Of a DNA stretch of 64,000 nt, positions 1 through 64,000 are shown piece by piece. Positions within the stretch are counted from its first letter, which is position 1; every line of letters starts with the position of its first letter. Both the position numbers and the translations under genes were made by a program. The stretch is taken from NCBI GenBank assembly GCA_964628025.1, contig CAZVLL010000006.1, positions 946 to 64,945 of the forward strand. The letters run 5' to 3'. The DNA comes from an uncultured Syntrophaceae bacterium. Its GTDB lineage: Bacteria; Desulfobacterota; Syntrophia; Syntrophales; UBA2192. Below the pieces are notes generated by a model. That model worked only from the letters and a program-made list of their open reading frames with translations, was not told the origin of the DNA and did not search any database.

Positions 1-1482
1 ATGAACGAGGACATCATCTCCATGCCCGACAAGTGGGAGTATCCCTGGTATGCGGCCTGGGACCTGGCCTTCCACACGCTCCCGCTCTCGATCGTGGACC
101 CAGACTTCGCCAAGGAGCAGATGGAACTGATGCTTCGCGGGGTCTACCTGCACCCCAGCGGTCAGATGCCCGCTTATGAGTGGAACTTCAGCGACGTGAA
201 CCCCCCGGTCCATGCATTTGCAACGCTCTTCCTGCACCGCACCGAGCAGGCCTTGCGCGGCGAAACGGACCTTGAATTCCTCAGGTCGGCGTTCAACAAG
301 CTACTCTTGAACTTCACCTGGTGGGTGAACCGCAAGGACCGGTTCGGCAAGAACGTGTTCGAGGGAGGCTTCCTCGGGCTCGACAACATCGGTGTCTTCG
401 ACCGCAGCGCGCCGCTCCCCACCGGTGGTCATCTCGAGCAGGCAGACGGCACGGCGTGGATGGCCCTCTTCAGCCAGAACATGGCCGAACTTGCGATAGA
501 GATCGCCGCTCACGACCGCACCTACGAGGACATGGTTGTAAAGTTCGCTGAGCACTTCTACTATATCGCCGCGGCCATGAACCGCCCCGGTCAGGACAGC
601 ATGTGGGACGAGGAGGACGGCTTTTACTACGACCTGCTGCGACTCCCCGACGGCAGCGCCACACGGCTCAAAGTGCGCTCTATGGTTGGGCTTCTGCCCC
701 TGTGTGCCACCACGGTGGTCGAGGCGTGGCAGCGGGAGCGTATTCCGCGGGCGATGGCTCAGATGCATGAGCGTATGCGCCGCATGCCCGAGCTTTCAAA
801 GACGATCCACCCTACCGGCCCAGGGCATTTCGGCGTGGCCGAGCGGGGGATTGTTGCTCTGGTCAACCCGGAGCGGCTCCGCCGGATCCTTACGAAAATG
901 CTCGATGAAAACGAGTTCCTGAGCCCCTGCGGCATCCGCTCGCTCTCGAAGTTCCACGAGCAGCATCCGTATATTTTCAACGCCGGCGGCCAGGAGTACC
1001 GTGTGGACTACCTGCCGGCCGAGTCGAACACGGGCATGTTCGGCGGCAACTCCAACTGGCGAGGGCCGGTCTGGATGCCGGTGAACGCAATGATCATCCG
1101 GGCACTCCTGAACTTCCACCTCTACTACGGTGACAATTTCAAAATTGAATGCCCCACAGGATCCGGCAAGATGATGAACCTCTTCGAGGTGAGCAAGGAG
1201 ATCGCAGACAGGCTCGCCCGGATCTTCCTGCGGGACGAGCGGGGCCGGCGGCCTGTCTACGGCGGTACGGAGAAGTTTCAGACCGATCCCCACTGGCGCG
1301 ACCACATACTGTTCTACGAATACTTCCACGGCGACAACGGCGCCGGGCTGGGCGCAAGCCATCAGACAGGCTGGACCGGGCTCGTGGCCAAGAGCATCCA
1401 ACTTTACGGTCTTCTGGATCCCAAGCGGTACCTTGAGGCGGGCAAGCAGGCCGGGTTCCAGAAGGGAGCCGGGGAGAAATGA
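1..1482 (+). CDS. GH63-like (MGH1/YgjK-type) glycoside hydrolase, C-terminal catalytic part; probably 5'-truncated at window edge
   Basis: Frame is open from base 1. Motifs EYPWYAAWDLAFH, GGNSNWRGPVWMPVN and YEYFHGDNGAGLGASHQTGWTG resemble the (alpha/alpha)6 glucosidase/mannosylglycerate-hydrolase family as I recall it. Confidence 0.7.
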   Translation: MNEDIISMPDKWEYPWYAAWDLAFHTLPLSIVDPDFAKEQMELMLRGVYLHPSGQMPAYEWNFSDVNPPVHAFATLFLHRTEQALRGETDLEFLRSAFNKLLLNFTWWVNRKDRFGKNVFEGGFLGLDNIGVFDRSAPLPTGGHLEQADGTAWMALFSQNMAELAIEIAAHDRTYEDMVVKFAEHFYYIAAAMNRPGQDSMWDEEDGFYYDLLRLPDGSATRLKVRSMVGLLPLCATTVVEAWQRERIPRAMAQMHERMRRMPELSKTIHPTGPGHFGVAERGIVALVNPERLRRILTKMLDENEFLSPCGIRSLSKFHEQHPYIFNAGGQEYRVDYLPAESNTGMFGGNSNWRGPVWMPVNAMIIRALLNFHLYYGDNFKIECPTGSGKMMNLFEVSKEIADRLARIFLRDERGRRPVYGGTEKFQTDPHWRDHILFYEYFHGDNGAGLGASHQTGWTGLVAKSIQLYGLLDPKRYLEAGKQAGFQKGAGEK

Positions 1483-1483
1483 T

Positions 1484-2968
1484 ATGAAAACGGCACCTCA
1501 TTTCCCTTCACTGTTTCAGATCAACACGCGCGTCCGGTTGACCGAGCTGTCCCGCGACCTTGGCCGGCCCGCCACCCTGGATGACATCCCGGACGCAGAC
1601 CTGGACCAGTTGACCGAGATGGGGTTTGACTGGGTCTGGTACCTGAGCGTCTGGCAGACGGGTCCTGCGGGGAAGCGGGTCTCGCGCGAGAACCCGGAGT
1701 GGCGAAGGGAATTCCAGGAGACCCTGCCGGACCTCCGAGAAGAGGACATCGCCGGCTCCGGCTTTGCGATTACGGGCTACACGGTGCATGTGGATCTGGG
1801 AGGGGATGCGGCACTGGCGCGCCTGCGCGAGCGCCTTCGTGCGCGCGGCCTGCGGCTGATGCTCGATTTTGTCCCCAACCACACCGGCCTGGATCATCCC
1901 TGGGTCGAGAACCACCCCGAGTATTATATCTCCGGGACGGTATTGGACCTGGAGCGGGCACCCCAGAACTACATTTGGGCCAAGCGGAAGGGCGGCGATC
2001 TGCTGCTGGCCTACGGCCGCGATCCCTATTTTTCCGGCTGGCCGGACACCCTCCAGCTCAACTACGGGAACCCGGCCCTGCAGGAAGCTATGGTCGGGGA
2101 ACTAGTGAGGATCGCCGGGCAGTGTGACGGCGTGCGTTGCGACATGGCCATGCTGGTTCTGCCGGAAGTCTTCGAACGGACCTGGGGCATCCCGTCTCAG
2201 CCCTTCTGGCCGAAGGTAACGCAACGCGTGCGGGAGCGGGTTCCAAACTTCTGCTTCATGGCAGAGGTCTACTGGGACATGGAATGGACGCTTCAGCAAC
2301 AGGGATTCGATTACACCTATGACAAGCGGCTCTACGATCGCCTGCGCGAAGGGCATGCCCGGCCGGTACGGGAGCATTTCCACGCGGGACTCGATTACCA
2401 GGAAAAGCTGGCCCGCTTTCTGGAAAACCACGATGAGCCGCGGGCGGCCACCGCGTTCTTTCCGGAAGTGCACGAGGCAGCGGCCGTCATCACGTTTCTA
2501 TCCCCGGGGCTGCGGTTCTTCCACCAGGGTCAATTCGAGGGGCGAAGGAAACGGATCTCGCCCCATCTGGTTCGAGGACCGGACGAACCCATCGACGAGA
2601 GGCTGGGGCCTTTCTACGACAGGCTGCTCGCCGTTCTGCGTCGTCCGGTCGTTCGCGATGGACGGTGGCAATTGCTCGAATGCACACCTGCCTGGGATGG
2701 CAACTGGACCTCGGATTGTTTCCTGGCTTTTGCCTGGGAAGGCCCCGGAGCAGAGCGGCTGCTGGTGGCGGTGAACAATGCGCCAAACCAGAGCCAGTGC
2801 CGCGTCCGGCTGCCGTTTGCTGACCTCGATGGCGGTCAATGGAGGCTTGAGGATTTGATCGGTGAGGCCATCTACGACCGCGAGGGCAACGACTTGCAGA
2901 CGCGCGGACTATACCTGGATGAGACTCCATGGCAAACGCACGTCTTTTCTATGAGGAGGCGAACCTGA
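1484..2968 (+). CDS. alpha-amylase family (GH13) glycosyl hydrolase
   Basis: All four GH13 conserved regions are visible: LMLDFVPNH, GVRCDMA, FMAEVYW and FLENHDEPR. I prefer ATG 1484 (GGGGAG 8 nt upstream, 2 nt after the upstream stop) over the track start at 1433. Confidence 0.85.
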   Translation: MKTAPHFPSLFQINTRVRLTELSRDLGRPATLDDIPDADLDQLTEMGFDWVWYLSVWQTGPAGKRVSRENPEWRREFQETLPDLREEDIAGSGFAITGYTVHVDLGGDAALARLRERLRARGLRLMLDFVPNHTGLDHPWVENHPEYYISGTVLDLERAPQNYIWAKRKGGDLLLAYGRDPYFSGWPDTLQLNYGNPALQEAMVGELVRIAGQCDGVRCDMAMLVLPEVFERTWGIPSQPFWPKVTQRVRERVPNFCFMAEVYWDMEWTLQQQGFDYTYDKRLYDRLREGHARPVREHFHAGLDYQEKLARFLENHDEPRAATAFFPEVHEAAAVITFLSPGLRFFHQGQFEGRRKRISPHLVRGPDEPIDERLGPFYDRLLAVLRRPVVRDGRWQLLECTPAWDGNWTSDCFLAFAWEGPGAERLLVAVNNAPNQSQCRVRLPFADLDGGQWRLEDLIGEAIYDREGNDLQTRGLYLDETPWQTHVFSMRRRT

Positions 2969-3030
2969 CCAGTTGCTCGATGTAGTTTGGACCCTGCCGC
3001 ATCTACCGATCATGAAGGAGGGGTTTCAAA

Positions 3031-4218
3031 ATGGCACTTCCCGCAATGGCCAGTGCACCCCATCTTTACTTTGAAAGAGGTGGGCCCGCCTACAGGCTTA
3101 TGCAGAGGATAAACGTGGTCAAAGGGAGTGGGCCTTCCATAGGCCGAAGAATTGTTCTCTTCCTGGCCCTGACGTGGTTCCCTCTGCTCTTCCTTTCCTT
3201 GCTCGAGGGGGTTGCCCTGGGCCCGACACCGGAGCAGTCGTTTCTGCTGGACTATGCGACTTACGCCAGGTTTTTTGTAGCCTTCCCGATGATTATCCTT
3301 GCAGAAATCATCATCGGCCCTCGACTGACGATTGCCGGCCTTCACTTCGTCCAATCCGGCTTGGTCAGGGAGAATGACTATCCCGCCTTCGACTCAGCTG
3401 TTGAAAAGGTCATCGCCCGGAGGGAAGCCATGCTGCCGGAGCTGATCATCCTGGGCATTGCCATTTTCGGTGCATGGTCTGTGACCGCGGCATTGTATGC
3501 GGGACAGGAGACGAGCTGGCACATCATCCGGACAGAAGGCGGTATCCGGTTATCTATGGCTGGAGTCTGGTATCTCCTGTTGGCTGTCCCTCTTTTTCAG
3601 TTCATGTTCTATCGATGGCTCTGGAGGCTGATCATCTGGACAGGTTTTCTGCGAGACATGTCTCGATTGAACCTGCGGTTGGTCGTGTCCCATCCGGATC
3701 AGGCAGGAGGCCTCGGTTTTCTGAACATGGCACAGGTCACCTTCGGCGCCCTTGCTTTTGGCCTGAGCAGTGTTCTCTGCGGGAGTGCTGCGTTCAATAT
3801 CGTCTTCGAGGGTATCAAAATAGATGCATTCAAGATTCCCTTCATTGCCTATCTTGTTCTGACCAATCTGATCTTTCTTGGTCCCCTGCTTGTTTTTGTC
3901 CCCCTGCTGGCCAAAACCCGCAGGCAGGGCCTCCGGGAGTTCAGCGCTTTGGCGAACGTTTACAATAACTCCTTCGTGGACAAATGGATCAGGGGGAAAG
4001 CGCCGGAGGGCGAACCGCTTCTGGGCAGCAGTGATATCCAGTCACTGGCCGATCTGGGCAACAGTTATCAGTTTGCCCGACAGATGAAGGTCTTCCCGTT
4101 CAGTCTGCAGGAGATTATCAAAATGTCCGTCATCGCCGCAGTACCCATGCTTCCGCTGCTTCCACTGGTGATGCCGATAGAGGAGATCCTGAAAGTGCTT
4201 GCCAAGGCGCTGCTGTAA
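3031..4218 (+). CDS. polytopic membrane protein, unknown function
   Basis: Strong RBS GAAGGAGGGG upstream of the ATG. Several long hydrophobic segments. No recognisable catalytic motif. Confidence 0.6.
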   Translation: MALPAMASAPHLYFERGGPAYRLMQRINVVKGSGPSIGRRIVLFLALTWFPLLFLSLLEGVALGPTPEQSFLLDYATYARFFVAFPMIILAEIIIGPRLTIAGLHFVQSGLVRENDYPAFDSAVEKVIARREAMLPELIILGIAIFGAWSVTAALYAGQETSWHIIRTEGGIRLSMAGVWYLLLAVPLFQFMFYRWLWRLIIWTGFLRDMSRLNLRLVVSHPDQAGGLGFLNMAQVTFGALAFGLSSVLCGSAAFNIVFEGIKIDAFKIPFIAYLVLTNLIFLGPLLVFVPLLAKTRRQGLREFSALANVYNNSFVDKWIRGKAPEGEPLLGSSDIQSLADLGNSYQFARQMKVFPFSLQEIIKMSVIAAVPMLPLLPLVMPIEEILKVLAKALL

Positions 4219-4374
4219 CATACAAATGGGTTTGCTCCGGAACGGACAGAGCAGGGGATGGAAAATTAGAGGAAGCGCCTGGAGTGATGAGAAGGGACGT
4301 TCTGACAATCTGAAAGGTTGATATTTTTTGAGATTTCGGCAAATATAATTGCAGAACTGATGAAAGGTTCCAGG

Positions 4375-5334
4375 ATGGCCCGGAGGCAAACATCATCTGC
4401 AATGCGGGTTTCAACTATCCTGGCGGCATCATTGGCACTCATGTTCCTGTTGACCTCCGGCACTGCCCCGGATGTATACGCCCAGTCGATGGAACCGAGG
4501 GCCTACACGAATGCACCGGTCGGCATGAACTTTCTCATCCTGGGGTACAATCACATGCAGGGGGACGTGCTGCTCGATCCTTCTGTTCCAGTGACAAACG
4601 CCGATGCCCAGATCCATTCCCTCATTCTTGCTTATTCGCGAACGCTCGACTTGTGGGGCAGGTCCGGGAGTCTTAGCGTTGTGCTACCCTACGCATGGCT
4701 TTCTGCGAGCGGTACATTGGAAACGACCGGGGAATCTCGCAAGAGGACGGTATCGGGTCCAGCCGATCCGGGCTTGCGCTTTTCGGTAAACCTCTATGGA
4801 GGGCCGGCCCTCTCCTTCGAGGAGTTCAAGAACTACAGACCGGACACGATCGTGGGGCTGAGCTTTCTGGTGTTGGCCCCTTTGGGCGATTACGACCACA
4901 ACAGACTTGCCAATATCGGTACGAACCGTTGGTCCTTCAAACCGGAAATCGGGATCTCTCATGCTCTCGGAAAATGGACAATCGAAACGGTCGCGGGTGC
5001 GACCCTCTATACCGATAACAATGATTTCTACGGCGGGCAGAAGCGCGAGCAGGACCTTCTTTACTCGTTTCAGGGTCACGTGATCTACAATTTCGAGTCA
5101 GGGGTCTGGGTCGCGCTGAACGGCACCTACTATACGGGGGGCCATACAACCCTCAACGGCGTAGCGCACGATGACAGCCTGAGCAGCTTGCGCTGGGGCT
5201 TCACCGTTGCTGTACCCGTGAACCCATACAACTCTATCAAACTATTCGGCAGCAAGGGCGCGTACACACGCACGGGGGAAGACTTCGAGATGATCGGGGT
5301 TGCCTGGCAGCTCCGCTGGGGAGGAGGACTCTGA
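4375..5334 (+). CDS. outer-membrane beta-barrel channel, 'MetA-pathway of phenol degradation'-like transporter family
   Basis: Signal peptide ends ...PDVYAQ. The SMEPRAYTNAPVGMNFLILGY start is typical of this OM family, and alternating beta-strand patterns run to the C terminus. Start moved to ATG 4375. Confidence 0.65.
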   Translation: MARRQTSSAMRVSTILAASLALMFLLTSGTAPDVYAQSMEPRAYTNAPVGMNFLILGYNHMQGDVLLDPSVPVTNADAQIHSLILAYSRTLDLWGRSGSLSVVLPYAWLSASGTLETTGESRKRTVSGPADPGLRFSVNLYGGPALSFEEFKNYRPDTIVGLSFLVLAPLGDYDHNRLANIGTNRWSFKPEIGISHALGKWTIETVAGATLYTDNNDFYGGQKREQDLLYSFQGHVIYNFESGVWVALNGTYYTGGHTTLNGVAHDDSLSSLRWGFTVAVPVNPYNSIKLFGSKGAYTRTGEDFEMIGVAWQLRWGGGL

Positions 5335-5368
5335 TGCGGCCCACAAAAAAACATGAACGATTAGGTAC

Positions 5369-7765
5369 ATGATGAAGATCCTGAAGGTTTCGGCTCTTGT
5401 CTTCGTCGTGTTCCTGGCCGTCTGGGTCCAGGCGGAGCAGAAGGATGTCCCGGCCCCGACTCAGGACGAGATTTACGGGATGAACCTCTTCAAGGGCTAT
5501 GCCGGCTCCCGGAGCTGCATCGACTGCCACGAAAAGTTCTACAAGCTCTGGTCCACCTCCTTCCATGGACTTTCTTTTCAGCCGTACACGGCCGCATTCG
5601 CGAAGGCCAAACTCACTCCCCAGGCAAACGAAATCGCCATCGGCAAGTATCGCTACCGGGCGGATGTCTCGGGCGGTGCGGGCTGGGTCATCGAGAAGGG
5701 CCCCGATGGCGAAAAGAAGTATCCGATCGAGCAGGCCGTCGGCGGGAAGTACGTCTACTATTTCCTCACAACACTCGAGCGGGGCAAGCTGCAGACTCTC
5801 CCTGTCGCTTACGACGTACTTAAAAAGGAATGGTTCGACACGGCGGCAAGCGGAATCCGCCATTTTCCCGATGCGCAGCGCACCGATGCCGCAGTCTTCT
5901 GGAAGGATCAGGCCTACACCTTCAACACGGCCTGCTTCGGATGTCACGTGAGCCAGATGAGCACGAAGTACGACCTCCAGACCGACACGTACAAGACCGC
6001 CTGGAAGGAGCCGGGGATCAACTGCGAGACCTGCCACGGGCCCTCGGAGGAGCACAACCGGGTGTGCGAGGAGGCGGGGGAGGGGAACGTTCCTGCCGAT
6101 CTCAAGATCATCAGCGTCAAGAAGTTCACCGTCGAACAACACAACGACTCCTGCGGCTCGTGCCACGCCAAGGCGGTGGTTCTCACGAACAACTTCAAGC
6201 CGCGCGAGCGTTTCTTTGATCATTTCGACCTGGCGACCCTCGAAGACCCCGATTTCTATCCAGACGGGCGGGACCTGGGCGAGAACTACACCCACACGAC
6301 CTGGCTGATGAGCCCCTGCGTCCAGTCGGGGAAGCTCAGCTGCATCCACTGCCACACCTCGAGCGGCCGCTACCGCTTCAAGGCCGAGGACAAGGCCAAC
6401 AATGCCTGCCTGCCCTGCCATAAGGAGCGGGTCGAGAATGCTGCGGCCCACACGAACCACCCGACCGGCACGCCGGCGAGCAAGTGCATTGCCTGCCACA
6501 TGCCCAAGATGGAGTTTGCACGGATGAAGCGCAGCGACCACTCCCTGCTGCCGCCGACGCCTGCAGTGACACTGGCCTATAAATCCCCGAACGCCTGCAA
6601 CGTCTGCCATACCGACAAAGATGCCAAGTGGGCCGATGAGAACGTCCGCAAGTGGCGAAAGCGCGACTACCAGGCCCCGGTGCTTTACAGGACGGGACTG
6701 ATCGATGCCGCCCGGAAGCGGGACTGGATCCGCCTGCCCGAGATGATCGACTTCCTGGACAAGAAGCAGGGCAAGGACGAGATCGTCGCCACCTCGCTGA
6801 TCCGGCTGCTGCGCAACTGCGACGATCCCCGGAAGAACCCCGTCTTGCTAAAGATGTCGCAGGACCGCTCGCCTCTCGTTCGCTCCGCCGCTGTCGATGC
6901 GCTGGCCCTTTACCCTACGCGCGGGAACCTTCAGGCCCTCGTGAAGGCAACGGGGGATGATTACCGCCTTGTCCGCATCCGCGCGACCGCCGGTCTTGCG
7001 GGTAAAACGGGGTTTGCGCTGAACGAGGCCGACAAAAAGAATGTCGAGAAGGCCACCCAAGAGTATCTGCAATCGATCAAAATCCCGCCGGACCACTGGG
7101 CCTCCTATTATAACGAGGGCAACTACTATCTCAATATCGGCAATTACCGGCAGGCGCTTGCCGGCTATGAGTCATCCCTCAGGCTCGAACCGCGGGGGGT
7201 GATGAGCCGCGTCAACATGTCCATGGCCTATGCCCGGCTCGGGGAAAACAAGAAAGCAGAGTCCTCCTTGCAGGAGGCCCTGAAGATATCGCCGGACAGT
7301 GCCGCGGCCAATCTCAACATGGGTCTCCTCAAGGCAGAGCAGGGAGACCGAAAGGGCGCCGAGAGATATCTGCGGCAAGCCTGGAAGACGGACCCGCAGA
7401 TGGGCCAGGCGGCGTACAACCTCTGCGTTATCCTCTCGGAGAACAAGCCGGACGACGAGGCCGTCGGGTGGTGCCGGAAAGCGAGCGAGGCGAGCCCCTC
7501 AAACCCAAAATATGCCTACAGCCTGGCCTACTATGAGCGTCAGAAAGGAGACACGGAGGCGGCAATAAAGACACTGCGGAATCTCATCGCTCGCAACTCA
7601 GATTACCCGGACGCATACGTGCTGCTGGGTGAAATATACGAGCGGCAGGGCAGGGTGAACGAGGCAAGGAACGTCTACCAGCAGGCCCTATGGAACCAGG
7701 ATTTTCCGGCGCAGAGCCGTACGTATATCGAGCAGAGAATACGTGCGCTGTCCGGCCGGCGATAA
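5369..7765 (+). CDS. secreted octahaem c-type cytochrome fused to HEAT-like and TPR repeats
   Basis: Signal peptide plus eight CXXCH motifs: CIDCH, CFGCH, CETCH, CGSCH, CIHCH, CLPCH, CIACH and CNVCH. The C-terminal half has HEAT-like (PLVRSAAVDALA, LVRIRATAGLAG) and several TPR-like units. Confidence 0.85.
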   Translation: MMKILKVSALVFVVFLAVWVQAEQKDVPAPTQDEIYGMNLFKGYAGSRSCIDCHEKFYKLWSTSFHGLSFQPYTAAFAKAKLTPQANEIAIGKYRYRADVSGGAGWVIEKGPDGEKKYPIEQAVGGKYVYYFLTTLERGKLQTLPVAYDVLKKEWFDTAASGIRHFPDAQRTDAAVFWKDQAYTFNTACFGCHVSQMSTKYDLQTDTYKTAWKEPGINCETCHGPSEEHNRVCEEAGEGNVPADLKIISVKKFTVEQHNDSCGSCHAKAVVLTNNFKPRERFFDHFDLATLEDPDFYPDGRDLGENYTHTTWLMSPCVQSGKLSCIHCHTSSGRYRFKAEDKANNACLPCHKERVENAAAHTNHPTGTPASKCIACHMPKMEFARMKRSDHSLLPPTPAVTLAYKSPNACNVCHTDKDAKWADENVRKWRKRDYQAPVLYRTGLIDAARKRDWIRLPEMIDFLDKKQGKDEIVATSLIRLLRNCDDPRKNPVLLKMSQDRSPLVRSAAVDALALYPTRGNLQALVKATGDDYRLVRIRATAGLAGKTGFALNEADKKNVEKATQEYLQSIKIPPDHWASYYNEGNYYLNIGNYRQALAGYESSLRLEPRGVMSRVNMSMAYARLGENKKAESSLQEALKISPDSAAANLNMGLLKAEQGDRKGAERYLRQAWKTDPQMGQAAYNLCVILSENKPDDEAVGWCRKASEASPSNPKYAYSLAYYERQKGDTEAAIKTLRNLIARNSDYPDAYVLLGEIYERQGRVNEARNVYQQALWNQDFPAQSRTYIEQRIRALSGRR

Positions 7766-7817
7766 AGGTTTCAGAAGGAGACTTGACTGGTAAGTAGAAG
7801 GAAGGAGGTATTCCGTG

Positions 7818-7955
7818 ATGAAGATGAAAAAATTGGTTGCATGCCTGATTTGCGTCGTATTCCTGGCGGGATGCGGTTCTGTAAACAAGACAACCGATCC
7901 GGCATCAAGAAGCATTGACGATAAAAAGGAAGTCGATATGACGGTGAGGCCGTGA
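7818..7955 (+). CDS. small (45 aa) predicted lipoprotein, absent from the ORF track
   Basis: RBS GAAGGAGG at 7801-7808. Sequence MKMKKLVACLICVVFLAGCGS... has a canonical lipobox L-A-G-C. Ends at TGA 7953-7955. Confidence 0.5.
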   Translation: MKMKKLVACLICVVFLAGCGSVNKTTDPASRSIDDKKEVDMTVRP

Positions 7956-8043
7956 AGTTCAAGGATGCCAGACTGGACGGCGAGGAACCTTTCCAGATTC
8001 CAGGGGGTAATCAATTCTTGATGAGAAGAATCAGGAAAATCTG

Positions 8044-8877
8044 TCAGAACAGAAATGCTGCACCGAGTTCCACTCTCTGGTCGTAAGTGTTTGGGAGCCC
8101 CTCACCCCATAACCGTGTTCCTAGCATCAGCCACGTGCTCCAGCTTCGGTTGATGATCCATCCGATTTCGAGTTCCAGCACGGCACCTGTTTTTCCATCC
8201 TGCTCCCAGTCGATCAAAGGTTTCGGGGTCAGTTTCAGCCAGTATTTTTTCTCCCATACGTCCCTGAGAGCGAGTTCGAACTGGGTGTAATTGATGTTCT
8301 TTCGGTTCTCATCGCCAGCCACGGAGACGACCTGCTTGACCAGCGGGGAAAAGGTCATCGCATTGGACTGCGAGAGCGCTTCAGACAAAGGAATCCTGAA
8401 ATTGGGTTGAATCCCCCCCGTGAGCTGGTATTTCCCGCTGCCGAGATCTTCGGGGATCGCGGTCGGGAGGGTGACTTCAACAAAAGTGAATACCGGGATA
8501 TCCTCTACAGGAAACGGATGAAATCCTGTGCGTATCTTGATGTCTCCAAGATGAGGGCTGAACGGGTTTCCTTCGAAATCCGTTTTCTCGTCCGGAAAAG
8601 GCGCCTCGAGCCGGAGCAGCGAAACGAACCCGTCCAGGTAGGCGTCGATTTTCAACTGCGTCTTTGTCGTTTCCTCGACTGTACCTCGGTTCGTGGCCTG
8701 GCGCTTCAGCTCAATCCGTCCTCGCGGGAATTTATTTTCGGTAGTGACCCCTGCACGGTCGGATGAGTCATCATCAGCCAGCGCAATACTCGACCAGGTG
8801 AGCATCAGAAAAAAGAGGGCTGTGATCGAGACGAGCAGCCTGTTCTTTCTCTCGGTCTGCGGCTTCTCTGCCCCCAT
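8044..8877 (-). CDS. outer-membrane beta-barrel protein, unknown function
   Basis: Start taken at MGAEKP..., where the ATG overlaps the upstream stop as TGATG. It has a signal-like segment LLVSITALFFLMLTWSSIALA, alternating strands and a C-terminal ...LGAAFLF with terminal Phe. The 92-aa track extension lies inside the upstream gene. Confidence 0.6.
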   Translation of the reverse strand: MGAEKPQTERKNRLLVSITALFFLMLTWSSIALADDDSSDRAGVTTENKFPRGRIELKRQATNRGTVEETTKTQLKIDAYLDGFVSLLRLEAPFPDEKTDFEGNPFSPHLGDIKIRTGFHPFPVEDIPVFTFVEVTLPTAIPEDLGSGKYQLTGGIQPNFRIPLSEALSQSNAMTFSPLVKQVVSVAGDENRKNINYTQFELALRDVWEKKYWLKLTPKPLIDWEQDGKTGAVLELEIGWIINRSWSTWLMLGTRLWGEGLPNTYDQRVELGAAFLF

Positions 8878-10223
8878 CACGGATTTCGTCCTCTGCTGTC
8901 GGCGCCTTGCGCCTCGATTGCGGCTTGCACGCCGACTGCTCCCCCCAGCCCCTGCGGATCCGCGATCCGGGCAAGCGCCCGGTCCTCGGCAAAGGTGTAA
9001 TGCCCATCGATCGCACGATCCAAAAACTCCAGCTGCTTGCGCAACTCGGGATGACGATGCGGCGGCAGGGTTTGCATTAGATTTTCCAGCATGGAGCGCA
9101 TCCGCCGCGTGATCTGGACGCTGCCAACGCCGCAATGACGTATTTCGGTGCACGTAAGGTGTGCGAAGTCCTCCCAGTTCGGCGTCCGGAAAACGAGCCG
9201 CAGCTCGCCGGCTTCGTCGCAGATTTCCTCGCGACTGACATGCCGCAGACCGACGTGCCGAAGCAGACGGTGAAGCTGGTCGATGGCGAGCACGGCCGTC
9301 GTCGGATCGTTGATGGCCGGTGACAACGCCTTGATCGCGATGTCGACCAGGATACGGAATGCAAAGGTCGGGTCCTGCTCGAGAGTACGCTCGGACCCGA
9401 GAGCGACTGCCGCCAGCAGCTGACGGTCGTTGATAGCGCTGGCGCCGCCATACAACCGGAACAAAGGCTCATCCGCCGCCAGGAAGTCGCCCACCTGGGG
9501 GATGAATTCAATCATCCCGTTGGCATGCCGCGCCTGCTTGACCAGTCCCTTCAGATCCAGGGCGAGCACGATCCCAGAGGTGCCCGCGTTGGTGACGGTC
9601 CGATCCGGGGATGCGGGTCTGCCGGACGACTCGTCGGGGCGCGGGGGTGCGGTGAATTCCGGATAGACACTCCGGATGACCGCGATCCCGGACTTCCCCA
9701 CACGCTGTACGATGCTGACAGGACGCAGCAATCGCGCCGCGTAGTCGATCAGGTAGAGGAACACGACAAGCGAGACCAGCCCGAGTGTTCCTGCGATAAA
9801 GGTGTTGAACTGGTGGACGGTCTCACCGCCCATCCTGGTCAACACCCTCAGGTTAAACAGCAGGGTAAAGACAAAATAGCCGACGGTGAACCGGATCGCG
9901 TTGTCCCGCAGCAGTGTTGTCGCGATGATCCGTGGCGTGTACTGCCCGCCTGCGACTTGAATCGCAACGAGCAGCGATCCGAATGTGAATACGAGGAAGG
10001 AAAGGTTTATCGTGACGATCGTCTCGAGCATCGTCCGCGCTCCCGCCATGGACAGACCCATGAATGCGGTCATTTCATCGATCCGTCCGGTCTGCATGAG
10101 CCAGCCGCCGATGCCGTGCGTGATACGGGTGACCACCATATAAGCCAACACGGCGAAAAACGGCACGAGCCACAGCGAGGATCTGATGTAGCTCTTGATG
10201 ATGTACTGCCAATTCCAGCGCAT
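8877..10223 (-). CDS. DUF2254-like integral membrane protein
   Basis: MRWNWQYIIKSYIRSSLWLVPFF... followed by four to five TM segments and a soluble C-terminal domain, which fits my memory of DUF2254. RBS GAAGGAGAAGGA lies upstream of ATG 10223. Confidence 0.6.
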   Translation of the reverse strand: MRWNWQYIIKSYIRSSLWLVPFFAVLAYMVVTRITHGIGGWLMQTGRIDEMTAFMGLSMAGARTMLETIVTINLSFLVFTFGSLLVAIQVAGGQYTPRIIATTLLRDNAIRFTVGYFVFTLLFNLRVLTRMGGETVHQFNTFIAGTLGLVSLVVFLYLIDYAARLLRPVSIVQRVGKSGIAVIRSVYPEFTAPPRPDESSGRPASPDRTVTNAGTSGIVLALDLKGLVKQARHANGMIEFIPQVGDFLAADEPLFRLYGGASAINDRQLLAAVALGSERTLEQDPTFAFRILVDIAIKALSPAINDPTTAVLAIDQLHRLLRHVGLRHVSREEICDEAGELRLVFRTPNWEDFAHLTCTEIRHCGVGSVQITRRMRSMLENLMQTLPPHRHPELRKQLEFLDRAIDGHYTFAEDRALARIADPQGLGGAVGVQAAIEAQGADSRGRNP

Positions 10224-10556
10224 ATTTCCTTCTCCTTCAGGTTGAGGGCGCAGTTCGCAGAGCTGATTTCTCCGGGCTTGGTAGACGATGCATCCCGGAT
10301 AGGACAAAATTGATGTAAAATACTATCAGGGATTGGATGGCTTAACAAGGCGCAATCCCCTATGCGAACAACCCTGCACGCTGGAGGTGCAGAGACGTTA
10401 ATTCAGGAAGACCCAGGACATGAAAAGTTAAACGACAGTGTTGATGACTTGCAGTCAACCATTGTGTTTTGATGAGAAACGAAGTAGATTTAAAGAAACG
10501 TTGAGAGGATATCGGGACCAATTTCCAGCAAATTCCTTCCATGGGATGCTTCAACG

Positions 10557-11543
10557 ATGACCGGCACCGTGAAGACCTATCGTTCGAGACGCTCTTCGAT
10601 GCGATTGATGATCTTTGTCTTCGCGATTCTGATATTGTTGGGCGCAGCGCCGGTTGACGTGCAGGCACAGCCATCGACGGTCATTGGGACAAACGTTCAG
10701 AAACTAGCCAATGGCGTGCTGACCCTGATGGGATACAGCCTTACGCCGGATGTGACGACAGGCTCACTGTCCTTTAACAGTCCGTCAACGGGGACTCCGG
10801 GTCTAGCGATGTCATCGTTAGGTGGCGGCTTTACCCTCAGCAAGGACTTTCCGCTTTACCTCGAGGGAACCGCGGCGTATAGCCGTTACGATCCCACGTT
10901 CGTGGTCTCCGACGGCACAAATTCGCGGTCGATCCCGGCCAAATGGAACAGTCTTTCCGCCACGGGGGGCATCGGCTGGGATTTTCCCATCGCCCGGGAC
11001 CTCGTTTTTCGCCCCATTTTTAACTTCTCGCTAGGGACCGTCCAGAGCGATCTGAAGGTTGCGGGGAGCTACATCGGGAATCAAACCGGGCAGGACCTCT
11101 CGTTCCTGGACAGGGGCCGCCTTGATGCGGTAGGGCTTGGCGGTTCGTTGATGCTGGACTACGAACGCTATCGGCCTGAGAACGAGATCGACGTCGAACT
11201 GCGCTATACGAACATCTACCTTCAGAGCATCAATGGTTCGTCGGAGGCCGTATCGGGGCACGCAGACGCGCAGAACCTGAGTCTTTGGGCCCGTTGGCGC
11301 GCACCGACCGGCATGACCGCGCTCGAGAGGCCGCTACGATATGTGCTCGAGTTCTCGCACACGCAATTCCTTGGCGATCTTCGCGGCGCGCTGGGATTCG
11401 ACTGGCTCACGTCGTTGGGTGCCGGCTTTGAACTCGACTCAAGCAAATACCCCATCATCATCACCCGCACGCGCCTCCTGGCTCGATACAAGTTCGGTGA
11501 CGGCGTGCAAGGGTGGTCCATCGGGCTCGCGGTAAGCTTCTAA
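10557..11543 (+). CDS. outer-membrane beta-barrel protein (solitary autotransporter-barrel-like)
   Basis: Signal peptide ...APVDVQAQ, Gly/Ser/Thr-rich alternating strands, and C-terminal ...GLAVSF. The true start may be ATG 10599 (MRLMIFVF...). Confidence 0.55.
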   Translation: MTGTVKTYRSRRSSMRLMIFVFAILILLGAAPVDVQAQPSTVIGTNVQKLANGVLTLMGYSLTPDVTTGSLSFNSPSTGTPGLAMSSLGGGFTLSKDFPLYLEGTAAYSRYDPTFVVSDGTNSRSIPAKWNSLSATGGIGWDFPIARDLVFRPIFNFSLGTVQSDLKVAGSYIGNQTGQDLSFLDRGRLDAVGLGGSLMLDYERYRPENEIDVELRYTNIYLQSINGSSEAVSGHADAQNLSLWARWRAPTGMTALERPLRYVLEFSHTQFLGDLRGALGFDWLTSLGAGFELDSSKYPIIITRTRLLARYKFGDGVQGWSIGLAVSF

Positions 11544-11699
11544 CGTTCAGAGATCGTTTTGCGGCCCGCTATACTCTATGGGGGTGTTGCATTGTGGCCA
11601 ATGGAGTTACCCAAGGAGCGAACAGGGCAGGGGACGGAGGATTGCAGGAACGATGAGAGGGATGAACCCTTTCACCTGATTTCAGAGGAGGGAGTGGCC

Positions 11700-12782
11700 A
11701 TGACAGCAGCGATGAGGCGCAGGATGGGGTTTCTCGTGGGGGCGATACTCCTGCTTTCGGCATGTGCGTCCATCGGACCGGGAACGGTGAGCCGGGACCG
11801 GTTCGATTACACGGCGGCCATTTCCGATTCGTGGAAGCATCAGATGCTGTTCAACATGATCAAGATACGCTACGGGGATGCCCCGGTATTCATGGACGTC
11901 TCTTCGGTGATCAGCCAGTACCAGGTATCGGGACAGGTCACCCTGGCCGGTTCCATCAACAGCACTCCCTGGAGCAACTCCGAGACCCTGGGGGCGACGG
12001 GGCAATACGTGGACCGCCCGACCATCACGTTCACCCCTATTCTGGGAGACAAGTTTGCGCGCAGCCTGATGGCCCCCATTCCTCCCCCGGCTATTCTCAG
12101 CCTTCTGCAAGCCGGCTATCCTGCGGACCTGGTCTTCCGGATGCTGGTCCAGGAGATTAACGGCATTCGGAATCGCTTCGGGGGGGAAGCCAGGGCTCGA
12201 TCCGCTGACCCTGAGTTTTATCTGCTGCTCGAGAAATTGCGGAAGATTCAATCTGACGGGACTGTGGGGATGCGAGTGAAACGAAAAGATAAAGACAAGG
12301 ATGAAGCCGCCTTGCTGGTTTTCCGGGGTAAGCGGAATCCGGCGACGGAGGCATTGTCTCTAGACGTCCGGAAGATGCTGGGCCTGGACCCTCAGAGCAG
12401 TGAGTTCAATGTAGTGTATGGGACCGTTCCCAGGGATGACAGGGAGATCGCGCTCCAGACGCGGTCGCTCCTGGAGGTCATCATCGATATGTCCTCGGAC
12501 ATCGAGGTTCCTGCCGTCCATGTGGAGGAGCGGCGGGTAAGCCCGACTCATGTGGAACAGGCGGATGCTCGTGGCACGATTCCGCCTTTGATCCGGATCC
12601 AGAGCTCGCCGGAAAAGCCAGGCGATGCCTTTGTTTCGGTTCCCTATCGGAATTCCTATTTCTGGATCGACGACCGGGACCTGAGGTCCAAGAAAATCTT
12701 TTCCTTTCTCATGTTTGTCTTTACACTGGTGGAGACCGGCGATAAAGGGACCGCGCCTATTGTGACAATCCCGACCGGGTAG
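11700..12782 (+). CDS. predicted lipoprotein, unknown function
   Basis: RBS GAGGAGGGAG upstream of ATG 11700. MTAAMRRRMGFLVGAILLLSAC carries the lipobox L-L-S-A-C. The 47-aa track extension has no support. Confidence 0.6.
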   Translation: MTAAMRRRMGFLVGAILLLSACASIGPGTVSRDRFDYTAAISDSWKHQMLFNMIKIRYGDAPVFMDVSSVISQYQVSGQVTLAGSINSTPWSNSETLGATGQYVDRPTITFTPILGDKFARSLMAPIPPPAILSLLQAGYPADLVFRMLVQEINGIRNRFGGEARARSADPEFYLLLEKLRKIQSDGTVGMRVKRKDKDKDEAALLVFRGKRNPATEALSLDVRKMLGLDPQSSEFNVVYGTVPRDDREIALQTRSLLEVIIDMSSDIEVPAVHVEERRVSPTHVEQADARGTIPPLIRIQSSPEKPGDAFVSVPYRNSYFWIDDRDLRSKKIFSFLMFVFTLVETGDKGTAPIVTIPTG

Positions 12783-12971
12783 CGCTCAAACCTGCGTGTT
12801 TTCAACAAGGTCACTAAAGGTTCACCGGGCATCCACCATGAAGATGATGAGTGCCCGGTCGGAGAGCGATCTGTCCGGGGTGGAGGAGCAGGCGATGCGG
12901 CAACGGGTCCCTGTTAGCAGAAGCAAGATAATCAACAAGCAACCGTAGTTCTAATCTCATGGAATGAAAGG

Positions 12972-13571
12972 ATGGATGAAATGAAGAAAGTGTTTGTTCT
13001 CGCAGCGGCTGTAGTGTTGATGCTGTCCCTGTCGACGGGGGTTTTTGCACAGGCAACCAAGGGAGCGACCCCGGCGGAGCCGGCCAAGGTCGTGAAGGAA
13101 AGACAGGCCGTCATGACGGCCACCGTACAGGCCATTGATCTCAAGACGCGGGTAGTCACCCTCAAGGGACCGAAGGGGGAAGTGCGGGACATCAAGGTCG
13201 GCGAAGAAGCCGTGAACCTGCCCCAGGTGAAGGTTGGGGATCTCGTGACGGTGAAATACTACGAGTCGCTCGCTGTAGAAGTAATCAAGCCCGGACAGTT
13301 CGCCGGGGCGGGAGAAAAATCGGCCATCGTGAGAGCAAAGCCCGGCGAGATGCCCGGAGGAATGGCAGCCCAGCAATCCACGGTGACGGCCACCATCACG
13401 GCCATCGACAAGAAGAACAGTTCCTTGAGCCTGAAGGGACCGGAAGGCAAAACGGTAAAGGTTAAGGTGGAGGATCCCAAAAACTTGGACAAGGTGAAAG
13501 TGGGCGATGAGTTGTTGATCACCTACACCGAGGCGCTGGCGATTTCCGTCGAGAAAGCGAAGAAAAAATAG
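12972..13571 (+). CDS. periplasmic protein made of two ~58-aa beta-rich repeats
   Basis: Signal peptide ...GVFAQA. The internal duplication is aa 47-104 and aa 137-193, with shared pattern TAT(V/I)xAIDxKxxxxxLKGPxGxxxxxKVxxxxNLxxVKVGDxxxxxYxExLAxxV. Confidence 0.65.
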   Translation: MDEMKKVFVLAAAVVLMLSLSTGVFAQATKGATPAEPAKVVKERQAVMTATVQAIDLKTRVVTLKGPKGEVRDIKVGEEAVNLPQVKVGDLVTVKYYESLAVEVIKPGQFAGAGEKSAIVRAKPGEMPGGMAAQQSTVTATITAIDKKNSSLSLKGPEGKTVKVKVEDPKNLDKVKVGDELLITYTEALAISVEKAKKK

Positions 13572-13607
13572 ATCCGGGAACCCGGAAGAAACCGACATTA
13601 GGAATGT

Positions 13608-13645
13608 CCGTGCCGGGTCTCGGCAATTGCCCGGACCCGGCACGG
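13608..13645 (+). terminator. long GC-rich hairpin after the repeat-protein gene (T-tract-less terminator or RNA stability/regulatory element)
   Basis: CCGTGCCGGGTC (13608-13619) pairs perfectly with GACCCGGCACGG (13634-13645). The loop contains the palindrome GGCAATTGCC. No U-run follows. Confidence 0.4.
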
Positions 13646-13692
13646 GATCACAGGAGCTGTCCAGAATATAAATGGAAGGAGGACCACAGGCG

Positions 13693-15678
13693 ATGAGCGA
13701 GCGTAAAATTGTCAGCCCGGTCGTGGACGATATCAAGTCCCGGATGAAGCGCGGGAAGATCGTTTCGGCGGACGAGGCCGTGCGCGTCATCCGAAGCGGC
13801 GACACGATTGCCCTGGACGGCGTTGTGGGAGGAGGCGCCCCCGATGAACTGATCATAGCCCTCGAGAAGCGATTCCTGGAAACAAGCGAGCCCCGGGGGC
13901 TGACGCTGCTGTACGCCTCCGGCATCGGTGATGGGAAAGACAGGGGCGTCAACCGGATCGCGCTGGAAGGCTTACTGAAGCGGGTGATTGCGGGACACTG
14001 GGGATTGACGCCGAAGATGCAGAAGCTGGCCGTGGGCGGAAAAATTGAGGCCTACAATCTGCCGCAAGGGATCATCTCGCACATGTTCCGTGACATTGCC
14101 TCCCATAAACCACGTACTATTTCGAGCGTCGGCATTGGGACCTTCATCGACCCGCGACTCGGCGGGGGGAAGATCAATTCGGTGACGAAGGAGGACCTCG
14201 TCGAAGTCGTTACCTTTGATGGCAAGGAGTACCTCGCCTACAGGACGATGCCGGTACAGGTGGCGTTTCTCCGTGGCACGACGGCTGACATGGACGGCAA
14301 CATCACGATGGAACGGGAGGCGATGACGCTAGAAGTTCTCCCGATCGCCATGGCGGCAAAGAACTCCGGCGGGATTGTCGTTGTCCAGGTCGAGCGCATT
14401 GCGGACCGTGGCGCGCTGAACCCGCGCCACGTAAAGATCCCCGGGATTCTCGTCGACTGCGTCGTCGTGGCCAGGCCGGAAAATCACTGGCAAACCTATG
14501 GCACGCCATATAACCCGGCTTTCAGCTGCGAGTTCAAGGTTCCGACGGCGAGCGTCGAGCCGCTCGGGATGGATGATCGGAAGATCATCGCCCGCCGTGC
14601 CGCGTTTGAGCTGCGGCCGAACATGGTCGTCAATCTCGGGATCGGCATGCCGGAAGGCTTGGCCACCGTGGCCAACGAGGAGGGGATTTTCGATTTCCTG
14701 ACCCTTACGGCGGAGGCCGGTTCGATCGGAGGGATCCCGGCGGGTGGATTGGATTTCGGGGCCGCCACGAACATGGACTGCCTGGTGGACATGCATCACC
14801 AGTTCGATTTTTACGACGGCGGGGGTCTCGACCTTGCATGCCTCGGGCTTGCCCAGATGGATCGACACGGCAACGTGAACGTGAGCCGCTTCGGCCCCAA
14901 GCTCGCGGGCTGCGGGGGCTTCATCAACATCAGCCAGAATGCGAAGAAGATGGTCTTTGTCGGGACCTTCACCGCGGGGGGGACGAAGGTGGCCGTCGAT
15001 GACGGGAAGCTCCGGATCGTGAAGGAAGGGGGCGTGAAGAAATTCGTGAGCGATGTCGAGCAGGTGACCTTCAGCGGGAACACGGCGCGGAGGAACAGTC
15101 TTGATGTGGTATTCATTACGGAGCGCTGCGTTTTCATTCTTACCGAGGAAGGCGTGGAACTGACGGAGATTGCGCCCGGCGTGGATCTGGCAAAGGACAT
15201 CTTGGCCTACATGGATTTCAAGCCCATCGTGAAGAACCCGAAGACGATGGACGAGAGGATCTTCAGGCTGCCACCCATGGACCTGAAGACGGATCTTCTC
15301 AGCAAGCCGATATCCGAAAGGTTGAAGTACGACCCCGCCACGAACGTCTTCTACGTCAATTTCGAGGGGCTCGAGATCCGGTCGATAGAGGATATCGAGG
15401 AGATCCGGACCCAGACAGCCGCCATCCTGGGTCCACTGGGCCGGAAGGTGGATGCGATTGTCAACTACGACAATTTTTCCATTCTACCGGAACTAGTCGA
15501 CGACTATGCCGATGCGGTGAAAGACGTGGTTTCGCGCTTTTATGAGAACGTTACCCGGTACACGACCAGTGCCTTCCTGCGGATGAAACTGGGAGATGGG
15601 CTGAAGGCGCGGGGGTTTGCTTCACACGTCTATGAATCCAGGGAGGAGGCACGAAAAGGGCTGAAAACCAATAACTGA
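13693..15678 (+). CDS. acyl-CoA:carboxylate CoA-transferase, propionate CoA-transferase (Pct/YdiF) family, with ~130-aa C-terminal extension
   Basis: Long collinear similarity to Pct as I remember it: GIGTFIDPRLGGGKIN, SGGIVVVQVERI, LTAEAGSIGGIPAGG (catalytic Glu context) and VSRFGPKLAGCGGFINISQN. RBS GGAAGGAGG lies 9 nt upstream of ATG 13693. Confidence 0.85.
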   Translation: MSERKIVSPVVDDIKSRMKRGKIVSADEAVRVIRSGDTIALDGVVGGGAPDELIIALEKRFLETSEPRGLTLLYASGIGDGKDRGVNRIALEGLLKRVIAGHWGLTPKMQKLAVGGKIEAYNLPQGIISHMFRDIASHKPRTISSVGIGTFIDPRLGGGKINSVTKEDLVEVVTFDGKEYLAYRTMPVQVAFLRGTTADMDGNITMEREAMTLEVLPIAMAAKNSGGIVVVQVERIADRGALNPRHVKIPGILVDCVVVARPENHWQTYGTPYNPAFSCEFKVPTASVEPLGMDDRKIIARRAAFELRPNMVVNLGIGMPEGLATVANEEGIFDFLTLTAEAGSIGGIPAGGLDFGAATNMDCLVDMHHQFDFYDGGGLDLACLGLAQMDRHGNVNVSRFGPKLAGCGGFINISQNAKKMVFVGTFTAGGTKVAVDDGKLRIVKEGGVKKFVSDVEQVTFSGNTARRNSLDVVFITERCVFILTEEGVELTEIAPGVDLAKDILAYMDFKPIVKNPKTMDERIFRLPPMDLKTDLLSKPISERLKYDPATNVFYVNFEGLEIRSIEDIEEIRTQTAAILGPLGRKVDAIVNYDNFSILPELVDDYADAVKDVVSRFYENVTRYTTSAFLRMKLGDGLKARGFASHVYESREEARKGLKTNN

Positions 15679-15707
15679 ATCTCGCCATAAGCATCAGGAG
15701 GAACACC

Positions 15708-17294
15708 ATGGACCTGCTCAAAGCGCTGCTTGAACAAAGCCCGATCATGGCCCTCTTTCTGGCAATTGCCGTGGGCTACGCCCTGGGGGAAATCAACATC
15801 AAGGGGCTTTCGTTTGGTGTCGGTGCCGTTCTGTTCGTGGGGCTTGCCATCGGCGCCTTCGCGCCGAAATCGGTCCCGCCGGCGCTCCTGGGTTCGCTCG
15901 GTCTCGTCATGTTTCTCTACGGGATCGGCATTCAGTACGGCAAGCAGTTCTTTGCCGGCCTGACAGGGCCGGCGGGACGCAAAGCCAACCTGCTCGCGAT
16001 AATCAGCATTTTGGCTGCGCTCGGGACTGCCTTACTGACGCTAAAGTTTTTCAATATCAGGCTGGATTATGTCGCAGGCCTTTTTTCAGGTGCCTTGACC
16101 TGTACCCCCGCTTTGCAGGCTGCTTTGGAGATCGCGGGGAACAATGACCCGGCCGTGGGATACAGTGTGGCCTACCCCTTCGGGATCATCGTCTCCATTA
16201 TCGGGATCTATGTGGCCGCGCTCGTTTTTAAGCCGAAGGTTGAAGCGCCTTCCAAAAAAAGCCTGGAACTCGTGGAACTGATCATCCGGAATCCCGCGGT
16301 GATCGGCAAGCGCCTCGAGGATGTCGAGACCATGCTGCCCTCCGAGATTGAGGTGGCTGCGGTTCGTCGCAACCATGTGACCCGGATCGCCAGTCTGGAC
16401 GAGGTCCTGGAAGCCGGCGATTCGGTGCTCGTTGTCGGTAAAAACGCGGAAGCCGTCGAAAAGGCAAAAGTTCTGCTCGGGGAGATGGGACCGCAGAACA
16501 TTCTCCACGACCGCGAGAATTTCGAATACATCCGGGTTTATGCGTCGAAGCGGACTGTCGTGGGCTCCAGGCTGTCGGATCTGGTGATGCCTGCCGAGGC
16601 ACCCTGCCGGATCGTGAATATCCGCCGGGGAGACGCCCACATCGTTCCGGATCCGGATCTCATCCTGGAATTCGGGGACCATGTCGGGCTCCTGGCCGAA
16701 TTGAAACATGCCCCGGTGCTCCGCGCCCACTTCGGGGACTCCATCAAGGGGACAACGGAATTCAGCTACGTCTCAATCGGAATCGGGATGGTGCTGGGCG
16801 TTATTCTCGGTCTGATCCCGGTAACGGTTCCCGGTATCGGCAAGCTGAGCCTGGGGATTGCCGCGGGCCCCCTGATCGTTTCTCTCATCCTGGGAAAACT
16901 CGGGAGGACGGGAGGGATTGTATGGACGATGCCGGTTACGGCGAATCTCACATTGCGCAACTTCGGTCTCACCATCTTTCTCGCCCAGGTGGGCATCAGT
17001 TCCGGCAAGAGCCTCATGGCCAGCATCGGGGATATCGATCTCCTCTTTGTATGCGCGGCCGCGCTCATTATCCTTGTCCTGGTTTTCATCATCTTCGTGG
17101 TCGGGTACAAGATCATGAAGATTCCCTTCGATGACATCCTGGGGATTCTTGCCGGGGCGGTCGGGAATCCCGCCATCCTGGCCTATGGCGTGAAAACAGT
17201 CCCGACGGAGCGCCCCGATATCAATTACGCGATGATTTATCCCGTCGGGTTGATCCTGAAGGTCATCCTCATCAGCATGATGATGAAGCTTTGA
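15708..17294 (+). CDS. AspT/YidE/YbjL-family transporter with central RCK_C (TrkA-C) domains
   Basis: N-terminus MDLLKALLEQSPIMALFLAIAVGYALGEINIKG is typical of the family. Two membrane halves flank two soluble TrkA-C-like repeats (IGKRLEDVE..., VGSRLSDLV...). Confidence 0.8.
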   Translation: MDLLKALLEQSPIMALFLAIAVGYALGEINIKGLSFGVGAVLFVGLAIGAFAPKSVPPALLGSLGLVMFLYGIGIQYGKQFFAGLTGPAGRKANLLAIISILAALGTALLTLKFFNIRLDYVAGLFSGALTCTPALQAALEIAGNNDPAVGYSVAYPFGIIVSIIGIYVAALVFKPKVEAPSKKSLELVELIIRNPAVIGKRLEDVETMLPSEIEVAAVRRNHVTRIASLDEVLEAGDSVLVVGKNAEAVEKAKVLLGEMGPQNILHDRENFEYIRVYASKRTVVGSRLSDLVMPAEAPCRIVNIRRGDAHIVPDPDLILEFGDHVGLLAELKHAPVLRAHFGDSIKGTTEFSYVSIGIGMVLGVILGLIPVTVPGIGKLSLGIAAGPLIVSLILGKLGRTGGIVWTMPVTANLTLRNFGLTIFLAQVGISSGKSLMASIGDIDLLFVCAAALIILVLVFIIFVVGYKIMKIPFDDILGILAGAVGNPAILAYGVKTVPTERPDINYAMIYPVGLILKVILISMMMKL

Positions 17295-17497
17295 GCACAG
17301 GGAGTAATAGGTTCCTAATAAGGGGGCTGTTCATGATGCGATACACTGTCGTGCTGAGCCCGGGGATTATCATGGTCCTGTTCGAGTGGACCCAACCGGC
17401 AGTGGGGAAAGAGAAGGGCAAGACCGATAAGGTGAGAATTCTATAACAAAAGGGTGTTGGCCCCCTGGTCTGGTCAAGGCGAGAAAAGGAGGAACAC

Positions 17498-18631
17498 ATG
17501 GTGAGAGCCAAGTTTGATCAATCTATTCTCGCTTTGCAGGGCGGTGGGGCGCTCGGGGCCTATCAGGCGGGTGTGTACGAAGGCCTTGCTGAAGAGGGCA
17601 TTTTACCCACATGGGTTGTGGGCATCTCGATTGGCGGTATCAACGCGGCGATTATTGCCGGTAATCCCCCGGAGCGCAGGGTCGAACGCCTGCGCACATT
17701 CTGGGATCGTGTCTCCTCGTATGCTCCGCTTACTGCGCCTGCATGGCTCGACGCGATGCGACCAACCCTGAACAGCCTGAGCGCTGCGACGGTTGCAGCC
17801 TTCGGCATACCGGTATTCTTCGTGCCCCGTGTTCCGCCCCCGACTTTCGCCGCGGACAACAGTCCCGGGGCCCTGAGCATTTATGATACGAGTCCGCTCA
17901 ATCGTACCCTCGAAGAGTTGGTGGACTTCGACCTGATCAATTGCCGCAAGGTGCGGCTTTCGCTCGGTGCGGTCAACGTGCGGGAGGGCAAGTCGGTATA
18001 CTTTGACAACAGTCATACCCGCATCAGTGCGGACCATGTGCGCGCCAGCGGCTCGCTGCCGCCGGGCTTTCCCCCGGTGACGATCGACGGAGAACAATAC
18101 TGGGATGGCGGCATCGTTACCAATTCGCCACTCGCATATGTGACGGACGAGAAGCCTCGAACGCGTGTGCTTATCATTGAAGTCGACGTTTTCAATGCGA
18201 AGGGGGAGTTGCCGCGGAATCTCGACCAGGTGATGGAGCGAGCCAAGGATATCCAGTATGCGAGCAAGATGCGCCTGAACACGGATCATTTCAGGGCACT
18301 CGGCGAGATGCGGGCCGCGCTCGGACGCTTGCTTGGCAAGTTGCCGGCCGGTCTCAAGGATGATCCTGACGTGCAGAAACTCGCGCCGCTGTGCGATGAG
18401 AGAGAGTACACGATCGCACGCATGATCAATCGTCGCACTACGAGCTCCGGCAACACGAAGGATTATGAGTTCTCGCGCGCAACAGTGAATGAGGCGTGGG
18501 CTGCAGGCCTCGAAGACGTCCGTCGTTCTAAAGCCAAAATCGAATGGATGCAGCCGATGGATTTGGGTCCCGGCGTGTGCGTTTACGATCTTCCTCCCGC
18601 CACCGATATCCCGGGGGATCCTTGTCGATGA
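17498..18631 (+). CDS. patatin-like phospholipase
   Basis: Oxyanion GGGALGAY, nucleophile motif G-I-S-I-G, Asp motif YWDGGI, and a C-terminal KDYEFSRATV region (DUF3734-like). Confidence 0.85.
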   Translation: MVRAKFDQSILALQGGGALGAYQAGVYEGLAEEGILPTWVVGISIGGINAAIIAGNPPERRVERLRTFWDRVSSYAPLTAPAWLDAMRPTLNSLSAATVAAFGIPVFFVPRVPPPTFAADNSPGALSIYDTSPLNRTLEELVDFDLINCRKVRLSLGAVNVREGKSVYFDNSHTRISADHVRASGSLPPGFPPVTIDGEQYWDGGIVTNSPLAYVTDEKPRTRVLIIEVDVFNAKGELPRNLDQVMERAKDIQYASKMRLNTDHFRALGEMRAALGRLLGKLPAGLKDDPDVQKLAPLCDEREYTIARMINRRTTSSGNTKDYEFSRATVNEAWAAGLEDVRRSKAKIEWMQPMDLGPGVCVYDLPPATDIPGDPCR

Positions 18632-18729
18632 GAAGAAGGAACGGAACGTCTATGAGAGAAATGATAGGGCATTCCGGCAAGATGCCCAATAACATGGCGG
18701 CTCTTGTTCCGATGCATGGAAGAGGCATC

Positions 18730-19314
18730 ATGATGGTACGACTTCGCTTGGTTCACCTTTGTGTTGCTGCTATGCTGGTTGCCTGCGCGATCCTGCTCTT
18801 TTCGTCAGGGTCATCCGCTCAGGAAACGAAAGGCGGGGACATCATTCTGCCGGAAATCGGCTCCGGCAGCGTCGATGCATACGTCGAGGCCCTGAAGTCG
18901 GACATCCGGGCGCATACGAGGAAGATCACGGAGGTCAACATGCAGTTGACCGAGAAGGAGGCCGCCCTGTTCTGGCCGATTTACGACCATTATGATTACG
19001 ATATGAGCAAACTGAACTATGAACGGGCTTCGATCTACGATTTCTACGCAGATCATTACAAAACGATGTCGGACGAGCAGGCGAAGGATATCATAAGACG
19101 ATTTTATCACGTTGAACGATGGAAATTATCGCTTGACGAAAAATACTCGAGGGAAATGGGTAAGGTTCTGCCCATGCGGACCGTGCTCCGGTTTCTGCAG
19201 ATCTCCAGGCAGATAGACCGGTTGGTGAGCCTGAAGATCATGTCGGAGACCCCGCTGGTCTCGAAGGAAACATCCAAGGTGAAACCAGAAGCGAAACCAA
19301 AAGACAAACCCTGA
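18730..19314 (+). CDS. secreted hypothetical protein
   Basis: Start moved to ATG 18730 (MMVRLRLVHLCVAAMLVACAILLFSSGSSAQE, signal peptide). The track start at 18544 overlaps the patatin gene. No known motif recognised. Confidence 0.5.
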   Translation: MMVRLRLVHLCVAAMLVACAILLFSSGSSAQETKGGDIILPEIGSGSVDAYVEALKSDIRAHTRKITEVNMQLTEKEAALFWPIYDHYDYDMSKLNYERASIYDFYADHYKTMSDEQAKDIIRRFYHVERWKLSLDEKYSREMGKVLPMRTVLRFLQISRQIDRLVSLKIMSETPLVSKETSKVKPEAKPKDKP

Positions 19315-19438
19315 CGAGACGCACCCTCAGGAAGACGGTATGTGACCCTTCTGTTTCACGAAGTATGGCCATCGACAGGCGGATCGACGTTTTGACACTT
19401 CCATGCATGGCCGGTGAAACGTTCAGAGGAAAGAGACC

Positions 19439-20353
19439 ATGTCGCTCGACAGCCTGGTTTCCATTTTCGTCATGGTTGCCGTGTTTGAAATGATGGCGGC
19501 CGTGGGGATGGGCGTGGCCGTTGCCGATGTAATCGCCGTCGCCAGGGAATGGCGCATGCTGGGCAGGGCCGCTCTGGCCAACTATGTCTGCGTGCCTGCC
19601 GCCACGGTTGTCCTGCTCATGATGTTTGACGCCCACCCGATGGTTGCTGCAGGATTTCTCGTGCTGGCCGTCTGCCCGGGTGCGCCCTATGGCCCTCCGT
19701 TGACGGTTCTTGCCCGGGGAAACGCGGCCCTCTCGGTGGGGCTGATGACGGTCCTTGCGGTCACGTCGGCAGTCATCGCGCCGGCATCACTCTACCTGTT
19801 GCTGCCCTGGATGACCGGATACCAGGTACTGACGATCGACGCCGTCAACAGGATGATGAGCACGCTGATCCTGGTCCAACTTCTTCCGCTGGGTGTCGGC
19901 CTCGGTGTCCGGCACTTCAGGCCGGAAATGGCGGACAGGATGCTTGGACCAGCCCTTAGACTCGGCAAGGTGCTCAACATGGCAGCGATCGTGCTCGTTG
20001 TGGCCGCCGACTACCACCTGCTGATGGAAGTCAGGCTGAAGGGCCTCATTGGGATGCTGCTTCTGCTCACGGTGAGCCTGGCCGCGGGATGGCTTCTGGG
20101 CGGGCGCGACGTCGAGAGTCGAAAGACCCTGGCGCTGACTACATCCTTGCGCAATGTCGGGGTAGGCCTGGTGATCGCCACAGGCGCATTTGGGGGCACG
20201 CCCGCCGTGACTGCCGTGCTGGCTTACGGGCTCGTCGGGGTTCTTGGATCGCTTGCCCTTGCTTTTTTTTGGGGATGGCGCCCGGCTCTTGCAACGGCTG
20301 TCATCCCGGACATACATGAAGGCCGTGCCCGCTCAGACAGATCCGAGACTTGA
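19439..20353 (+). CDS. bile acid:Na+ symporter (BASS/SBF-like) family transporter
   Basis: About nine hydrophobic helices. The N-terminal pattern and the CPGAPYGP segment resemble SBF-like transporters. Confidence 0.55.
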   Translation: MSLDSLVSIFVMVAVFEMMAAVGMGVAVADVIAVAREWRMLGRAALANYVCVPAATVVLLMMFDAHPMVAAGFLVLAVCPGAPYGPPLTVLARGNAALSVGLMTVLAVTSAVIAPASLYLLLPWMTGYQVLTIDAVNRMMSTLILVQLLPLGVGLGVRHFRPEMADRMLGPALRLGKVLNMAAIVLVVAADYHLLMEVRLKGLIGMLLLLTVSLAAGWLLGGRDVESRKTLALTTSLRNVGVGLVIATGAFGGTPAVTAVLAYGLVGVLGSLALAFFWGWRPALATAVIPDIHEGRARSDRSET

Positions 20354-20541
20354 TTCACTGTCGAAGCAGGCTGGGGCGCTAGAGTTTCTCGCCCGATACG
20401 GAACTGAATGAGAGCGACTCTTCGCAGGGGCGAGGACGCGACGGGACCATCCCGCCAGAATATAGAAAATGCAGGAAAGAAGAAAATATGATAAATTGTA
20501 CAGGACAAACGCATGAAAACTGACGGGAAGGAGAGAATGTG

Positions 20542-21036
20542 ATGAATAGAAAAACGACATGGGTTCTCTTGGTCATTGGACTTGCCTTATTGGTAAACGT
20601 TCCGGTCGCCATGGCTCAGCAGCAGTATGTATTCCCGCAAAAGGGGCAGTCGGCCGAGCAGCAGAAGAAGGACGAGTATGAATGCCACGGCTGGGCTGTG
20701 AAGCAGACCGGATTCGACCCCACAGCGGCTCAGGCCCCTGCGCAGCCGGCGGCACAGCAGCCGGCAGGAGCACAACCGGGCTCCGGTGCCAAGGGAGCGG
20801 TGCGGGGTGCAGCCGTAGGTGCGGCAGTGGGTTCACTCGACGGCGAGGCCGGAAAGGGCGCAGCGGTCGGAGCAACGGCCGGTGCCGTGGCCGCACGAGG
20901 ACAGAGCCGCAGGCAGGCGTCTCAGCAGCAGGCCCAGGCACAGCAGCAGGCGTCGACTCAGCAGAGCACTAAACAACAGGATTATTCCCGGGCGAAGGGC
21001 GCCTGCCTGGAGGGAAAAGGATACACGGTGAAGTAG
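20542..21036 (+). CDS. secreted glycine-zipper / low-complexity protein
   Basis: Signal peptide ...VPVAMAQQ. Gly/Ala zipper GAVRGAAVGAAVGSLDGEAGKGAAVGATAGAVAA, a Gln/Ala-rich tract, and two Cys (ECHGW...GACLEGKGY). RBS GGGAAGGAGAG. Confidence 0.6.
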   Translation: MNRKTTWVLLVIGLALLVNVPVAMAQQQYVFPQKGQSAEQQKKDEYECHGWAVKQTGFDPTAAQAPAQPAAQQPAGAQPGSGAKGAVRGAAVGAAVGSLDGEAGKGAAVGATAGAVAARGQSRRQASQQQAQAQQQASTQQSTKQQDYSRAKGACLEGKGYTVK

Positions 21037-21136
21037 AGCGGGCGACCGACGATTCCTGTCTCGGACAAGAGACAGAAATCGGGAACAGACGTACATGCAA
21101 AGCGGAAAGTACAAACAGGAATCGTGAGGGACGCAG

Positions 21137-22315
21137 ATGAAAACAAGAGGCTCATGGAAATACGTGGTGATCGGGCTTGCGGTGATATGTCTGGCATTGC
21201 CCGCTTCGCTCTTCGCGCAGGAAAAGCCGGCCAAGGTGTTCAAGCAGGAGGAACTCGAACAGCTCCTTGCGCCCATCGCGCTGTACCCCGATGACCTCCT
21301 GACCCAGATCCTCATGGCCTCGACCTATCCGCTCGAGGTGGTGCAGGCGGAGCGGTGGGCGAAACAGAACAAGAGCCTGAAAGGAGATGCCCTGAAGGCA
21401 GCCCTTGACAAGCAGCCCTGGGACAACAGCGTGAAAGCGCTCGTCCCGTTTCCCGATGTTCTCACCATGATGAGCGAAAAGCTCGACTGGACCCAGAAGC
21501 TGGGTGATGCATTCCTGGCTCAGCAGAAAGACGTCATGGACACGGTGCAAAAGCTGCGCCGGAAGGCAGCCGAGGCGGGCAACCTGAAAAGCTCGAAGGA
21601 GCAGGAGGTGAAAAAGGAGGGCGACATCATCATTGTCCAGGCCGCCAACCCGCAGGTGGTCTATGTTCCAACCTACAACCCCACTGTGGTGTACGGTACA
21701 TGGGCGTACCCGGCCTATCCGCCCTATCCGGTTTATGCCTACCCGCCGGGGGCCGCATTGTTTACGTTCACGATGGGTGTCGCCATAGGCGCGGCCTGGT
21801 ATGGGCATGGCTGCCATGCCGATTATCACGGGGGAACCGTCAATATCGACAGGAGCACCACCATCAACAGGCCCGCCCAGCCGGGGACGAGACCTACCGG
21901 GGGAGGAGGCGGAGAGCAATGGAAGCACAACCCGGAGCATAGGCAAGGGGTTTCTTACCGGGACCAGGGGACCCGCGACAAGTATTCCCCGACAGACCGA
22001 GCAGCCGTGGACAGCCGTCAGGGGAATCGCGGTTACGACAAGCCGAGCGCAGGCACAGCCGATAGATCTGCCGGCAGCAAGCAGTCCGCCCAGGTGCAGG
22101 ACAGAACACCCGATCGGTCGAGTTCCGGGGCAAAGAGTCAGAACAATGCCTTCGGCGGGACAGACCGCAGCGGTGGGCAAGCGCAAAGGGATAGCGCGAG
22201 AGGCAGCCAGAGCATGTCCTCGGCCCAGTCCCATGGCGGCGGATCCGCCAGGTCTTCTGGGGGCGGGGGCGGTGCATCCCGCGGCGGTGGGGGCGGCGGA
22301 AGAGGCCGCAGATAG
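21137..22315 (+). CDS. DUF3300-domain secreted protein with Gly/Ser/Arg-rich tail
   Basis: LEQLLAPIALYPDDLLTQILMASTYPLEVVQAERW is the hallmark DUF3300 motif. The C-terminal ~140 aa is low complexity and ends GGGGASRGGGGGGRGRR. Confidence 0.8.
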   Translation: MKTRGSWKYVVIGLAVICLALPASLFAQEKPAKVFKQEELEQLLAPIALYPDDLLTQILMASTYPLEVVQAERWAKQNKSLKGDALKAALDKQPWDNSVKALVPFPDVLTMMSEKLDWTQKLGDAFLAQQKDVMDTVQKLRRKAAEAGNLKSSKEQEVKKEGDIIIVQAANPQVVYVPTYNPTVVYGTWAYPAYPPYPVYAYPPGAALFTFTMGVAIGAAWYGHGCHADYHGGTVNIDRSTTINRPAQPGTRPTGGGGGEQWKHNPEHRQGVSYRDQGTRDKYSPTDRAAVDSRQGNRGYDKPSAGTADRSAGSKQSAQVQDRTPDRSSSGAKSQNNAFGGTDRSGGQAQRDSARGSQSMSSAQSHGGGSARSSGGGGGASRGGGGGGRGRR

Positions 22316-22375
22316 GATAAAAGGAGAACACTCCGACGAGCTCCGATCAAGAATACATCGATGGAGGACAGATCC

Positions 22376-23320
22376 ATGGTTTTATTTCGAAGGCGATATC
22401 CGTCAGCCCGGACTCTTCTATGCTGTGCGATTGCCCTGTTTGTAGTCGTGATGTTCCAGGGAACCAGCCTGGCGGCAAACCCGAAACAGAAGACCTTCGG
22501 GACCCCGGAAGCGGCCGTGGAATCCCTGGTCAAGGCCCTACGGGACCACAATAAAAAGGAGATTGTCGTGATCTTCGGTCCCGGCAGTGAGACGCTGGTC
22601 TCGTCGGGGGATCCCGTGGACGACCGCGAGCGCAGAGAGAAATTCGTACGGCTTTATGGCGAAAAGAACCGCATGGAAACGGTGAGAGACGGCAAAATCA
22701 TTCTCATTGTGGGGAACAATGACTGGCCATTCCCGATCCCGATCGTGAAGACCGGTACGAGCTGGCGCTTCGACACGAATACAGGCAAGGAAGAAATCCT
22801 CCACCGGCGGATCGGGGAGAATGAGCTGGGTGCTATCCAGACCTGCCTGGCGATTGTCGATGCCCAAAGGGAGTATGCGGTCATGGACCGTGACGGCGAC
22901 GGTCTGCTGGCATACGCGCAGAAATTCGTGAGCACAAAAGGAAAAAAGGATGGGCTGTACTGGGAGGTGACACCAGGGGAAAAACAGAGCCCACTCGGGC
23001 CGCTTGTCGCGAAGGCCCGGGGCGAAGGCTATTTGAAGGGGGAAAAGCCTGCTCCCTATAACGGCTACTTCTACCGGATCCTAACCGCCCAGGGTTCAAG
23101 CGCCAGGGGCGGTGAATACAGCTACCTGGCGAAAGGGAAAATGGTGGGCGGGTTTGCAATCGTGGCATATCCGGCTACATACGCCGCCTCCGGTGTGAAA
23201 ACGTTTATCGTGAACCACGAAGGTGTTGTCTATGAGAAAGACCTGGGACCCAAAACTGTTAAACTGGCAAAGACCATGAAGGAGTTTAACCCCGACAAGA
23301 CCTGGGAAAAGGCTGAGTAG
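22376..23320 (+). CDS. DUF2950-domain secreted protein
   Basis: FGTPEAAVESLVKALRDHN..., WPFPIPIVK, YFYRILTAQG and GGFAIVAYPATYAASGVKTFIVNHEGVVYEKDLG are as in DUF2950. GGAGGA lies 6 nt upstream of ATG 22376. Confidence 0.75.
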   Translation: MVLFRRRYPSARTLLCCAIALFVVVMFQGTSLAANPKQKTFGTPEAAVESLVKALRDHNKKEIVVIFGPGSETLVSSGDPVDDRERREKFVRLYGEKNRMETVRDGKIILIVGNNDWPFPIPIVKTGTSWRFDTNTGKEEILHRRIGENELGAIQTCLAIVDAQREYAVMDRDGDGLLAYAQKFVSTKGKKDGLYWEVTPGEKQSPLGPLVAKARGEGYLKGEKPAPYNGYFYRILTAQGSSARGGEYSYLAKGKMVGGFAIVAYPATYAASGVKTFIVNHEGVVYEKDLGPKTVKLAKTMKEFNPDKTWEKAE

Positions 23321-23346
23321 GCTGTTCAAGGGAGAACCGGCGGCCC

Positions 23347-24654
23347 ATGGACGAAGACAGCATGCATCGTGTGGCCATTGTCGGCGGGGGCTTCGGCGGC
23401 CTCTACGCCGCAATTACCCTGAAGAATGAACCTGTCCGGGTCACCCTCGTGGATCGAAGAAATTTCCACCTCTTCCAACCGCTTCTGTACCAGGTGGCAA
23501 CGGGGATCCTCGGACCCGGCGAGATCGCTGCCCCGCTTCGCCACATTCTGCGCGCGCAGAAGAACGCGACGGTCCTGCTTGGAGAGGTGAAGGATTTCGA
23601 TCCCGAAGGAAGGCGGTTGATTCTTGCCGACGGGGATATTCGTTACGATACACTGATTCTCGCTGCAGGGCTGGAAAATCATTACTTCGGTCATGATGAG
23701 TGGGGACGGAGCGCGCCGGGACTCAAGAGCATAGAGGACAGTGCGACGATCCGGCAAAAAATATTTTTCGCCTTCGAGGCGGCCGAGCGCGAGACGGATC
23801 CGGAAAAACGCCGACCCTGGCTCACCTTCGTCGTCGTGGGCAGCGGGCCCACCGGTGTGGAACTGACAGGCATGCTGGCCGAGATCGCACGGGACACACT
23901 CCGCGACGATTTCCGTTCGTTCCGTCCCGAGGAGTCCGAGATTATTCTTGTGGATGCAGCCGATCGTGTGCTTCCCTCGTTCCCGCCGGATCTTTCCTCG
24001 AAAGCCGTCCACTCGCTGGAGGGGCTCGGCGTACATATCCGGACGGGCATGACGGTGACAGCCATCGACGGCAGGGGACTTGTTTTGGAGGGTCCAGGAG
24101 GAGCAGAGCGCATCGAGTCACGAACGGTGCTCTGGGCAGCAGGCGTTGCCGGATCGCCCCTGGGTAGAAAGCTCGCCGAAAAAACCGGTTCCGCGATGGA
24201 TAGGCAAGGACGGGTGAAGGTGAATCCCGACCTGACCGTGCCGGGGTACCCGGAGATCTTCGTCATCGGCGATCTGGCCCACATTGCCGGAACGGACAGC
24301 AATCCCCTGCCGGGACTTGCGCCGGTGGCCACCCAGGGAGGCCGTTACGCGGCAGGGATCATCGCAAGGCGCCTGCGTGGAAAAACGTCCCGGAAACCCT
24401 TCGCATACTTTGACAAGGGCACCATGGCCGTCATCGGCAGACATGCCGCCGTTGCCGATATCGGCCCCTTCCGCTTCGGGGGAGTCTTGGCGTGGCTCAT
24501 GTGGCTCTTCATCCACTTGCTGCTTCTGGTGAATTTCGAAAGCCGCATGGTCGTTCTTATCCGCTGGGCCTTCTCGTACTTCACCTACAACCGGGGATCC
24601 CGGATTCTCTATTCCGATGATGTGGTCCGCCTGCCTGCGACGAAAGAAAACTAG
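23347..24654 (+). CDS. ndh: type II NADH dehydrogenase (NDH-2)-like FAD oxidoreductase
   Basis: Two dinucleotide folds, VAIVGGGFGGLYAA and FVVVGSGPTGVELTG. C-terminal amphipathic/membrane segment WLMWLFIHLLLLV. Confidence 0.8.
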   Translation: MDEDSMHRVAIVGGGFGGLYAAITLKNEPVRVTLVDRRNFHLFQPLLYQVATGILGPGEIAAPLRHILRAQKNATVLLGEVKDFDPEGRRLILADGDIRYDTLILAAGLENHYFGHDEWGRSAPGLKSIEDSATIRQKIFFAFEAAERETDPEKRRPWLTFVVVGSGPTGVELTGMLAEIARDTLRDDFRSFRPEESEIILVDAADRVLPSFPPDLSSKAVHSLEGLGVHIRTGMTVTAIDGRGLVLEGPGGAERIESRTVLWAAGVAGSPLGRKLAEKTGSAMDRQGRVKVNPDLTVPGYPEIFVIGDLAHIAGTDSNPLPGLAPVATQGGRYAAGIIARRLRGKTSRKPFAYFDKGTMAVIGRHAAVADIGPFRFGGVLAWLMWLFIHLLLLVNFESRMVVLIRWAFSYFTYNRGSRILYSDDVVRLPATKEN

Positions 24655-24681
24655 CGCCGTTCTGAAAGGAGACAATCCATC

Positions 24682-26169
24682 ATGGCACAATCGATCAACC
24701 CAAAAAATATCCTTGCCGGCCTGTTCGTGTCCGTGATGATCCTTCTGGCTCTCCTTTCCATCCCTTCGCCCGATCCTCCGACACCGCAGGGGGCCTCCGG
24801 CACGCCGTTCGCGTGGAAGCAGGACGATCGCTGGAATGTCATCGAGGTCGCTTTCCGGAAAGGGCGCGAAGCCGGATGTCCTGCGCTCAGGGCGGCGATC
24901 GACGAAGGGTTCGTCCAGGGCCGTCGGTACCAAGAGACCTTGGCCTCGGCGCCGATCGCGGCGGACGATCCGGTCTTTGCGGACATCGAGAAAAACATGT
25001 TTGCCGTCGGGACGATGGTGGCTGCCTGCCCGGAGAAGCTTCAGAATTATATCGAGCTTGTGACGGGCACGAGAAGCCTTCTGAAAAAGCAGTCGCAGAG
25101 CTGGGACATGGAGGATCGCGTCGTACGGAACCGGCTCTACAGGCTGATCTACGGCGGTCGAGCGGCCCTGGAAGAGGTCATGCTGCAGGCTCAGGCCGGC
25201 TCCTATCCGGGCCTTATCCGCGCGGACAATGTGCCCTCTGTGACGCCATCCTATGTCTTCCAGGAGCTGACACTCCACAGTGGCGATATCCTGGTATCGC
25301 GCGGCGGAGCCCCCACATCGGCCCTCATCGCGAGAGGGAACGACTACCCGGGGAATTTCTCCCATGTGGCCCAGTTCTATGTTGATGAAAAGACCGGTGT
25401 GCCGGGCATCATCGAGGCGCACATCGAACGGGGCGTCGTGGTGTCGACCATGGAGGAATACATCCAGGACAAGAAGCTCCGGGTCATGGTCCTGAGGCCC
25501 CGGCCGGATCTTCCGCAGATGAAGGCCGACCCGATGCTTCCCCACAAGGCGGCACAGAGGGCCTACGAAGCGGCGACGAGCAGGCATATCCCCTACGATT
25601 TCGAAATGGATTTCCGGGACCCTTCAAAGATGTTCTGCTCCGAGGTGGCGTCCTATGCCTATCATACGCAGGGTGTCGAACTCTGGAAGGGAACCACCCG
25701 CATGTCTGCACCAGGGGTTGTGAAGTGGCTGTCCTGGTTTGGCGTCACCCATTTTGAGACCCAGGCCCCGGCGGACCTCGAGTACGACCCGCAGCTTTCC
25801 GTCGTCGCCGAGTGGCGCGATCCCGAGACCCTCTGGAAGGATCACGTGGACAGCGCCATTCTCGAGGCCATGCTGGAAGGCGCCGATGAAGGAGACGGGA
25901 TACCCTACGCCTGGTGGAAACTTGCCCCGGCACGGCTCGTCAAGGCCTATAGCGTCCTGCTCAACCTTTTCGGGAAGGTCGGCCCGATGCCGGAGGGGAT
26001 GGATGCAACGGCGGCACTCCGCAACCTGGAAGTGACGGCACGGCACGCACAGATCAGGGAACAGGTAGAGGCCCAGGCGATGGCTTTCCAGGAGCAGCAG
26101 GGCTACAGACCTCCCTACTGGGAACTCGTGCGCATGGCCAACAAGGCCAGGACGGGGCTGTCACGATAG
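24682..26169 (+). CDS. membrane-anchored YiiX/YaeF-like permuted-papain (NlpC/P60 superfamily) protein
   Basis: N-terminal TM segment. Order is LHSGDILVSRGG...FSHVAQFYVD...IIEAHIERGV, then ...IPYDFEMDF...MFCSEVASYAY, matching the His-before-Cys permuted arrangement. Confidence 0.5.
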   Translation: MAQSINPKNILAGLFVSVMILLALLSIPSPDPPTPQGASGTPFAWKQDDRWNVIEVAFRKGREAGCPALRAAIDEGFVQGRRYQETLASAPIAADDPVFADIEKNMFAVGTMVAACPEKLQNYIELVTGTRSLLKKQSQSWDMEDRVVRNRLYRLIYGGRAALEEVMLQAQAGSYPGLIRADNVPSVTPSYVFQELTLHSGDILVSRGGAPTSALIARGNDYPGNFSHVAQFYVDEKTGVPGIIEAHIERGVVVSTMEEYIQDKKLRVMVLRPRPDLPQMKADPMLPHKAAQRAYEAATSRHIPYDFEMDFRDPSKMFCSEVASYAYHTQGVELWKGTTRMSAPGVVKWLSWFGVTHFETQAPADLEYDPQLSVVAEWRDPETLWKDHVDSAILEAMLEGADEGDGIPYAWWKLAPARLVKAYSVLLNLFGKVGPMPEGMDATAALRNLEVTARHAQIREQVEAQAMAFQEQQGYRPPYWELVRMANKARTGLSR

Positions 26170-26233
26170 GCGTACACGAAACGGTTCGGGTGTCCCGAAT
26201 GCCTGTTCCGGGAAGGAAAGAGGAAGCACATTG

Positions 26234-27322
26234 ATGACACACAAGCCCGTCGCAAAGGATCTGACCGGCACCACGCTGCAAGTCTTGTGGATAGGCATCC
26301 TGATTGCCGCGTGCTTCTGGATCATGAGGCCGTTTCTTCCATCGCTCATCTGGGCCGCGATGATCGTTGCGGCCACGTGGCCGCTCATGTTGAAGGTGCA
26401 GGCCTTGCTGGGTGGAAAGCGAGGCCTTGCCGTCGCTGCCATGACCCTGGCCATGCTCCTCCTGTTCATCATACCCTTCTCGCTTGCCATCATGGCCATC
26501 ATCGAAAACGCAGACCGAATCGCCGCCTGGGTGAAAACGCTTGAGACGCAGGCATTGCCGACTCTGCCCGGCTGGGTTACAGGACTTCCCCTCGTTGGCC
26601 CAAAACTGGGCGCGGCCTGGGAGAGCCTTTCCACCGGCCCGGAACGCTTATCCGCACGGGTGGCTCCCTATGCGGGACAGCTGTTGAACTGGTTTCTGTC
26701 TCAGGCTGGAAGCATTGGGATGATCGCGCTGCAGTTTCTCCTTACGGTCATCATCGCCGCGATTCTCTATGCTAACGGCGAAACGGCTTCAATAGGCGTC
26801 ATTCGCTTTGCACGCAGGCTTGGGGGGAATCGCGGCGAGGAGGTTGCCGTCCTGGCCGCATCAGCCGTTCGGGGCGTTGCTCTTGGCGTGGTCGGTACGG
26901 CCCTGATCCAGTCGCTCCTGGGCGGTCTCGGCCTGGCCGTTGCGGGTGTGCCAGCCGTCACGGTGCTGACGGGAGTGATGCTCATTCTCTGCATCGCACA
27001 ACTCGGTCCGGCACTTGTCCTCATCCCGGCCGTCATCTGGCTCTACTGGAGCGACCAGACCACGTGGGGAACGGTGTTGCTCGTCTGGGCGATCTTTGTC
27101 GGCACGATGGACAACGTCCTGCGCCCGATTCTCATCCGGAAGGGCGCCGACCTTCCGTTGCTTCTCATCTTTGCCGGGGTGATCGGCGGCCTCATCACCT
27201 TCGGTATCGCCGGCCTGTTCATCGGTCCCGTCGTGCTCGCCGTCACCTACAGGCTGCTTGCAGTCTGGGTGAACGGGGAAGAACCCGTTCCGATGAAGGA
27301 GCCTGCCGACGGCTCTTCATAG
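26234..27322 (+). CDS. AI-2E (PerM/YdiK) family transporter
   Basis: Eight TM helices. Conserved C-terminal block VGTMDNVLRPILIRKGADLPLLLIFAGVIGGLITFGIAGLFIGPV. Confidence 0.8.
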   Translation: MTHKPVAKDLTGTTLQVLWIGILIAACFWIMRPFLPSLIWAAMIVAATWPLMLKVQALLGGKRGLAVAAMTLAMLLLFIIPFSLAIMAIIENADRIAAWVKTLETQALPTLPGWVTGLPLVGPKLGAAWESLSTGPERLSARVAPYAGQLLNWFLSQAGSIGMIALQFLLTVIIAAILYANGETASIGVIRFARRLGGNRGEEVAVLAASAVRGVALGVVGTALIQSLLGGLGLAVAGVPAVTVLTGVMLILCIAQLGPALVLIPAVIWLYWSDQTTWGTVLLVWAIFVGTMDNVLRPILIRKGADLPLLLIFAGVIGGLITFGIAGLFIGPVVLAVTYRLLAVWVNGEEPVPMKEPADGSS

Positions 27323-27347
27323 AAACCGTTTCAAAAGGAGGATCCCG

Positions 27348-29255
27348 ATGAAAAAGATCAGCCAACCCGGAACGTCATCGAAGAGTCCCCTCAGCGCAAA
27401 CGAACCAATCCTTCACAACATCATCGACGGCTCCTTCATCCCCGGCTTCGTTATTGACCGGGACCGGCGGGTAATTTGCTGGAACAAGGCCCTCGAGGAG
27501 ATCAGTCAGATCAGGGCCGATGCGGTGATCGGGACAAAGAACCACTGGAAGGCCTTTTATAAGGAGGAGCGCCCCTGCATGGCCGACCTTCTCGTCGACG
27601 GCGCCGTGGGCAAGATTCCCCAGTGGTATGCCGGAAAGTACAGGAAGTCCCCGTTAATCGAAGATGCCTTCGAGGCGACGGATTTCTTTCCTGACCTCGG
27701 GAACACCGGGCGCTGGCTGCGCTTTACCGCCTCCACCATCCGCAACGACCGGGGCGAGATCATCGGCGCCGCGGAAACCCTGGAGGACATCACGGACCAG
27801 AAGAAGGCCGAGGATGCATTGCGGGACAGCGAGGAAAAGCTTTACAACATCCTGCAAGGCTCCCCCATCGCGGCCTTCGTCATCGACCGGTCCCACCATG
27901 TGATGTTCTGGAATCGTGCCCTGGAAGAGCTCAGCCGGATCCGATCCGACGACATCGTGGGCACGGACTATCACTGGAGGGCGTTTTACGCGTCAAGGCG
28001 TCCGTGCATGGCCGATCTTATTGTAGACGGAAAACTGGACGGCGTCCGGAAGTGGTATGCGGAAAAGGGACACCCGTCCAAGCTGCTGCCGGAAGCCTTT
28101 GAGGCAACGGACTTCTTCCCCGATCTGGGCGAGGCGGGCCGCTGGCTGCGCTTTACCGCTGCGGCCATCCGGAATGCACGGGGGGAACTGGAGGGCGCCG
28201 TCGAGACCCTGGAAGACATCACGGATCAGAAGACGGCCGAGACATCGCGCAGGGACAGCGAGCAGAGGCTCGAAAGCATTCTCCAGGGGTCTCCGATCCC
28301 GATGTTCGTCATCGGACGGGATCATGAAGTGATCTTCTGGAACCGTGCCCTGGAAGGGTTGAGCCAGATCCCGGCGAAGGAGGTCGTCGGGACGAATCAG
28401 CAGTGGCGAGCCTTTTATAATGAGGAAAGGCCCTGCATGGCCGATCTGCTTCTGGACGGCAAGATCAGGGATATTCCTCAATGGTACCAGGGGAAATACA
28501 GCAAGTCGAGGCTTGTCCCGGAGGCCTATGAGGCCACGGACTATTTCCCGTCGCTGCGCGCGGGAAAGTGGATGCGCTTCACCGCCGCAACCATTCGCGA
28601 TTCCAACGGTCAGATCATCGGTGCCCTGGAAACGCTGGAAGACATCACGGAGAGGAAGCGTGGCGAGATAGCACTCCAAAAGGCATACGAAGAACTCGAA
28701 CAAAGGGTCGAGGAGCGCACCTATGATTTGCTGCAATCCTCGCAAGCCCTGAAAGCGGAGAACACCGAGAGGAAAGAGGCGGAGAAGAAACTCCGCAAGA
28801 GGGAGCGGGAGCTGAAGATCAAATCGGGCAACCTCGAGGAAATGAATACAGCCCTGAAAGTGCTTCTCGAGCAGCGCGACAAGGACAAGAGGGAAGCAGA
28901 AGAGATGGTCCTCGGAAACGTCAAGGAACTCCTGTCCCCCTACATCGAAAAGCTCAAAAAGACAAGGCTGTCGGACATGCAAACCGCTCACTTGGGGGTC
29001 ATCGAATCGAACCTGGAAAATATTATCTCCCCCTTTCTTAAAAATATTCACGGGAAGCATCTCAACATGACGCCGAAAGAAATCCGCATTGCCTCCCTGA
29101 TCAAGGAAGGAAGAACGACGAAGGAAATCGCTGCGCTGCTCGGCATGTCTTCGCCAGCCGTCGAGTTTCATCGAAACAATATCCGGAATAAACTCGGTCT
29201 GAAAAACAAGAAAGCCAACCTGGCTGCTCACCTTGCCTCCCTATTGGAAGGCTGA
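27348..29255 (+). CDS. transcriptional regulator: three tandem PAS modules + coiled coil + LuxR-type HTH
   Basis: Three 143-aa repeats, a Glu/Lys-rich coiled coil, and C-terminal LTPKEIRIASLIKEGRTTKEIAALLGMSSPAVEFHRNNIRNKLG (LuxR/GerE HTH). Confidence 0.85.
   Translation: MKKISQPGTSSKSPLSANEPILHNIIDGSFIPGFVIDRDRRVICWNKALEEISQIRADAVIGTKNHWKAFYKEERPCMADLLVDGAVGKIPQWYAGKYRKSPLIEDAFEATDFFPDLGNTGRWLRFTASTIRNDRGEIIGAAETLEDITDQKKAEDALRDSEEKLYNILQGSPIAAFVIDRSHHVMFWNRALEELSRIRSDDIVGTDYHWRAFYASRRPCMADLIVDGKLDGVRKWYAEKGHPSKLLPEAFEATDFFPDLGEAGRWLRFTAAAIRNARGELEGAVETLEDITDQKTAETSRRDSEQRLESILQGSPIPMFVIGRDHEVIFWNRALEGLSQIPAKEVVGTNQQWRAFYNEERPCMADLLLDGKIRDIPQWYQGKYSKSRLVPEAYEATDYFPSLRAGKWMRFTAATIRDSNGQIIGALETLEDITERKRGEIALQKAYEELEQRVEERTYDLLQSSQALKAENTERKEAEKKLRKRERELKIKSGNLEEMNTALKVLLEQRDKDKREAEEMVLGNVKELLSPYIEKLKKTRLSDMQTAHLGVIESNLENIISPFLKNIHGKHLNMTPKEIRIASLIKEGRTTKEIAALLGMSSPAVEFHRNNIRNKLGLKNKKANLAAHLASLLEG
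27411..28658 (+). repeat. three in-frame tandem coding repeats, period 429 nt (143 aa), encoding the PAS modules
   Basis: Repeat starts at 27411, 27840 and 28269. Invariant blocks are FWNRALEE/G, W(K/R)AFY, ERPCMADL, EA(F/Y)EATD(F/Y)FP, W(L/M)RFTA and ETLEDIT. Confidence 0.85.
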
Positions 29256-29263
29256 TCCAACGG

Positions 29264-29296
29264 GGCCTCCGGATTTGTGTCGGAGGCCTTTTTTTC
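29264..29296 (+). terminator. intrinsic terminator
   Basis: GGCCTCCG - 9-nt loop - CGGAGGCC followed by TTTTTTT, located 9 nt after the stop of the LuxR regulator gene. Confidence 0.8.
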
Positions 29297-29537
29297 TCAT
29301 GATCCCCGCAGAGTCCCGCCACATGTGGATTTCCGTTCCTCTTTTTTCAGCCCGACTCTCTTGTGCAGTCTTCATGCGCGGGCAAGTGTGCTGCACATGG
29401 TACTAGGATAACCCTATTGATAACCTATTGTTCTATTCATATTGATTAACGGAAGATGTCCCCGTATATTTTCTACAAAGAATGTCAGTTGCCGTGGGTA
29501 AGGTGAACAGCCAGGACAGGAAAGGAGGGAGGACACC

Positions 29538-30389
29538 ATGCAGGCCGTAGCGACGAAATTGATTGACGTCACGGAAAAGAATGCGGAGACAATTGCCAGG
29601 CAATGGTATGCCGATGTCCGGAAAAACCCGAAAACACCATCCTACAGCAGTATTTCCGAAGACAATGCCGTTCCGATGGCCGTTGACTTCTACCGAAAGT
29701 TCCGTGCGGTGTTCAGCGCCAAAAATCCATTTGAGGAGGCAAGACGGGTATACGCGAAGTATGCCGATGAGTGCTACGAAAAGGGAATTCCACTTCATGA
29801 AGCAATCTACGCACTGACGCTCATGCGACGACATATCTGGCTTTACGCCGAATTTCAAACGCTCTTCGTGACCGCCGTCGAGCAGCAGCAGGCCATCGAG
29901 AGCCTGAGCCGGACGATTCTACTTTTCGATTACGCCACCTATGTCATCACGGAAAGATACCAGGAGTTGATGAAGGGTGAGATCCAGAAGCAACTGGCAG
30001 CCCTCCGCGCTTTTGGTATGGAGGAAAGCCTGACGGGAAGCAAAGTGGGTGTCATGGCCTGCCTTCTCGTCGCCTGCGGGTTCTTGACCTATTACTACCA
30101 TGTTGTCATGGCCAGCGGGGTGATTTTCACGCACCTGTTTTACATCCCCATCGTGCTGGCCGGAATCTGGTGGAAGAAAAAAGGAATTTACGTAGCCGTG
30201 ATCCTGGCGGGGATCCTGATCGTAAGCCATCTGCTCTTCATGCAGACGGTCCCGCTGACAGACGACATGATTCGGGCGGTCATGTTCATCGTCGTTTCCT
30301 CCGTGGTGGCCATGCTGGCAGAGGGATTGACGAAAATTGAGGTTCTTTACAGGACAGGCCCGCCGGCTTCCCGTTCCGTCGAAGCATGA
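29538..30389 (+). CDS. RsbR-N-terminal-like (globin-fold sensor-like) domain fused to a 4-TM membrane domain
   Basis: The N-terminal 150 aa (ATKLIDVTEKNAETIARQWYADV...LMRRHIWLYAEF...LLFDYATYVITERYQEL) resembles the RsbRD_N-type domain. The C-terminal half is hydrophobic. RBS GGAAAGGAGGGAGG. Confidence 0.5.
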   Translation: MQAVATKLIDVTEKNAETIARQWYADVRKNPKTPSYSSISEDNAVPMAVDFYRKFRAVFSAKNPFEEARRVYAKYADECYEKGIPLHEAIYALTLMRRHIWLYAEFQTLFVTAVEQQQAIESLSRTILLFDYATYVITERYQELMKGEIQKQLAALRAFGMEESLTGSKVGVMACLLVACGFLTYYYHVVMASGVIFTHLFYIPIVLAGIWWKKKGIYVAVILAGILIVSHLLFMQTVPLTDDMIRAVMFIVVSSVVAMLAEGLTKIEVLYRTGPPASRSVEA

Positions 30390-30531
30390 AGACAAGGCGG
30401 CGATAACAGCAGGCGGTTTTGTGAGTCAAATGGATGCAAACACGATCCACAACAAACGATCAACGATTACGAACAGCCGGAGAAAAAGAGTTAGATCCGG
30501 TTAGGATGACCGCTGATCCAGGAGGTAGACC

Positions 30532-31053
30532 ATGCAAGGCCATGCGACAAAACTGATCGAGTTGACAGAAAATAATGCGGACAAAATTGCCCACCAGTGG
30601 TTGAAGGACGTGAGGGTAAACCCGAGGACGCCCACCTATCACAACTTCTCCGATGAAAAGGCTCTCGCTCATGCCGTCCAGTTCTACCGTCATTTCCGGG
30701 CGCTTTTCTGCACCGACAAACCCTTCGATGCGGCCAGCAAGTTCTTTACGAAATACGCCGATGAGCGCTTCTCCGAGGGCATTCCCCTCCACGAGTCGAT
30801 CTACGCCCTCATCCTGATGCGTCGCCACATCTGGCTCTATGCCGAGTTCCAGGCCATGTTCATCACGGCCGTCGAGCAGCATCAGGCCACCGAGAGCCTC
30901 ACGCGCACGATCCTCATGTTCGACTACGCCATCTACGTCCTCACGCAGCGTTACGAGGAGTTGATGGATCGGGAGACGGAGGAGCGACTGCGGGTCGGCA
31001 CAAAGTCCGGCACGTTCCGGCACAAGGTCATCTTCGGCGGTCAGTCGAAGTGA
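30532..31053 (+). CDS. soluble RsbR-N-terminal-like domain protein (paralogue of 29538..30389), immediately upstream of atpD
   Basis: About 65-70% aa identity by eye to the N-terminal domain of the preceding gene. RBS CAGGAGG. Ends 54 nt before atpD. Confidence 0.5.
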   Translation: MQGHATKLIELTENNADKIAHQWLKDVRVNPRTPTYHNFSDEKALAHAVQFYRHFRALFCTDKPFDAASKFFTKYADERFSEGIPLHESIYALILMRRHIWLYAEFQAMFITAVEQHQATESLTRTILMFDYAIYVLTQRYEELMDRETEERLRVGTKSGTFRHKVIFGGQSK

Positions 31054-31062
31054 TCGGGGTAG

Positions 31063-32852
<1,790 letters not shown>

Positions 32853-32860
<8 letters not shown>

Positions 32861-33182
32861 CGAACACCTGACCCCGAGCGAGAGACGCGAAAAAATTGCC
32901 GAGGAGTTCACCCGGAAGGTTGGCACGAAAGAGGCGAGGCGTGTCAAGGGCAAAACGCAGAAGGACGAAACCATCTGGTTCGGCCTCGGGATGTTCGGAA
33001 TTGTGGGCTGGTCTGTGGTGATCCCGTCGCTTCTCTTCACGGCCCTCGGTCTCTGGATTGACCGGTCATGGCCGAGCCGATTTTCCTGGACGCTCATGCT
33101 GCTCATCATGGGGGTTGCCGTGGGGTGCATGAATGCGTGGTACTGGGTGAAGCGCGCCCGGCAGGATATCATGAGGGACTGA
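32853..33182 (+). CDS. atpQ: N-ATPase accessory membrane subunit AtpQ (AtpZ/AtpI-like)
   Basis: Two TM helices (WFGLGMFGIVGWSVVIPSLL..., WTLMLLIMGVAVGCMNAWYWV). Canonical third position in N-ATPase operons. Confidence 0.75.
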
Positions 33183-33185
33183 AAT

Positions 33186-33251
33186 GAGGGGTGGAGGGTT
33201 GAGGGCAGAGGGTCAAGGGGCGAGGGTACAGGGTACAGAAGGGATAAGGGA
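33186..33251 (+). promoter_or_regulatory. intra-operon G-rich tract: nine AGGG(G) units between atpQ and atpR (G-quadruplex-type / multi-SD-like sequence)
   Basis: GAGGGGTGGAGGGTTGAGGGCAGAGGGTCAAGGGGCGAGGGTACAGGGTACAGAAGGGATAAGGGA on the sense strand. It fills the only sizeable intergenic gap of the operon. Confidence 0.5.
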
Positions 33252-33256
33252 TAACG

Positions 33257-33565
33257 ATGATTCTTGAGCTCATCACATCGTTTTTCGTCGGGACCGGGAT
33301 CGGGTGGATTTATTTTGCCGGGCTGTGGGAGACGGTGCGGAGGATTCCCGACGATCCGAAGCCTTTTCGGAGGATAGCCCTGAGCTATATCCTCCGGATG
33401 GGGGTGGCCCTGACCGGCTTTTATCTCGTCACGGACGGACAGTGGGAACGGCTCGCCGCAGCCATGCTGGGATTTGTCGCCATGCGGGGAATGATGCTTC
33501 GCAGGCTGGGACGGACATCGGTCCGGTTTGCCGAAGGAGAATCCTATGGAAGTCGTAGCCATTGA
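33257..33565 (+). CDS. atpR: N-ATPase accessory membrane subunit AtpR
   Basis: 102 aa with three hydrophobic segments and conserved Arg residues (WETVRRI, YILRMG). Fourth position, as in N-ATPase operons. Confidence 0.75.
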   Translation: MILELITSFFVGTGIGWIYFAGLWETVRRIPDDPKPFRRIALSYILRMGVALTGFYLVTDGQWERLAAAMLGFVAMRGMMLRRLGRTSVRFAEGESYGSRSH

Positions 33566-34277
33566 CCAGATCAGCCCTGACCAGGTCATCCTGTTCACCT
33601 GGGGACTCGTCACGATCAACGCGACCCTGGTGTACACGTGGATGATCATGGGAATGCTCGTTCTCGGTTCCATCGCGATCACCGGCAACCTTTCTTCGGA
33701 GCGAACGATGTCCCGCTGGCAGAACATGCTGGAGGTCATCATCGGCACGATCCGCTCTGAGATCCGCGATATCGCCAGGGAGGGAGCCGATACGTACTTT
33801 CCCTTCATCGCGACGCTCTTTCTTTTTATTCTCTTTTCCAACCTCTTCACCTTCATCCCGGGATACGTGGCGCCCACGTCGTCTCTTACGACAACGTCGG
33901 CCCTCGCCGTCCTGGTCTTCTTCGCCGTTCCGATGTACGGGATCTCCAAGAACGGAATCGTCGAGTATCTGAAGGAATATTTCCGGCCCACCTTCATTTT
34001 CTTTCCATTTCACATCATGGGGGAGTTTTCGAGGACCCTGGCCCTGGCCGTCCGGCTATTCGGGAATCTCATGAGCCACGAAAAGGTCATCGCCATCCTG
34101 CTTGCCGTGACTCCCCTGTTTTTCCCGGTGGTGATGCAGGTGCTGGGACTCATGATCGGCATCATCCAGGCGTACATCTTCGCCATCCTGGCCATGGTGT
34201 ATATCGCCTCGGCCACCCAGACCCACGAGGAGACGGATCACAAGATAAAAAAGGAAACGGGACCCGTTCAACACTGA
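33546..34277 (+). CDS. atpB: N-type F1Fo ATPase, Fo subunit a
   Basis: RBS GAAGGAGA 5 nt upstream of ATG 33546. Conserved stator Arg context LALAVRLFGNLMSHE and C-terminal IQAYIFAILAMVY. Confidence 0.9.
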   Translation: MEVVAIDQISPDQVILFTWGLVTINATLVYTWMIMGMLVLGSIAITGNLSSERTMSRWQNMLEVIIGTIRSEIRDIAREGADTYFPFIATLFLFILFSNLFTFIPGYVAPTSSLTTTSALAVLVFFAVPMYGISKNGIVEYLKEYFRPTFIFFPFHIMGEFSRTLALAVRLFGNLMSHEKVIAILLAVTPLFFPVVMQVLGLMIGIIQAYIFAILAMVYIASATQTHEETDHKIKKETGPVQH

Positions 34278-34298
34278 AAGAAGGACAGGAGGATCGGT

Positions 34299-34577
34299 AT
34301 GGACAGCGTGAGCATTGTTGCAATGGCGTCGATTATTACAGCGGGGATTTGCATGGGAATCGGAGCGATCGGACCCGGCCTCGGACAGGGCAGGGCCGTT
34401 CAGGGTGCGCTCAACGCGATTGCGCAGCAGCCCGACGAGCGGAACTCGTTGACGCGAACCCTCTTCGTGGGTCTGGCCATGATCGAGTCCATCGCGATTT
34501 ACTGCTTCGTGATTTCGATGATCCTGGTCTTTGCAAATCCGTTCTGGGCCTATGTCGTTCGCAAAGCAGGAGGGTAA
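34299..34577 (+). CDS. atpE: N-type F1Fo ATPase, Fo subunit c
   Basis: Hairpin protein with GPGLGQG in helix 1, loop QQPDER, and carboxylate motif LAMIESIAIY in helix 2. Confidence 0.92.
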   Translation: MDSVSIVAMASIITAGICMGIGAIGPGLGQGRAVQGALNAIAQQPDERNSLTRTLFVGLAMIESIAIYCFVISMILVFANPFWAYVVRKAGG

Positions 34578-34580
34578 TCC

Positions 34581-35351
34581 ATGCACATCGACTGGTTTGT
34601 ATTCCTCTGCCAGATCGTGAACCTGTTGCTGCTGCTCTTCCTGCTGAAGAAGTTCCTCTACGGGCGGATCATCGGGGCCATGGACGCACGGGAGGCCCGG
34701 ATCTCAGCTACCTTCGAGCAGGCCGAGAAGGCCCGCGAGGAGGCACGGGCGGCCCTGGAGCGCCAGGAGAGGAGGCTTGCGGACTTCGAGTCGGAGCACG
34801 AGGCCATGATGAACAAGGCCCGCGAGGATGCCGAGGTCCACCGCAGGGAACTGATGGAAAGCGCGCGGGAGCAGATCGAACAGGTACAGGCCCGGTGGAT
34901 CGAGACGATACGGTCGGAGCGGGATACCTTTCTCCACGAGCTGCGCCGGCTTGCCGGGAACCAGATTTACTCCATTACGAGGCAGGTCCTGAAGGATCTG
35001 GCCGGACTGGAGCTGGAAACGCGTATCGTGGAGATCCTGATGAATCGGATCGAGACCCTGAACGAGGAGGAGCGCGGAAAATTCAGGACGGCAGTTCCCG
35101 AAGGGGGATCCATTATCGTCCAGAGCGCCTTCGACATTCCGGAGGATGAGCAGCGCAGGCTTGATGAGGCGATCCATCGCTGCATCGCCGGCGGGACTCC
35201 GGTGGTCTTCGAACGATCCGAGAACATCATGATGGGCTACGAACTCAAGACGGACGGCCACAAGATCTCCTGGAGCATCAAAGACTACATGGATTCCCTG
35301 GAAGAGAAATTCTACCACGCCCTCTATGAGGAGGCCCGGGAGAAACGATGA
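34581..35351 (+). CDS. atpF: N-type F1Fo ATPase, Fo subunit b (long form, 256 aa)
   Basis: Single N-terminal TM helix followed by a long charged helix. It is about 100 aa longer than canonical b, and there is no separate delta gene in the operon. Confidence 0.85.
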   Translation: MHIDWFVFLCQIVNLLLLLFLLKKFLYGRIIGAMDAREARISATFEQAEKAREEARAALERQERRLADFESEHEAMMNKAREDAEVHRRELMESAREQIEQVQARWIETIRSERDTFLHELRRLAGNQIYSITRQVLKDLAGLELETRIVEILMNRIETLNEEERGKFRTAVPEGGSIIVQSAFDIPEDEQRRLDEAIHRCIAGGTPVVFERSENIMMGYELKTDGHKISWSIKDYMDSLEEKFYHALYEEAREKR

Positions 35352-35371
35352 GCTCGCAAAAGGGGTAGAAC

Positions 35372-36928
35372 ATGAGCATGCCGAGAGAAAAGGAAGAACT
35401 GACGGAATTCCTCGACGATACGTTCAAGACCCTGGATCAGGTCCTGGCGGACCAGCATCCGGAACTCAAGCAGCGGGAAGTGGGCATTGTGAACTATGTG
35501 GGACACGGCATTGTCCGGGTGCAGGGGTTGCCCAACATCAAGTCCGAGGAGGTTGTGCTCTTTCCCCAAAACGTGCAAGGACTCGTCTTCAATATCGACC
35601 CCGATGAGATCGGGATCATCCTGCTTGGGCCGAGCGAGCAGATCGTTTCGGGCTCCGAAGTGAAGCGGACCGACCGCGTCCTCGACGTGCCCGTCGGAGA
35701 GGCCCTGATCGGGCGGGTTGTCGATGCCATCGGAAGACCGCTGGACAACCAGGGGGAAATCCGATCCTCCCGTCGGCTTCCCGTCGAGCGGGAAGCGCCC
35801 GCCGTCATGGCGCGCGACCCCGTCACGGCGCCTCTCCAGACCGGGATCAAGGTCATCGACGCCCTGATCCCCATCGGTCGCGGACAACGGGAACTCATCG
35901 TCGGGGACCGACAGACCGGGAAAACGGCGATTGCCATGGACACCATCATCAACCAGTGGGACAAGAACGTCCTCTGCATCTACTGCGCCGTCGGCAAGAA
36001 GTCCTCCGATGTCGCCAAAGTCATCGCGGATCTGAAACAGCACGACGCCATGAAGTATACCGTTGTCGTCGCCGCCACGGGGGAGGACCCACCGGGGCTG
36101 CAGTTCATCGCCCCCTACGCGGCAACCTCCATGGGGGAGTACTTCATGTCGCGGGGGCGAGACGTGCTCATCGTGTACGATGATTTGACCTATCATGCCC
36201 GGGCCTACCGGGAACTTTCGCTTTTGCTGAGACGGCCGCCGGGCCGGGAGGCCTTCCCGGGGGACATCTTCTACATTCACTCAAGGCTGCTCGAGCGTTC
36301 CACCCATCTGCGCAAGGAACATGGCGGAGGATCGCTCACGTCACTTCCCATCGTCGAGACGGAGGCCCAGGACATCTCGGCCTACATCCCGACGAATCTC
36401 ATTTCGATCACCGACGGTCAGATCTACCTCTCGCCGCGCCTCTTCCAGAAGGGCATCCTTCCACCCGTCGATGTGGGCAAATCGGTTTCCCGCGTGGGCG
36501 GCAAATGCCAGCTTCCGGCGTACCGGGCCGTCGCCGGCGATCTCCGGATCTCCTACTCCCAGTTCGAAGAGCTGGAGACCTTCTCCCGTTTCGGGACGCG
36601 ACTCGACGAGGCGACCCGGAGGGTGCTGGAGCGCGGCTGGCGCGTCCGGGAAATCCTGAAACAGCCCCAGTACAAACCCATCCGCGTGGCAGAGCAGATC
36701 GCAGCGCTTCTGGCGATCACGGGCGGGGCGCTGGATACTGTTTCCATTCCCCGGATCGGAGAGGCGGAAGCGGCCCTGAGAAATCAGGCCGTCGTGCAGT
36801 GCAAAGACCTGTGCGAGCGCATCGAATCGGGAGAAAAGCTCACGCTGGACGACCGCGACACCTTGCTGAAAATGTCCCGTTCCGCCACGGAAACCATGAA
36901 AGAAGAGGAGAAACATGCAGACCATTGA
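35372..36928 (+). CDS. atpA: N-type F1Fo ATPase, alpha subunit
   Basis: Walker [53 protein letters not shown]. Confidence 0.93.
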
Positions 36929-37820
36929 GTCTCTGAAACGCAGGATTCAGAGTGCCCAGGATCTCCTCGGGGTGGTGAAGACCATGAAGGCGCTAGCGGC
37001 CGTAAGCATCCGTCAGTACCAGAGGGCCGTCGAGTCGCTCTCGGACTACAACCGCACGGTGGAGATGGGACTGCAGGTCGTTCTGAAACGAAGCCGGGGT
37101 AGCTTTGCTCCCCTGAGGGAGTCTTCGGCGAAACGGATGGGCGCCATCGTCTTCGGGACAGACCAGGGCCTCTGCGGCCAGTTTAACAATATCGTCGCAA
37201 GCCATGCCCTGGACGAAATGAAAGCCCTTGGCATTCCGAAGGAAAACCGGATTGTCCTTGCCGTGGGGGTCCGGGTCGCCGACATCCTCGAAGATTCAGG
37301 GCAGAAGGTCCTGGAAGTCCTGAGTACGCCCGGATCGACGGCAGGCATCACGTCCGTGGTGCAGGACATCACCATGCTTCTCGAGGACTGGCGTTTCAAG
37401 CGACAGATCGAAAACATGGCCCTTTACTACAATGAGTACATTTCCGGGGCGAACTACCGGGCGAAAACGCTCAAGCTTCTGCCCGTTGACCGGGAATGGC
37501 TCAAGAACCTGGAAAAACGGAAGTGGGAATCGAGGACGATTCCCATGTACACGATGAACTGGGAGACCATCTTCCGCTCCCTCATCCGGGAGTATCTTTT
37601 CGTGTCGCTCTACCGGGCCTTCGCCGATTCGCTGGCGAGCGAGAATGCAAGCCGACTGGCGGCCATGCAGAGCGCCGAGAAGAACATCGAGGAGAGGCTG
37701 GAGGAGCTTTTCGGCCAGTTCCACCGCCAGCGGCAGAGTACCATTACGGAAGAACTCCTCGACATCGTGAGCGGCTTCGAGGCACTGGGCGGCACCGGGC
37801 AGGCCGGTGCAGTTGGATAA
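36915..37820 (+). CDS. atpG: N-type F1Fo ATPase, gamma subunit
   Basis: N-terminal [28 protein letters not shown] and C-terminal [15 protein letters not shown] helices are typical of gamma. Overlaps the atpA stop. Confidence 0.88.
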
Positions 37821-37874
37821 AGGATAATAATACAGGAAGAGACGCCTCTGGCGAGACGAAGGAGGTGAAGGATC

Positions 37875-38708
37875 ATGCATCTGGACAGAAAAGTATGTTC
37901 CATCTGTGCGTGGCGGGAGCACTGCCAGAAAAGATTCCAAGTCGCGACAGACGCGCTGTGCAACGTGAATTGCCCGGACTATACGCGGGACGTGCAGATC
38001 CGGGACAGCGAAGTCGAGTCGAGGATCGTCCAGGAGCAGCTCGACAAATGGCAGCGGGAAAAGAAGCCGATTCACGAATACAGCATCACAATATCGAGAC
38101 AGGCCGGGGCAGGCGGAAGCGAAATTGCCCGTATCCTTGCCCGGAAAACGAACATGGACCTCATGGCAGGTCAGATCATCCAGGGGGTGGCCGAGAGCTC
38201 CAAGATGAGCACGAAGGTCGTCGAGACGCTCGACGAGAAGGCCGTCACGACCATGGAGAGCTGGGTCAACTCGCTGTTCGTTTCCCGTCATCTCTGGCCC
38301 AGCGATTATCTGAAGCATCTCACGAGGGTGATCGGCACGATCGGCAAGCACGGCAACGCCATCATTGTGGGCCGCGGGGCCGGCTACATTCTTCCGCCGG
38401 AGACAACATTCCGCGTGAAGGTCATCGCTCCGCTGGAGTACCGGATCGAGAGCATGATGCGGATCCGGAACCTATCCAGGACCGACGCGCAGACATACAT
38501 CGAACATCGGGATGCCGATCGGGTCGCTTTCGTCCGCAAGTACTTCCGTGCGGACTCGATGGATCCAATTCACTTCGACATCGTGATCAATACGGAAAAG
38601 GTCGGGATCGACGACGCCGCGGATGCCATCCTCGTGGCCTTCCGGGGCTGGACCAAGCTGTTTGATGCGAAAAACAACAACGCCCAGAAGACGGCGAAGG
38701 CCGTTTGA
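37875..38708 (+). CDS. cytidylate-kinase-like (Cytidylate_kin2-type) protein with N-terminal Cys-rich motif, copy 1
   Basis: RBS GAAGGAGGTGAAGGA. N-terminal CSIC-x5-C-x11-C-x3-C, P-loop-like ITISRQAGAGGSEIA lacking the Walker Lys, and central GNAIIVGRGAGYIL. Confidence 0.6.
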   Translation: MHLDRKVCSICAWREHCQKRFQVATDALCNVNCPDYTRDVQIRDSEVESRIVQEQLDKWQREKKPIHEYSITISRQAGAGGSEIARILARKTNMDLMAGQIIQGVAESSKMSTKVVETLDEKAVTTMESWVNSLFVSRHLWPSDYLKHLTRVIGTIGKHGNAIIVGRGAGYILPPETTFRVKVIAPLEYRIESMMRIRNLSRTDAQTYIEHRDADRVAFVRKYFRADSMDPIHFDIVINTEKVGIDDAADAILVAFRGWTKLFDAKNNNAQKTAKAV

Positions 38709-38811
38709 GCGTTGAAAAAACGTCGCACTTTTTCTTCTTTACTGATGCATCGAATCCGGATATTATACGGCCAACTCATTCAGTTCGATGCAAACGAGGA
38801 GGTGTCAATAG

Positions 38812-39651
38812 ATGTCGACGGAACGGAGAGTCTGTGCCATTTGTATCTCCCTCGAAGACTGCCTGAAGCGCTTCGACGTTAAGACGGATGATGATTACAA
38901 CGTCATCTGTTCCGATTATGCGCGGGACCCGAAGGTCAAAGACAGCGAAGTGGAGGCGATGATCGTCCAGGCTGTTCTGGAGAAGTGGCAGCGGGACGGA
39001 ATTTCCCAGAATGAATTCGTCATCACCATCTCCAGGCAGGCCGGTGCCGGAGGCAGCGAGATCGCGCGCGTCCTGTCCCAGAAGACGAAGATGGACCTCA
39101 TGGCGGGGCAGATCATCCAGCGTGTCGCTGAAAGCAGCAAGGCGAGCGCAAAAGTCATCGAGACCCTCGACGAGAAATCCGTCAGCGCCATGGAAAGCTG
39201 GGTCAAATCCATTTTTTCATCGAGTCGTCCCTCGGCGAGTGAATACCTGGGGCACCTCAGCCGCGTCATCGCAACGATCGGCAAGCACGGCAACGCCATC
39301 ATCGTGGGCCGGGGCGCGAATTACATCCTTCCGCCCGAAACGACGTTCCGGGTGAAGATCATCGCCCCGCTGGAGTATCGCATCGAAAGCATGATGCGAA
39401 TCCGAAGCCTGCCCCGGGAAGAAGCGAAGAAATACATCGAGAAGCGCGATGCCGACCGGATTGCCTTCGTGAGAACCTACTTCGAGACGGACTGGCTGGA
39501 AGTCAACCCGCTGAGCTTCGACCTGGTCATCAATACGGAAAAGGTAGGTATCGACGGGGCCGTCGATGCAATCCTCGTCAGCTTCCAGGAATGGAGGAAA
39601 GTATACGAAGCAAGAAAACAGCTGGAGCCCTGGAAATCAGAGGTTCACTGA
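38812..39651 (+). CDS. cytidylate-kinase-like protein with N-terminal Cys-rich motif, copy 2 (tandem paralogue)
   Basis: About 70% aa identity by eye to copy 1. Same CxxC-x5-C...C N-terminus and identical ITISRQAGAGGSEIAR block. RBS GAGGAGG. Confidence 0.6.
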   Translation: MSTERRVCAICISLEDCLKRFDVKTDDDYNVICSDYARDPKVKDSEVEAMIVQAVLEKWQRDGISQNEFVITISRQAGAGGSEIARVLSQKTKMDLMAGQIIQRVAESSKASAKVIETLDEKSVSAMESWVKSIFSSSRPSASEYLGHLSRVIATIGKHGNAIIVGRGANYILPPETTFRVKIIAPLEYRIESMMRIRSLPREEAKKYIEKRDADRIAFVRTYFETDWLEVNPLSFDLVINTEKVGIDGAVDAILVSFQEWRKVYEARKQLEPWKSEVH

Positions 39652-39694
39652 GCGCAGGCCGTAAACGCCCGTCATCACAATCCTCGGGATTCCG

Positions 39695-39727
39695 AAATCC
39701 CGGCACCATCGTGCCGGGATTTTTTTA
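39695..39727. terminator. bidirectional intrinsic terminator between convergent genes
   Basis: AAATCCCGGCAC - CATC - GTGCCGGGATTT flanked by an A-run and a T-run. The T-run overlaps the stop of the minus-strand hdrB-like gene. Confidence 0.8.
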
Positions 39728-40597
39728 TGCGAGTCCCCTGCTGCGGAGTAGGGGAAGGGAACTGACCAGCAGTTTATTCAGACCGGTCTGCCTGGGGGGA
39801 AACCCATAGGCAAGACCCATCAGTTGTGTAAAATAGAGTACCGGCAGGTCGTAGAGAATGCCCTGCGCTTTTTCGATGGCCTTCTGCCGGGAGTCCAGGT
39901 TGACCTGGCACATCGGGCAGGCAACCACGATCGCGTCGGCGCCGGCCCCGCGGGCGGACTTCAGCACCTGCCCGCCCAGGTCGATGACGATGTCCGTCTG
40001 GGATGCGGCAAAAGCCCCCCCGCAGCACTCGGCCTTGTGGGACCATGGGACCGTATCGGCACCCAGCGCATGCAGGAGGCTATCCATGGAGGTCGGCTGC
40101 TCGGGATCGTCGAAGCAGACAATGGCACGGGGCCTTGTGAGGAGGCAACCGTAGTAAGCGGCGAGTTTCAATCCTTTCAGGGGTCTTAAGACTGGTTCGG
40201 CGAGCCGCTGCAAGCCCGTCCATTCCACAAGGGCCTGCATGAGGTGAGACACGACAGGGAGGTTCGAGAGCGGCGCCTCGACGACCATTTCCATCCTCTC
40301 CCGCACTTCCGTCGAATGTTTCAATGCATGGGCGACGCCCTTCATGCGATTGAAACAGCCTGCACAGGGGGTGGTTACCCGGTCGAGGTTCATGCGGTTG
40401 ACGGAGGCGAGATTGCGTGCGCTCAAGCCCAGGGTCAGCTCGCGGTCGAGGCTGTGGGCCGCCGTAGCACCGCAGCAGTTCCAGTCCTCGACCTCCAGCA
40501 GGCGGATTCCGAGACGCCTGCAGACGAGCTCCGCGGAACGACCGTATTCTCGGGCGATGCCATGGAGGGAGCATCCGGGGTAGTAGGCGATGTCCAT
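39725..40597 (-). CDS. hdrB: HdrB-like protein with two CCG domains (distal copy)
   Basis: YYPGCSLHG...EDWNCCGA and AAYYGCLLTRP...AECCGGAF are two CCG-domain signatures. I prefer ATG 40597 (MDIAYYPGC). Confidence 0.8.
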   Translation of the reverse strand: MDIAYYPGCSLHGIAREYGRSAELVCRRLGIRLLEVEDWNCCGATAAHSLDRELTLGLSARNLASVNRMNLDRVTTPCAGCFNRMKGVAHALKHSTEVRERMEMVVEAPLSNLPVVSHLMQALVEWTGLQRLAEPVLRPLKGLKLAAYYGCLLTRPRAIVCFDDPEQPTSMDSLLHALGADTVPWSHKAECCGGAFAASQTDIVIDLGGQVLKSARGAGADAIVVACPMCQVNLDSRQKAIEKAQGILYDLPVLYFTQLMGLAYGFPPRQTGLNKLLVSSLPLLRSRGLA

Positions 40598-40602
40598 CCC
40601 GT

Positions 40603-41184
40603 TCAATCCTTCTTGTGAATCCATTCACCATGGAAAAGGCGTCTTACCGTTTCCAGGCCTTTGACCCCTGACGAAAAGGGGTTCAGTTTTCCCTTGAGGA
40701 ACATCTTCAGGCCGAGTTCGGCGTCGTTTGTGTACCGGCCCGTTGCCGCGTTGAACCGGATCATGAGGCCCATCTCCGAGATGCGCCCTCTTTCTCGGAT
40801 CTGCTCGAGCATGAGGTTGTGAAAGAGCCCAACGGCGGGACGGGTGGCCGGGATTCCCTTCCGATGGGCCTTCTCCCGGAGATGGTCCAGGATCTGCGGG
40901 ATATCGATGCCCGAAGGGCAGCGGTCGAGGCAAAGATGGCAGGAAAGGCAGATCCAGAGTGCGTCCATTTTCATCAGGGTCTCTTCCGCACCCAGCTTCA
41001 CGAGCTGAACGATTTTCCGCGGGGTGTAGTCGAAGACATGTCCGTTGGAACAGCCCCCGGAGCACTTCCCGCACTCGAGGCAGGTATCGAGGTCGATGCC
41101 GAAGAGATCCTTCAGCTCCCTTTTCAGGGCACTGTCGGTCTTTTCAAGCCGTATCGGTGTGTAGAAATCCGGGTTCATGCTCAT
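40603..41184 (-). CDS. hdrC: HdrC-like 2x[4Fe-4S] ferredoxin-domain protein (distal copy)
   Basis: CLECGKCSGGC and CLSCHLCLDRCP cluster motifs. Size 193 aa. Confidence 0.8.
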   Translation of the reverse strand: MSMNPDFYTPIRLEKTDSALKRELKDLFGIDLDTCLECGKCSGGCSNGHVFDYTPRKIVQLVKLGAEETLMKMDALWICLSCHLCLDRCPSGIDIPQILDHLREKAHRKGIPATRPAVGLFHNLMLEQIRERGRISEMGLMIRFNAATGRYTNDAELGLKMFLKGKLNPFSSGVKGLETVRRLFHGEWIHKKD

Positions 41185-41187
41185 CCT

Positions 41188-42222
41188 TCAGGGACTCTGG
41201 CTGAACAGCGCAATGACGCCTGCGGCCGCCGCCGCGCCCTCGTTCCGCGCACCGGCCGTTTCAACGGCAAAGCCGCATCCGCCGGCGAAGAAGACCCGTT
41301 CCGCGCACCGGACCGGCTCAAAGGGATCCTGTTCGATAAAGCCGTACTCGTCGGTGCGGCAGCCGAAGAGTCCGGCGAGAATACCCGTCTCACGGCGCGG
41401 CACAAGGGCCGAGGCCAGGACCACCACGTCGACGGCCACCTCGATCGGGATCCCCATCAGGGTGTCTTCGGCCCTGACGATCAGCCTGCCGTCTTCGGGC
41501 AGGACCTTGGCCGGTCGCCCCCGGACATAACGAACGTGCTTTTCCTCGATGACGTGCCGGACAAACTCCTCGTAGTGCCTGCCGGAAGCCCGGTAGTCCA
41601 TGTAGAAAACATAAACCCCGGCATCGGGGAAAAGGTCCTTGATGAGTCCCGCCTGCTTGGCCGTGTACATACAGCAGATCTTCGAGCAGTAAGGGTTTCC
41701 CTTCGATCGATCGCGGGACCCGACGCACTGGATGAAGGCCACACTGCCGGGCTTGTCCCCGACTCCGAGCGCCCATTGTTTCAGACGTTTTTCAAATTCC
41801 AGGGAATTCACAACGCCGGGATAGATCCCGTGGCCGTATTCCCCGTAGACCGAGGCATCCATCAGTTCAAAACCGGTGGCCACGATGACGGCCTCGACGT
41901 CCAGCTCGCTTTCGCTGCCGTCGTGCAGGCTTTTCAGCGAGACACGGAAACCCCTTTCCTGTCGCAGGCTCGATGTGACAACGGTCTGCGTTCGGATCGA
42001 AGCCTGTTGCGACCGGACGAGGAGGGACTTTCGCTGCTCGATCAGCTCCCCGGGATTTTCCCATTTCGGGAAACTGCTGTGCAGGTCCCGCAGTGTGCCC
42101 CCGAGTTCGGGCTCTTTTTCTACCAGCACGACGCCAAACCCGGCCTGCGCGACCCGCAGCGCGGCTTCCATTCCTGCCGGGCCCCCTCCGATCACGAGGG
42201 CTGTTTTCTTTGTTTCCTGCAT
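41188..42222 (-). CDS. hdrA: short HdrA-like flavoprotein (344 aa, no ferredoxin domains)
   Basis: FAD fold ALVIGGGPAGMEAAL...EKEPELGGT. HdrA-type Cys cluster motif CVGSRDRSKGNPYCSKICCMY. Confidence 0.8.
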   Translation of the reverse strand: MQETKKTALVIGGGPAGMEAALRVAQAGFGVVLVEKEPELGGTLRDLHSSFPKWENPGELIEQRKSLLVRSQQASIRTQTVVTSSLRQERGFRVSLKSLHDGSESELDVEAVIVATGFELMDASVYGEYGHGIYPGVVNSLEFEKRLKQWALGVGDKPGSVAFIQCVGSRDRSKGNPYCSKICCMYTAKQAGLIKDLFPDAGVYVFYMDYRASGRHYEEFVRHVIEEKHVRYVRGRPAKVLPEDGRLIVRAEDTLMGIPIEVAVDVVVLASALVPRRETGILAGLFGCRTDEYGFIEQDPFEPVRCAERVFFAGGCGFAVETAGARNEGAAAAAGVIALFSQSP

Positions 42223-42237
42223 GGAGCAGATTCCTTT

Positions 42238-43170
42238 CTAGAGGCCCAGCTTTTTCAGAACTCCGGCCAGTGAAACCGTGTTGGCCTCGAATCCCAGCTT
42301 TTCCAGCGGCACACCGATGGCAAGGGCGATGAGCTGGGAAAGGTCAATCACGGGGATACTGAAATTCCCGCCGTACCGCTTGGCGAGATGGGGCTGTTCG
42401 CGGTCGAGCGCCACATTGCATCCCGGGCATACGGTCGTGATCAGTTCGACCCCTCCCTCCCGGGCGCTGGAGAGCTTTTTGAAGAGATGGGGCTGGACCG
42501 TTTCCTCTTTGTGGGTAAAACCCCGTCCCACCGAGTAGCCGCAGCACAACTGACGTTCTTGGTAAAATACCGGCGTGCCTCCTAGGATCTCCACGATTTC
42601 CTCATGAAACGTGGGGTAGCCGCCGTCGTCGAAGATCCCGTATTGCTTGGCCAGGTAGTGACAGCCATAGTGCACACCCACCTTCAGCCCGGCAAGGGGT
42701 CGCACCACCTTTTTGCCGATCTGTTCCCGCAGGCGGTACCACATTTCCTGGACGTGGTAGATTTGCGTTTTGCCCTCATACCGGTGTCCCCAGCGCGCAA
42801 CCAGGTCGTTGGCCATTTTCAGGTAGTCCGGGTTGTGCATCATGATGTGGGACAATTCGCTGAGGTATCCGTAGCACCCGTTGCAGAAGGTGTAGGTGTC
42901 CAGATCCTTCTTTTCGATGATGGAGAGGTTTCGGGCCGTGATGGCCAGAGAGACCTCCGGCTTGTGGGCCGAGCAGGTGAGAAGATATCCGGAGCAGCAG
43001 GTCTGGTCGGGATCCATCAGGGCGCGTATGCCGAGGCTCCCGAGGGTTTCCTTCACGGCGTTTTCCGTTCCGGGATATTCGAGACTGCCGGTGCAGCTCC
43101 GGAAAAGGAAAACGGCGTCGGGGATCGTGGGGATTTTCTCCTCCGGGCGGATGACCCGCTGCTTACGCAC
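42238..43170 (-). CDS. hdrB: HdrB-like protein with two CCG domains (proximal copy)
   Basis: FRSCTGSLEY...DQTCCSG and GVHYGCHYLAK...RQLCCGYS. Confidence 0.8.
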   Translation of the reverse strand: MRKQRVIRPEEKIPTIPDAVFLFRSCTGSLEYPGTENAVKETLGSLGIRALMDPDQTCCSGYLLTCSAHKPEVSLAITARNLSIIEKKDLDTYTFCNGCYGYLSELSHIMMHNPDYLKMANDLVARWGHRYEGKTQIYHVQEMWYRLREQIGKKVVRPLAGLKVGVHYGCHYLAKQYGIFDDGGYPTFHEEIVEILGGTPVFYQERQLCCGYSVGRGFTHKEETVQPHLFKKLSSAREGGVELITTVCPGCNVALDREQPHLAKRYGGNFSIPVIDLSQLIALAIGVPLEKLGFEANTVSLAGVLKKLGL

Positions 43171-43780
43171 CGATGATCCTCCCTTCCAGGTAAGAGAGTG
43201 CCAGCGGCTGGTCCTCTTCCTCGTGGATTCCTTCGAGAAATTCGGTCGTTCCGGTCAGATCAAAGAGGGTTCGGTACTCCTCCCGGGCCTTCTCCGAGAT
43301 CTCCGGCCAGGGGGTGAGCCCGATTCTGGTGCGCAGGGCCATGATCCGATCCCTTCCTTTGGCTCCGCCCGGCGCAAAGGTGAGGCCGTCCTCTCGCGCC
43401 CGAAGCGCAAATCGCTTGAACGGGACAATGTATTTCAGGCCGTGACGGGATGCGACGGCCCGATAGCGAAGCTGCATCATCAGAAGAGGGAAATGAATGT
43501 CCATCGGGCACTGGGTGTAGCAGCCGGCGCACCAGAAGCATCGCCAGATTTCCTCGCTGGCAAGCCAGCGGGTCTGAGAGCCGCTCAGGATATCGTGGAT
43601 GATCTGACGGGGATTGTAGGAAGGGGAAAGGCTCGCGACGGGGCAGGTACCGACGCATTTTCCGCACTGCAGGCAACTCTCAAGATTTTCAACGAGACGG
43701 TAGGCATCAACGACGCCGTAGAGATGATCGTCCCGGTCTCTGTATCGTTCTCTCGGCAACGCCGGCATCTCCTTTGGCAA
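43163..43780 (-). CDS. hdrC: HdrC-like 2x[4Fe-4S] protein (proximal copy)
   Basis: CLQCGKCVGTCP and CFWCAGCYTQCP. Overlaps the downstream hdrB start by 8 nt. Confidence 0.8.
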   Translation of the reverse strand: MPKEMPALPRERYRDRDDHLYGVVDAYRLVENLESCLQCGKCVGTCPVASLSPSYNPRQIIHDILSGSQTRWLASEEIWRCFWCAGCYTQCPMDIHFPLLMMQLRYRAVASRHGLKYIVPFKRFALRAREDGLTFAPGGAKGRDRIMALRTRIGLTPWPEISEKAREEYRTLFDLTGTTEFLEGIHEEEDQPLALSYLEGRIIGA

Positions 43781-43791
43781 ACAGATTTCTT

Positions 43792-43821
43792 ACCCTATTC
43801 GTGATGAACGAATTCTGTCAA
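43792..43821 (-). promoter_or_regulatory. candidate sigma70-type promoter with embedded 6-5-6 palindrome upstream of the hdr array
   Basis: Minus strand reads TTGACA - 18 nt - TAGGGT. The spacer contains ATTCGT-TCATC-ACGAAT (plus-strand coordinates 43797-43813). It lies in the 65-nt gap between the amidohydrolase and hdrC. Confidence 0.3.
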
Positions 43822-43845
43822 GGCCGATTCGCCGCCCCTCACGGT

Positions 43846-45174
43846 TCAGGGTTTTTCCCTGACGCGGGCCGCAATCTGGCGCACGTCGTCCATGACCTTC
43901 GGCAGGTTCATGGTATGCAGGATCCGGTTTCGCATGACGATCTTTCCGTTGATGACCGAATCCCGCACGTCGCTGCCCCGGCAGGCATAGACGATCTGGG
44001 AGTACAGACTGTACAGTGGCGTAAGGTGCGGCTTTCTCATGTCCAAAACGATGATGTCGGCACATTTCCCGGGCTCGATGGACCCGATGAGATCTTGAAT
44101 TCCCAGCGCACGGGCGCCACCGATCGTGGCGATCGTAAGCGCCGTTGCGGCATCCATGGCGGTCGGATCCATGGTAGAGACCTTGTGGATCTTCGCCATC
44201 GTATCGAGCTCGAGCAGCATGTCCAGATCGTTGTTGCTCGCGCACCCGTCCGTCCCCAGACCGACGGGAATCCCGCGCTTCATGAGTTCCGGAATACGCG
44301 CGATGCCTGATGCGAGCTTCATGTTGCTCTCGGGGCAGTGGCAGACGGACGTGCCGGTTGCCGCAAGGATGTCCATCTCGCTCTCGTCGAGCCACACGCA
44401 GTGCACGGCTGCCGTTTTGCCGCCGAGAATGCCGATCCTGTCGAGATAGTGAACCGGCCGAAGCCCGTAGCGTGAAACAATGATGTCCACCTCCTCCTTC
44501 GTCTCGGCGAGGTGCATCATGAAGGGTACGTCCGCTTCCCCGGCAATTCGCTTCACCGTCTGCAGGGTTTCCGTTGCGCAGGTATAGGCGGAGTGGCAGA
44601 AGAGCGACGGCGTGACCATCGGGCTGAGGGGCTTCCATTTCGCGATGAATTTCTCTGCCGCCGACGCCTTGTTCCGGAGTTCGTCCGCATCGGGGGGAGA
44701 GAAATCGATGAACCCCTGGCCTGCCACGATGCGTACCCCGGCGTCGACGGCGGCCTGCACAACGTTGCTTTCATAAAAGTAGCTGTCACAACAGGTCGTT
44801 GTCCCTGAGAGAATCATCTCGGCCATCCCGAGGAGGGCGCCCCGGTAGATCATGTCGCGGTTGACGTGCTTCGCCTCGGCGGGGAACATGTGATCGTGAA
44901 GCCACTCCATCAGCGGCAGGTCGTCGGCAAGCCCGCGAAAGCACGTCATCGGCAGATGGGTGTGCGTGTTCACCAGGCCCGGCATGACGACGCAGCCTGT
45001 GGCGTCGATGGTTTCAGTTGTTCGTATCGGGGGGGCATCGGCCCTGTTCGAAACGAAACGGATCCTGCCTGCGGAGATGCCGATGACGGAGTCCTCGATG
45101 ACGTCCATACGGTCGGAAAGGGTGAGTGCCGTTCCCCCTGTGATGAGAATGTCTATCGTTTCTGCCGGGTTCAT
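43846..45174 (-). CDS. mtaD: amidohydrolase, MTA/SAH-deaminase (MtaD)-like, copy 1
   Basis: PGLVNTHTHLPMTCFRGLADDLPLMEWL, HLAETKEE, AVHCVWL, LGTDGCASNNDLDM: the metal-ligand pattern of the TRZ/ATZ-MtaD subgroup. Confidence 0.75.
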   Translation of the reverse strand: MNPAETIDILITGGTALTLSDRMDVIEDSVIGISAGRIRFVSNRADAPPIRTTETIDATGCVVMPGLVNTHTHLPMTCFRGLADDLPLMEWLHDHMFPAEAKHVNRDMIYRGALLGMAEMILSGTTTCCDSYFYESNVVQAAVDAGVRIVAGQGFIDFSPPDADELRNKASAAEKFIAKWKPLSPMVTPSLFCHSAYTCATETLQTVKRIAGEADVPFMMHLAETKEEVDIIVSRYGLRPVHYLDRIGILGGKTAAVHCVWLDESEMDILAATGTSVCHCPESNMKLASGIARIPELMKRGIPVGLGTDGCASNNDLDMLLELDTMAKIHKVSTMDPTAMDAATALTIATIGGARALGIQDLIGSIEPGKCADIIVLDMRKPHLTPLYSLYSQIVYACRGSDVRDSVINGKIVMRNRILHTMNLPKVMDDVRQIAARVREKP

Positions 45175-45175
45175 G

Positions 45176-46510
45176 TCAAACTCCCTGCATCCCTAGACTG
45201 TCCCGGATCCGCCGGGCGATACGGTTGACGCGATCCATGACCTCCTCCTCGTCGACGGTGAGTAATTTTCTGTTTTTCATCACTACCCGACCGTTGATTA
45301 CGACGGAGTCCACGTCGGACCCGGAGGCGCAATAGACGAGGTGTGAATCTTCGTGGTAGAGGGGTGTCAGGTGGGGCCGGTTAAAATCGACGGTGATGAT
45401 GTCGGCCTTCATGCCCGGCCGCAGGACCCCGACTTTTCCTTCCAGCCCGAGGGCACGGGCGCCGTCGCGAGTCGCCATTTTCAGGACCGTCGCGGCACTC
45501 ATGACCGTGGGGTCCAGGCGGAAGGCCTTATGAAGCTTGGCCGCCGTGTCCATCTCCTGAAACATGTCCAGGTTGTTGTTGCTTGCGCACCCATCCGTGC
45601 CCAGGGCCACCGTCACTCCCGCCGCCAGCAGGTCCGGTATAGGTGCAACGCCCGAAGCCAGTTTCATGTTGCTCTCGGGGTTGTGAACGACCTTCACTCC
45701 CGCCCGGGCGAACATCTCGATCTCCTCGGTTTCAAGCCATACGCAGTGAAAGGCCACGAGGTTGTCCTCAAGCAGGCCGATGTCGCGGAGGTATTGCACA
45801 GGGCTACGCCCAAGCTTTTCGAGGAGGCCGTCCCTTTCCGATTTCGTCTCCAGGAGGTGCAGTGCCAGGGGGGCCCCGTAGCGGTCGGCCAGCGCCTTGG
45901 ATTTTTTCAGAAGATCCTCCGAGCACGTGTAGAGGGCGTGAGGCTCCACGGTGATCCGGACCAGCGGGTCTTCGGCCCATTTCTCCAGGAGCTCCTTCGT
46001 GACTGCGAGGCCTTCATCGGGCGTCTTGAAGCGGGGGGAAGGGAAGTCGAAAAGCACTTCCCCGAGAAGGCAGCGCATCCCGGCGCTTTTTGCGGCTTTG
46101 GCCATCTCCTCTTCGAAGATGTACATGTCGCAGAACGTGGTCGTTCCCGAGCGGATCATCTCGATGCAGGCCAGCAGGCTTCCCCAGTAAGCCAGTTCCG
46201 GGTCCACGTTTTTCGCTTCGGCGGGGAAAATATAGTTGTTGAGCCACTCCATGAGTTCCAGGTCATCGGCAATTCCCCGGAAGCAGGTCATGGCGGCATG
46301 GGTATGGGCATTGACAAGCCCGGGCATGATCACGTGGCTTGTTGCGGAAATCGTATCCCTGCCGCGGTAGCGTTTCGCAATGTCGGCCCGGGGACCCATG
46401 GCGACAATCGTGTCTTTATGAATAACCAGCGCGCCCGACGGGATCGTCGGATTCGTCTCGTCGAGTGTGACGATCGTACCGCCTTCAATGAGGATGTCGA
46501 CTTCCTGCAT
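45176..46510 (-). CDS. mtaD: amidohydrolase, MtaD-like, copy 2 (tandem paralogue)
   Basis: Same motifs (PGLVNAHTHAAMTCFRGIADDLELMEWL, LGTDGCASNNNLDM). Start moved to ATG 46510 (RBS GGGAGAG). The longer track ORF would run into the tRNA gene. Confidence 0.75.
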   Translation of the reverse strand: MQEVDILIEGGTIVTLDETNPTIPSGALVIHKDTIVAMGPRADIAKRYRGRDTISATSHVIMPGLVNAHTHAAMTCFRGIADDLELMEWLNNYIFPAEAKNVDPELAYWGSLLACIEMIRSGTTTFCDMYIFEEEMAKAAKSAGMRCLLGEVLFDFPSPRFKTPDEGLAVTKELLEKWAEDPLVRITVEPHALYTCSEDLLKKSKALADRYGAPLALHLLETKSERDGLLEKLGRSPVQYLRDIGLLEDNLVAFHCVWLETEEIEMFARAGVKVVHNPESNMKLASGVAPIPDLLAAGVTVALGTDGCASNNNLDMFQEMDTAAKLHKAFRLDPTVMSAATVLKMATRDGARALGLEGKVGVLRPGMKADIITVDFNRPHLTPLYHEDSHLVYCASGSDVDSVVINGRVVMKNRKLLTVDEEEVMDRVNRIARRIRDSLGMQGV

Positions 46511-46578
46511 ACATTCTCTCCCGAGTAACTTGACAGCCTTCTGCAAAGATACTATACATGCCGAGGTTTGCCGCAAAA

Positions 46579-46666
46579 GCCTGGGTGGCGGAACTGGTAG
46601 ACGCAAGGGACTTAAAATCCCTCGGTACTTAGTGCTGTGCGGGTTCGATTCCCGCCCCAGGCACCA
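46579..46666 (+). tRNA. tRNA-Leu (anticodon UAA), class II with long variable arm, CCA encoded
   Basis: Acceptor GCCTGGG/CCCAGGC. D-arm GUGGCGGAACUGGUAGACGC as in bacterial tRNA-Leu. Anticodon stem AGGGA/TCCCT with loop CTTAAAA. T-arm GCGGG-TTCGATT-CCCGC. Discriminator A plus CCA. Confidence 0.9.
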
Positions 46667-46671
46667 ACAAA

Positions 46672-47343
46672 TTACCCTCCCATTTTTCTGATCACGTCCA
46701 TGGCCGTGTCGTTCAGCATTTTTGAGACATTCGAGACTTGATTAAGCAGTTGCTGCTGTTTCTGCATTGCATTCTGGAGATCGGTGTTGGCCAAATTTGC
46801 GTCATCACCGACTTCATTGAGCTTGCCATTGAGATAACGAATATAGTCCTGTCTTTCCTTTTCCGTTTTCAGGACGCCTGAGTCCTGGATGACCAATCTT
46901 GGCGGAATTCCTTTCCCTACGGCAAATTGTTTCTTGCGGACCGGGACGGCTCCAGGAACCTGCGCATTCTGCGTTTTGTTTACTTCATCTCTGATTTGGT
47001 TTTTGCAGTCATTGAAATATTTCACTTTCTCTGTATGCGTTTTCAGGTCGTTTGCCTGTTCCAAATAAGATTCCTTCAGTACCTGTTGGACCAGGGCATT
47101 GACATCGAGATTAGAATTGTTTGTGTTTTTTACAACCGCCTTCCATTTTCCCAGGATTGCTTCTTTTGGTTCTCCTTTCGCGATCATCGCACCCAGCAAG
47201 TGGATATCCGCCTGCGCAACGGTCCTTACCTGGATTTTCCGTTGTTCCAGCGTGAGAGCCGGACTCTTTTCTGCCGCCGGGATTGCATCACACAGAAAAC
47301 AAAACGATAAGAGGAATGTAGAAACAACCAACCATTTTTTCAT
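46672..47343 (-). CDS. secreted coiled-coil protein, unknown function, in a low-GC islet
   Basis: RBS AAGGAGA. Signal peptide MKKWLVVSTFLLSFCFLCDAIPAAE. Lys/Gln/Asn-rich helices. Hand-counted GC of several 60-nt lines is about 33-55%, against about 60% in the flanks. Confidence 0.6.
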   Translation of the reverse strand: MKKWLVVSTFLLSFCFLCDAIPAAEKSPALTLEQRKIQVRTVAQADIHLLGAMIAKGEPKEAILGKWKAVVKNTNNSNLDVNALVQQVLKESYLEQANDLKTHTEKVKYFNDCKNQIRDEVNKTQNAQVPGAVPVRKKQFAVGKGIPPRLVIQDSGVLKTEKERQDYIRYLNGKLNEVGDDANLANTDLQNAMQKQQQLLNQVSNVSKMLNDTAMDVIRKMGG

Positions 47344-47610
47344 TGATGGTCTCCTTGTTTTGATGCATCGGAAAGCGAAATATCCGAGTCGGTACGGCGT
47401 CAGTTTTATATTTTTCGCGCGCCTTTCACAAGAAAAATCCCATTACGTTTCTCATCCTTTTTCTGACGGCAAAGTAAGGGATATCGAAGGGTCAATTCAT
47501 CGTATCCCCGATTCATTCATGGGCTGAATCATAAGAGAATGGCAGTACGGCAAGGGAGTTCATCGGGTCAACAGGCACCCGGACAAATGCAATGTGGAGG
47601 TGAGGTGTTC

Positions 47611-47931
47611 ATGGAACCTTTGCGTATCCTTCCCGAGGAGGCACATGAGAAGGTTGCAGCGGGAAAAGCCCTTCTGGTCTGCGCCTACCCGGACGACGAG
47701 ACGTTCCGGAAGATGATGTTGCAGGGAGCGGTGTCCCTGAAGGAATTTGAATCAAGGATCGCCGGTCTCTCGAAGAGCCAGGAGATTATTTTCTACTGCG
47801 CTTGAACGAAGGAGCACACCTCTGCCGGTCTGGCAGAGAAATACCTGGTCATGGGATATGAGAATGTCAGGGCGCTCGGCGGTGGCGTCGAAGGATGGAA
47901 AAGGGCAGGGTATACCATTGTCGGCGCGTAA
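47611..47931 (+). CDS. rhodanese-like sulfurtransferase, probable selenoprotein (in-frame UGA at 47803-47805 read as Sec65)
   Basis: RBS GGAGGTGAGG. The frame continues through the TGA into ...TKEHTSAGLAEKYLVMGYENVRALGGGVEGWKRAGYTIVGA*, which completes the rhodanese fold. A SECIS-like hairpin lies 14 nt downstream of the UGA. Confidence 0.65.
47820..47838 (+). promoter_or_regulatory. bacterial SECIS-like hairpin
   Basis: CTCTGCC-GGTCT-GGCAGAG is a perfect 7-bp stem. The apical GGUCU recalls the E. coli fdhF SECIS core (...GCAGGUCUGC..., from memory). The loop starts 21 nt after the UGA. Confidence 0.6.
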
Positions 47932-48013
47932 CGCCTATGGAGGCCGCCGTCGATCATGCCTGCCGGCGAAGGTTTACCGAAAAACGTGAATAGGGATCGG
48001 TAAGGAGGATACG

Positions 48014-48094
48014 ATGGATCTAGTCTTTTATGTTCTGTTTGCGGCTATCCTGATCGGCGCGATCGTCTGGATCGTTAAAGGGAAGCGCAAATAA
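48014..48094 (+). CDS. 26-aa single-TM small protein candidate, absent from the ORF track
   Basis: RBS TAAGGAGGAT ends 3 nt upstream of the ATG (GGAGG core about 5 nt). MDLVFYVLFAAILIGAIVWIVKGKRK is one hydrophobic helix plus a basic tail. Confidence 0.4.
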   Translation: MDLVFYVLFAAILIGAIVWIVKGKRK

Positions 48095-48133
48095 AAAGCC
48101 CGGTCCCGTCGAGCGTGCAGCGGGGGAGCGTCG

Positions 48134-51100
48134 TCAACGAATACGGTCCAGCTCCTGCCTGACGCTGATGGCGAGCCGTTCCTGGAGGTAGGGTTTCCGG
48201 ACGTAGGCGCCGGCGCCCAGGGTCTGGGCTTCCACCACCCGCTCGGTTTGCGCGTAGCCGCTCACGACGATGGCCTTCTGCCCCGGATGGATCTTCACGA
48301 TCTCCCGGTACGTGTCCAGCCCGTCCATCCCCGGTTCCATCAGCATGTCCAGGACCACCAGGTCCACTCTGTTCGTCCGGAGATACTCCACGGCCGCCTC
48401 GCCGCTCGCCACACCCGTCGCACTGTAGTTCAGACCAGTCAGGATCTTCACCGCCAGATCCCGCTGACCCCCCACGTCGTCCACCACCAGGACCGTCTCC
48501 CTTCTCCCCCGGTACCGCGACACCCGGAAGACCGGCTTTTCGAGGATTGCTTCCTTCGTCACCGGAAAATACAGGGTAAACGTCGTTCCCTTGCCCTTCT
48601 CGCTTGCCACTTCGATGTACCCGTCATGATCGTTCACCGTCCCCCAGACCACCGAAAGCCCCAGGCCCGTCCCGCTGTAACGACCCATCGCCTTCTTCGT
48701 GTAAAAAGGCTCGAAGATCCGCTTCATATCCTCCGGGGAGATCCCTTCCCCCGTGTCCGATACCGACAGAACCACATACTCTCCCTTCCGGACCTTGTCG
48801 TACCCGGAAACGGAACTCTCCAAAACCTGTTTCCGCGTTCGGATCGTCACCGTTCCCCCGATGGGCATCGCCTCGCACGCGTTGGACACCAGGTTCATGA
48901 TCGTCTTGCCGATGTGAACGGGGGAGGCCAGGATGTTCCCAAGCTCCTCCTCCAGATCGGTCTGCACCTCCACGTGGGGATGATACGAAACCAGGGTCAT
49001 ATACTCGGGAGAGGCCAGGACCTCGCAAACCGACAGGTTCAGGTTCATGGCCTTGTGGACGTGGACCCCCCGCCGGGCCATCACCAGCAGATCCTGCACA
49101 ATCGCAGCCGCCTTCTCACCTCCTTCCATGATGCGAAGCACGTCGGACCGCCACGGGCTCGACGCGTCAATGTGATCCAGCAAAAGCTCCGAATACCCCA
49201 CCAGGATGCCCAGGTGATTGTTCAGCTCGTGGGCCACGCCGCCCGCCAGGACCCCCAGGGCCTCCATCTTCTCCGAACGAATCAGCCGCTCCTTCAACTC
49301 CCGACGATCCTCCTCCGCACGCTTGTGGGAGGTGATGTCCCGGAAATATCCCCGCACTTTCGTGACCCTGCCGTCGACCTTCACCGCCCGTCCCATGGCA
49401 TGCGTCACAAGACGCCTTCCCTTGGCGCTGGTGAAGCGAAGTTCGAGATCGAAGGGCTCCCCGGTTTCTGTGCAGCGCTGCAGCGCCGCGATCAACGTTG
49501 ACCGATCCGGCTCATCGTAGAAGAGGGTGGCTTTAGGCAGGTCATAGTTTTCATGCTCGGGAATGTCGTGAATCCGGTATGTCTCCCGGGTCCAGTATAC
49601 TTTCTTTGTCCCTACGTCGAGTTCCCAGCCGCCGACCTTGCCCAACTCGCCTATTTCATCGAGTAATATCTCACTTCGGCGCAAGGCATCCTCCGCCTTT
49701 TTGCGTTCGGTGATGTCCACATTGTTTCCAACGTAGCCGCTGATCACTCCTGATTCATCCCGTATCGGCGAGGCAACGCCGTAAACCCAGGTTGCTATTC
49801 CCTCACGGTTTTGAAATCGGTATTCGAGACCCCAGGTTCCTTCCGATTCCACCATTCTGTACCAGGAGTTGCGAATCAATTCCCGATCCTCCGGATGGAT
49901 CCCTTCCACCCAGCCTTCGCCCATCGCTTCTTCGGTCGTGAGTCCCGCCATCCTGCGCCAACGCTTGTTTACATAGCTGCAGTGACCGATATTATCGGTC
50001 AGATAAATCCCGACGGGTGATGACTCGGCGAGGGCGCGGAATTTGTTTTCGTTTTCCCGGAGCGCATTCTGAATTTTTCTTTCCTCGGTGATGTCATGGG
50101 CCTGGGTAAGCAACATTTCCCTGTCGCCGATCCTGACGATCTCGGCGGACATGATCATCTCCAATTCCCTGCCGTCTCTCGACTTGAGAATCATAACTAC
50201 ATCGCGAAGACATCTCTTTTCTTTGAGCGTTTCGATAAGTTGTGCCCGCTGTTCCGGTTCGTTCCATACTCCCAGTTCGACTGCCGTTTTGCCCATTACC
50301 TCTTGACGGGAAAATCCCGTCGTGTTGAGCCACTGGTCGTTGACATTGACGAGGCGGCCGTTCGCCATATCTGTAATGGCCATCGGTGACGGGCTTGAGT
50401 GAAATGCCGTCCTGAACAGATCTTCGCTTGCCCGCAAATCCTTCTCTGCCTGCTTGCGTTTGGTCCTGTCGTGGATAATCTGGATTGTCAGCACCCGACC
50501 GTCCGGCCCTGGAAAGCAGTTTGAACTCAGTTCTACCGGAAACGTTGTTCCGTCCTTCCGCCGGAGTGTCAGTTCTCCTCTCCATTTTCCTGTCTGTACT
50601 CGCTCTTCAAGGGCTTTGCCCAGCCGATCATCCTGAACCACAATCCCGGCACGTCCGGCTTTGCATATCTCTTCTTCCATCATTCCGAGCATCTGCTGGG
50701 CTGCAACATTTGCAGACAAAACTTCGCCTGTGGGCTCGGTGACCAGGATAGCATCTAAACTGTTGTTGAAGATGGAACGGAAACGATTTTCGCTTGCACG
50801 CAAACCCTTCTCGGCCTGCTTCGCATCCGTGATATCGCGGCCGAAGACAGCCACGCGCACGACGGTTCCATCGGGTCCCTTCACGGGATAGATTCGCTGC
50901 TCGATGTGGCGGCCATCCCTGTCGTCCTCGAATTCGACAGGCTTGCCTGTCTTGAGGACCTGCTCCAGCATGACCCGGCGCCGGACCGCCAGGTCGGCAG
51001 GCAGGAAATCGAAGGCATTTTGCCCGACAACATCGGTTTTGCTGATCTTCAGGCGTTTGACGAATTCACTGTTGTGACACAGGATGATGCCGTCGCGGTC

Positions 51101-51208
51101 CATGAGGAAGAGTACGTCCATGGCAGCATCCAGGAAGGCCTGTAAAGCCTCCTCCTTTAGCCTCAGTTTTTCGATTAGCTCTTGCCTGGTCTTGTTTTCA
51201 TTGTGCAT
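48134..51208 (-). CDS. hybrid sensor histidine kinase: five PAS domains + HisKA + HATPase_c + receiver
   Basis: Five PAS units, each ending in a D(I/V)T(D/E)xK-type linker. H-box GGVAHELNNHLG, then N/G boxes (NACEAM, DTGEGI, GTGLGLS). C-terminal REC (VLVVDD...VVLDMLMPGMDG...KPY). Confidence 0.9.
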   Translation of the reverse strand: MHNENKTRQELIEKLRLKEEALQAFLDAAMDVLFLMDRDGIILCHNSEFVKRLKISKTDVVGQNAFDFLPADLAVRRRVMLEQVLKTGKPVEFEDDRDGRHIEQRIYPVKGPDGTVVRVAVFGRDITDAKQAEKGLRASENRFRSIFNNSLDAILVTEPTGEVLSANVAAQQMLGMMEEEICKAGRAGIVVQDDRLGKALEERVQTGKWRGELTLRRKDGTTFPVELSSNCFPGPDGRVLTIQIIHDRTKRKQAEKDLRASEDLFRTAFHSSPSPMAITDMANGRLVNVNDQWLNTTGFSRQEVMGKTAVELGVWNEPEQRAQLIETLKEKRCLRDVVMILKSRDGRELEMIMSAEIVRIGDREMLLTQAHDITEERKIQNALRENENKFRALAESSPVGIYLTDNIGHCSYVNKRWRRMAGLTTEEAMGEGWVEGIHPEDRELIRNSWYRMVESEGTWGLEYRFQNREGIATWVYGVASPIRDESGVISGYVGNNVDITERKKAEDALRRSEILLDEIGELGKVGGWELDVGTKKVYWTRETYRIHDIPEHENYDLPKATLFYDEPDRSTLIAALQRCTETGEPFDLELRFTSAKGRRLVTHAMGRAVKVDGRVTKVRGYFRDITSHKRAEEDRRELKERLIRSEKMEALGVLAGGVAHELNNHLGILVGYSELLLDHIDASSPWRSDVLRIMEGGEKAAAIVQDLLVMARRGVHVHKAMNLNLSVCEVLASPEYMTLVSYHPHVEVQTDLEEELGNILASPVHIGKTIMNLVSNACEAMPIGGTVTIRTRKQVLESSVSGYDKVRKGEYVVLSVSDTGEGISPEDMKRIFEPFYTKKAMGRYSGTGLGLSVVWGTVNDHDGYIEVASEKGKGTTFTLYFPVTKEAILEKPVFRVSRYRGRRETVLVVDDVGGQRDLAVKILTGLNYSATGVASGEAAVEYLRTNRVDLVVLDMLMEPGMDGLDTYREIVKIHPGQKAIVVSGYAQTERVVEAQTLGAGAYVRKPYLQERLAISVRQELDRIR

Positions 51209-51420
51209 ATCAGATCCTCAAAAAAACCCCACTGTCGCGGCGGCAGCGGGGTTTCGGAAAACGGTCCATGGTGTACCCTCAGGCGGGGTGGAAGGGTTTC
51301 GTAACAACAATGAAACGCTATTGTGCTTCTCGTAGCAGCATTGCCGCAGGAAATCCACCAGAAAGTGAGAAAGCGGCTGCACCTCTAGACTATTCGCTCA
51401 GGTCGGGTCTTATGGAAAAA

Positions 51421-51437
51421 TGGCATGGTCTGTGCTT
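51421..51437 (+). promoter_or_regulatory. candidate sigma54 (-24/-12) promoter upstream of the REC-HK gene
   Basis: TGGCATGGTCTGTGCTT has GG and GC at the correct 12-nt register of TGGCAC-N5-TTGCW. It lies 54-70 nt upstream of ATG 51491. Confidence 0.4.
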
Positions 51438-51490
51438 CTGAGAGTGTTTTGTGACGCTTCCGATTTTGGTCGAAAGGTCACAGGGGGACT

Positions 51491-53092
51491 ATGCAAAGGA
51501 ACCTTCCCGTTCGTAATCTGCTGATGGTGGACGATGAGCCGCAGATTCTCAACAGCCTCATGCGGGAGCTGAGGCAGGAAGGGTACCGGATCTACACGGC
51601 AAATGACGGTCCGGCAGGGCTTGATATCGTCCGGAATCATGATATCGGTGTCGTCCTGTCGGATCAGATGATGCCGCAGATGGGCGGCATCGCCTTTCTC
51701 GAGGAAGTGGGGAGGCTGAAGCCCGACACGATTCGGATCATGCTCACGGCACACGGGTCTTTCGAATCCGCTTCGATGGCCATCAATCGTTCCAATGTGT
51801 TCGGCTACCTGACGAAGCCCTGGCACTCGGAAGATCTGAAGACATTTCTGCGGAGGGCCTTCGAGCACCACGATCTGATCATGGAGAATCGCAGGCTCCA
51901 GCGCCTGACCGAAGATCAGAACGAGCAACTTCAGGTGAACATGAACATGCGGCAATCCATATTTAATGCCATTGCGGAGCCCCTTCTGCTGGTTGATGAG
52001 TATCTTGACATCCTCGTGTCGAACGAGGCGGCATCGGTCATGCTCTACAACGAGCGGAGTTTCGATCCCGGTTGCACACCGCTCTTGCAGGAGTTGACGG
52101 AGCGGTACGGCGAGACGATTGCACGCGCAATCCAGCATTCCGTGAGGGATTCATCAACAGAACGATTCCGCACCGAAGTCAACAAGGTAGACTTCATGGT
52201 AGAGGAGATTTCCATACACCCCGTTCCCGAAAAGAGCAGGGCGAACACAAAGGCCGTCTTACGAATTCGAGACATCACGGAAGACAAGAGAACGGAGCGA
52301 AAACAGTACCAGCAGGAGAAGCTAGAGTCGCTCGGACTGCTCATGACAGGGCTGATTCATGAGATTAACAATCCCAACAACTTCATCATATTCAATATCC
52401 CTACGATCCGGGAATACACAGAACGCCTCTTGAGCGTCGCAAAGAATCAGGCAGGGCTGAGTCCGGAGCCTGATTTTTGTGGGATGCCCTACGAGGAATT
52501 CAAGGAAGATCTGCTTCGCCTCATTGAAACGCTCGAGCGTGGTGCAAAGCGAATCGATGAGACACTGTTGAAGCTGCGAAGCGTGACCCATGAGAGAGGC
52601 ATCCAGAGACAGTACATCGCGAAGCCGGGCGAGATTATTGAGAAGGCCCTCTCCGTTTGCCAGAGCCAAATCAAGAAACTGATCAATACCCTCGACATCC
52701 AGATCGCCGGAAACCTCCTTCCGATGTCCTGCGATCCCGACGCCCTGGAAGAGATCCTGATCAATATCCTCATCAATGCAGCTCAGGCAGGCGATAAGGA
52801 AAATTCTATCGTCCGCCTCCGGGCCTTCGCCGGGAAGAACTGGAAGAATCGCCTTGTCGTCGAAATTGAAGACAACGGATGCGGGATGGACAAAAAGACG
52901 AAGGAGCGGATTTTCGAACCCTTTTTTACGACGAGGAAATACGGCGCCGGCCTCGGAATGGGACTCTACCGATCAAAGATGCTCATCGATGATCTTGGCG
53001 GGACGATCTCGGTGACGAGCAGGCCGAAGGAGGGTACGACATTCCGGGTCGTTGTCCCGGATATGCAGGGCACTTGCGAGGCATGTTGCTGA
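51491..53092 (+). CDS. response-regulator receiver fused to PAS-like region and histidine kinase core
   Basis: REC (LMVDDEPQIL...VVLSDQMMPQMGG...YLTKPW). H-box GLIHEINNPNNF. HATPase (NILINAAQA, DNGCGMD, GAGLGMGL). Confidence 0.88.
   Translation: MQRNLPVRNLLMVDDEPQILNSLMRELRQEGYRIYTANDGPAGLDIVRNHDIGVVLSDQMMPQMGGIAFLEEVGRLKPDTIRIMLTAHGSFESASMAINRSNVFGYLTKPWHSEDLKTFLRRAFEHHDLIMENRRLQRLTEDQNEQLQVNMNMRQSIFNAIAEPLLLVDEYLDILVSNEAASVMLYNERSFDPGCTPLLQELTERYGETIARAIQHSVRDSSTERFRTEVNKVDFMVEEISIHPVPEKSRANTKAVLRIRDITEDKRTERKQYQQEKLESLGLLMTGLIHEINNPNNFIIFNIPTIREYTERLLSVAKNQAGLSPEPDFCGMPYEEFKEDLLRLIETLERGAKRIDETLLKLRSVTHERGIQRQYIAKPGEIIEKALSVCQSQIKKLINTLDIQIAGNLLPMSCDPDALEEILINILINAAQAGDKENSIVRLRAFAGKNWKNRLVVEIEDNGCGMDKKTKERIFEPFFTTRKYGAGLGMGLYRSKMLIDDLGGTISVTSRPKEGTTFRVVVPDMQGTCEACC
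51506..51930 (+). repeat. 425-nt direct repeat, copy 1 (REC module + linker)
   Basis: Aligns without gaps to 53203-53627. 9 of ~142 encoded residues differ. 51731-51840 is 110/110 nt identical to 53428-53537. Confidence 0.9.
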
Positions 53093-53187
53093 TGCCTGTC
53101 GGAACAGGGAAGGGAATCTAACGAGTAACCGGTCAGGATGACGATACCGGCCGTTTTGGTCGTTGTGTCGGCATCGCAGGAGGTCAC

Positions 53188-54294
53188 ATGCGGAGCCACG
53201 CACCCGTTCACAATCTGCTGATGGTGGACGATGAGCCGCAGATTCTCAACAGTCTCAAGCGGGAGCTGAAGCAGGAAGGGTACCGGATCTACACGGCAAA
53301 TGACGGTCCGGCAGGGCTCGATATCGTCCGGAATCACGATATCGATGTGGTCCTGTCGGATCAGATGATGCCGCAGATGGACGGCATCGAGTTCCTGGGA
53401 GAGGTCGGCCGGCTGAAGCCCGACGCGATTCGGATCATGCTCACGGCACACGGGTCTTTCGAATCCGCTTCGATGGCCATCAATCGTTCCAATGTGTTCG
53501 GCTACCTGACGAAGCCCTGGCACTCGGAAGATCTGAAAACATTCCTGCGGAGGGCCTTCGAGCACCATGATCTCATCATGGAAAATCGAAAGCTCCAGCG
53601 CCTGACCGAGGATCAGAACGAGCAACTCAGACAGTTCAACAGCGAGCTGGAAAGCATCATCCGCGAGAGAACGGTCCAGCTCACTGAGGCCGTGCGAGAA
53701 GGAATCTCCATGATGGCCCTCGCGGCGGACGCGAAGGAGGGCGGCACGGGGATGCATGTTCAGCGTATGTTCAGCCTGACGCTCCGCATCGGACTGAATC
53801 TGGGACTGGGATTCGGCGAGGCGGAGCAGATCGCCTTCGCGAGCATGATGCACGATGTGGGAAAACTCATGATTCCCGATGCAATCCTGAACGGAACGAA
53901 CCCTCCGTTGGACGACGAGCGCGAGCTGTTGAAACAGCACACCGTGCTCGGTGTCCGGATGCTGGGGAGCAAGCCGTTCTACCGTATTGCCAGGGACATT
54001 GCGCTGAGTCATCACGAACGATGGGACGGCGGGGGGTACCCCTACGGACTGAAGCAGGAAGCCATTCCGCTGGCCGCCCGGATCGTGGCCGTTGCCGATC
54101 TGTTCGACAGCTTGATGCATTCCCGATCATCGGGACGGAAACCGACCATCGACGAAGCGCGCGCCGCCATGCGGGCACAGTCCGGAGGTGCCCTTGACCC
54201 GGCGATCTTGGAGGCGTTTTGGGAACTGAACTGGGATTTCGACGACGAACGCGCACCGGAAAACGTCCGTTACGATAGACGCAACAAATCCTGA
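53188..54294 (+). CDS. response regulator with HD-GYP phosphodiesterase domain (RpfG-like)
   Basis: The REC is nearly identical to the previous gene. HD-GYP motifs HDVGKLMIP and HHERWDGGGYPYGL. Confidence 0.88.
   Translation: MRSHAPVHNLLMVDDEPQILNSLKRELKQEGYRIYTANDGPAGLDIVRNHDIDVVLSDQMMPQMDGIEFLGEVGRLKPDAIRIMLTAHGSFESASMAINRSNVFGYLTKPWHSEDLKTFLRRAFEHHDLIMENRKLQRLTEDQNEQLRQFNSELESIIRERTVQLTEAVREGISMMALAADAKEGGTGMHVQRMFSLTLRIGLNLGLGFGEAEQIAFASMMHDVGKLMIPDAILNGTNPPLDDERELLKQHTVLGVRMLGSKPFYRIARDIALSHHERWDGGGYPYGLKQEAIPLAARIVAVADLFDSLMHSRSSGRKPTIDEARAAMRAQSGGALDPAILEAFWELNWDFDDERAPENVRYDRRNKS
53203..53627 (+). repeat. 425-nt direct repeat, copy 2
   Basis: See copy 1. Identity is >90% by eye, including synonymous positions. 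Confidence 0.9.
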
Positions 54295-54319
54295 AACTGC
54301 CAGGGAGCGTGAAGACCTG

Positions 54320-55720
54320 ATGTCCCCCGATCAAAAACACAAAATTCTTCTTGTCGATGACGAGGAATCGATCACGAAAGCGCTGCAGCGCCTGTTCCGT
54401 CGGGAGAACCACGACATTCTCACCGCATCGGGCGGTGAAGAAGGTCTGCGCATTCTGCGCGAATCGTCAGAACCCTTTTCTCTGATCATATCCGATCAGA
54501 GAATGCCGGGCATGAACGGGTCCGAATTCCTCGAACAGGCGAGGGCCATCGTCCCCAGGTCCATCCGGATCCTTCTTACGGGGTACTCGGATATGACCGC
54601 CATCGTCGATGCCGTCAACCGGGGACAGATCCACCGATACATGACGAAGCCCTGGAATGACGACGATATTCTCTTCGCGGTCCGGCAGTCCCTGGAGCAT
54701 TACGATCTCGTGAGCGAGAACGTTCGTCTCCTGGATTTGACCCGGAAGCAAAATGACGAACTGACCGATCTGAACCGGACCCTGGAGACGAAGGTCGAGG
54801 AGAGGTCCCGGGAGATCCTCATCAAGAATCAGGAGTTGTCCCGGCTGAACAAAGATCTGGAGATGAACCTCTACAATGCCGTGAAGGCCTTTTCGTCGCT
54901 TGTGGACAGGTTCAGCCCGGCACTGGCAGGTCACTGCCGCCGCGTCGCCCAGCTTTCCCGGGAGATCGGGGGGCTCCTGGATCTGCCCGAAAACGAACTG
55001 ATCCAGGTCGAGATCGCAGCGCACCTCCACGATTTCGGCAAACTCTCTTTTCCTCCCAAGCTCATCGAGTACCGGGAAGAGACGTGGACGCTGGAAGAGA
55101 AACGCCTGTACCGGAGTCATCCGCAACTAGGCCAGGAGACGGTGCACTTCATCAACCGGCTCGATCAGGTCGGTCTGATCATCCGCAGCCACCACGAGCG
55201 CTACGATGGCCACGGGTTTCCCGATCAGCTGGCCGATGAGGAGATCCCCATCGGAGCGCGGATCATCACGGTAGTTGACGCGTTCGACAAGATGGCGAAT
55301 CTGCACGTCGACATCGGCCAGACAGTGAAAGGTCTGCGTCACACGGAGGGCCGGATCCATGAGGATGAACTGTTCTACAAGGGCGCGGTGTCGCATCTCA
55401 GAAAGGAAAGCCTTCTGTCCTACGATCCCGATGTCGTGAAAGTATTCCTCTCGCTTTTGCAATCCCGCGCGACAGCGGACGGTCAAAAAACGGCCGGCAA
55501 AAGCCATGTTCACTACTTTCAGAAAGCGTCGACGCGTCCCGAGCAGAAGATGTCCATGCAGGAACTGTCGCACGGCATGACCATTTCGAGGGCGCTTTAC
55601 ACGAAGAGCGGGCGCTTTCTGCTGCCGGCGCATACGGTGCTGACCGAAAACTACATTGAAAAAATCCTTTCCCTGCATGAATCGGACTCCGTCAGTACGA
55701 TATACGTATTCTTGAAATGA
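54320..55720 (+). CDS. response regulator with HD-GYP-type domain (GFP variant) and ~100-aa C-terminal extension
   Basis: REC (ILLVDDEES...LIISDQRMPGMNG...YMTKPW). HDFGKLSFP and HHERYDGHGFPDQL. Confidence 0.85.
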   Translation: MSPDQKHKILLVDDEESITKALQRLFRRENHDILTASGGEEGLRILRESSEPFSLIISDQRMPGMNGSEFLEQARAIVPRSIRILLTGYSDMTAIVDAVNRGQIHRYMTKPWNDDDILFAVRQSLEHYDLVSENVRLLDLTRKQNDELTDLNRTLETKVEERSREILIKNQELSRLNKDLEMNLYNAVKAFSSLVDRFSPALAGHCRRVAQLSREIGGLLDLPENELIQVEIAAHLHDFGKLSFPPKLIEYREETWTLEEKRLYRSHPQLGQETVHFINRLDQVGLIIRSHHERYDGHGFPDQLADEEIPIGARIITVVDAFDKMANLHVDIGQTVKGLRHTEGRIHEDELFYKGAVSHLRKESLLSYDPDVVKVFLSLLQSRATADGQKTAGKSHVHYFQKASTRPEQKMSMQELSHGMTISRALYTKSGRFLLPAHTVLTENYIEKILSLHESDSVSTIYVFLK

Positions 55721-55741
55721 GAGGACATTCAGAGGACACGC

Positions 55742-56629
55742 ATGGATACCAAGACAAGAGAGACCCTGGGAGATGCCGAGCACCAGCTGAAGCGTCTCAG
55801 TACGATACGAGAACTGCCGACCATGCCCGTCGTCCTGATGCGGCTCAATCGAATGCTGCAGGATGATGTGGCCTCGATCGAAAAAATCGGCCATCTGATT
55901 GAGACGGATCAGGCACTGTCCTCGAAGATCCTCAAGCTCGTCAATTCCGCTTTCTTCGGGTTCCCGTCCCGGGTAAGCAACATTTCCCATGCGCTCATGA
56001 TCCTCGGGTTCAACACCGTGCGGAATGCAGCCATTTCCGTGTCCCTCATCGATGCCATGCGTATCAAGAAAGGCGTCGAGGATTTCGACATTAAGGAATT
56101 CCTGCGGCATGCCATCGCCGTGGCCGTTGCCGGGAAGTACCTGGCCAGAAAGGCCCGCATGCGCGAGCCCGATGATGCCTTCACGGCAGGGCTGCTACAC
56201 GACATCGGCAAGCTGGTCATGATCCAGTTCCTCCCTGATCTTTTCGATATCGTCTGGAAGAGGGTTCGCGAAGACAAGATCACCTTCTTCGATGCAGAAA
56301 AAATGGAACTCCCGCTGACGCATGCCGCCATCGGGGCTCATCTCTCCCATCTCTGGCAGTTTCCCGCGGGGCTGGTCTCGTCCATCGCCTATCACCATGA
56401 ACCGCCCCAGCCGTCCGAGTATTCTACGTCGATCATGACGGTTTGCCTGGCCAACAGGGCCGTCAATCATATCCGAGCCGGAATCCCGATGGATGCCGGG
56501 ATTGCCCTGAAATTCCCCGGGCAGGAAGCCTTTGTCCGGGACAAGGTGGCCACGGTCTCCCAATGGTTTGGCGATTTGGAAGAGGAGATCGAAGAGGCAT
56601 GCAGCTTTTTCCTGGAAGGGAGGGACTGA
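55742..56629 (+). CDS. HDOD domain protein
   Basis: LPTMPVVLMRLNRMLQDD...ALSSKILKLVNSAFFGFPSRVSNISHALMILGFNTVRN and HDIGKLVM are typical of HDOD. Confidence 0.85.
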   Translation: MDTKTRETLGDAEHQLKRLSTIRELPTMPVVLMRLNRMLQDDVASIEKIGHLIETDQALSSKILKLVNSAFFGFPSRVSNISHALMILGFNTVRNAAISVSLIDAMRIKKGVEDFDIKEFLRHAIAVAVAGKYLARKARMREPDDAFTAGLLHDIGKLVMIQFLPDLFDIVWKRVREDKITFFDAEKMELPLTHAAIGAHLSHLWQFPAGLVSSIAYHHEPPQPSEYSTSIMTVCLANRAVNHIRAGIPMDAGIALKFPGQEAFVRDKVATVSQWFGDLEEEIEEACSFFLEGRD

Positions 56630-57462
56630 TGGGCGAGAAGGTGCTCTCAATTCTGTGCATCGACGACGAGGAGAACATCCTGAGTGCGATGAAGCGTCTC
56701 CTGCGGCGGGAAGGGTACCGGATATTCACCACCGCGCACACCGCCGAGGCCCTCGAAATCCTGGAACAGAATTCCATCCAGCTGGTCATCTCGGATCAGA
56801 GAATGCCGCAGACATCGGGCACCGACTTTCTGTCGTTCGTCAAGGAACGCTATCCCGAGGTGATCCGGATCATCCTCACGGGCTATACCGATGTGGATTC
56901 CATCGCAGAGGCCGTCAACAAGGGCCTCATCTACAAATTCATCCTGAAGCCCTGGAATGACGAGGACCTCAAGCTGGATATCCGTCAGGCCCTCGAACAG
57001 TACGAGCTGATACTGACCAACAAGAGGCTCCATGAAAAGGTTATTGAGCAAAACGAAGAACTCCGGGTGATCAACGAGAATCTCGAGGAAATGGTTTGGA
57101 AACGGACCCTGGAACTGGAAATCAAAAATCAATCCCTGGAACTTGCCCAGGCCATCCTGGAAGACCTTCCCCTTCCGATTATCGGCGTCGGTTCCGACGG
57201 GATCGTCGCGTTCATCAACAAGCAGACGGCCTGTCTCCCCGGGGTCTGGTCCGCTGCCATCGTCGGCCGGGAACTTGGCAGTACGTTTCCGGCCGAGATT
57301 ACACGAGAAATCCTGGGACATCTCTCGACGATCGAAACCGTCCAATTCTTGCGATGCACGATCGACGAGACCCTTTTCGACATGTTTCTCTCCCCGCTGT
57401 CAGGGAGATTCCGAGGCCGGGGTCTGGTCATCACCCTGCGGCACATATCTACGGATGGCTGA
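56629..57462 (+). CDS. response-regulator receiver fused to a PAS-like domain
   Basis: The start ATG overlaps the HDOD stop (TGATG). REC (ILCIDDEEN...LVISDQRMPQTSG...FILKPW), coiled-coil linker, then a PAS-like C-terminus (ILEDLPLPIIGVGSDGIVAFINK). Confidence 0.8.
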   Translation: MGEKVLSILCIDDEENILSAMKRLLRREGYRIFTTAHTAEALEILEQNSIQLVISDQRMPQTSGTDFLSFVKERYPEVIRIILTGYTDVDSIAEAVNKGLIYKFILKPWNDEDLKLDIRQALEQYELILTNKRLHEKVIEQNEELRVINENLEEMVWKRTLELEIKNQSLELAQAILEDLPLPIIGVGSDGIVAFINKQTACLPGVWSAAIVGRELGSTFPAEITREILGHLSTIETVQFLRCTIDETLFDMFLSPLSGRFRGRGLVITLRHISTDG

Positions 57463-57678
57463 TCCTTCACCACGAAACGTTTTGTGTCGAAGCAAACTCC
57501 TGCGCAACGGACCTCTTCGGACCGCGAATCGCGGGGACGGCTTTCAGCGATCTCATTGTGGACATGACGGGATCGCTATTGACTTGCCTTGCGCATAGCT
57601 GCTGCCGTGACCTGCCCGGAAATCTTGAAACCGCAAAAGTGAACACTTCGACAATCTGTTTGGGATTCGGGATTCCAA

Positions 57679-57707
57679 TTGACAGGAACCATTCATTTTT
57701 CTATACT
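57679..57707 (+). promoter_or_regulatory. near-consensus sigma70 promoter for the DUF4384-caspase cluster
   Basis: TTGACA - 17 nt - TATACT, about 59 nt upstream of ATG 57766. Confidence 0.6.
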
Positions 57708-57765
57708 CGCGCAGCAAAAACGCAGATGTTCGAACGGCAGATACAGAACCAAGGGAGGTTGATGT

Positions 57766-58644
57766 ATGAACAGAAAGAACATGATGTTTCTCGCGGTGAT
57801 GATGCTTGCCTGTGCAATGGCTTTCATTCCCTTTTCGGCCGATGCCCAGAAAGCCCCCAAGGGGGCCAAGGCGATCTTCGACAGCGGAGACGGTGCTGCC
57901 GTACGGATGTCTTCCGGCGGCCCGGCCCCAAGCACAGCTCCGGCACCGGAGAAATATGTGGGCATTTCCTACAAGCTCGCCCTTCTCAAGGAAAACGGCG
58001 AATTCTCCATCGTTCCCCGGACGAGGACGTTCCGGTCCGGCGAACGGATCAAGATGCTCGTCCGGACGAACCGGCCCGGGTACCTTACGATCATGAACAT
58101 CGGCCCCAAGGGCAACACGACGGTTCTCTTTAACGAATATGTCGAAGCAAAACAGCTCTACGAGATTCCCAAATCAACGGCCCTGAAGTTTGCCGGCCCC
58201 CCCGGGACCGAGAAGGTCATGATCATGTTGTCGGGCAACCCGAACCCAATGGTCGGCGGACAGTCCACGACCGTTGCCAGCGGACCCGCCGCGTCGCCCT
58301 CGCTGCCACCGCCCCCCTCGTCCGGTCCGATGAGCTCGGCACCCCCCAGCATGCCTCCGCTTCCTCCGGGGCCCGTCGCCGACGCCGGCAGCAGCATACC
58401 CCCGCCACCACCCATGGCACTTGCCAGCAGCATGCAGGGATCCAAGGACATCGTTGTGGATCAGAACAAGACCGGGTACGCCGTGATTTCCCCCAAGGCG
58501 GGTTGGAAACCCTCGGCGAAGGGGACGAAGGACATCGTCCTGGAAAACGATGCAAGAGACGGCAGCAATTACGGTGTCGTTCCTGCCGCAGCGCTCGACG
58601 AGGGAGGCATCCTCACGCTTGACCTCAAGCTGACACACAAATAA
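57766..58644 (+). CDS. secreted DUF4384-domain protein with Pro-rich linker
   Basis: Signal peptide ...PFSADAQ. FRSGERIKMLVRTNRPGYLTIMNIGPKGNTTVLFN matches my memory of DUF4384. Contains a PSLPPPPSSGPMSSAPPSMPPLPPGP tract. Confidence 0.65.
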   Translation: MNRKNMMFLAVMMLACAMAFIPFSADAQKAPKGAKAIFDSGDGAAVRMSSGGPAPSTAPAPEKYVGISYKLALLKENGEFSIVPRTRTFRSGERIKMLVRTNRPGYLTIMNIGPKGNTTVLFNEYVEAKQLYEIPKSTALKFAGPPGTEKVMIMLSGNPNPMVGGQSTTVASGPAASPSLPPPPSSGPMSSAPPSMPPLPPGPVADAGSSIPPPPPMALASSMQGSKDIVVDQNKTGYAVISPKAGWKPSAKGTKDIVLENDARDGSNYGVVPAAALDEGGILTLDLKLTHK

Positions 58645-58656
58645 AAGGAGAAATGC

Positions 58657-59400
58657 ATGAACGCCTTTCGCCTCAAATCGGTCAGTCTGCTCGTGGTCTG
58701 CGCCTTTCTCTTGTCCTCCTGTGCATCGGTACTGCCCGATCCGTCCCAGATCCGGACGGAAGAGGAGCGTGTCGATGCGCGGAACAAGTGCATTGCCCTG
58801 TACACTGTAGGCGGCGCCGCAGCCGGCGCCCTCATCGGCGGACTCATCGGCGGCAGCTGGCAGTCGGCCGGTGTCGGAAGCCTCGTCGGTGGAGGATTCG
58901 GGTTCCTCGTTGCCTGGGGACACTGCCTGAGCCTGTACTCGACATTGCAGAGCCAGCCTGCGGCCGGCTATCAGCAGACAGCCCGGCAGGTGGGGTACAA
59001 CCCGTCCCAGGGAAATGTCACCAAGGTCCAGAGCTTCAATGTCACACCGGGAACGGTCGCTCCCGGGAACACCGTGAATCTTGGAGGTTCCTACTACGTC
59101 ATGGCGCCTGAAGGGGCCAAGGAGGCGAAGGTCACCGAAACGCGGTACGTGAAATACTTTGATCCCGCCAAGAATGAGTGGACTCAGCTCGGAGAAGTTG
59201 ACCAGGAAATCACGGCGGCGCCGGGATCCAGAAAAGCCGACGGCAAATTCGACATCCCGAAGGACGTTCCCGAGGGGAAATACCGCGTGGGCTTCAAGGT
59301 GGCCTCCGGAGGCAAGGAAGATGCCGTGGAAAAGGACCTGGTCGTGACAAAGGGGACGGCATCCCTGGAGACCCGCATGGCCTCCGTCGACCTGCGTTAG
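58657..59400 (+). CDS. lipoprotein with glycine-zipper segment and beta-rich C-terminal domain
   Basis: Lipobox LLSSC. GGAAAGALIGGLIGGSWQSAGVGSLVGGGFGFLVAWG. RBS AAGGAG. Confidence 0.6.
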   Translation: MNAFRLKSVSLLVVCAFLLSSCASVLPDPSQIRTEEERVDARNKCIALYTVGGAAAGALIGGLIGGSWQSAGVGSLVGGGFGFLVAWGHCLSLYSTLQSQPAAGYQQTARQVGYNPSQGNVTKVQSFNVTPGTVAPGNTVNLGGSYYVMAPEGAKEAKVTETRYVKYFDPAKNEWTQLGEVDQEITAAPGSRKADGKFDIPKDVPEGKYRVGFKVASGGKEDAVEKDLVVTKGTASLETRMASVDLR

Positions 59401-59422
59401 AAACCGGTCCCAGGAGCAAGTC

Positions 59423-60670
59423 ATGAAGAATCGGGCTTTATCAGCCCTGATTGTCCTGATCGCAGCCGTGATGGCGCTCGCGATGCCGGGATCCGTCACG
59501 GCGCAGTCTACGTCCGTCACCGACGACCACATCCGGCAGATCAACGGCCTCTTTGCGAAGAATGGCGTTCCCGGCGGGCTTGTCGTCCTGGATTCCTACG
59601 GCCGTCTGGAGCTCAAGGGGGATTACGAAGACGAATTCCAGGTCGACCGGGCCTTTTCGCTTGCCCAGACCGTTGTCGGTGTGAAGTGGGTCTCGCCCGT
59701 CACGCCGGAGAACATCAAGGTCAAGGCATGGGAAAAGAAACTCGGCTCGCTCTTCAGCAGGGCTGCGGTCCTGAAGCCCCAGGTACGCGGCGACGGTCCC
59801 GTAGGCTCCATCCGGAATCGCTATGCGCTCGTCGTCGGTGTCGGGAAGTTCAAAAGCGGCATTACGCCTCTCCAGTTTGCCGTCAGGGACGCCACCCTGT
59901 TTTACCGGTTCCTCAACGAGCAGGCAGGCTTTTCGAAGAACAACACCTATTTCCTGGCCGACCAGAATGCCACCTCGTCGAACATCCTCAAGTACCTCAC
60001 AGCCATCCGAAATGCTGCGCAGGAGGACGATCTTGTTGTCGTCTACATGAGCAGCCACGGGACACCTCCGGACAAGTTCGGCGGCGTCTACATCGTAACC
60101 TACGACACGGAGGTCAATCCCCGCGAGCGGGTCTGGCACACGTCGGTGGCCGAAAGCGCACTCAAAGATTTCGTCGAGAACCTCAAGGCGCGCAGGCTGG
60201 TCATGGTCCTGGACACCTGTTACAGCAACGGAGCCTACAGGGCAATTCCCGGGTTCCTCCCGCCGGGCGGGAAGTCTCTCGGTATCGGAGATGAGAATGA
60301 GGGCTACGGGGTGTCCAAGGCTCAGGGAAAGAGGCTCTTCGGGGCCAAGGACATTGTTCTCGAGGATGAGCCCCGGAAGGCTGCCTCCACCGGTAAAAGC
60401 ATCGAAAGCAAGGAATCCTATGGAAAGGTCCTCATCAGCGCCAGCAGCGCCGGAGAGAAATCCTGGGAATCGGACCAGCTTCGCAACAGTGTCTTCACCT
60501 ACTACTTCGTGGACGGGATGAAGCGCTACGACGGATCGGTGAAGGACGCCTTCGATTACTCCAAACCCAGGACACAGCAGAGGGTTCAGGAGGAAAAAGG
60601 GGCCGATATCACCCAGACCCCCCAGGCCATGGCCACCAACGAAAACTGGAATATGCGTGTCAAACGATAG
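59423..60670 (+). CDS. secreted caspase-family (peptidase C14) protein with N-terminal BON-like domain
   Basis: Signal peptide ...GSVTAQS. BON-like LVVLDSYGRLELKGDYEDEFQVDRAFSLAQTVVGVKWV. Caspase dyad contexts VVYMSSHGT (His) and VMVLDTCYSNGA (Cys). Confidence 0.75.
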   Translation: MKNRALSALIVLIAAVMALAMPGSVTAQSTSVTDDHIRQINGLFAKNGVPGGLVVLDSYGRLELKGDYEDEFQVDRAFSLAQTVVGVKWVSPVTPENIKVKAWEKKLGSLFSRAAVLKPQVRGDGPVGSIRNRYALVVGVGKFKSGITPLQFAVRDATLFYRFLNEQAGFSKNNTYFLADQNATSSNILKYLTAIRNAAQEDDLVVVYMSSHGTPPDKFGGVYIVTYDTEVNPRERVWHTSVAESALKDFVENLKARRLVMVLDTCYSNGAYRAIPGFLPPGGKSLGIGDENEGYGVSKAQGKRLFGAKDIVLEDEPRKAASTGKSIESKESYGKVLISASSAGEKSWESDQLRNSVFTYYFVDGMKRYDGSVKDAFDYSKPRTQQRVQEEKGADITQTPQAMATNENWNMRVKR

Positions 60671-60692
60671 TTGCATGTCAAGGAGGAGATCC

Positions 60693-61289
60693 ATGAAAAG
60701 AACGTTCATCGCGTCACTGGCCATCGTCAGCTTCATCGCAATAGCCCTTCTCGGGTGTGGGCAGCAGTCGTCACCTCCGCCGCCACCGGCCTCTCAGGCA
60801 CAGGCACCGGCCGCCCCGGCTCCGGCAGCGCCCGGGCAGCCCTCACTGGAAGTGACGGGTCACCTGAAACAGGGCATGGCCTACGTCAGCACGGCAAAGA
60901 ACGCCAACTCGCCGGCCGTTTTCAATGAGAATATCAACAACGCCATCAATGAATTCTCGAACGCCATTAAGAAGGACCCGGCTTACGCCACAGCGTATTC
61001 GAACCGGGCTGTCGCCTACATGATGCAGAAAAAATACAATCTCGCCCTTGACGATCTCAAGAAAGCGAAGGAACTGAAGCCCGCCGATCCGGCGATCCGG
61101 TACAACCTGGCGTCGTGCCATTCCCTCATGGGCAATGTCGATCTGGGCTTCGTTGAGCTCGATGCCGCCCTGGCAAACGGGTTCAACGACTATGATTCGC
61201 TCCGCAAAGATCCCGACATCGCCAATCTGAGGAAGCACGCCGATTGGCGGAAAACCCTGGAGAAGTACAAGGTCTTCATCGACAAGTAG
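60693..61289 (+). CDS. TPR-repeat lipoprotein
   Basis: RBS AGGAGGAG. Lipobox LLGC, Pro/Ala-rich linker, then three to four TPR units (AYSNRAVAYMMQKKYNLALDDLKKAKELKP...). Confidence 0.7.
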   Translation: MKRTFIASLAIVSFIAIALLGCGQQSSPPPPPASQAQAPAAPAPAAPGQPSLEVTGHLKQGMAYVSTAKNANSPAVFNENINNAINEFSNAIKKDPAYATAYSNRAVAYMMQKKYNLALDDLKKAKELKPADPAIRYNLASCHSLMGNVDLGFVELDAALANGFNDYDSLRKDPDIANLRKHADWRKTLEKYKVFIDK

Positions 61290-61317
61290 ATTAGCCTCAC
61301 ACCAGAATTGGAAAAAT

Positions 61318-61357
61318 GCCTTGCCCCACCACGAAACGGTCGGGCAGGGCTTTTTTT
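61318..61357 (+). terminator. intrinsic terminator after the caspase cluster
   Basis: GCCTTGCCC - 14-nt loop - GGGCAGGGC (one G-U pair) followed by TTTTTTT. Confidence 0.75.
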
Positions 61358-61440
61358 GGATGCTGACGTTCCTGGTATGGCTGATGATGCAGCCGGGTGG
61401 ATCACCAAGCAAGCAGGATGAGAAGCGGTGGAGCCGGGAT

Positions 61441-61716
61441 TTAGAGCGGGCGGCGGTTGCGTCTGCGGTCGAGGGCTTCGGCCATCAGAGGCAAAAACAG
61501 GGATCCGAAGGGCAGCAGGATGACGAGGAGAACAGGAATGTAGTGGGCAAGGTGTCGGATATAGCCCTTGAGTGCCCTGATTTCCTCCTTCGTCCACGGC
61601 ACTTTGGTATTCCTTGTCTTCATGAGCAGAGCCATGAACCCCCTCATGGACTCGGCCTCGGAATAGATCAGTTTTTTGTATCGTTCCAGTTGTTTATTCA
61701 AAAACCTTCGCAGCAT
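61441..61716 (-). CDS. small membrane protein with LETM1-RBD-like motif
   Basis: 91 aa. KTRNTKVPWTKEEIRALKGYIRHLAHYIPVLLVILLPFGSLFLPL parallels the LETM1-type pattern (basic helix, then ...VPF...LP...). The RBS is weak. Confidence 0.4.
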   Translation of the reverse strand: MLRRFLNKQLERYKKLIYSEAESMRGFMALLMKTRNTKVPWTKEEIRALKGYIRHLAHYIPVLLVILLPFGSLFLPLMAEALDRRRNRRPL

Positions 61717-61878
61717 GTCCTTTGCTTTCTCTGATCCGGGTTGCTGTCCTATTCAATCGGACAGCGAGCCGCATTTCTTGAAATAAAAATACAGGACATC
61801 TGTTTTCAAATCCGCACGAGGATGCCGAAGCCGATGCGTCTGGCATGAATATTGATTGATAAGAGACAGGAGCGGTTT

Positions 61879-62694
61879 ATGAAAATTCCTGCCGAATGGA
61901 ATGGAGTCGAGCGCCGGACCGGAAACGGAGACATCGGACAGGCGCGCCGCTCGCCCGCATCGGCGCGAAGCGGGGCCGATGCCTTCCGGGAAATCTTGGA
62001 AACGCGTATGACTTCTACCGGGGGAGCCTTGTCCGGCGGGGGTCCTGCCGACATTCCCGATGAGAAAACGATCCGTCAACTCATCGAAATCATCCGGATC
62101 CGGATGATGCTTGATGAGCACATGCTGGAATCCATGCGGGACGGAGGGGGTGATGGATCCCTCTATCAGCGTTTTGCCCGATGGCACCTGGGCGGGATCA
62201 ATGCGATGGCCGCACCCGCTGAACCGGTGAAACCCGTTCGGGAGGAACCGGTGGAAAAAATTACTGAAGACGTTCCTTCCGTCGTCAGGGTCCGCAGGAC
62301 GTCCGACAGGTCCCAGCCGTACGAACCCATCATCCGGCAGGCATCGAAAACTTATGGGGTGGAACCGGAGCTCATCCGTGCCGTCATTCGTGCCGAGAGC
62401 AATTTCAAGAACGAGAGCATTTCCCCGAAGGGAGCCATGGGCTTGATGCAGATCATGCCTGCAACGGCAAAGGATCTAGGTATCCGGGATGCCTACGACG
62501 CCCAGGAGAACATTATGGGGGGGACACGTTATCTGAAAAGCCTTCTGGACCGGTACCAGGGGGACGTGCCTACGGCGCTTGCCGCCTATAACTGGGGGAT
62601 GGGAAACGTGGAGCGCCGCCCGGAAAAACTTCCCCGGGAAACGCGGGACTACATCAATCGGATCCGGCATTACATGGACGAAGGAAAGGCCTGA
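61879..62694 (+). CDS. lytic transglycosylase (SLT/GH23 domain) protein
   Basis: AESNFKNESISPKGAMGLMQIMPATAKDLG...AYNWGMGNV holds the catalytic Glu context and the family motifs. RBS ACAGGAG upstream of ATG 61879. Confidence 0.8.
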   Translation: MKIPAEWNGVERRTGNGDIGQARRSPASARSGADAFREILETRMTSTGGALSGGGPADIPDEKTIRQLIEIIRIRMMLDEHMLESMRDGGGDGSLYQRFARWHLGGINAMAAPAEPVKPVREEPVEKITEDVPSVVRVRRTSDRSQPYEPIIRQASKTYGVEPELIRAVIRAESNFKNESISPKGAMGLMQIMPATAKDLGIRDAYDAQENIMGGTRYLKSLLDRYQGDVPTALAAYNWGMGNVERRPEKLPRETRDYINRIRHYMDEGKA

Positions 62695-62730
62695 GAAAAA
62701 ACCCGTCACAGGAAGGGTTTTTCATGGGTG

Positions 62731-63399
62731 TCATTCCACTGCACTGCTTCCCAGATACTCTGTCACGATGTCCAGTAGATAGCTCACCTTGAAGGGTTTC
62801 GACAGGGTCGGGTACCCGTATTGGATGACTTCCTCATCCAACTCCTTCTTCAATCGCTTCACGCCGAAAAACCCGCTCATGAAAATGACCTTGATGCCGG
62901 GGTTTTCCAGACGGATGCGACGGACGAGTTCGATGCCGTTCACGTTGGGCATGACGATGTCGGTGAGAAGCAGATCGGGTTCGAAGCTCCTGTACATCTC
63001 GTAGCCCGTTTCTCCGTCGATGGCGACGCGGACCTCGAACCCCTCCATGGTGAAGATGCTGCGAAGGGTATCCTGGTAGCCGAATTCATCTTCCACAACC
63101 AGGATTTTCCACTTGCCTTTCGGTTTCTTGACGAGTCCGTTCTTGAGGATTTCGACAAGCTCCTTGTCCGGCAGTGCGTGGATGATCTGGGCCACGCTGT
63201 TGATCCTCTGCTGCATCTTCTCGGCCTTTTCCTTGTGCTCCGGGTTCAGGTCCGGGTGGTAGATTTTGGACAGGAGCCTGTAGTTGGATCGGACATAGGA
63301 CAGGGCTGGCGCTTCGCCCAGTTCGGTGTAGATCTCCCTTGCCTTGTCCAGCATGCCGAGGAGGTTCAGTTCTTTTGCTAGATCAACCGATGATTTCAT
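62731..63399 (-). CDS. J-domain (DnaJ-like, HPD motif) fused to a response-regulator receiver
   Basis: N-terminal ...YRLLSKIYHPDLNPEHKEKAEKMQQRIN. C-terminal REC KILVVEDEFG...LLLTDIVMPNVNG...LSKPF. Confidence 0.75.
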   Translation of the reverse strand: MKSSVDLAKELNLLGMLDKAREIYTELGEAPALSYVRSNYRLLSKIYHPDLNPEHKEKAEKMQQRINSVAQIIHALPDKELVEILKNGLVKKPKGKWKILVVEDEFGYQDTLRSIFTMEGFEVRVAIDGETGYEMYRSFEPDLLLTDIVMPNVNGIELVRRIRLENPGIKVIFMSGFFGVKRLKKELDEEVIQYGYPTLSKPFKVSYLLDIVTEYLGSSAVE

Positions 63400-63420
63400 C
63401 ACCCTGCTCCCGGAAGAAGT

Positions 63421-64000
63421 CTAGGTCCGGCGCCGGAGAGCCGGGATTTCTGCAACAAAGTCCTGGATGGCCTTCATATACTCGGAGATGCCTACCATGA
63501 AGATGCTGTTGTGGTCCGCGTCGCGGATCTGGAGGAGTTTTTTTGTCCCGGATCGGGAAGCCCTGTAGAGATCTTCCCCGTCTGTGAAGGGAAGGACGTT
63601 GTCGAATTCTGCGTGAATAACCAGCGTCGGTCTCTCGAACCGGCCGATTTTTTCGATGTGGCGGAACGCTTCGCTCTCGGTGATCCCGGATCGCTTCATG
63701 TCTATCCCGACGAGATTCAGGAGGGTCTGGGAGTGGGCAAACCCGCTTTCGATGATCAGTCCGTCGATGTCGTCGGGGTAACTTTCGGCCAGCTCGAGGG
63801 CAGATGCGCTTCCCAGTGAGCGTCCCATGACGAGGAAGGGACCGAAGCAGCCGTTGAGGGTCATCCATTTTCTGGTGTAGTCGAAAACGACGTGTGCGTC
63901 GCGCAGCATGGCGCTCACTGACGGCTGGCCTGTTGAGTGGCCGTACCCCCTGTAATCGACGGGCAGGAAATTGAGGTTGAGGCGTGAATAAAGGGAAGCG
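63421..64000 (-). CDS. alpha/beta hydrolase, 5'-truncated by the window edge
   Basis: The frame stays open upstream of the track start to base 64000 (...NLNFLPVDYRGYGHSTGQPS). Nucleophile elbow G-R-S-L-G; later D and H contexts (FDNVLP, DADHNS). Confidence 0.75.
   Translation of the reverse strand, partial: ASLYSRLNLNFLPVDYRGYGHSTGQPSVSAMLRDAHVVFDYTRKWMTLNGCFGPFLVMGRSLGSASALELAESYPDDIDGLIIESGFAHSQTLLNLVGIDMKRSGITESEAFRHIEKIGRFERPTLVIHAEFDNVLPFTDGEDLYRASRSGTKKLLQIRDADHNSIFMVGISEYMKAIQDFVAEIPALRRRT

Follow-up and report, generated by a model that had tools for sequence, protein, structure and literature searches.

Rotary ATPases are controlled by a range of small regulators, among them the C-terminal domain of subunit epsilon, the Paracoccus zeta subunit, IF1 and cyanobacterial AtpTheta, and in chloroplasts by a dithiol switch in subunit gamma; some of these regulators bind ATP. 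Genes that accompany the pump subunits in atp operons are also known to act in assembly, AtpI being the established example. To our knowledge, the physiological role and the control of the N-type ATPases are largely unexplored. The N-ATPase operon as published consists of nine genes, with insertions in some cyanobacterial operons, and encodes a long b subunit that already carries a delta-like part (Dibrova et al. 2010, PMC2881411). The same study reported such an operon in Syntrophus aciditrophicus without settling which ion the Syntrophus enzyme transports.

Here we analyze a 64-kb stretch of DNA, hereafter the window, that contains a complete canonical N-ATPase gene set (Table 1). Following the definition of Dibrova et al. 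2010 (PMC2881411), the operon has atpR and atpQ and the order atpDCQRBEFAG, and a Pfam search of it found no delta subunit gene (atpH), all as in the published operons. The c subunit reads GQG ... IESIAIY; by eye, it has Gln, Glu, Ser and Tyr of the Na+ ligand set, with Ile at the Thr position. The N-type enzyme of Syntrophales is a second rotary ATPase and probably pumps Na+. In contrast to the published nine-gene operon, each Syntrophales locus that was examined carries a tenth gene, ckl, after atpG, and the lineage of the window adds an eleventh. No kinase-like gene is mentioned in the main text of Dibrova et al. 2010 (PMC2881411) or of the 2014 paper on F0F1 evolution, papers on Syntrophus and Smithella physiology are silent on ckl, and a literature search found no published description of an N-ATPase-linked ckl or PF13189 gene, in agreement with a sequence-only reading of this DNA that had called the linked pair undescribed.

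Table 1. Features of the N-ATPase operon and the adjoining ckl genes (positions refer to the window).
Feature	Position	Strand	Description
N-ATPase operon atpDCQRBEFAG	31108-37820	+	Pfam; same order in related loci
atpD	31108-32484	+	beta (Pfam)
atpC	32474-32860	+	epsilon (Pfam)
atpQ	32853-33182	+	AtpQ, PF09527
atpR	33257-33565	+	AtpR, PF12966
atpB	33528-34277	+	a (Pfam)
atpE	34299-34577	+	c (Pfam)
atpF	34581-35351	+	b (Pfam)
atpA	35372-36928	+	alpha (Pfam)
atpG	36915-37820	+	gamma (Pfam)
atpG-ckl1 spacer	37821-37874	+	54 nt; GAAGGAGGUGAAGG ribosome-binding site
ckl1	37875-38708	+	277 aa; Cys4 module, linker helix and PF13189 NMP-kinase-like domain
ckl1 Cys4 module	37875-38000	+	residues 1-42; Cys codons within 37896-37973
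ckl1 remodelled P-loop	38085-38132	+	ITISRQAGAGGSEIAR; residues 71-86
ckl1 PF13189 domain	38085-38600	+	residues 71-242
ckl1-ckl2 spacer	38709-38811	+	103 nt, AT-rich; GAGGAGG ribosome-binding site
ckl2	38812-39651	+	279 aa; lineage-specific tandem paralogue; P-loop 39022-39069
Intrinsic terminator	39696-39728	+	AAUCCCGGCAC-CAUC-GUGCCGGGAUU followed by U7
CCG-domain gene	39725-40624	-	convergent with ckl2

The products of the two genes, 277 and 279 residues long and judged about 70% identical by eye in the sequence-only reading, share 66% identity across 270 aa (BLASTP, E 4e-133). They lie on the strand of atpG, ckl1 beginning after a spacer of 54 nt, and AGGAGG-type ribosome-binding sites precede both starts; all this that reading had already noted. 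The first copy is the orthologue of the single gene that follows atpG in other Syntrophales. The second is placed by the tree as sister to the ckl1 clade and occurs only in close relatives of the window, standing in tandem after ckl1 in two of them (L081, L082). All 80 species-representative loci carry a single copy, so that the tandem pair described in the earlier reading is not the conserved unit and is a duplication confined to the sublineage of the window. Elsewhere in the 64 kb there is neither a further ckl copy nor a stand-alone gene for the Cys4 module. The contig index lacks an exact match to ckl1 and contains ckl2 (P0056) and AtpR (P0269). Across ckl2, one related locus (L085) has exactly the sequence of the window.

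Homologues bearing the N-terminal cysteines go strictly with the pump genes. In 57 of 57 genome loci with readable upstream DNA, and likewise in all 11 metagenome contigs, which were retrieved independently, they lie directly 3' of an N-type atpG and share its strand. These counts start from ckl homologues; the converse side is thin, with three N-ATPase operons outside Syntrophales. The co-occurrence with atpDCQRBEFAG that the sequence-only reading had suggested checking holds across these loci, and none of the findings named there as grounds for refutation turned up. A protein search with AtpR gave 40 hits, nearly all of them close relatives. Identities to the window of ckl and of atpG rise and fall together (r = 0.87). 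Among about 20 PF13189 relatives lacking the Cys module none is directly 3' of atpG; by eye they occupy other contexts, for instance beside a PaaK-like ligase and an ACT-like protein. One such relative (L069) is situated about 5 kb upstream of an atpD. The three N-ATPase operons inspected outside Syntrophales lack ckl. One of them has genes for an EF-hand protein and a baeRF protein as extras, and the pAQ7 operon has no extra gene after atpG. Membership of ckl in the operon and its co-inheritance with the N-ATPase are therefore a matter of observation, and ckl is the Syntrophales-specific tenth gene of the N-ATPase operon.

Transcription signals fit this arrangement. On the + strand no terminator-like site is predicted between atpG and ckl1, only a weak local hairpin without a U tract, and across 57 related loci the corresponding spacers have a median of 41 nt, with a T5 run in only three. 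Downstream of ckl2, by contrast, a hairpin with an 11-13 bp stem at ~39696-39721 runs into seven U (MFE -31.2 kcal/mol, z = -2.8), none of 200 shuffles folds equally well, and the convergent CCG-domain gene has its stop codon immediately next to the structure. This is the terminator that had been predicted to close the unit in both directions; it is convincing on the + strand and weak on the - strand, where the tail is only UUU. The fold of the spacer separating ckl1 from ckl2 is not significant (z = -1.3). A promoter-like site, TTTACT-17-TATTAT at 38738-38766, lies 5' of ckl2 and counts against the role that we favor below. The ckl1-ckl2 spacers of the relatives L081 and L082 are longer and contain a 77-aa ORF with no Pfam match. 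An Rfam scan of 29000-41000 yielded nothing credible, only a sub-threshold MicL match, so no riboswitch or leader explains the spacers. From these signals we infer that ckl is co-transcribed with the atp genes.

Both proteins match PF13189 (Cytidylate_kin2) over nearly the whole model (positions 1-176 or 2-176 of 176) with 136.5 and 140 bits and E about 1e-40, the gathering score being 28 bits, which bears out the family assignment suggested earlier. Profile searches against the PDB found 3HDT from Clostridium symbiosum and 3FDI from Eubacterium ventriosum at E 1e-19 to 1e-18 (best 9e-20), both uncharacterized structural-genomics entries. An AlphaFold model built with 24 sequences has pLDDT 70-90 across most of the domain, and its best structural matches are again 3HDT (E 1.8e-10) and 3FDI, with TM-scores of 0.86-0.87 normalized to the target, followed by CMP, shikimate and adenylate kinases. 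According to this model, the fold is of the NMP-kinase type. A profile alignment with E. coli Cmk (EC 2.7.4.25), in the same register as the match to 1CKE (residues 5-74) in the PDB, shows what is shared and what is lost. The fold, the Arg of GRD, here in GRG, and the C-terminal RDxDR are retained, whereas Gly (G81) stands for the Walker Lys and Glu (E83) for Ser/Thr, and DGRD has become VGRG without either Asp. The loop reads SRQAGAGGSE and departs from Walker A, GxxGxGK[ST]. The scores of 42.5 and 37.2 bits fall short of 102.1, the cut-off of TIGR02173, the model of true Cmk, and the Walker Lys and DGRD are missing, so a true (d)CMP kinase is ruled out.

The loop is nevertheless under strict constraint. 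The segment ITISRQAGAGGSEIAR is identical in ckl1 and ckl2, and T72, S74, R75, G78, G80, G81, E83 and R86 are invariant among 24 homologues, hence the loop is functional. The Walker Lys is likewise absent from 3HDT (REYGSGGR) and 3FDI (REFGSGGH), which share with ckl the pattern R-E/Q-x-G-S/A-G-G. The sequence-only reading was right that the Lys is missing; what it took for degeneration characterizes PF13189 as a whole, and the site is remodelled rather than decayed. R75 could in principle replace the Walker Lys. We use the term non-catalytic on account of the missing residues, PF13189 members having no assigned function. What distinguishes ckl from 3HDT, 3FDI and the nearest relatives without cysteines is an additional N-terminal Cys4 module with its linker; its fixed place after atpG also sets it apart from the two solved family members.

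In ckl1 this module reads C8-x2-C11-A-W-R-x2-C17-x-K-R-F ... C33-P-D-Y-T-R-D. The four cysteines had been pointed out in both proteins from the sequence, and they hold among orthologues as well: across 24 homologues, C8, C11, C17, K19, R20, C33, D35 and D39 never vary. The second copy retains the four Cys, K19 and R20, with ISL replacing the near-invariant A12-W13-R14. No Pfam or NCBIfam model matches the module. A profile of ckl N-termini found 202 cluster representatives at E <= 1e-3, of which 39 reach E <= 1e-10; most are stand-alone proteins of 47-75 aa. They follow the pattern C-x2-C-A-W-R-x2-C-x-K-[KR]-[FY] ... C-P-[DE]-[FY]-x-[RK]-D, from which ckl2 deviates at AWR; in joint alignments the Cys are invariant and A, W, R and K nearly so. 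On this sequence evidence the Cys region is a separate module, homologous to an unannotated stand-alone family. It is also fused to THEP1-type NTPases (PF03266), a second and unrelated P-loop domain, and one of these fusions resides inside a tightly packed TrkH-TrkA operon. The fusions suggest that the module works with nucleotide-binding domains, in the Trk case again beside a cation transporter. Among stand-alone genes located by scanning for a degenerate DNA pattern, the commonest downstream neighbor is argS (18 of 47 loci), with short gaps or overlaps. This context is silent on ion pumps and counts against the role that we favor in what follows.

As to its chemistry, the spacing CxxC-x5-C...C-P suggests that the module is probably a [4Fe-4S]- or Zn-binding site. 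C-x2-C-x5-C sites for [4Fe-4S] are found in WhiB-like proteins, in AddB, Cas4 and RecB-family nucleases and in the cluster loop of EndoIII and MutY. The ckl module resembles them in this spacing, in a distant fourth Cys followed by Pro and in its anaerobic host; that fourth Cys is downstream in ckl, whereas it is upstream in the known sites. Zn would be an equally possible ligand. The Cys region of TIGR03491 RecB-like nucleases recurs as a weak match (E 0.005-0.3), far below cut-off. AlphaFold assigns residues 1-49 a pLDDT below 50 in the full-length protein and 62 to the isolated module (92 sequences).

Taken together, we give slightly better than even chances to the reading that ckl is a lineage-specific, non-catalytic, nucleotide-binding and metal- or redox-sensitive accessory or regulator of the N-ATPase. 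The protein would be made from the mRNA that also encodes the pump subunits and would act in the cytoplasm as an accessory that binds nucleotides and changes state through its metal/redox module. In this way it would adjust how active the ATP-hydrolysing N-ATPase is, and possibly how it is assembled, to the energy and redox status of the cell. In the lineage of the window, ckl1 and the diverged ckl2 may form a heteromer. Metal binding, nucleotide binding without catalysis and contact with the ATPase are predictions from the conserved residues and the gene context. In holding back or adjusting ATP hydrolysis as a soluble factor or redox switch, ckl would resemble the known regulators of rotary ATPases by functional analogy only, having no sequence or fold relationship with them. 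More tentatively, and with real doubt, ckl might be a hitherto undescribed regulatory subunit that gates the N-type, probably Na+-dependent, ATPase by Fe-S or redox state and adenylate level in obligate syntrophs at the thermodynamic limit, with Cys4 representing a new, widespread family of metal-binding mini-proteins that serve as partners or switches of P-loop-type nucleotide-binding domains, in ckl, in the THEP1-like NTPases of a Trk K+ operon and possibly with ArgRS.

Several other explanations must be weighed against the accessory role. That the two genes are decaying duplicates or chance ORFs might be read from the absence of the canonical P-loop Lys and the presence of two copies; the chance of this is practically nil. 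With dS near 1, dN/dS is 0.11-0.15 for ckl1 against its orthologues and 0.14 for ckl2, the Cys module is constrained like the remainder, and about 60 positions are invariant among 24 homologues. Purifying selection on both genes thus rules out pseudogenes and chance ORFs alike, and together with the Lys-less loop as a family signature these data already refute the idea. An assembly chaperone is a more serious, if unlikely, candidate: a nucleotide-binding fold that holds alpha or beta for the N-type F1 or the stalk, comparable to Atp11/Atp12 or AtpI. Synteny and co-divergence argue for it exactly as they do for an accessory or regulator, the N-ATPase stalk is unusual in its long b and missing delta, and assembly roles are known for accessory genes of atp operons such as AtpI. 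However, the N-ATPase operons of other phyla that were inspected do without ckl, which apparently is not a general requirement of N-ATPases, and a redox/metal module with a strictly conserved ligand loop suits sensing more than scaffolding. A related idea, that ckl stands in for the missing delta subunit, was rejected because the N-ATPases of other phyla work without it and the long b carries the delta-like part.

The link to the pump could also be a transcriptional convenience, ckl being an active phosphotransferase or hydrolase that acts on a small metabolite with R75 in place of Lys. The invariant loop with its conserved Arg, the retained NMP-site Arg of GRG and RDxDR, and the size of PF13189, whose members occur in many contexts and whose non-Cys forms lie beside metabolic-looking genes, speak for such an enzyme. 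We consider it quite improbable, as the Cys-bearing form is found only after atpG (57 genome and 11 metagenome loci) despite saturated synonymous divergence, and as the Walker Lys and both Asp of DGRD are gone and the score is far under the cut-off for true Cmk. Very little weight is given to a fourth possibility, in which Cys4 is a zinc knuckle that binds RNA or DNA and ckl controls expression of the atp operon, as the stand-alone form would control argS. Basic residues (K19, R20, R14), among them invariant ones adjoining the Cys, the stand-alone homologues directly upstream of argS and the similarity to TIGR03491 are compatible with this. Yet no known DNA- or RNA-binding domain was detected in ckl, the gene sits at the 3' end of its operon, the TIGR03491 matches are far too weak, and the module is fused to nucleotide-binding rather than effector or HTH domains.

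An N-ATPase accessory of the kind favored here would provide the first functional handle on PF13189 and on the unannotated Cys4 mini-proteins. The operons compared here also show that N-ATPase operons recruit differing lineage-specific cytoplasmic extras, ckl in Syntrophales and EF-hand and baeRF proteins elsewhere. Syntrophales live on very small energy margins, and a second rotary pump hydrolysing ATP without control would cost them dearly. Co-inherited with the pump, predicted to be soluble and combining a Cys/metal module with an apparently non-catalytic nucleotide-binding fold, ckl is a concrete candidate for the control of the N-ATPase.

In the window, the operon of the N-type rotary ATPase (N-ATPase, probably sodium-pumping) is complete and followed, 54 nt after the end of atpG, by two tandem Cys-rich kinase-like genes, ckl1 and ckl2 (table). 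By the operon definition of PMC2881411, its AtpR (PF12966) and AtpQ (PF09527) are diagnostic, and it has no delta subunit. The c subunit (34299-34577) contains ...GPGLGQGRAV...LAMIESIAIYCF...; judged by eye, its Na+-binding set comprises Gln, Glu, Ser and Tyr, and Ile occupies the expected Thr position. The ion specificity of the Syntrophus N-ATPase was left open by Dibrova et al. (PMC2881411).

Coordinates of the N-ATPase operon, the genes behind it and their terminator in the window
Feature	Position	Strand	Description
N-ATPase operon atpD-C-Q-R-B-E-F-A-G	31108-37820	+	canonical order, complete
ckl1	37875-38708	+	ORF, 277 aa
ckl2	38812-39651	+	ORF, 279 aa
Intrinsic terminator	~39696-39721, 3' of ckl2	+	11-13 bp GC-rich stem, then seven U

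Both products match PF13189 (Cytidylate_kin2) end to end with 136.5 and 140 bits (Pfam, cut-off 28). The sequence-only reading had described the two ORFs correctly in coordinates, lengths, the four cysteines C8, C11, C17 and C33, the loop within an identical ITISRQAGAGGSEIAR segment, and the ribosome-binding sites 5' of both, which are of AGGAGG type; its estimate by eye of about 70% identity becomes 66% across 270 residues in the alignment. Comparison with orthologues gave dN 0.11-0.14 and dS 0.8-1.05 for ckl1 and dN 0.093 and dS 0.646 for ckl2, with equal constraint on the N-terminal four-cysteine region (Cys4 module, residues ~1-42) and on the kinase-like part. An alignment of 24 ckl homologues (52-84% identity) retains about 60 invariant positions: C8, C11, C17, K19, R20, C33, D35 and D39 in the Cys4 module, where the proposed conservation of the Cys motif among orthologues thus holds; T72, S74, R75, G78, G80, G81, E83 and R86 in the loop; the motifs D120-E121-K122, H159-G160-N161 and V165-G166-R167-G168; and the single residues R180, R190, R216, D235, N239 and T240. 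ckl1 and ckl2 are real genes under constraint, and decay is excluded as an explanation.

A search by prediction for a terminator-like site in the atpG-ckl1 spacer found none. The terminator behind ckl2 has a z-score of -2.8, is equalled in folding by 0/200 shuffles and abuts the stop codon of a CCG-domain gene that runs towards it. It had been called bidirectional; the prediction is a strong one for the plus strand and less certain for the minus strand, where the U tail is short. The cluster converging on it (39725-43170, minus strand) holds two paralogous CCG-domain genes, and a CCG gene occupies the same position after ckl in loci L013 and L081. In L085, a locus near-identical to the window, the CCG-domain cluster also includes 4Fe-4S ferredoxin-domain genes and one for an FAD/pyridine-nucleotide oxidoreductase, a make-up that is HdrD- or TfrB-like.

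The association of ckl with the N-ATPase extends beyond the window. One genome per GTDB species was scanned, yielding 80 loci, all from MAGs, whose record titles are mostly Syntrophales (Syntrophaceae, Smithella, Syntrophus) or unclassified Deltaproteobacteria, with a few Desulfobacterales or Desulfobacteraceae at the weak end. Their atp context was read by tblastn with the nine atp proteins of the window. Wherever the Cys4 module is present and upstream DNA is available, ckl directly follows an N-type atpG on the same strand (57/57 loci), preceded by the full atpDCQRBEFAG set if the contig is long enough. Between atpG and ckl the median distance is 41 nt (range 0-176 nt), and only three of the spacers contain a T5 run. 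An unrelated DNA-pattern scan retrieved 11 metagenomic Cys-bearing ckl genes, and all 11 follow atpG, so that the co-occurrence suggested earlier is found in genomes and metagenomes alike. Identity of ckl to the window correlates with that of atpG (r = 0.87), as expected under co-inheritance. In two Syntrophaceae genomes (L008 14498-18373 and L009 6814-10690), a second, F-type-like atp set is located a few kb 3' of ckl in convergent orientation, its beta and alpha subunits 50-53% identical to the N-type ones, which makes two rotary ATPase loci neighbours there.

In about 20 of the 80 loci the PF13189 relative begins only at residue ~50 and lacks the Cys4 module. None of these genes lies directly downstream of atpG; one (L069) is located ~5 kb upstream of an atpD. 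Those of Desulfobacterales are preceded by other genes than the Syntrophales ones. By eye, in the Syntrophales loci L059, L062, L064 and L066, which hold the nearest relatives without the Cys4 module, a phenylacetate-CoA-ligase-like gene precedes the relative on the same strand, ~3 kb upstream, with an ACT-domain-like gene in between in three of the four; this neighbourhood possibly reflects the ancestral setting of the kinase-like domain. Conversely, ckl is absent from all three N-ATPase operons inspected outside the Syntrophales clade. In Picosynechococcus pAQ7, atpG is the last gene of the operon and a convergent diguanylate cyclase gene comes next; the Croceicoccus plasmid operon shows no ckl as far as the record extends, and a distant metagenomic operon (L209 5191-13839, also L210, L211 and L212; AtpR 46% identical) has no PF13189 gene after atpG. 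This last operon has two other extras instead, a 204-aa EF-hand protein, its end abutting the atpD start, and a 384-aa baeRF_family3 (eRF1-like) protein between atpA and atpG.

The tandem arrangement itself is not a conserved unit, since all 80 species-representative loci carry a single ckl copy. Only close relatives of the window have ckl2 orthologues (P0056-P0061), again after ckl1. Neighbour-joining places the ckl2 clade as the sister group of the one formed by the window ckl1 and its nearest orthologues. Together, occurrence and tree position confine the duplication to this small group, with either loss of the second copy in some members or acceleration of ckl2 as alternatives. The spacer between the copies is only 103 nt in the window; the longer one of L081 and L082 contains a 77-aa ORF (L081 5560-5793; L082 3008-3241) without Pfam match that the window lacks. 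ckl2 still has all four Cys, K19 and R20, and its P-loop is identical to that of ckl1. In its Cys module (38833-38910), I-S-L replaces A12-W13-R14, a triplet with at least 90% conservation in the Cys4 family as a whole. Judged from the sequence, this change suggests subfunctionalisation, with a diverged role of the second copy; the two products could possibly form a heteromer.

The kinase-like domain had been credited with a degenerate P-loop. Its Lys is indeed absent, but local degeneration does not apply, since the solved PF13189 members 3HDT (REYGSGGR) and 3FDI (REFGSGGH) and the relatives without Cys4 module (SREPGSGGSE) share the Lys-less loop. Aligned by profile with E. coli Cmk (E 0.007; register corroborated by a PDB match to 1CKE, residues 5-74), ITISRQAGAGGSE falls opposite ITIDGPSGAGKGT, with G81 at the Walker Lys, E83 at the Thr and R75 at the first Gly. 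In the same alignment DGRD of Cmk becomes VGRG, the Arg being retained and both Asp lost, and the C-terminal RDxDR motif is kept. Assignment as a true Cmk was rejected (42.5 bits against a model cut-off of 102.1). AlphaFold predicts an NMP-kinase fold for residues ~62-276, with pLDDT 70-90 over most; its nearest structures are 3HDT and 3FDI, followed by CMP, shikimate, adenylate and dephospho-CoA kinases. The domain thus appears to keep a conserved, predicted phosphate- or nucleotide-binding site without the classical phosphoryl-transfer residues. We infer that ckl is more likely a non-catalytic binder or sensor than a kinase; a literature search returned no PF13189 member with known function.

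The Cys4 module is a family in its own right. A profile of the first 48 ckl residues, searched against 1.84 billion cluster representatives, matched 202 proteins at E <= 1e-3, of which 39 reach E <= 1e-10. Most of the 202 are complete stand-alone proteins of 47-75 aa with the signature C-x2-C-A-W-R-x2-C-x-K-[KR]-[FY] ... C-P-[DE]-[FY]-x-[RK]-D. Pfam and NCBIfam hold no model for these stand-alone proteins, and the source names, where given, are hypothetical proteins. Stand-alone genes lie in loci L089-L168 (e.g. L148 3560-7862). Of 66 metagenomic loci with such a copy, 47 extend far enough downstream, and in 18 of these argS comes directly after it, with a SPOR-domain gene, ffh and rpsP next in line. 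Fusions of the module to PF03266 NTPase_1 (THEP1-like), an unrelated P-loop domain, also occur; NCBI labels the cluster mates of these fusion proteins Nitrospirota. One such fusion, P0310 (223 aa; L213 1853-5672, also L214 and L215), closes an array of TrkH, TrkA and a 240-aa protein without Pfam match with 0-nt gaps, and so adjoins a cation transporter as ckl does; NCBI-annotated shorter versions (177 and 185 aa) omit the Cys module. A second fusion, P0199, has no Trk-type context. In ckl, a Cys4 mini-protein module and a PF13189 domain have been joined by fusion.

The CxxC-x5-C spacing of the module, with a distal Cys-Pro, resembles the [4Fe-4S] sites of WhiB-like proteins, AddB, Cas4 and EndoIII-type enzymes; Zn may be bound instead. 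AlphaFold gave low confidence for the module in both of two attempts. In database searches the one recurrent similarity is weak and lies in the Cys region of RecB-like nucleases (TIGR03491, E 0.005-0.3). A nucleic-acid-binding regulator and an enzyme unrelated to the pump are less likely readings. In the preferred one, ckl would be co-transcribed with the atp genes, would bind a metal or cluster plus a nucleotide, and would act on the pump as a regulator or, less favoured, as an assembly factor. The regulator is favoured because the Cys-bearing form is strictly specific to the post-atpG position, the protein has a sensor-like make-up, the same module was independently fused to a second type of nucleotide-binding domain, in that case next to a different cation transporter, and another N-ATPase operon recruited a different sensor-type protein, that with EF-hands.

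PF13189 as an uncharacterised family and the N-ATPase operon type are already known. The searchable literature contains no mention that we could find of the ckl/N-ATPase association, in keeping with its earlier description as undescribed. In Syntrophales, ckl forms a conserved tenth gene of the N-ATPase operon and is under selection; this fixed association is new, as are the Cys4-PF13189 architecture and the recognition of a Cys4 mini-protein family.

Follow-up and report, generated by a model that had tools for sequence, protein, structure and literature searches.

A five-gene hdrC-hdrB-hdrA-hdrC-hdrB cassette with a minimal HdrA in a Syntrophales genome and in other anaerobic lineages

Flavin-based electron bifurcation has its paradigm in Hdr-type complexes, and sHdr was recently recognised as a pathway of sulfur oxidation. 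In FlxABCD-HdrABC (Desulfovibrio) and methanogen HdrABC-MvhAGD, a single HdrC-HdrB pair accompanies a ~650-aa HdrA, which carries three further Fe-S domains, and an Flx, Mvh or Fdh input module. PMC9012536 summarises the canonical electron routes via the HdrA domains, which were proposed on the basis of the M. wolfeii structure. Type I sHdr (shdrC1B1AHC2B2-lbpA; Hyphomicrobium denitrificans, Aquifex aeolicus) combines two different HdrC/HdrB pairs with a minimal HdrA of ~345 aa that carries FAD and one 4-Cys cluster site, and its core cluster is defined as shdrC1-B1-A-H-C2-B2 (PMC11094781).

The cassette described here shares the C-B-A-C-B order, the minimal HdrA and the two different HdrC/HdrB pairs with type I sHdr, but comes without sHdrH, and hence falls outside that core definition, and LbpA, DsrE, TusA, SoxT and lipoate-maturation genes are missing from its surroundings. 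Its best sequence matches are to the Flx and methanogen systems, with which it has identical HdrB and HdrC cofactor motifs. Thiol:fumarate reductase TfrB, type E succinate:quinone reductase SdhE and GlcF-LutA-type CCG proteins likewise have CCG domains and dicluster ferredoxin modules; however, the cassette has no FrdA/SdhA-, GlcD- or LutBC-type catalytic partner and scores far below the cut-offs of those families.

Gene layout and cofactor motifs

The window, the whole 64-kb stretch of DNA analysed, contains hdrC1-hdrB1-short hdrA-hdrC2-hdrB2 packed head-to-tail on the minus strand from 43780 to 39725 in its ORF list. The positions of the reading frames bear out five tightly packed minus-strand genes in C-B-A-C-B order, as the first-pass annotation had described. 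The features are:

43163..43780, minus strand: hdrC1-like gene, 205 aa from TTG 43780; ferredoxin-like, two [4Fe-4S] clusters predicted
42238..43170, minus strand: hdrB1-like gene, 310 aa; two CCG domains, for two noncubane [4Fe-4S] clusters
41188..42222, minus strand: short hdrA, 344 aa; thioredoxin-reductase-like FAD domain, four Cys for one [4Fe-4S] cluster
40603..41184, minus strand: hdrC2-like gene, 193 aa; two 4-Cys ferredoxin motifs, Flx-type bacterial HdrC
39725..40624, minus strand: hdrB2-like gene, 299 aa; two CCG domains, closest to bacterial Flx-type HdrB
43792..43821, minus strand: possible promoter of hdrC1; TTGACA at 43821-43816, 18-nt spacer, TAGGGT at 43797-43792

Two starts are likely to lie further downstream: hdrC1 at a Shine-Dalgarno-spaced TTG near 43759 (~43759; 198 aa), as called in the relatives L091 and L092, and hdrB2 at ATG 40597 (290 aa), again as in relatives. 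Exactly 3 nt separate hdrA from hdrC2, the gap reported earlier, with no 'hyp'/sHdrH gene in between. The promoter candidate falls within the 65 nt that precede hdrC1 and was read by eye, a consensus scanner giving no call; it is a possible, if weak, candidate for the cassette's own promoter. In relatives, genes upstream of hdrC1 lie on the opposite strand, which makes the cassette a separate transcription unit there, and within the Syntrophales subclade of the window it is its own operon. The arrangement cannot be due to chance, since five co-oriented homologous genes recur in about 20 other loci.

Pfam and NCBIfam searches identified HdrC1 and HdrC2 as 4Fe-4S dicluster/HdrC proteins and found two CCG domains/HdrB in each of HdrB1 and HdrB2, while the 344-aa HdrA matched the FAD/thioredoxin-reductase core of HdrA only. 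All five proteins scored below equivalog cut-offs. On TIGR03288 (HdrB), B1 reached 205 bits and B2 176 bits against a cut-off of 345 bits, and the NCBIfam HdrA models gave the short HdrA 161-211 bits against cut-offs of 1100-1400. Models of other families fared similarly: 51 against a cut-off of 385 for TfrB, and 175 bits for HdrB2 against the 500-bit cut-off of SdhE. HdrC2 also matched the MFR SdhB model over that model's C-terminal part.

The canonical methanogen-type HdrB and HdrC cofactor motifs (two noncubane CCG; two [4Fe-4S]) are all present in B1, B2, C1 and C2. Both HdrB proteins, proposed earlier to be double-CCG proteins, hold all ten cysteines of the complete 2x(C...CC...CxxC) signature. 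The expected 2x CxxCxxCxxxCP is found in HdrC1; the HdrC2 motifs are CLECGKCSGGCS and CLSCHLCLDRCP, and here the expectation fails for the first, which closes on S instead of P. In HdrA the cluster motif reads C166-VGSRD...Y-C179-SKI-C183-C184. Domain searches and structure comparison detected in HdrA neither an MvhD domain nor any ferredoxin domain, whether N-terminal, inserted or C-terminal, in agreement with the original description of a 344-aa flavoprotein with CVGSRD...YCSxxCC and no ferredoxin or MvhD-type domains. The predicted parts are thus a minimal HdrA (FAD, one [4Fe-4S] site), two different HdrC and two different 10-Cys HdrB.

Relation to bifurcating Hdr and sHdr systems

The AF2 model of HdrA (pLDDT 86.6) superimposes end to end on 6TJR_A (TM 0.88/0.89). 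A separate alignment with 6TJR pairs residues 6-339 with 2-339, and sequence identity to sHdrA is 33-35%. On the long HdrAs 5ODC, 8RVV and 7BKB the short protein covers only residues ~140-240 and ~305-570, with TM 0.46-0.49 when normalised to the full-length target chains. In neighbour-joining trees (285-340 columns), cassette HdrA forms its own clade (bootstrap 93%), apart from an sHdrA-type clade (99%) and a clade of long methanogen/Flx HdrA (100%). The sHdrA-type clade leaves out cassette HdrA; on an unrooted tree this is as compatible with a short-HdrA ancestor common to both as with separate origins.

The sHdr references for B and C came from three loci, and the methanogen sequences in the trees were partial ones taken from HMMER alignments. 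HdrB1 forms its own clade (100%), with 30-32% identity to methanogen HdrB (E=6e-47 to 9sfi_C) and 20-25% to sHdrB1, the two being separated into clades of 100% support each. Proteins of the sHdrB1 type are 363-466 aa long, versus 310 aa for the canonical HdrB1 here, and that of L086, the one whose motifs were examined, is degenerate, with one CC and no C-terminal CxxC. HdrB2 is a distinct clade among bacterial HdrBs (99%), with 46-47% identity to HdrB of the D. piger Flx locus versus 35-36% to sHdrB2 (176 bits). HdrC1 is 26-28% identical to sHdrC1; against Flx HdrC, its identity is 32-34% over ~95 aa. HdrC2 matches two of three Flx-locus HdrCs at 33-35% (120-121 bits) and the third at 32% (97 bits); its matches to sHdrC2 score 67-83 bits. 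The retrieved hdrCBA loci with ~650-aa HdrA (L059-L082) are mostly labelled Desulfovibrionaceae and have one CB pair each; 'Flx-type' is used here as a presumptive label for them. Phylogeny had been proposed as the test of a variant complex, and HdrA, B1 and B2 indeed fall outside the characterised clades (93%, 100% and 99%).

One reading of these affinities is that the genes encode the Hdr part of a conventional bifurcating complex (Flx-Hdr, Mvh/Fdh-Hdr or HdrL type) that has its input module elsewhere and reduces a disulfide on a protein (e.g., DsrC) or small molecule along with ferredoxin. Bacterial Flx loci supply the most similar sequences for C2 (32-35%), B2 (46%) and the HdrA core (45% over 247 aa), the family profile prefers methanogen HdrA cores (~270 bits) over sHdrA (217 bits), and Hdr-like complexes are plentiful in syntrophs and sulfate reducers (PMC5947623). 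Nonetheless, we regard this reading as unlikely. In the canonical enzyme the input and low-potential output paths are made up of ferredoxin domains (N-terminal, inserted and C-terminal) that are missing from the short HdrA, which is split from the long HdrAs with 100% support. The second, different CB pair is always there, whereas canonical complexes have none, and flx, mvh, fdh and MvhD genes are missing beside every cassette locus. Sulfate reduction is not a trait of the Syntrophomonadaceae, to which many carriers belong, and this rules out DsrC as the general substrate.

The other obvious reading is a genuine type I sulfur-oxidising sHdr that has secondarily lost sHdrH and whose partner genes lie elsewhere in the genome. 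The gene order and minimal HdrA architecture are identical, HdrB2 is clearly homologous to sHdrB2 (35%, 176 bits), a rhodanese lies 4 kb off, and accessory genes are scattered in Sulfolobaceae (PMC6067878). An sHdr-clade locus without sHdrH also exists: L090 (MAG GCA_027454745.1; HTH-C1-B1-A-C2-B2-LbpA-LbpA-rSAM-LplA-rSAM) has the same five-gene order with nothing between hdrA and hdrC2, its HdrA (P0280) falls in the sHdrA-type clade and its 363-aa B1 clusters with sHdrB1 (100%). The missing 'hyp' is therefore not diagnostic alone. However, L090 retains two LbpA and lipoate-assembly genes, and none of these turned up around the cassette loci.

Searches for LbpA/GCV_H, DsrE, TusA and sHdrH (phmmer with single sequences; HMMs, including an LbpA HMM of 5 sequences) were negative in the 64-kb window and in L001-L023; for lbpA, dsrE and tusA in the window, this upholds an absence first noted by eye. 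With L086, L089 and L090 queries, phmmer gave no relevant match to lipoate-maturation genes (sLpl/LplA, LipS/radical-SAM) in the window or cassette loci, and LbpA was likewise absent from the Pfam-annotated contexts of cassette loci. The searches for LbpA, DsrE, TusA and sHdrH did recover L086, our positive control. An sHdr accessory set adjacent to the array, which the first-pass annotation had named as evidence against its view, was found neither in the window nor within ±8-10 kb of 23 cassette-bearing loci. The count of loci with an accessory gene within 8-10 kb is 0 of ~20, versus all three of the reference sHdr loci whose flanks were long enough (L086, L089, L090), where such genes lie beside the hdr genes.

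Other evidence against sHdr is the position of HdrA outside the 99% sHdrA clade, the canonical 310-aa B1 as opposed to 363-466-aa sHdrB1 (degenerate in L086), and C2 and B2 that resemble Flx-type proteins more than sHdrC2B2. Carriers are labelled as strict anaerobe or syntroph groups, not sulfur oxidisers, and the rhodanese lies on the opposite strand without being conserved alongside the cassette. A GTDB-wide sHdr survey reports for Bacillota no type other than type II (PMC11094781), which implies that Syntrophomonadaceae cassettes were not counted as sHdr. The true discriminators from sHdr are the lack of the LbpA/sulfur-transferase set and a canonical B1 instead of the divergent sHdrB1. We consider the sHdr reading very improbable: judged from its sequences, the cassette lies outside sHdr and is most probably not a sulfur-oxidising sHdr. 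As all sulfur-carrier partners of sHdr are absent from the window and from ±8-10 kb of the cassette loci, the complex probably acts on a substrate other than that of sHdr. Both the clades and the missing accessory genes thus favour the original suggestion that an anaerobe may here have a variant Hdr-like complex acting on another substrate.

Distribution, neighbourhoods and proposed function

Intact C1-B1-A-C2-B2 without sHdrH occurs in about 20 independent loci with variable flanks (L001-L023, L091, L092 and one JGI contig). Carriers are labelled Syntrophales, Syntrophobacteraceae, Syntrophomonadaceae, Desulfitobacteriia and Thermoleophilia (the last as MAG labels), and the cassette apparently represents a so far undescribed lineage of anaerobic syntrophic bacteria. 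A glutaconate (Gct)-type CoA-transferase pair lies within 5 kb of the cassette in 11 loci, all from lineages other than that of the window, and the same neighbourhoods include an MFS transporter in nine loci (eight at a stricter threshold) and a σ54 activator in ten, in an order reshuffled from lineage to lineage. The CoA-transferase belongs to the GctA family (1POI, E=1e-26), with a beta subunit bearing the conserved TEGG glutamate motif. Neighbouring genes encode a PrdR-like regulator (582 bits) and a CoA-disulfide reductase with rhodanese (518 bits), and L021 adds a thiolase and a DUF35 protein. None of the CoA-transferase, MFS and σ54 partners was found in the 64-kb window or the Syntrophales subclade, where the cassette stands alone.

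Upstream of the array in the window are two amidohydrolases and, ~3-4 kb away on the opposite strand, a rhodanese ORF with an in-frame TGA (Sec-type). Both were correctly noted at first, but neither is conserved with the cassette across loci; we treat them as bystanders, not functional partners.

The tight, repeatedly reshuffled linkage to Gct-type CoA-transferases, MFS transporters and σ54 activators, along with the thiolase and DUF35 protein of L021, would also suit CB pairs that act as electron conduits (SdhE, GlcF, LutA, GlpC-like) for an organic-acid or acyl-CoA dehydrogenase/reductase whose carbon substrate binds at the exposed HdrA flavin. The 175-bit match of B2 to the SdhE model and that of C2 to the C-terminal part of MFR SdhB are in line with this. 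We find it doubtful: in both HdrBs the disulfide-reducing site with its noncubane cluster retains all ten cysteines, B1 comes closest to methanogen HdrB, there is no gene for a membrane or quinone-interacting subunit, and the CoA-transferase linkage is missing in the window's own subclade. To our knowledge, a carbon substrate acting directly at the HdrA flavin has no precedent.

Our preferred reading, which we hold to be reasonably likely, is that the cassette encodes a self-contained cytoplasmic Hdr-type Fe-S flavoprotein complex of a distinct, LbpA-independent lineage that functions as a thiol/disulfide redox module with two catalytic HdrB sites. The (HdrABC)2 structure of methanogens and sHdrAA'C1B1C2B2, the predicted sHdr complex, suggest by analogy HdrA2(C1B1)(C2B2) as its most likely make-up. 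The short HdrA has neither the input domains of methanogen HdrA (C-terminal ferredoxin/MvhD) nor the low-potential output domain (inserted ferredoxin). The remaining routes would be HdrB1 <-> HdrC1 <-> HdrA[4Fe-4S]/FAD and HdrB2 <-> HdrC2 <-> HdrA'[4Fe-4S]/FAD. With only these two left, thiol/disulfide interconversion at two non-identical HdrB sites appears most likely. The flavin dimer could serve as a 2e/1e hub between them, with one HdrB site oxidising and the other reducing, or with both reducing on electrons from a donor that enters at the flavin.

Other CCG-domain proteins (SdhE, GlcF, LutA) are quinone-facing or hydroxy-acid-dehydrogenase electron conduits; thiol/disulfide chemistry at the cassette is a prediction.

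Given Gct-type CoA-transferases, organic-anion MFS transporters and the PrdR-like σ54 activator nearby in most other lineages, the thiol/disulfide module probably serves an inducible pathway that breaks down an organic acid, possibly one with a thiol or disulfide group, or the CoA ester of such an acid; carrying this context over to the locus in the window is an extrapolation. More speculatively, and in our view with little likelihood, the cassette could define a third, mechanistically distinct Hdr class, in which a minimal HdrA flavin dimer lies between two different HdrB sites that are both fully catalytic. Supplied by an organic-acid/CoA-ester pathway, it would bifurcate or confurcate electrons by its flavins between two couples of thiol and disulfide that might be CoA-linked. 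If true, this would be a dedicated low-energy redox-balancing or reverse-electron-transfer device, horizontally exchanged among syntrophic Bacillota and Desulfobacterota.

The energetics of syntroph electron transfer are a long-standing open problem, and the cassette is a candidate for a missing redox module of syntrophs. The design of a short HdrA with two different HdrCB pairs exists beyond sulfur oxidisers, in a coherent lineage whose searched loci have no lipoate-binding protein and which has two canonical HdrB sites. Where sHdr-type sulfur oxidation is annotated on no more than a short HdrA and hdrC-B-A-C-B synteny, miscalls are therefore a risk in syntrophs. The linkage to a Gct-type CoA-transferase, transporter and σ54 activator offers a handle on the substrate of a non-methanogenic 'heterodisulfide' reductase. 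The sole cultured carrier found is Desulfosporosinus nitroreducens (L022), in which the cassette is fragmented.

Gene content of the Hdr cassette

The window ORF survey recovered five co-oriented ORFs on the minus strand from 43780 to 39725, which make up an hdrC1-hdrB1-hdrA-hdrC2-hdrB2 cassette (C1, B1, A, C2 and B2) with a short HdrA.

Cassette genes in gene order, with Pfam and NCBIfam domain assignments
C1, minus strand: HdrC-like, ORF of 205 aa; two four-cysteine ferredoxin motifs; 4Fe-4S dicluster/HdrC
B1, minus strand: HdrB-like, 310 aa; double CCG/HdrB; complete ten-cysteine signature
A, minus strand: HdrA-like, 344 aa; flavin core of HdrA; C166-VGSRD...YC179-SKI-C183C184
C2, minus strand: HdrC-like, 193 aa; two four-cysteine ferredoxin motifs; 4Fe-4S dicluster/HdrC
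B2, minus strand: HdrB-like, ORF of 299 aa; double CCG/HdrB; complete ten-cysteine signature

The motif inventory found the ten-cysteine signature, 2x(C...CC...CxxC), intact in both HdrB-like proteins. Scores of all five proteins lie far under the curated equivalog cut-offs. From C1 onwards, the first two genes overlap by 8 nt and the next two junctions are spaced by 15 and 3 nt; at the last one, the start chosen for hdrB2 decides between a short overlap and a gap of 5 nt. The way these genes are called in close relatives suggests that the true products of C1 and B2 are slightly shorter (198 and 290 aa). A plus-strand ORF of 484 aa (40819–42273) was rejected as a gene and is regarded as a GC-rich shadow antisense to hdrA and hdrC2; its apparent homologues in three further cassette loci (L004, L006 and L007) arise only because it mirrors the conserved hdrA.

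The layout was compared with the sulfur-oxidising Hdr-like complex (sHdr). Part of the H. denitrificans sHdrA sequence was taken from a PDB alignment (6TJR residues 69–314) and used to find sHdrA proteins and reference loci; searching exhaustively with the reference sHdrA added divergent sHdrA-type representatives.

Comparison loci with sHdr-type or other short HdrA (protein lengths in aa)
L086, type I sHdr: DsrE-C1(247)-B1(466)-A(349)-H(282)-C2-B2-x-LbpA; also TusA, Sulf_transp-family transporters and a radical-SAM gene
L089, type I sHdr: two LbpA genes, three DsrE genes, TusA
L087, type II sHdr: A-H-B3-ETF
L090, 5768–15919, sHdr clade without sHdrH: C1-B1-A-C2-B2, then two LbpA, radical-SAM, LplA, radical-SAM
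L088, 245–6454, further short-HdrA variant: 357-aa CCG protein, 342-aa HdrA, 107-aa ferredoxin, 584-aa fused Fer4+CCG protein, PALP-family enzyme, nitroreductase

Locus L090 shares the order C1-B1-A-C2-B2 without sHdrH with the cassette but differs by keeping LbpA and lipoate genes; DsrE and TusA were not found within its 8-kb flanks. The CCG protein of L088 clusters with sHdrB1 (100% support). A protein-level search of a plasmid collection found no sHdr locus.

The 64-kb window and 23 further cassette-bearing loci (L001–L023) were translated in six frames and searched for LbpA, DsrE, TusA and sHdrH with single-sequence phmmer and with multi-locus profile HMMs; nothing matched, whereas L086, which served as positive control, was recovered each time. 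An sLpl-type ligase and a LipS-like radical-SAM homologue were likewise not found in the window and cassette loci, and the Pfam-annotated neighbourhoods of these loci agree with the missing accessory genes. The first-pass annotation had described a five-gene Hdr array without the usual sulfur-carrier partners; its ORFs, domains, cysteine motifs and packing were all recovered, and the absence of the partners holds for the window and L001–L023. That the cassette is a true sHdr with its accessory genes encoded remotely would agree with the gene order; in light of these searches we consider it very improbable.

Relationship to sHdr and canonical Hdr

Similarity of the cassette proteins to those of the type I sHdr locus L086 is uneven.

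Pairwise comparison with L086
A with sHdrA: 35% identity, 168 bits
B2 with sHdrB2: 35% identity, 176 bits
B1 with sHdrB1: 23% identity, 67 bits
B1 with sHdrB2: 26% identity, 93 bits
C1 and C2 with sHdrC1 and sHdrC2: 26–30% identity, 53–67 bits

Unrooted neighbour-joining trees were built from Kimura-type distances over 285–340 columns, with methanogen sequences that are partial and transcribed from HMMER alignments. The bootstrapped HdrA tree resolved three separate groups (bipartition supports): the cassette proteins (93%), the sHdrA-type proteins (99%) and the long HdrAs of methanogen, Flx (bacterial Flx-Hdr) and Anaerolineae type (100%). In the trimmed alignment the window HdrA shares 39–41% identity with long bacterial HdrAs (the 41% is to a short Anaerolineae HdrA, for which just 258 columns align), 34–36% with methanogen cores and 32–36% with sHdrAs. 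The HdrB tree, like the HdrC comparison, drew its sHdr references from three loci only. It placed the B2 cassette clade (99%) among ordinary bacterial HdrBs, with 47% identity between B2 and the HdrB of the D. piger Flx locus, and the sHdrB2 clade separately (94%). The B1 cassette clade (100%) forms a lineage apart, with methanogen HdrB nearest (30–32% identity in the tree alignment; E=6e-47 to 9sfi_C) and sHdrB1 distant (20–25% identity). C2 scores 120–121 bits to two of three Flx HdrCs, 97 to the third and 67–83 to sHdrC2, and by these scores is Flx-type; C1 is roughly equidistant from all compared HdrCs. An AF2 model of the short HdrA (pLDDT 86.6) superposes end to end on 6TJR, the H. denitrificans sHdrA structure, with TM 0.88/0.89. 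Against methanogen HdrA the match covers the thioredoxin-reductase core only (TM 0.9 by query, 0.49 by full-length target chains).

Taken together, the cassette is built like sHdr; in sequence, A, C2 and B2 tend towards bacterial canonical Hdr, and B1 and C1 are unique. The unrooted trees are compatible with either a shared or a separate origin of the short-HdrA architectures of the cassette and sHdr. Judged from its genes and their sequences, this sHdr-like Hdr cassette is distinct, independent of LbpA and a feature of anaerobic syntroph lineages. The initial proposal of a variant Hdr-like complex, possibly with a different substrate, called for such a phylogeny, and it stands up: the cassette HdrA falls outside both the sHdrA-type and long-HdrA groups, B1 has its own fully supported clade, and the sHdr-like layout is real and accompanied by no LbpA-type partners at the examined loci.

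In the structure-based scheme for the canonical enzyme, electrons are bifurcated at the FAD (PMC9012536). The affinities of A, C2 and B2 would suit a canonical bifurcating Hdr with the genes for its input module at another site, which we regard as unlikely. The short HdrA keeps only the FAD and the cluster leading to HdrCB. By analogy with 6TJR and with the predicted sHdrAA'C1B1C2B2 complex (PMC11094781), HdrA is presumably a dimer. Given two different CB pairs, the wired redox sites would then be the flavins and the active site of each HdrB. This arrangement favours a module that converts thiols and disulfides at two distinct catalytic sites, which in this general form is the best-supported mechanism and one we hold to be reasonably likely.

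Distribution and genomic context in other lineages

Relatives of the short HdrA are many, full-length at ~344 aa and 51–99% identical, with only a handful below 58%; those named come from Syntrophales, Syntrophobacterales, Syntrophomonadaceae and other Bacillota MAGs. For the locus survey, one genome per GTDB species was scanned and neighbouring ORFs were then classified. Across L001–L023, with HdrA identity down to ~42%, the order is C1-B1-A-C2-B2, with A and C2 directly consecutive wherever the contig covers them; the exceptions are L022, where the cassette is fragmented, and L007, L014 and L018, which are cut by contig ends. Below ~42% the architecture shifts to hdrCBA with a ~650-aa HdrA (Flx-Hdr type) or to Anaerolineae multi-HdrA loci. 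By record title the carriers are Syntrophales, Syntrophobacter/Syntrophobacteraceae, Syntrophomonas/Syntrophomonadaceae, one 'Desulfovibrio' MAG, Desulfitobacteriia, Desulfosporosinus and MAGs labelled Thermoleophilia/Solirubrobacterales. Binning errors may lie behind some MAG labels, above all Solirubrobacterales/Thermoleophilia and 'Desulfovibrio'.

Among the best 80 loci listed (identity at least 35%), the sole cultured carrier found was Desulfosporosinus nitroreducens P130 (L022), and none of the well-known cultured syntrophs appeared. The P130 cassette (7889–11616) has hdrB1 split into two ORFs, hdrC2 missing and hdrB2 shortened, reflecting either gene decay or an assembly error. Literature searches on the cassette gene order and 'sHdr-like' complexes returned nothing relevant, which fits the fragmented copy in the only cultured carrier and the lack of well-known cultured syntrophs among these 80 loci. 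Syntroph proteomics papers treat other Hdr complexes (Swol_0400-0402, Hdr/Flox, HdrABC/HdrL). An sHdr survey (PMC11094781) describes all sHdr-containing Bacillota as type II, so the Syntrophomonadaceae cassettes appear not to have been counted as sHdr there. As far as the searchable literature shows, the cassette is undescribed so far.

In 11 other loci a Gct-family CoA-transferase pair is encoded no more than 5 kb from the cassette; its alpha subunit matches 1POI (E=1e-26) and its beta subunit conserves the TEGG glutamate motif. An organic-anion-type MFS transporter occurs in nine loci (eight by a stricter search), a PrdR-like σ54 activator in 10 and a CoA-disulfide reductase with a rhodanese domain in four, and L021 adds a thiolase and a DUF35 protein. 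L001 (16124–17682), L011, L015, L017 and L019 carry a second Gct-like pair downstream of the MFS gene. As the TEGG glutamate motif of the first pair is missing from the beta subunit here, this second pair may be no transferase (AibAB and IpdAB relatives among the PDB matches offer a comparison). The partner genes lie downstream of the cassette in Syntrophomonadaceae and upstream in Syntrophobacter/Desulfitobacteriia; since the association persists across phyla despite this rearrangement, it argues for functional coupling of the CoA-transferase, MFS and σ54 genes to the cassette. The window contains none of these partner genes, so carrying this context over to its locus is an extrapolation. That the module serves an inducible organic-acid or CoA-ester pathway is a weaker, tentative reading. 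A complex that conducts electrons for a carbon substrate in the manner of SdhE or GlcF could also be imagined in such surroundings; we think it quite improbable.

Local transcription and neighbouring genes in the window

In the window, the 65-nt gap upstream of hdrC1 holds a possible promoter (TTGACA, 18-nt spacer, TAGGGT), a site that the promoter scanner does not call. Upstream of hdrC1, the search for a σ54 promoter gave 26 matches against 25.4 expected, none at the right place or strand.

Genes flanking the cassette
31108–37820, plus strand: complete N-type ATPase operon (beta, epsilon, ATPase_gene1 (AtpQ-like), AtpR (PF12966), a, c, b, alpha, gamma)
37875–38708 and 38812–39651, plus strand: two tandem cytidylate-kinase-like paralogues (PF13189), each with a Cys-rich N-terminal extension, CxxC...C...C
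43846–45174 and 45176–46606, minus strand: two tandem paralogous MtaD/TRZ-ATZ-type amidohydrolases, 5'-deoxyadenosine/MTA deaminase-like, under equivalog cut-offs
47603–47932, plus strand: single-domain rhodanese ORF with in-frame TGA at 47806–47808; 37.9 bits to Pfam Rhodanese with U replaced by C
within 48134–56629, minus strand: multi-PAS hybrid histidine kinase, 1024 aa
within 48134–56629, plus strand: 533-aa receiver-plus-histidine-kinase-like protein and 368-, 466- and 295-aa proteins, the 368- and 466-aa proteins starting receiver-like

The Syntrophales subclade of the window keeps the neighbourhood amidohydrolase ... cassette ... cytidylate-kinase-like gene ... N-type ATPase. One amidohydrolase copy stays near the cassette in relatives, where opposite-strand TPR and 257-aa genes separate it from hdrC1; this makes the cassette a unit of its own in those genomes, and the amidohydrolase is probably not co-transcribed with it. 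The amidohydrolases were rejected as functional partners, being common only to the closest relatives, where opposite-strand genes intervene. One cytidylate-kinase-like copy, oriented opposite to the cassette, is kept beside it in Syntrophales relatives, and the ATPase operon is syntenic with the cassette in three of them (L007, L091 and L092).

The rhodanese TGA falls two residues past the active-site Cys position (..IIFYCA-U-TKEHTS..), and the product is probably a selenoprotein. It was rejected as an unsupported sulfur-transfer partner: it is encoded on the other strand, an unrelated secreted-protein gene lies between it and the cassette, and their association is not conserved. Beyond it, 48134–56629 forms a dense signalling-gene cluster, judged from the sequences alone.

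Follow-up and report, generated by a model that had tools for sequence, protein, structure and literature searches.

The question raised by this locus is whether the in-frame TGA at positions 47803-47805 ends a short gene or encodes selenocysteine (Sec) in the middle of a longer one. Comparisons with related genes make it very likely that the segment 47611-47931 of the plus strand is one gene, that its product is a single-domain rhodanese selenoprotein of 106 residues, and that Sec is encoded at the UGA. Ordinary gene callers halt at UGA and therefore miss such a gene. In what follows, "the window" denotes the whole stretch of DNA that was analysed, which is 64 kb long.

Reading frame and domain structure

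The frame that opens with the ATG at 47611 encodes MEPLRI...SQEIIFYCA, meets the TGA at 47803-47805, continues as TKEHTSAGLAEKYLVMGYENVRALGGGVEGWKRAGYTIVGA and reaches its true terminator, a TAA, at 47929-47931. The complete coding sequence (47611-47931) thus consists of 64 + 1 + 41 = 106 codons, including that of Sec65, followed by the TAA. A Shine-Dalgarno-like GGAGG can be read from the sequence at 47596-47600, 10 nt 5' of the start codon, and the N-terminus MEPLRI fits the family consensus MxEPxRIxPEE. An ATG further upstream, at 47539, was considered as the start and rejected: no signal peptide is gained by using it, and the family consensus starts at MxEPxRI.

The first-pass annotation of this DNA had the called open reading frame (ORF) stop at the TGA right after ...IIFYCA and the same frame stay open for 41 more codons up to the TAA, and both statements agree with the sequence and its translation. 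It had also taken the continuation to be the C-terminal half of a single-domain rhodanese. This is borne out by the Pfam Rhodanese profile PF00581, which matches the read-through product with 37.9 bits (the cut-off is 22.2) over residues 8-98, and thus runs across the TGA. The 41 codons 3' of the Sec codon (47806-47928) complete the active-site loop and provide the C-terminal rhodanese half with the sequence GGVEGWKRAGY; the motif GGVxxWxxAGY is conserved in all relatives. That the gene had been missed by ORF calling is evident from the public record for the exact sequence (P0001), a "hypothetical protein" of 64 aa ending at the TGA.

The codon TGC at 47797-47799 encodes Cys63, the canonical catalytic cysteine of rhodanese, which opens the active-site loop and was assigned from the family column and from the alignment with the loop cysteines of the solved structures 6mxv and 3o3w. 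The UGA lies two residues past this cysteine, as had been proposed, and the active-site motif is Cys63-Ala64-Sec65 within the loop sequence C-A-U-T-K-E-H-T.

The UGA codon in related genes

The relatives found in a first protein search have the ends ...IIFYCA, ...FYCS or, unexpectedly, ...IIFY. In the DNA of these relatives, an in-frame TGA is followed by the conserved C-terminal half. The ...IIFY group carries two TGA codons, arranged as Y-TGA-A-TGA-P. Scans of genome and metagenome collections with a family alignment added 160 loci to these first relatives, and the homologue set comprised 172 gene copies, equal to 155 distinct proteins that are 44-68% identical to the window protein. The relatives come from Syntrophales, other Thermodesulfobacteriota, Candidatus Brocadia, Nitrospirota, Synergistales, metagenomes and other sources.

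The active-site triplet is CxU in 122 of the 172 copies, UxU in 48 (28%) and CxS in two, which are one locus fetched twice. The Sec column accordingly holds TGA in 170 copies and TAA or TAG in none. The column of Cys63 is invariably Cys or TGA in the family, the latter (Sec) being present in 48 of the 172 relatives. All 218 in-frame stops found across the 172 copies are TGA, although these genes have all three kinds of stop codon as their true terminators (84 TAA, 44 TAG and 44 TGA). Seven loci had been missed by the pattern match; the six that were read (L071, L082, L086, L166, L176 and L029) all have an in-frame CxU. Recurrence of an in-frame UGA on this scale, in 170 of 172 copies and in the missed loci read, is far beyond chance.

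A profile search of protein databases found the following residues other than Sec and Trp in the Sec column: CxS in 21 proteins, CxC in seven and CxG in one, so that Ser is commoner than Cys as the non-Sec residue (21 versus 7 proteins). The CxC proteins include P0087, P0091 and P0075, the last with the sequence FYCACPAEAS, which matches the Y-C-x-C-P-x-E type that the first-pass annotation had named for related rhodaneses. In DNA, non-Sec codons were read as TGC in L177 (genuine, verified), TGT in L178 and TCC in L016. The expectation that homologues would have either Sec or Cys in the UGA column was thus confirmed, with TGA in 170 of 172 copies and Cys in the seven database proteins. Natural replacement by Cys and Ser, at a position within the catalytic loop of a cysteine enzyme, is the classical signature of a Sec site.

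Meaning of the UGA codon

A UGA can be read through without Sec. The codon might mean Trp or Gly in these bacteria, or it might be decoded in a programmed manner by a near-cognate tRNA for Trp, Cys or Arg, the hairpin that follows the UGA serving only to stimulate the read-through. This possibility draws on two observations. One is that the profile search of protein databases returned many full-length relatives with Trp, 54 with CxW and 13 with WxW. These entries are mostly located on metagenome contigs of about 0.4-3 kb, however, and are interpreted as gene calls under an alternative code. The other is that the Sec machinery was not found within the 64-kb window: Pfam scans of 40 ORFs from it gave no SelA, SelB or SelD, and ARAGORN found no tRNA-Sec there, only a tRNA-Leu.

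Against such a reading stands the normal use of UGA as a stop. TGA is the commonest ordinary stop in the window, where it ends 21 of 33 Pfam-supported genes, and it also ends 44 of the 172 family genes; the genetic code is therefore the standard one. Furthermore, the natural substitutes are Cys and Ser, and the motif is located within a catalytic cysteine loop. The hairpin has the leading GG and the 21-nt spacing of a SelB-type bacterial SECIS (bSECIS) model, and published catalogues list the family as a predicted selenoprotein. Decoding of the UGA by anything other than Sec is accordingly given only a slim chance, and Sec is the reading adopted below.

The window was also searched for further selenoprotein genes as pairs of ORFs that lie in the same frame and are split by a TGA. 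At 58% GC this produced 165 candidates, nearly all of them noise. An apparently split HdrA on the minus strand, with ORFs at 42238-43170 and 41188-42222 in the same frame, was rejected as a selenoprotein. The intervening stop is TAG, and the two ORFs are therefore separate genes.

The hairpin downstream of the UGA

A perfect hairpin beginning fourteen nucleotides past the UGA had been pointed out previously and is found at 47820-47838 of the plus strand. Its sequence is CTCTGCC-GGTCT-GGCAGAG: a 5' arm at 47820-47826, the loop GGUCU at 47827-47831 and a 3' arm at 47832-47838 form 7 bp, and the loop begins 21 nt past the UGA. Folded alone, the hairpin has an energy of -11.2 kcal/mol (z = -3.2), and one of 200 dinucleotide shuffles is as stable.

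According to the published bSECIS model, the loop is 3-9 nt long with G in its positions 1 and 2, the stem has 4-16 bp, 16-37 nt separate the UGA from the loop, and the minimum free energy is -7.5 kcal/mol or lower (PMC13188914). The hairpin of the window agrees with every one of these criteria: the loop is 5 nt long and starts with GG, the stem is 7 bp, the spacing is 21 nt and the energy is -11.2 kcal/mol.

The SECIS of Escherichia coli fdhF is the experimental archetype of the bacterial element, and we take the GGUCU loop of the window hairpin to resemble it. In loop, stem, leading GG, spacing and folding energy the hairpin stays within the limits of the consensus bSECIS (bSECISearch) model, but it has no evident bulged U or extended lower stem. 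A search of the region around the hairpin against Rfam, at the gathering threshold and at E-values up to 10, gave no matching family, which is uninformative because Rfam holds only described, curated families.

The conservation of the hairpin was analysed in an ungapped alignment (A2) of 149 distinct segments of 63 nt. All 149 sequences have it in the same columns, and for 91% of the hairpins the folding energy is -7.5 kcal/mol or lower. Paired cells make up 86.6% of the stem, compared with 21-50% after a shift of the 3' partner by 1-3 columns. Two-sided changes amount to 74 cells versus 37 in shuffled alignments, none of 500 shuffles reaching 74, and the covariation score is 0.222 versus 0.138 in shuffles. 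The loop is GGUC[A/G/U] in 122 of the 149 sequences.

Since the region is also coding, it has to be considered whether the hairpin is a by-product of the encoded peptide S-A-A-G-Q-A-A that has no function as RNA, so that the UGA would be decoded through another signal or through none. The stem is indeed partly set by the peptide, Ala-Ala-Gly-x-Ala-Ala in the family, and a residual hairpin still folds at the same place in the Cys and Ser forms L178 and L016. For these two reasons, the pairing of the stem by itself is weaker evidence than the constraints on the loop and on the wobble positions. An independent prediction with RNAalifold recovers only the four innermost pairs, and the lack of an Rfam match can be counted on the same side.

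The synonymous sites behave differently from what a by-product would imply, being fixed in the Sec forms alone. Of the 131 Gly codons at the loop position, 128 (98%) are GGT, as opposed to 28-35% at three invariant control Gly codons, and the flanking hairpin codon is GCC in 138 of 155 cases, i.e. in 138 of its 144 Ala codons. Third-position entropy is 0.80 inside the hairpin codons and 1.5 elsewhere. This constraint on synonymous sites is the strongest evidence that the hairpin is maintained at the RNA level. In addition, the pair formed by two wobble positions (third-position columns 27 and 39) covaries: it is UA in 109 sequences, CG in 18, GC in four, UG in ten and AU in one, and is unpaired in five of 149. 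Finally, the GGUC loop is gone in all three non-Sec genes examined (L177, L178 and L016). A purely peptide-driven hairpin is likewise given only a slim chance. The earlier proposal of a candidate bSECIS at this place stands, the hairpin being within the published limits and under RNA-level constraint in the family.

Another helix in the region, GCC-UGA-CC / GG-UCA-GGC, forms six of its eight pairs in the window. Across the alignment it is 82% paired versus 81.5% in shuffles, which amounts to conservation without covariation, and it was rejected.

Coding constraint beyond the UGA

The protein-coding character of the sequence does not change at the UGA. Mean entropies at codon positions 1, 2 and 3 are 0.84, 0.54 and 1.45 before the TGA and 0.64, 0.72 and 1.53 after it, the third-position value being close to 1.5 on both sides. 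The window gene and its counterpart in a strain variant (L001) differ at three sites, all of them synonymous; two of these changes fall in the Cys and Ala codons directly before the preserved TGA. Frameshifts and in-frame stops other than TGA were looked for in the 172 copies and in the missed loci read, and none was seen. The relatives are thus free of the varied disruptions that the first-pass annotation had named as the mark of a decaying gene: the 218 in-frame stops are all TGA, the frame is kept, and third-position variability is unchanged past the TGA.

That the locus is a decaying pseudogene, a rhodanese inactivated by a nonsense mutation whose downstream frame has stayed open fortuitously or because little time has passed since, might be suggested by the 64-aa "hypothetical protein" that gene callers give and by the lack of a conserved operon partner, but the occurrence of TGA in the same column across several phyla, in relatives that are distinct proteins at 44-68% identity and not assembly duplicates, together with the intact frames, the matching codon periodicity and the exclusively synonymous strain differences, excludes it for all practical purposes and leaves it with a negligible probability.

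Relation to known rhodanese families

The first-pass annotation referred to rhodanese-related sulfurtransferases as a reported selenoprotein family of deltaproteobacteria, which is correct (PMC1976440). The CxU rhodanese-like selenoprotein was first described by Zhang and Gladyshev in 2005 and is listed in a review of 2026 as "form 3, CxU", NF041203 (PMC13188914); a review of 2022 has it as "COG0607 form 2 (CxU)" (PMC9312934). With a rhodanese/COG0607-type domain and a CxU Sec motif, the window protein agrees with the published definition of these proteins. The proposed 106-aa Sec-containing sulfurtransferase is therefore supported as a family reading by the TGA column, the conserved frame and the hairpin, and its CxU form has already been catalogued.

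NF041203, named rhodanese_LYCAU and described as "rhodanese-related (seleno)protein", is the best NCBIfam match of the window protein. The two share the single rhodanese domain and the position of Sec two residues past the catalytic Cys (C-A-U); the motif is L-Y-C-A-U in NF041203 and F-Y-C-A-U in the window protein. Scored with Cys in place of Sec, the window protein obtains 61.5 bits, and with X 53.9 bits; neither value reaches the cut-off of 115, and the alignment covers only positions 52-122 of the 126 in the profile. NF041203 is also the top NCBIfam match of all 33 relatives sampled. Their best E-value is 1.2e-20, so that the sampled relatives are well short of a 115-bit match. Judging from these scores, the window gene looks like a member of a clade, F-Y-[C/U]-x-U, that is sister to the CxU rhodanese selenoproteins already catalogued and would lie outside the NF041203 equivalog. 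Automated annotation truncates the gene because the clade scores below the cut-off of that model (61 versus 115 bits).

The double-Sec form, UxU, was reported in 2007 by Zhang and Gladyshev from deltaproteobacterial symbionts of Olavius algarvensis (PMC1976440). That study counted eight selenoprotein genes of the rhodanese family, and its data contained no homologue with Cys (PMC1976440). The Olavius proteins belong to the same family, and 48 of the 172 relatives collected here likewise have TGA at both the catalytic and the +2 columns. The window gene differs from them in having one Sec only: it is of the CxU form, its codon at 47797-47799 being TGC.

GlpE and PspE are single-domain Cys rhodaneses that act as thiosulfate sulfurtransferases. 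These two proteins, as well as the solved rhodanese-like proteins 6mxv and BH2092 (3o3w, 3nhv), have the fold and the catalytic Cys position of the window protein. The family profile matches 6mxv_A with E = 1.4e-19, BH2092 with 2e-8 and GlpE (1gmx) with 6e-6, and the NCBIfam GlpE model matches the window protein with E = 8.5e-6. In contrast to these Cys rhodaneses, the window protein has Sec at +2 and LLVCAY in place of IDVR.

TsoB (NF045694), a rhodanese/DsbD fusion-like selenoprotein with a UxxxxU motif, likewise has Sec in the active-site loop of its rhodanese domain. It is, however, a fusion protein of 572 positions with another Sec spacing. The weak match of the window protein (E = 5.5e-4) amounts to 18 bits against a cut-off of 805, and membership in TsoB was rejected.

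Active site and proposed mechanism

By combining the sequence data with what is established about bacterial Sec decoding, it is possible to propose how the gene might be expressed. When a ribosome arrives at the UGA at 47803-47805, the hairpin at 47820-47838 would act as the bacterial SECIS element. Its loop would bind SelB carrying Sec-tRNA(Sec). Sec would then be inserted at the UGA, and translation would run on to the TAA at 47929-47931.

In the product, Cys63 and Sec65 could handle sulfane sulfur, or selenium, by way of a persulfide and of a selenenylsulfide formed within the loop. The rhodanese site would then represent a redox-active version, analogous to the CxxU and UxxC motifs. Such a redox or sulfane-carrying pair is suggested, tentatively and at somewhat less than even chances, by the alternation of Cys and Sec at position 63, by that of Sec, Ser and Cys at position 65, which resembles the CxxU/CxxS/CxxC motifs of oxidoreductases, and by the loop region, which exceeds that of the solved rhodanese 6mxv by two residues according to a gap in the alignment. 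An invariant LLVCAY occupies the place where the "IDVR" strand is usual in rhodaneses. It contains a third conserved cysteine, Cys24, which may take part in the chemistry.

The surroundings of the gene give no hint of a pathway from any conserved neighbour in 159 loci. When ORFs within 5 kb on each side were clustered, no partner was found in more than 21 of these loci. The most frequent neighbours, named by a look at their sequences alone, are aldo/keto-reductase-like, QueF-like and ArsC/LMW-phosphatase-like. Their recurrence reflects synteny within subclades, not a system.

Significance for the family

The CxU kind of rhodanese selenoprotein is already known. As it has been described since 2005, the gene in the window is an annotation miss rather than a discovery, and the biological novelty is small, both CxU and UxU rhodanese selenoproteins having been predicted in 2005-2007. 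The points of interest lie with the family and not with the locus. They are the use of Sec, which is near-obligate, the putative decoding of two UGA codons with one hairpin and the gap in the curated model.

Sec is used at the +2 position in about 98% of the clade, and Cys forms are rare. In the UxU members (28%), the loop of a single hairpin is 27 nt away from the first UGA codon and 21 nt from the second, the two being spaced by just 6 nt. If this hairpin does serve both of them, the rule for the spacing between UGA and SECIS is looser than in E. coli fdhF. The widest interpretation would be that F-Y-[C/U]-x-U is a large clade distinct from NF041203 and near-obligate in its use of Sec, in which one SECIS decodes two UGA codons in 28% of the members with a looser spacing than in fdhF, and whose proteins are selenenylsulfide or diselenide redox catalysts instead of plain sulfurtransferases. 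Taken as a whole, this interpretation is rather unlikely to be right, and it is put forward as a conjecture.

The consequence for annotation is that many relatives are recorded either as truncated proteins or with Trp in the place of Sec. If the cut-off of NF041203 were lowered, or a sister model added, a selenoprotein that is widespread among anaerobic bacteria of the sulfur cycle (for example Syntrophales, Nitrospirota and Brocadia) would be recovered. The data assembled here comprise about 150 distinct SECIS sequences, the alternation of Sec, Cys and Ser, and double-Sec forms on one hairpin. They may serve as a starting point for work on the function of the family and on the decoding of two UGA codons by one SECIS.

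Double-TGA members and the region of the Sec codon

The rhodanese family contains members with more than one putative selenocysteine. A pair of in-frame TGA codons with a single codon between them, giving the motif Y-U-x-U, is present in 48 of the 172 related gene copies, for example in the related loci L004 (5298-5306) and L009 (4760-4768). This UxU motif was already published in 2007 (PMC1976440). In the UxU copies a single hairpin is common to both TGA codons, with its loop 27 and 21 nt away from them. Neither a second hairpin nor an indel was found that would set the UxU form apart from the CxU form among the family copies and in A2, the ungapped alignment of 149 distinct segments covering the Sec codon and the hairpin. 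Two other loci carry a pair of same-strand paralogues of the rhodanese gene with about 1 kb between them, at ~10055 and ~11097 in L035 and at ~3055 and ~4097 in L141, and each pair consists of a CAU form and a UGU form.

In most family members the Sec codon and its neighbours (GCC-UGA-CC) form a perfect complement to the loop and the 3' arm of the SECIS hairpin (GG-UCA-GGC), and the two stretches can therefore be drawn as a competing helix. The helix joins columns 4-11 of A2 with columns 31-38, which correspond to window positions 47800-47807 and 47827-47834. It is 82% paired in A2 and represents the minimum free energy fold in L004, and six of its eight pairs form in the window. A covariation test of the helix in A2 detected none beyond conservation.

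N-terminus and third cysteine

Many relatives possess a signal-peptide-like N-terminal extension of about 35 residues, e.g. MQAKGKCTVVFALALMAGFLLMGAWAAAQQ, among them the database proteins P0004-P0012 and P0016 and the members at L004 and L009, with the extension at 5001-5110 and 4481-4580, respectively. The window protein and most other family members start directly at MxEPxRI. As both types of N-terminus occur, the family seems, from its sequences, to comprise exported as well as cytoplasmic members. A third cysteine, Cys24 (window 47680-47682, motif ALLVCAY), is invariant across the family, whereas classical rhodaneses have 'IDVR' in the corresponding strand.

Genomic surroundings

Just 3' of the rhodanese gene, on the same plus strand, lies a 26-codon ORF (48014-48094, MDLVFYVLFAAILIGAIVWIVKGKRK), with a strong ribosome-binding site, AAGGAGGA, ahead of its start. 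Its product looks like a single transmembrane helix. The strain variants L001 and L003 have this ORF too, annotated there as a gene of 45 aa. The rhodanese gene is adjoined by a signalling cluster (48134-56629), which comprises a minus-strand gene for a multi-PAS histidine kinase of 1024 aa and genes for one response-regulator/HATPase protein, two response-regulator/HD-GYP-type proteins and one HDOD protein.

Two consecutive heterodisulfide-reductase-like gene pairs, each consisting of a 4Fe-4S dicluster protein and a CCG-domain protein, occupy 39725-43780 on the minus strand and flank the gene of a 344-aa FAD/pyridine-nucleotide-disulfide oxidoreductase. A Sec-split HdrA was considered here and ruled out, because the intervening stop is TAG. 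Tandem amidohydrolase-family paralogues of 442 and ~444-476 aa are arranged head-to-tail at 43846-45174 and 45176-46606 (minus strand). In its longest version the second ORF extends into a tRNA-Leu(TAA) gene on the opposite strand (46579-46666, plus), and its true start is therefore probably internal.

Elsewhere in the window, a plus-strand gene (5369-7765) encodes a 798-aa protein in which multihaem cytochrome c-type motifs, with weak Cytochrom_c3_2, C554 and MtrC/MtrF-like matches, occur together with HEAT repeats and an extended TPR region. Two tandem cytidylate-kinase-like (PF13189) paralogues (37875-38708 and 38812-39651, plus) are located directly 3' of the genes for ATP synthase subunits b, alpha and gamma (34581-37820, plus); no beta subunit gene was present among the downstream ORFs that were scanned.

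Tryptophan at the Sec columns of public proteins

Tryptophan occupies the Sec columns (CxW, WxW) in 67 of the 96 best-scoring database proteins with a readable motif (within P0017-P0134). These relatives come mostly from short metagenome contigs. Judging from the protein entries, they are apparently gene calls made under a code in which TGA is read as Trp. If the calls did use that code, the family would be systematically mis-annotated in public protein sets.
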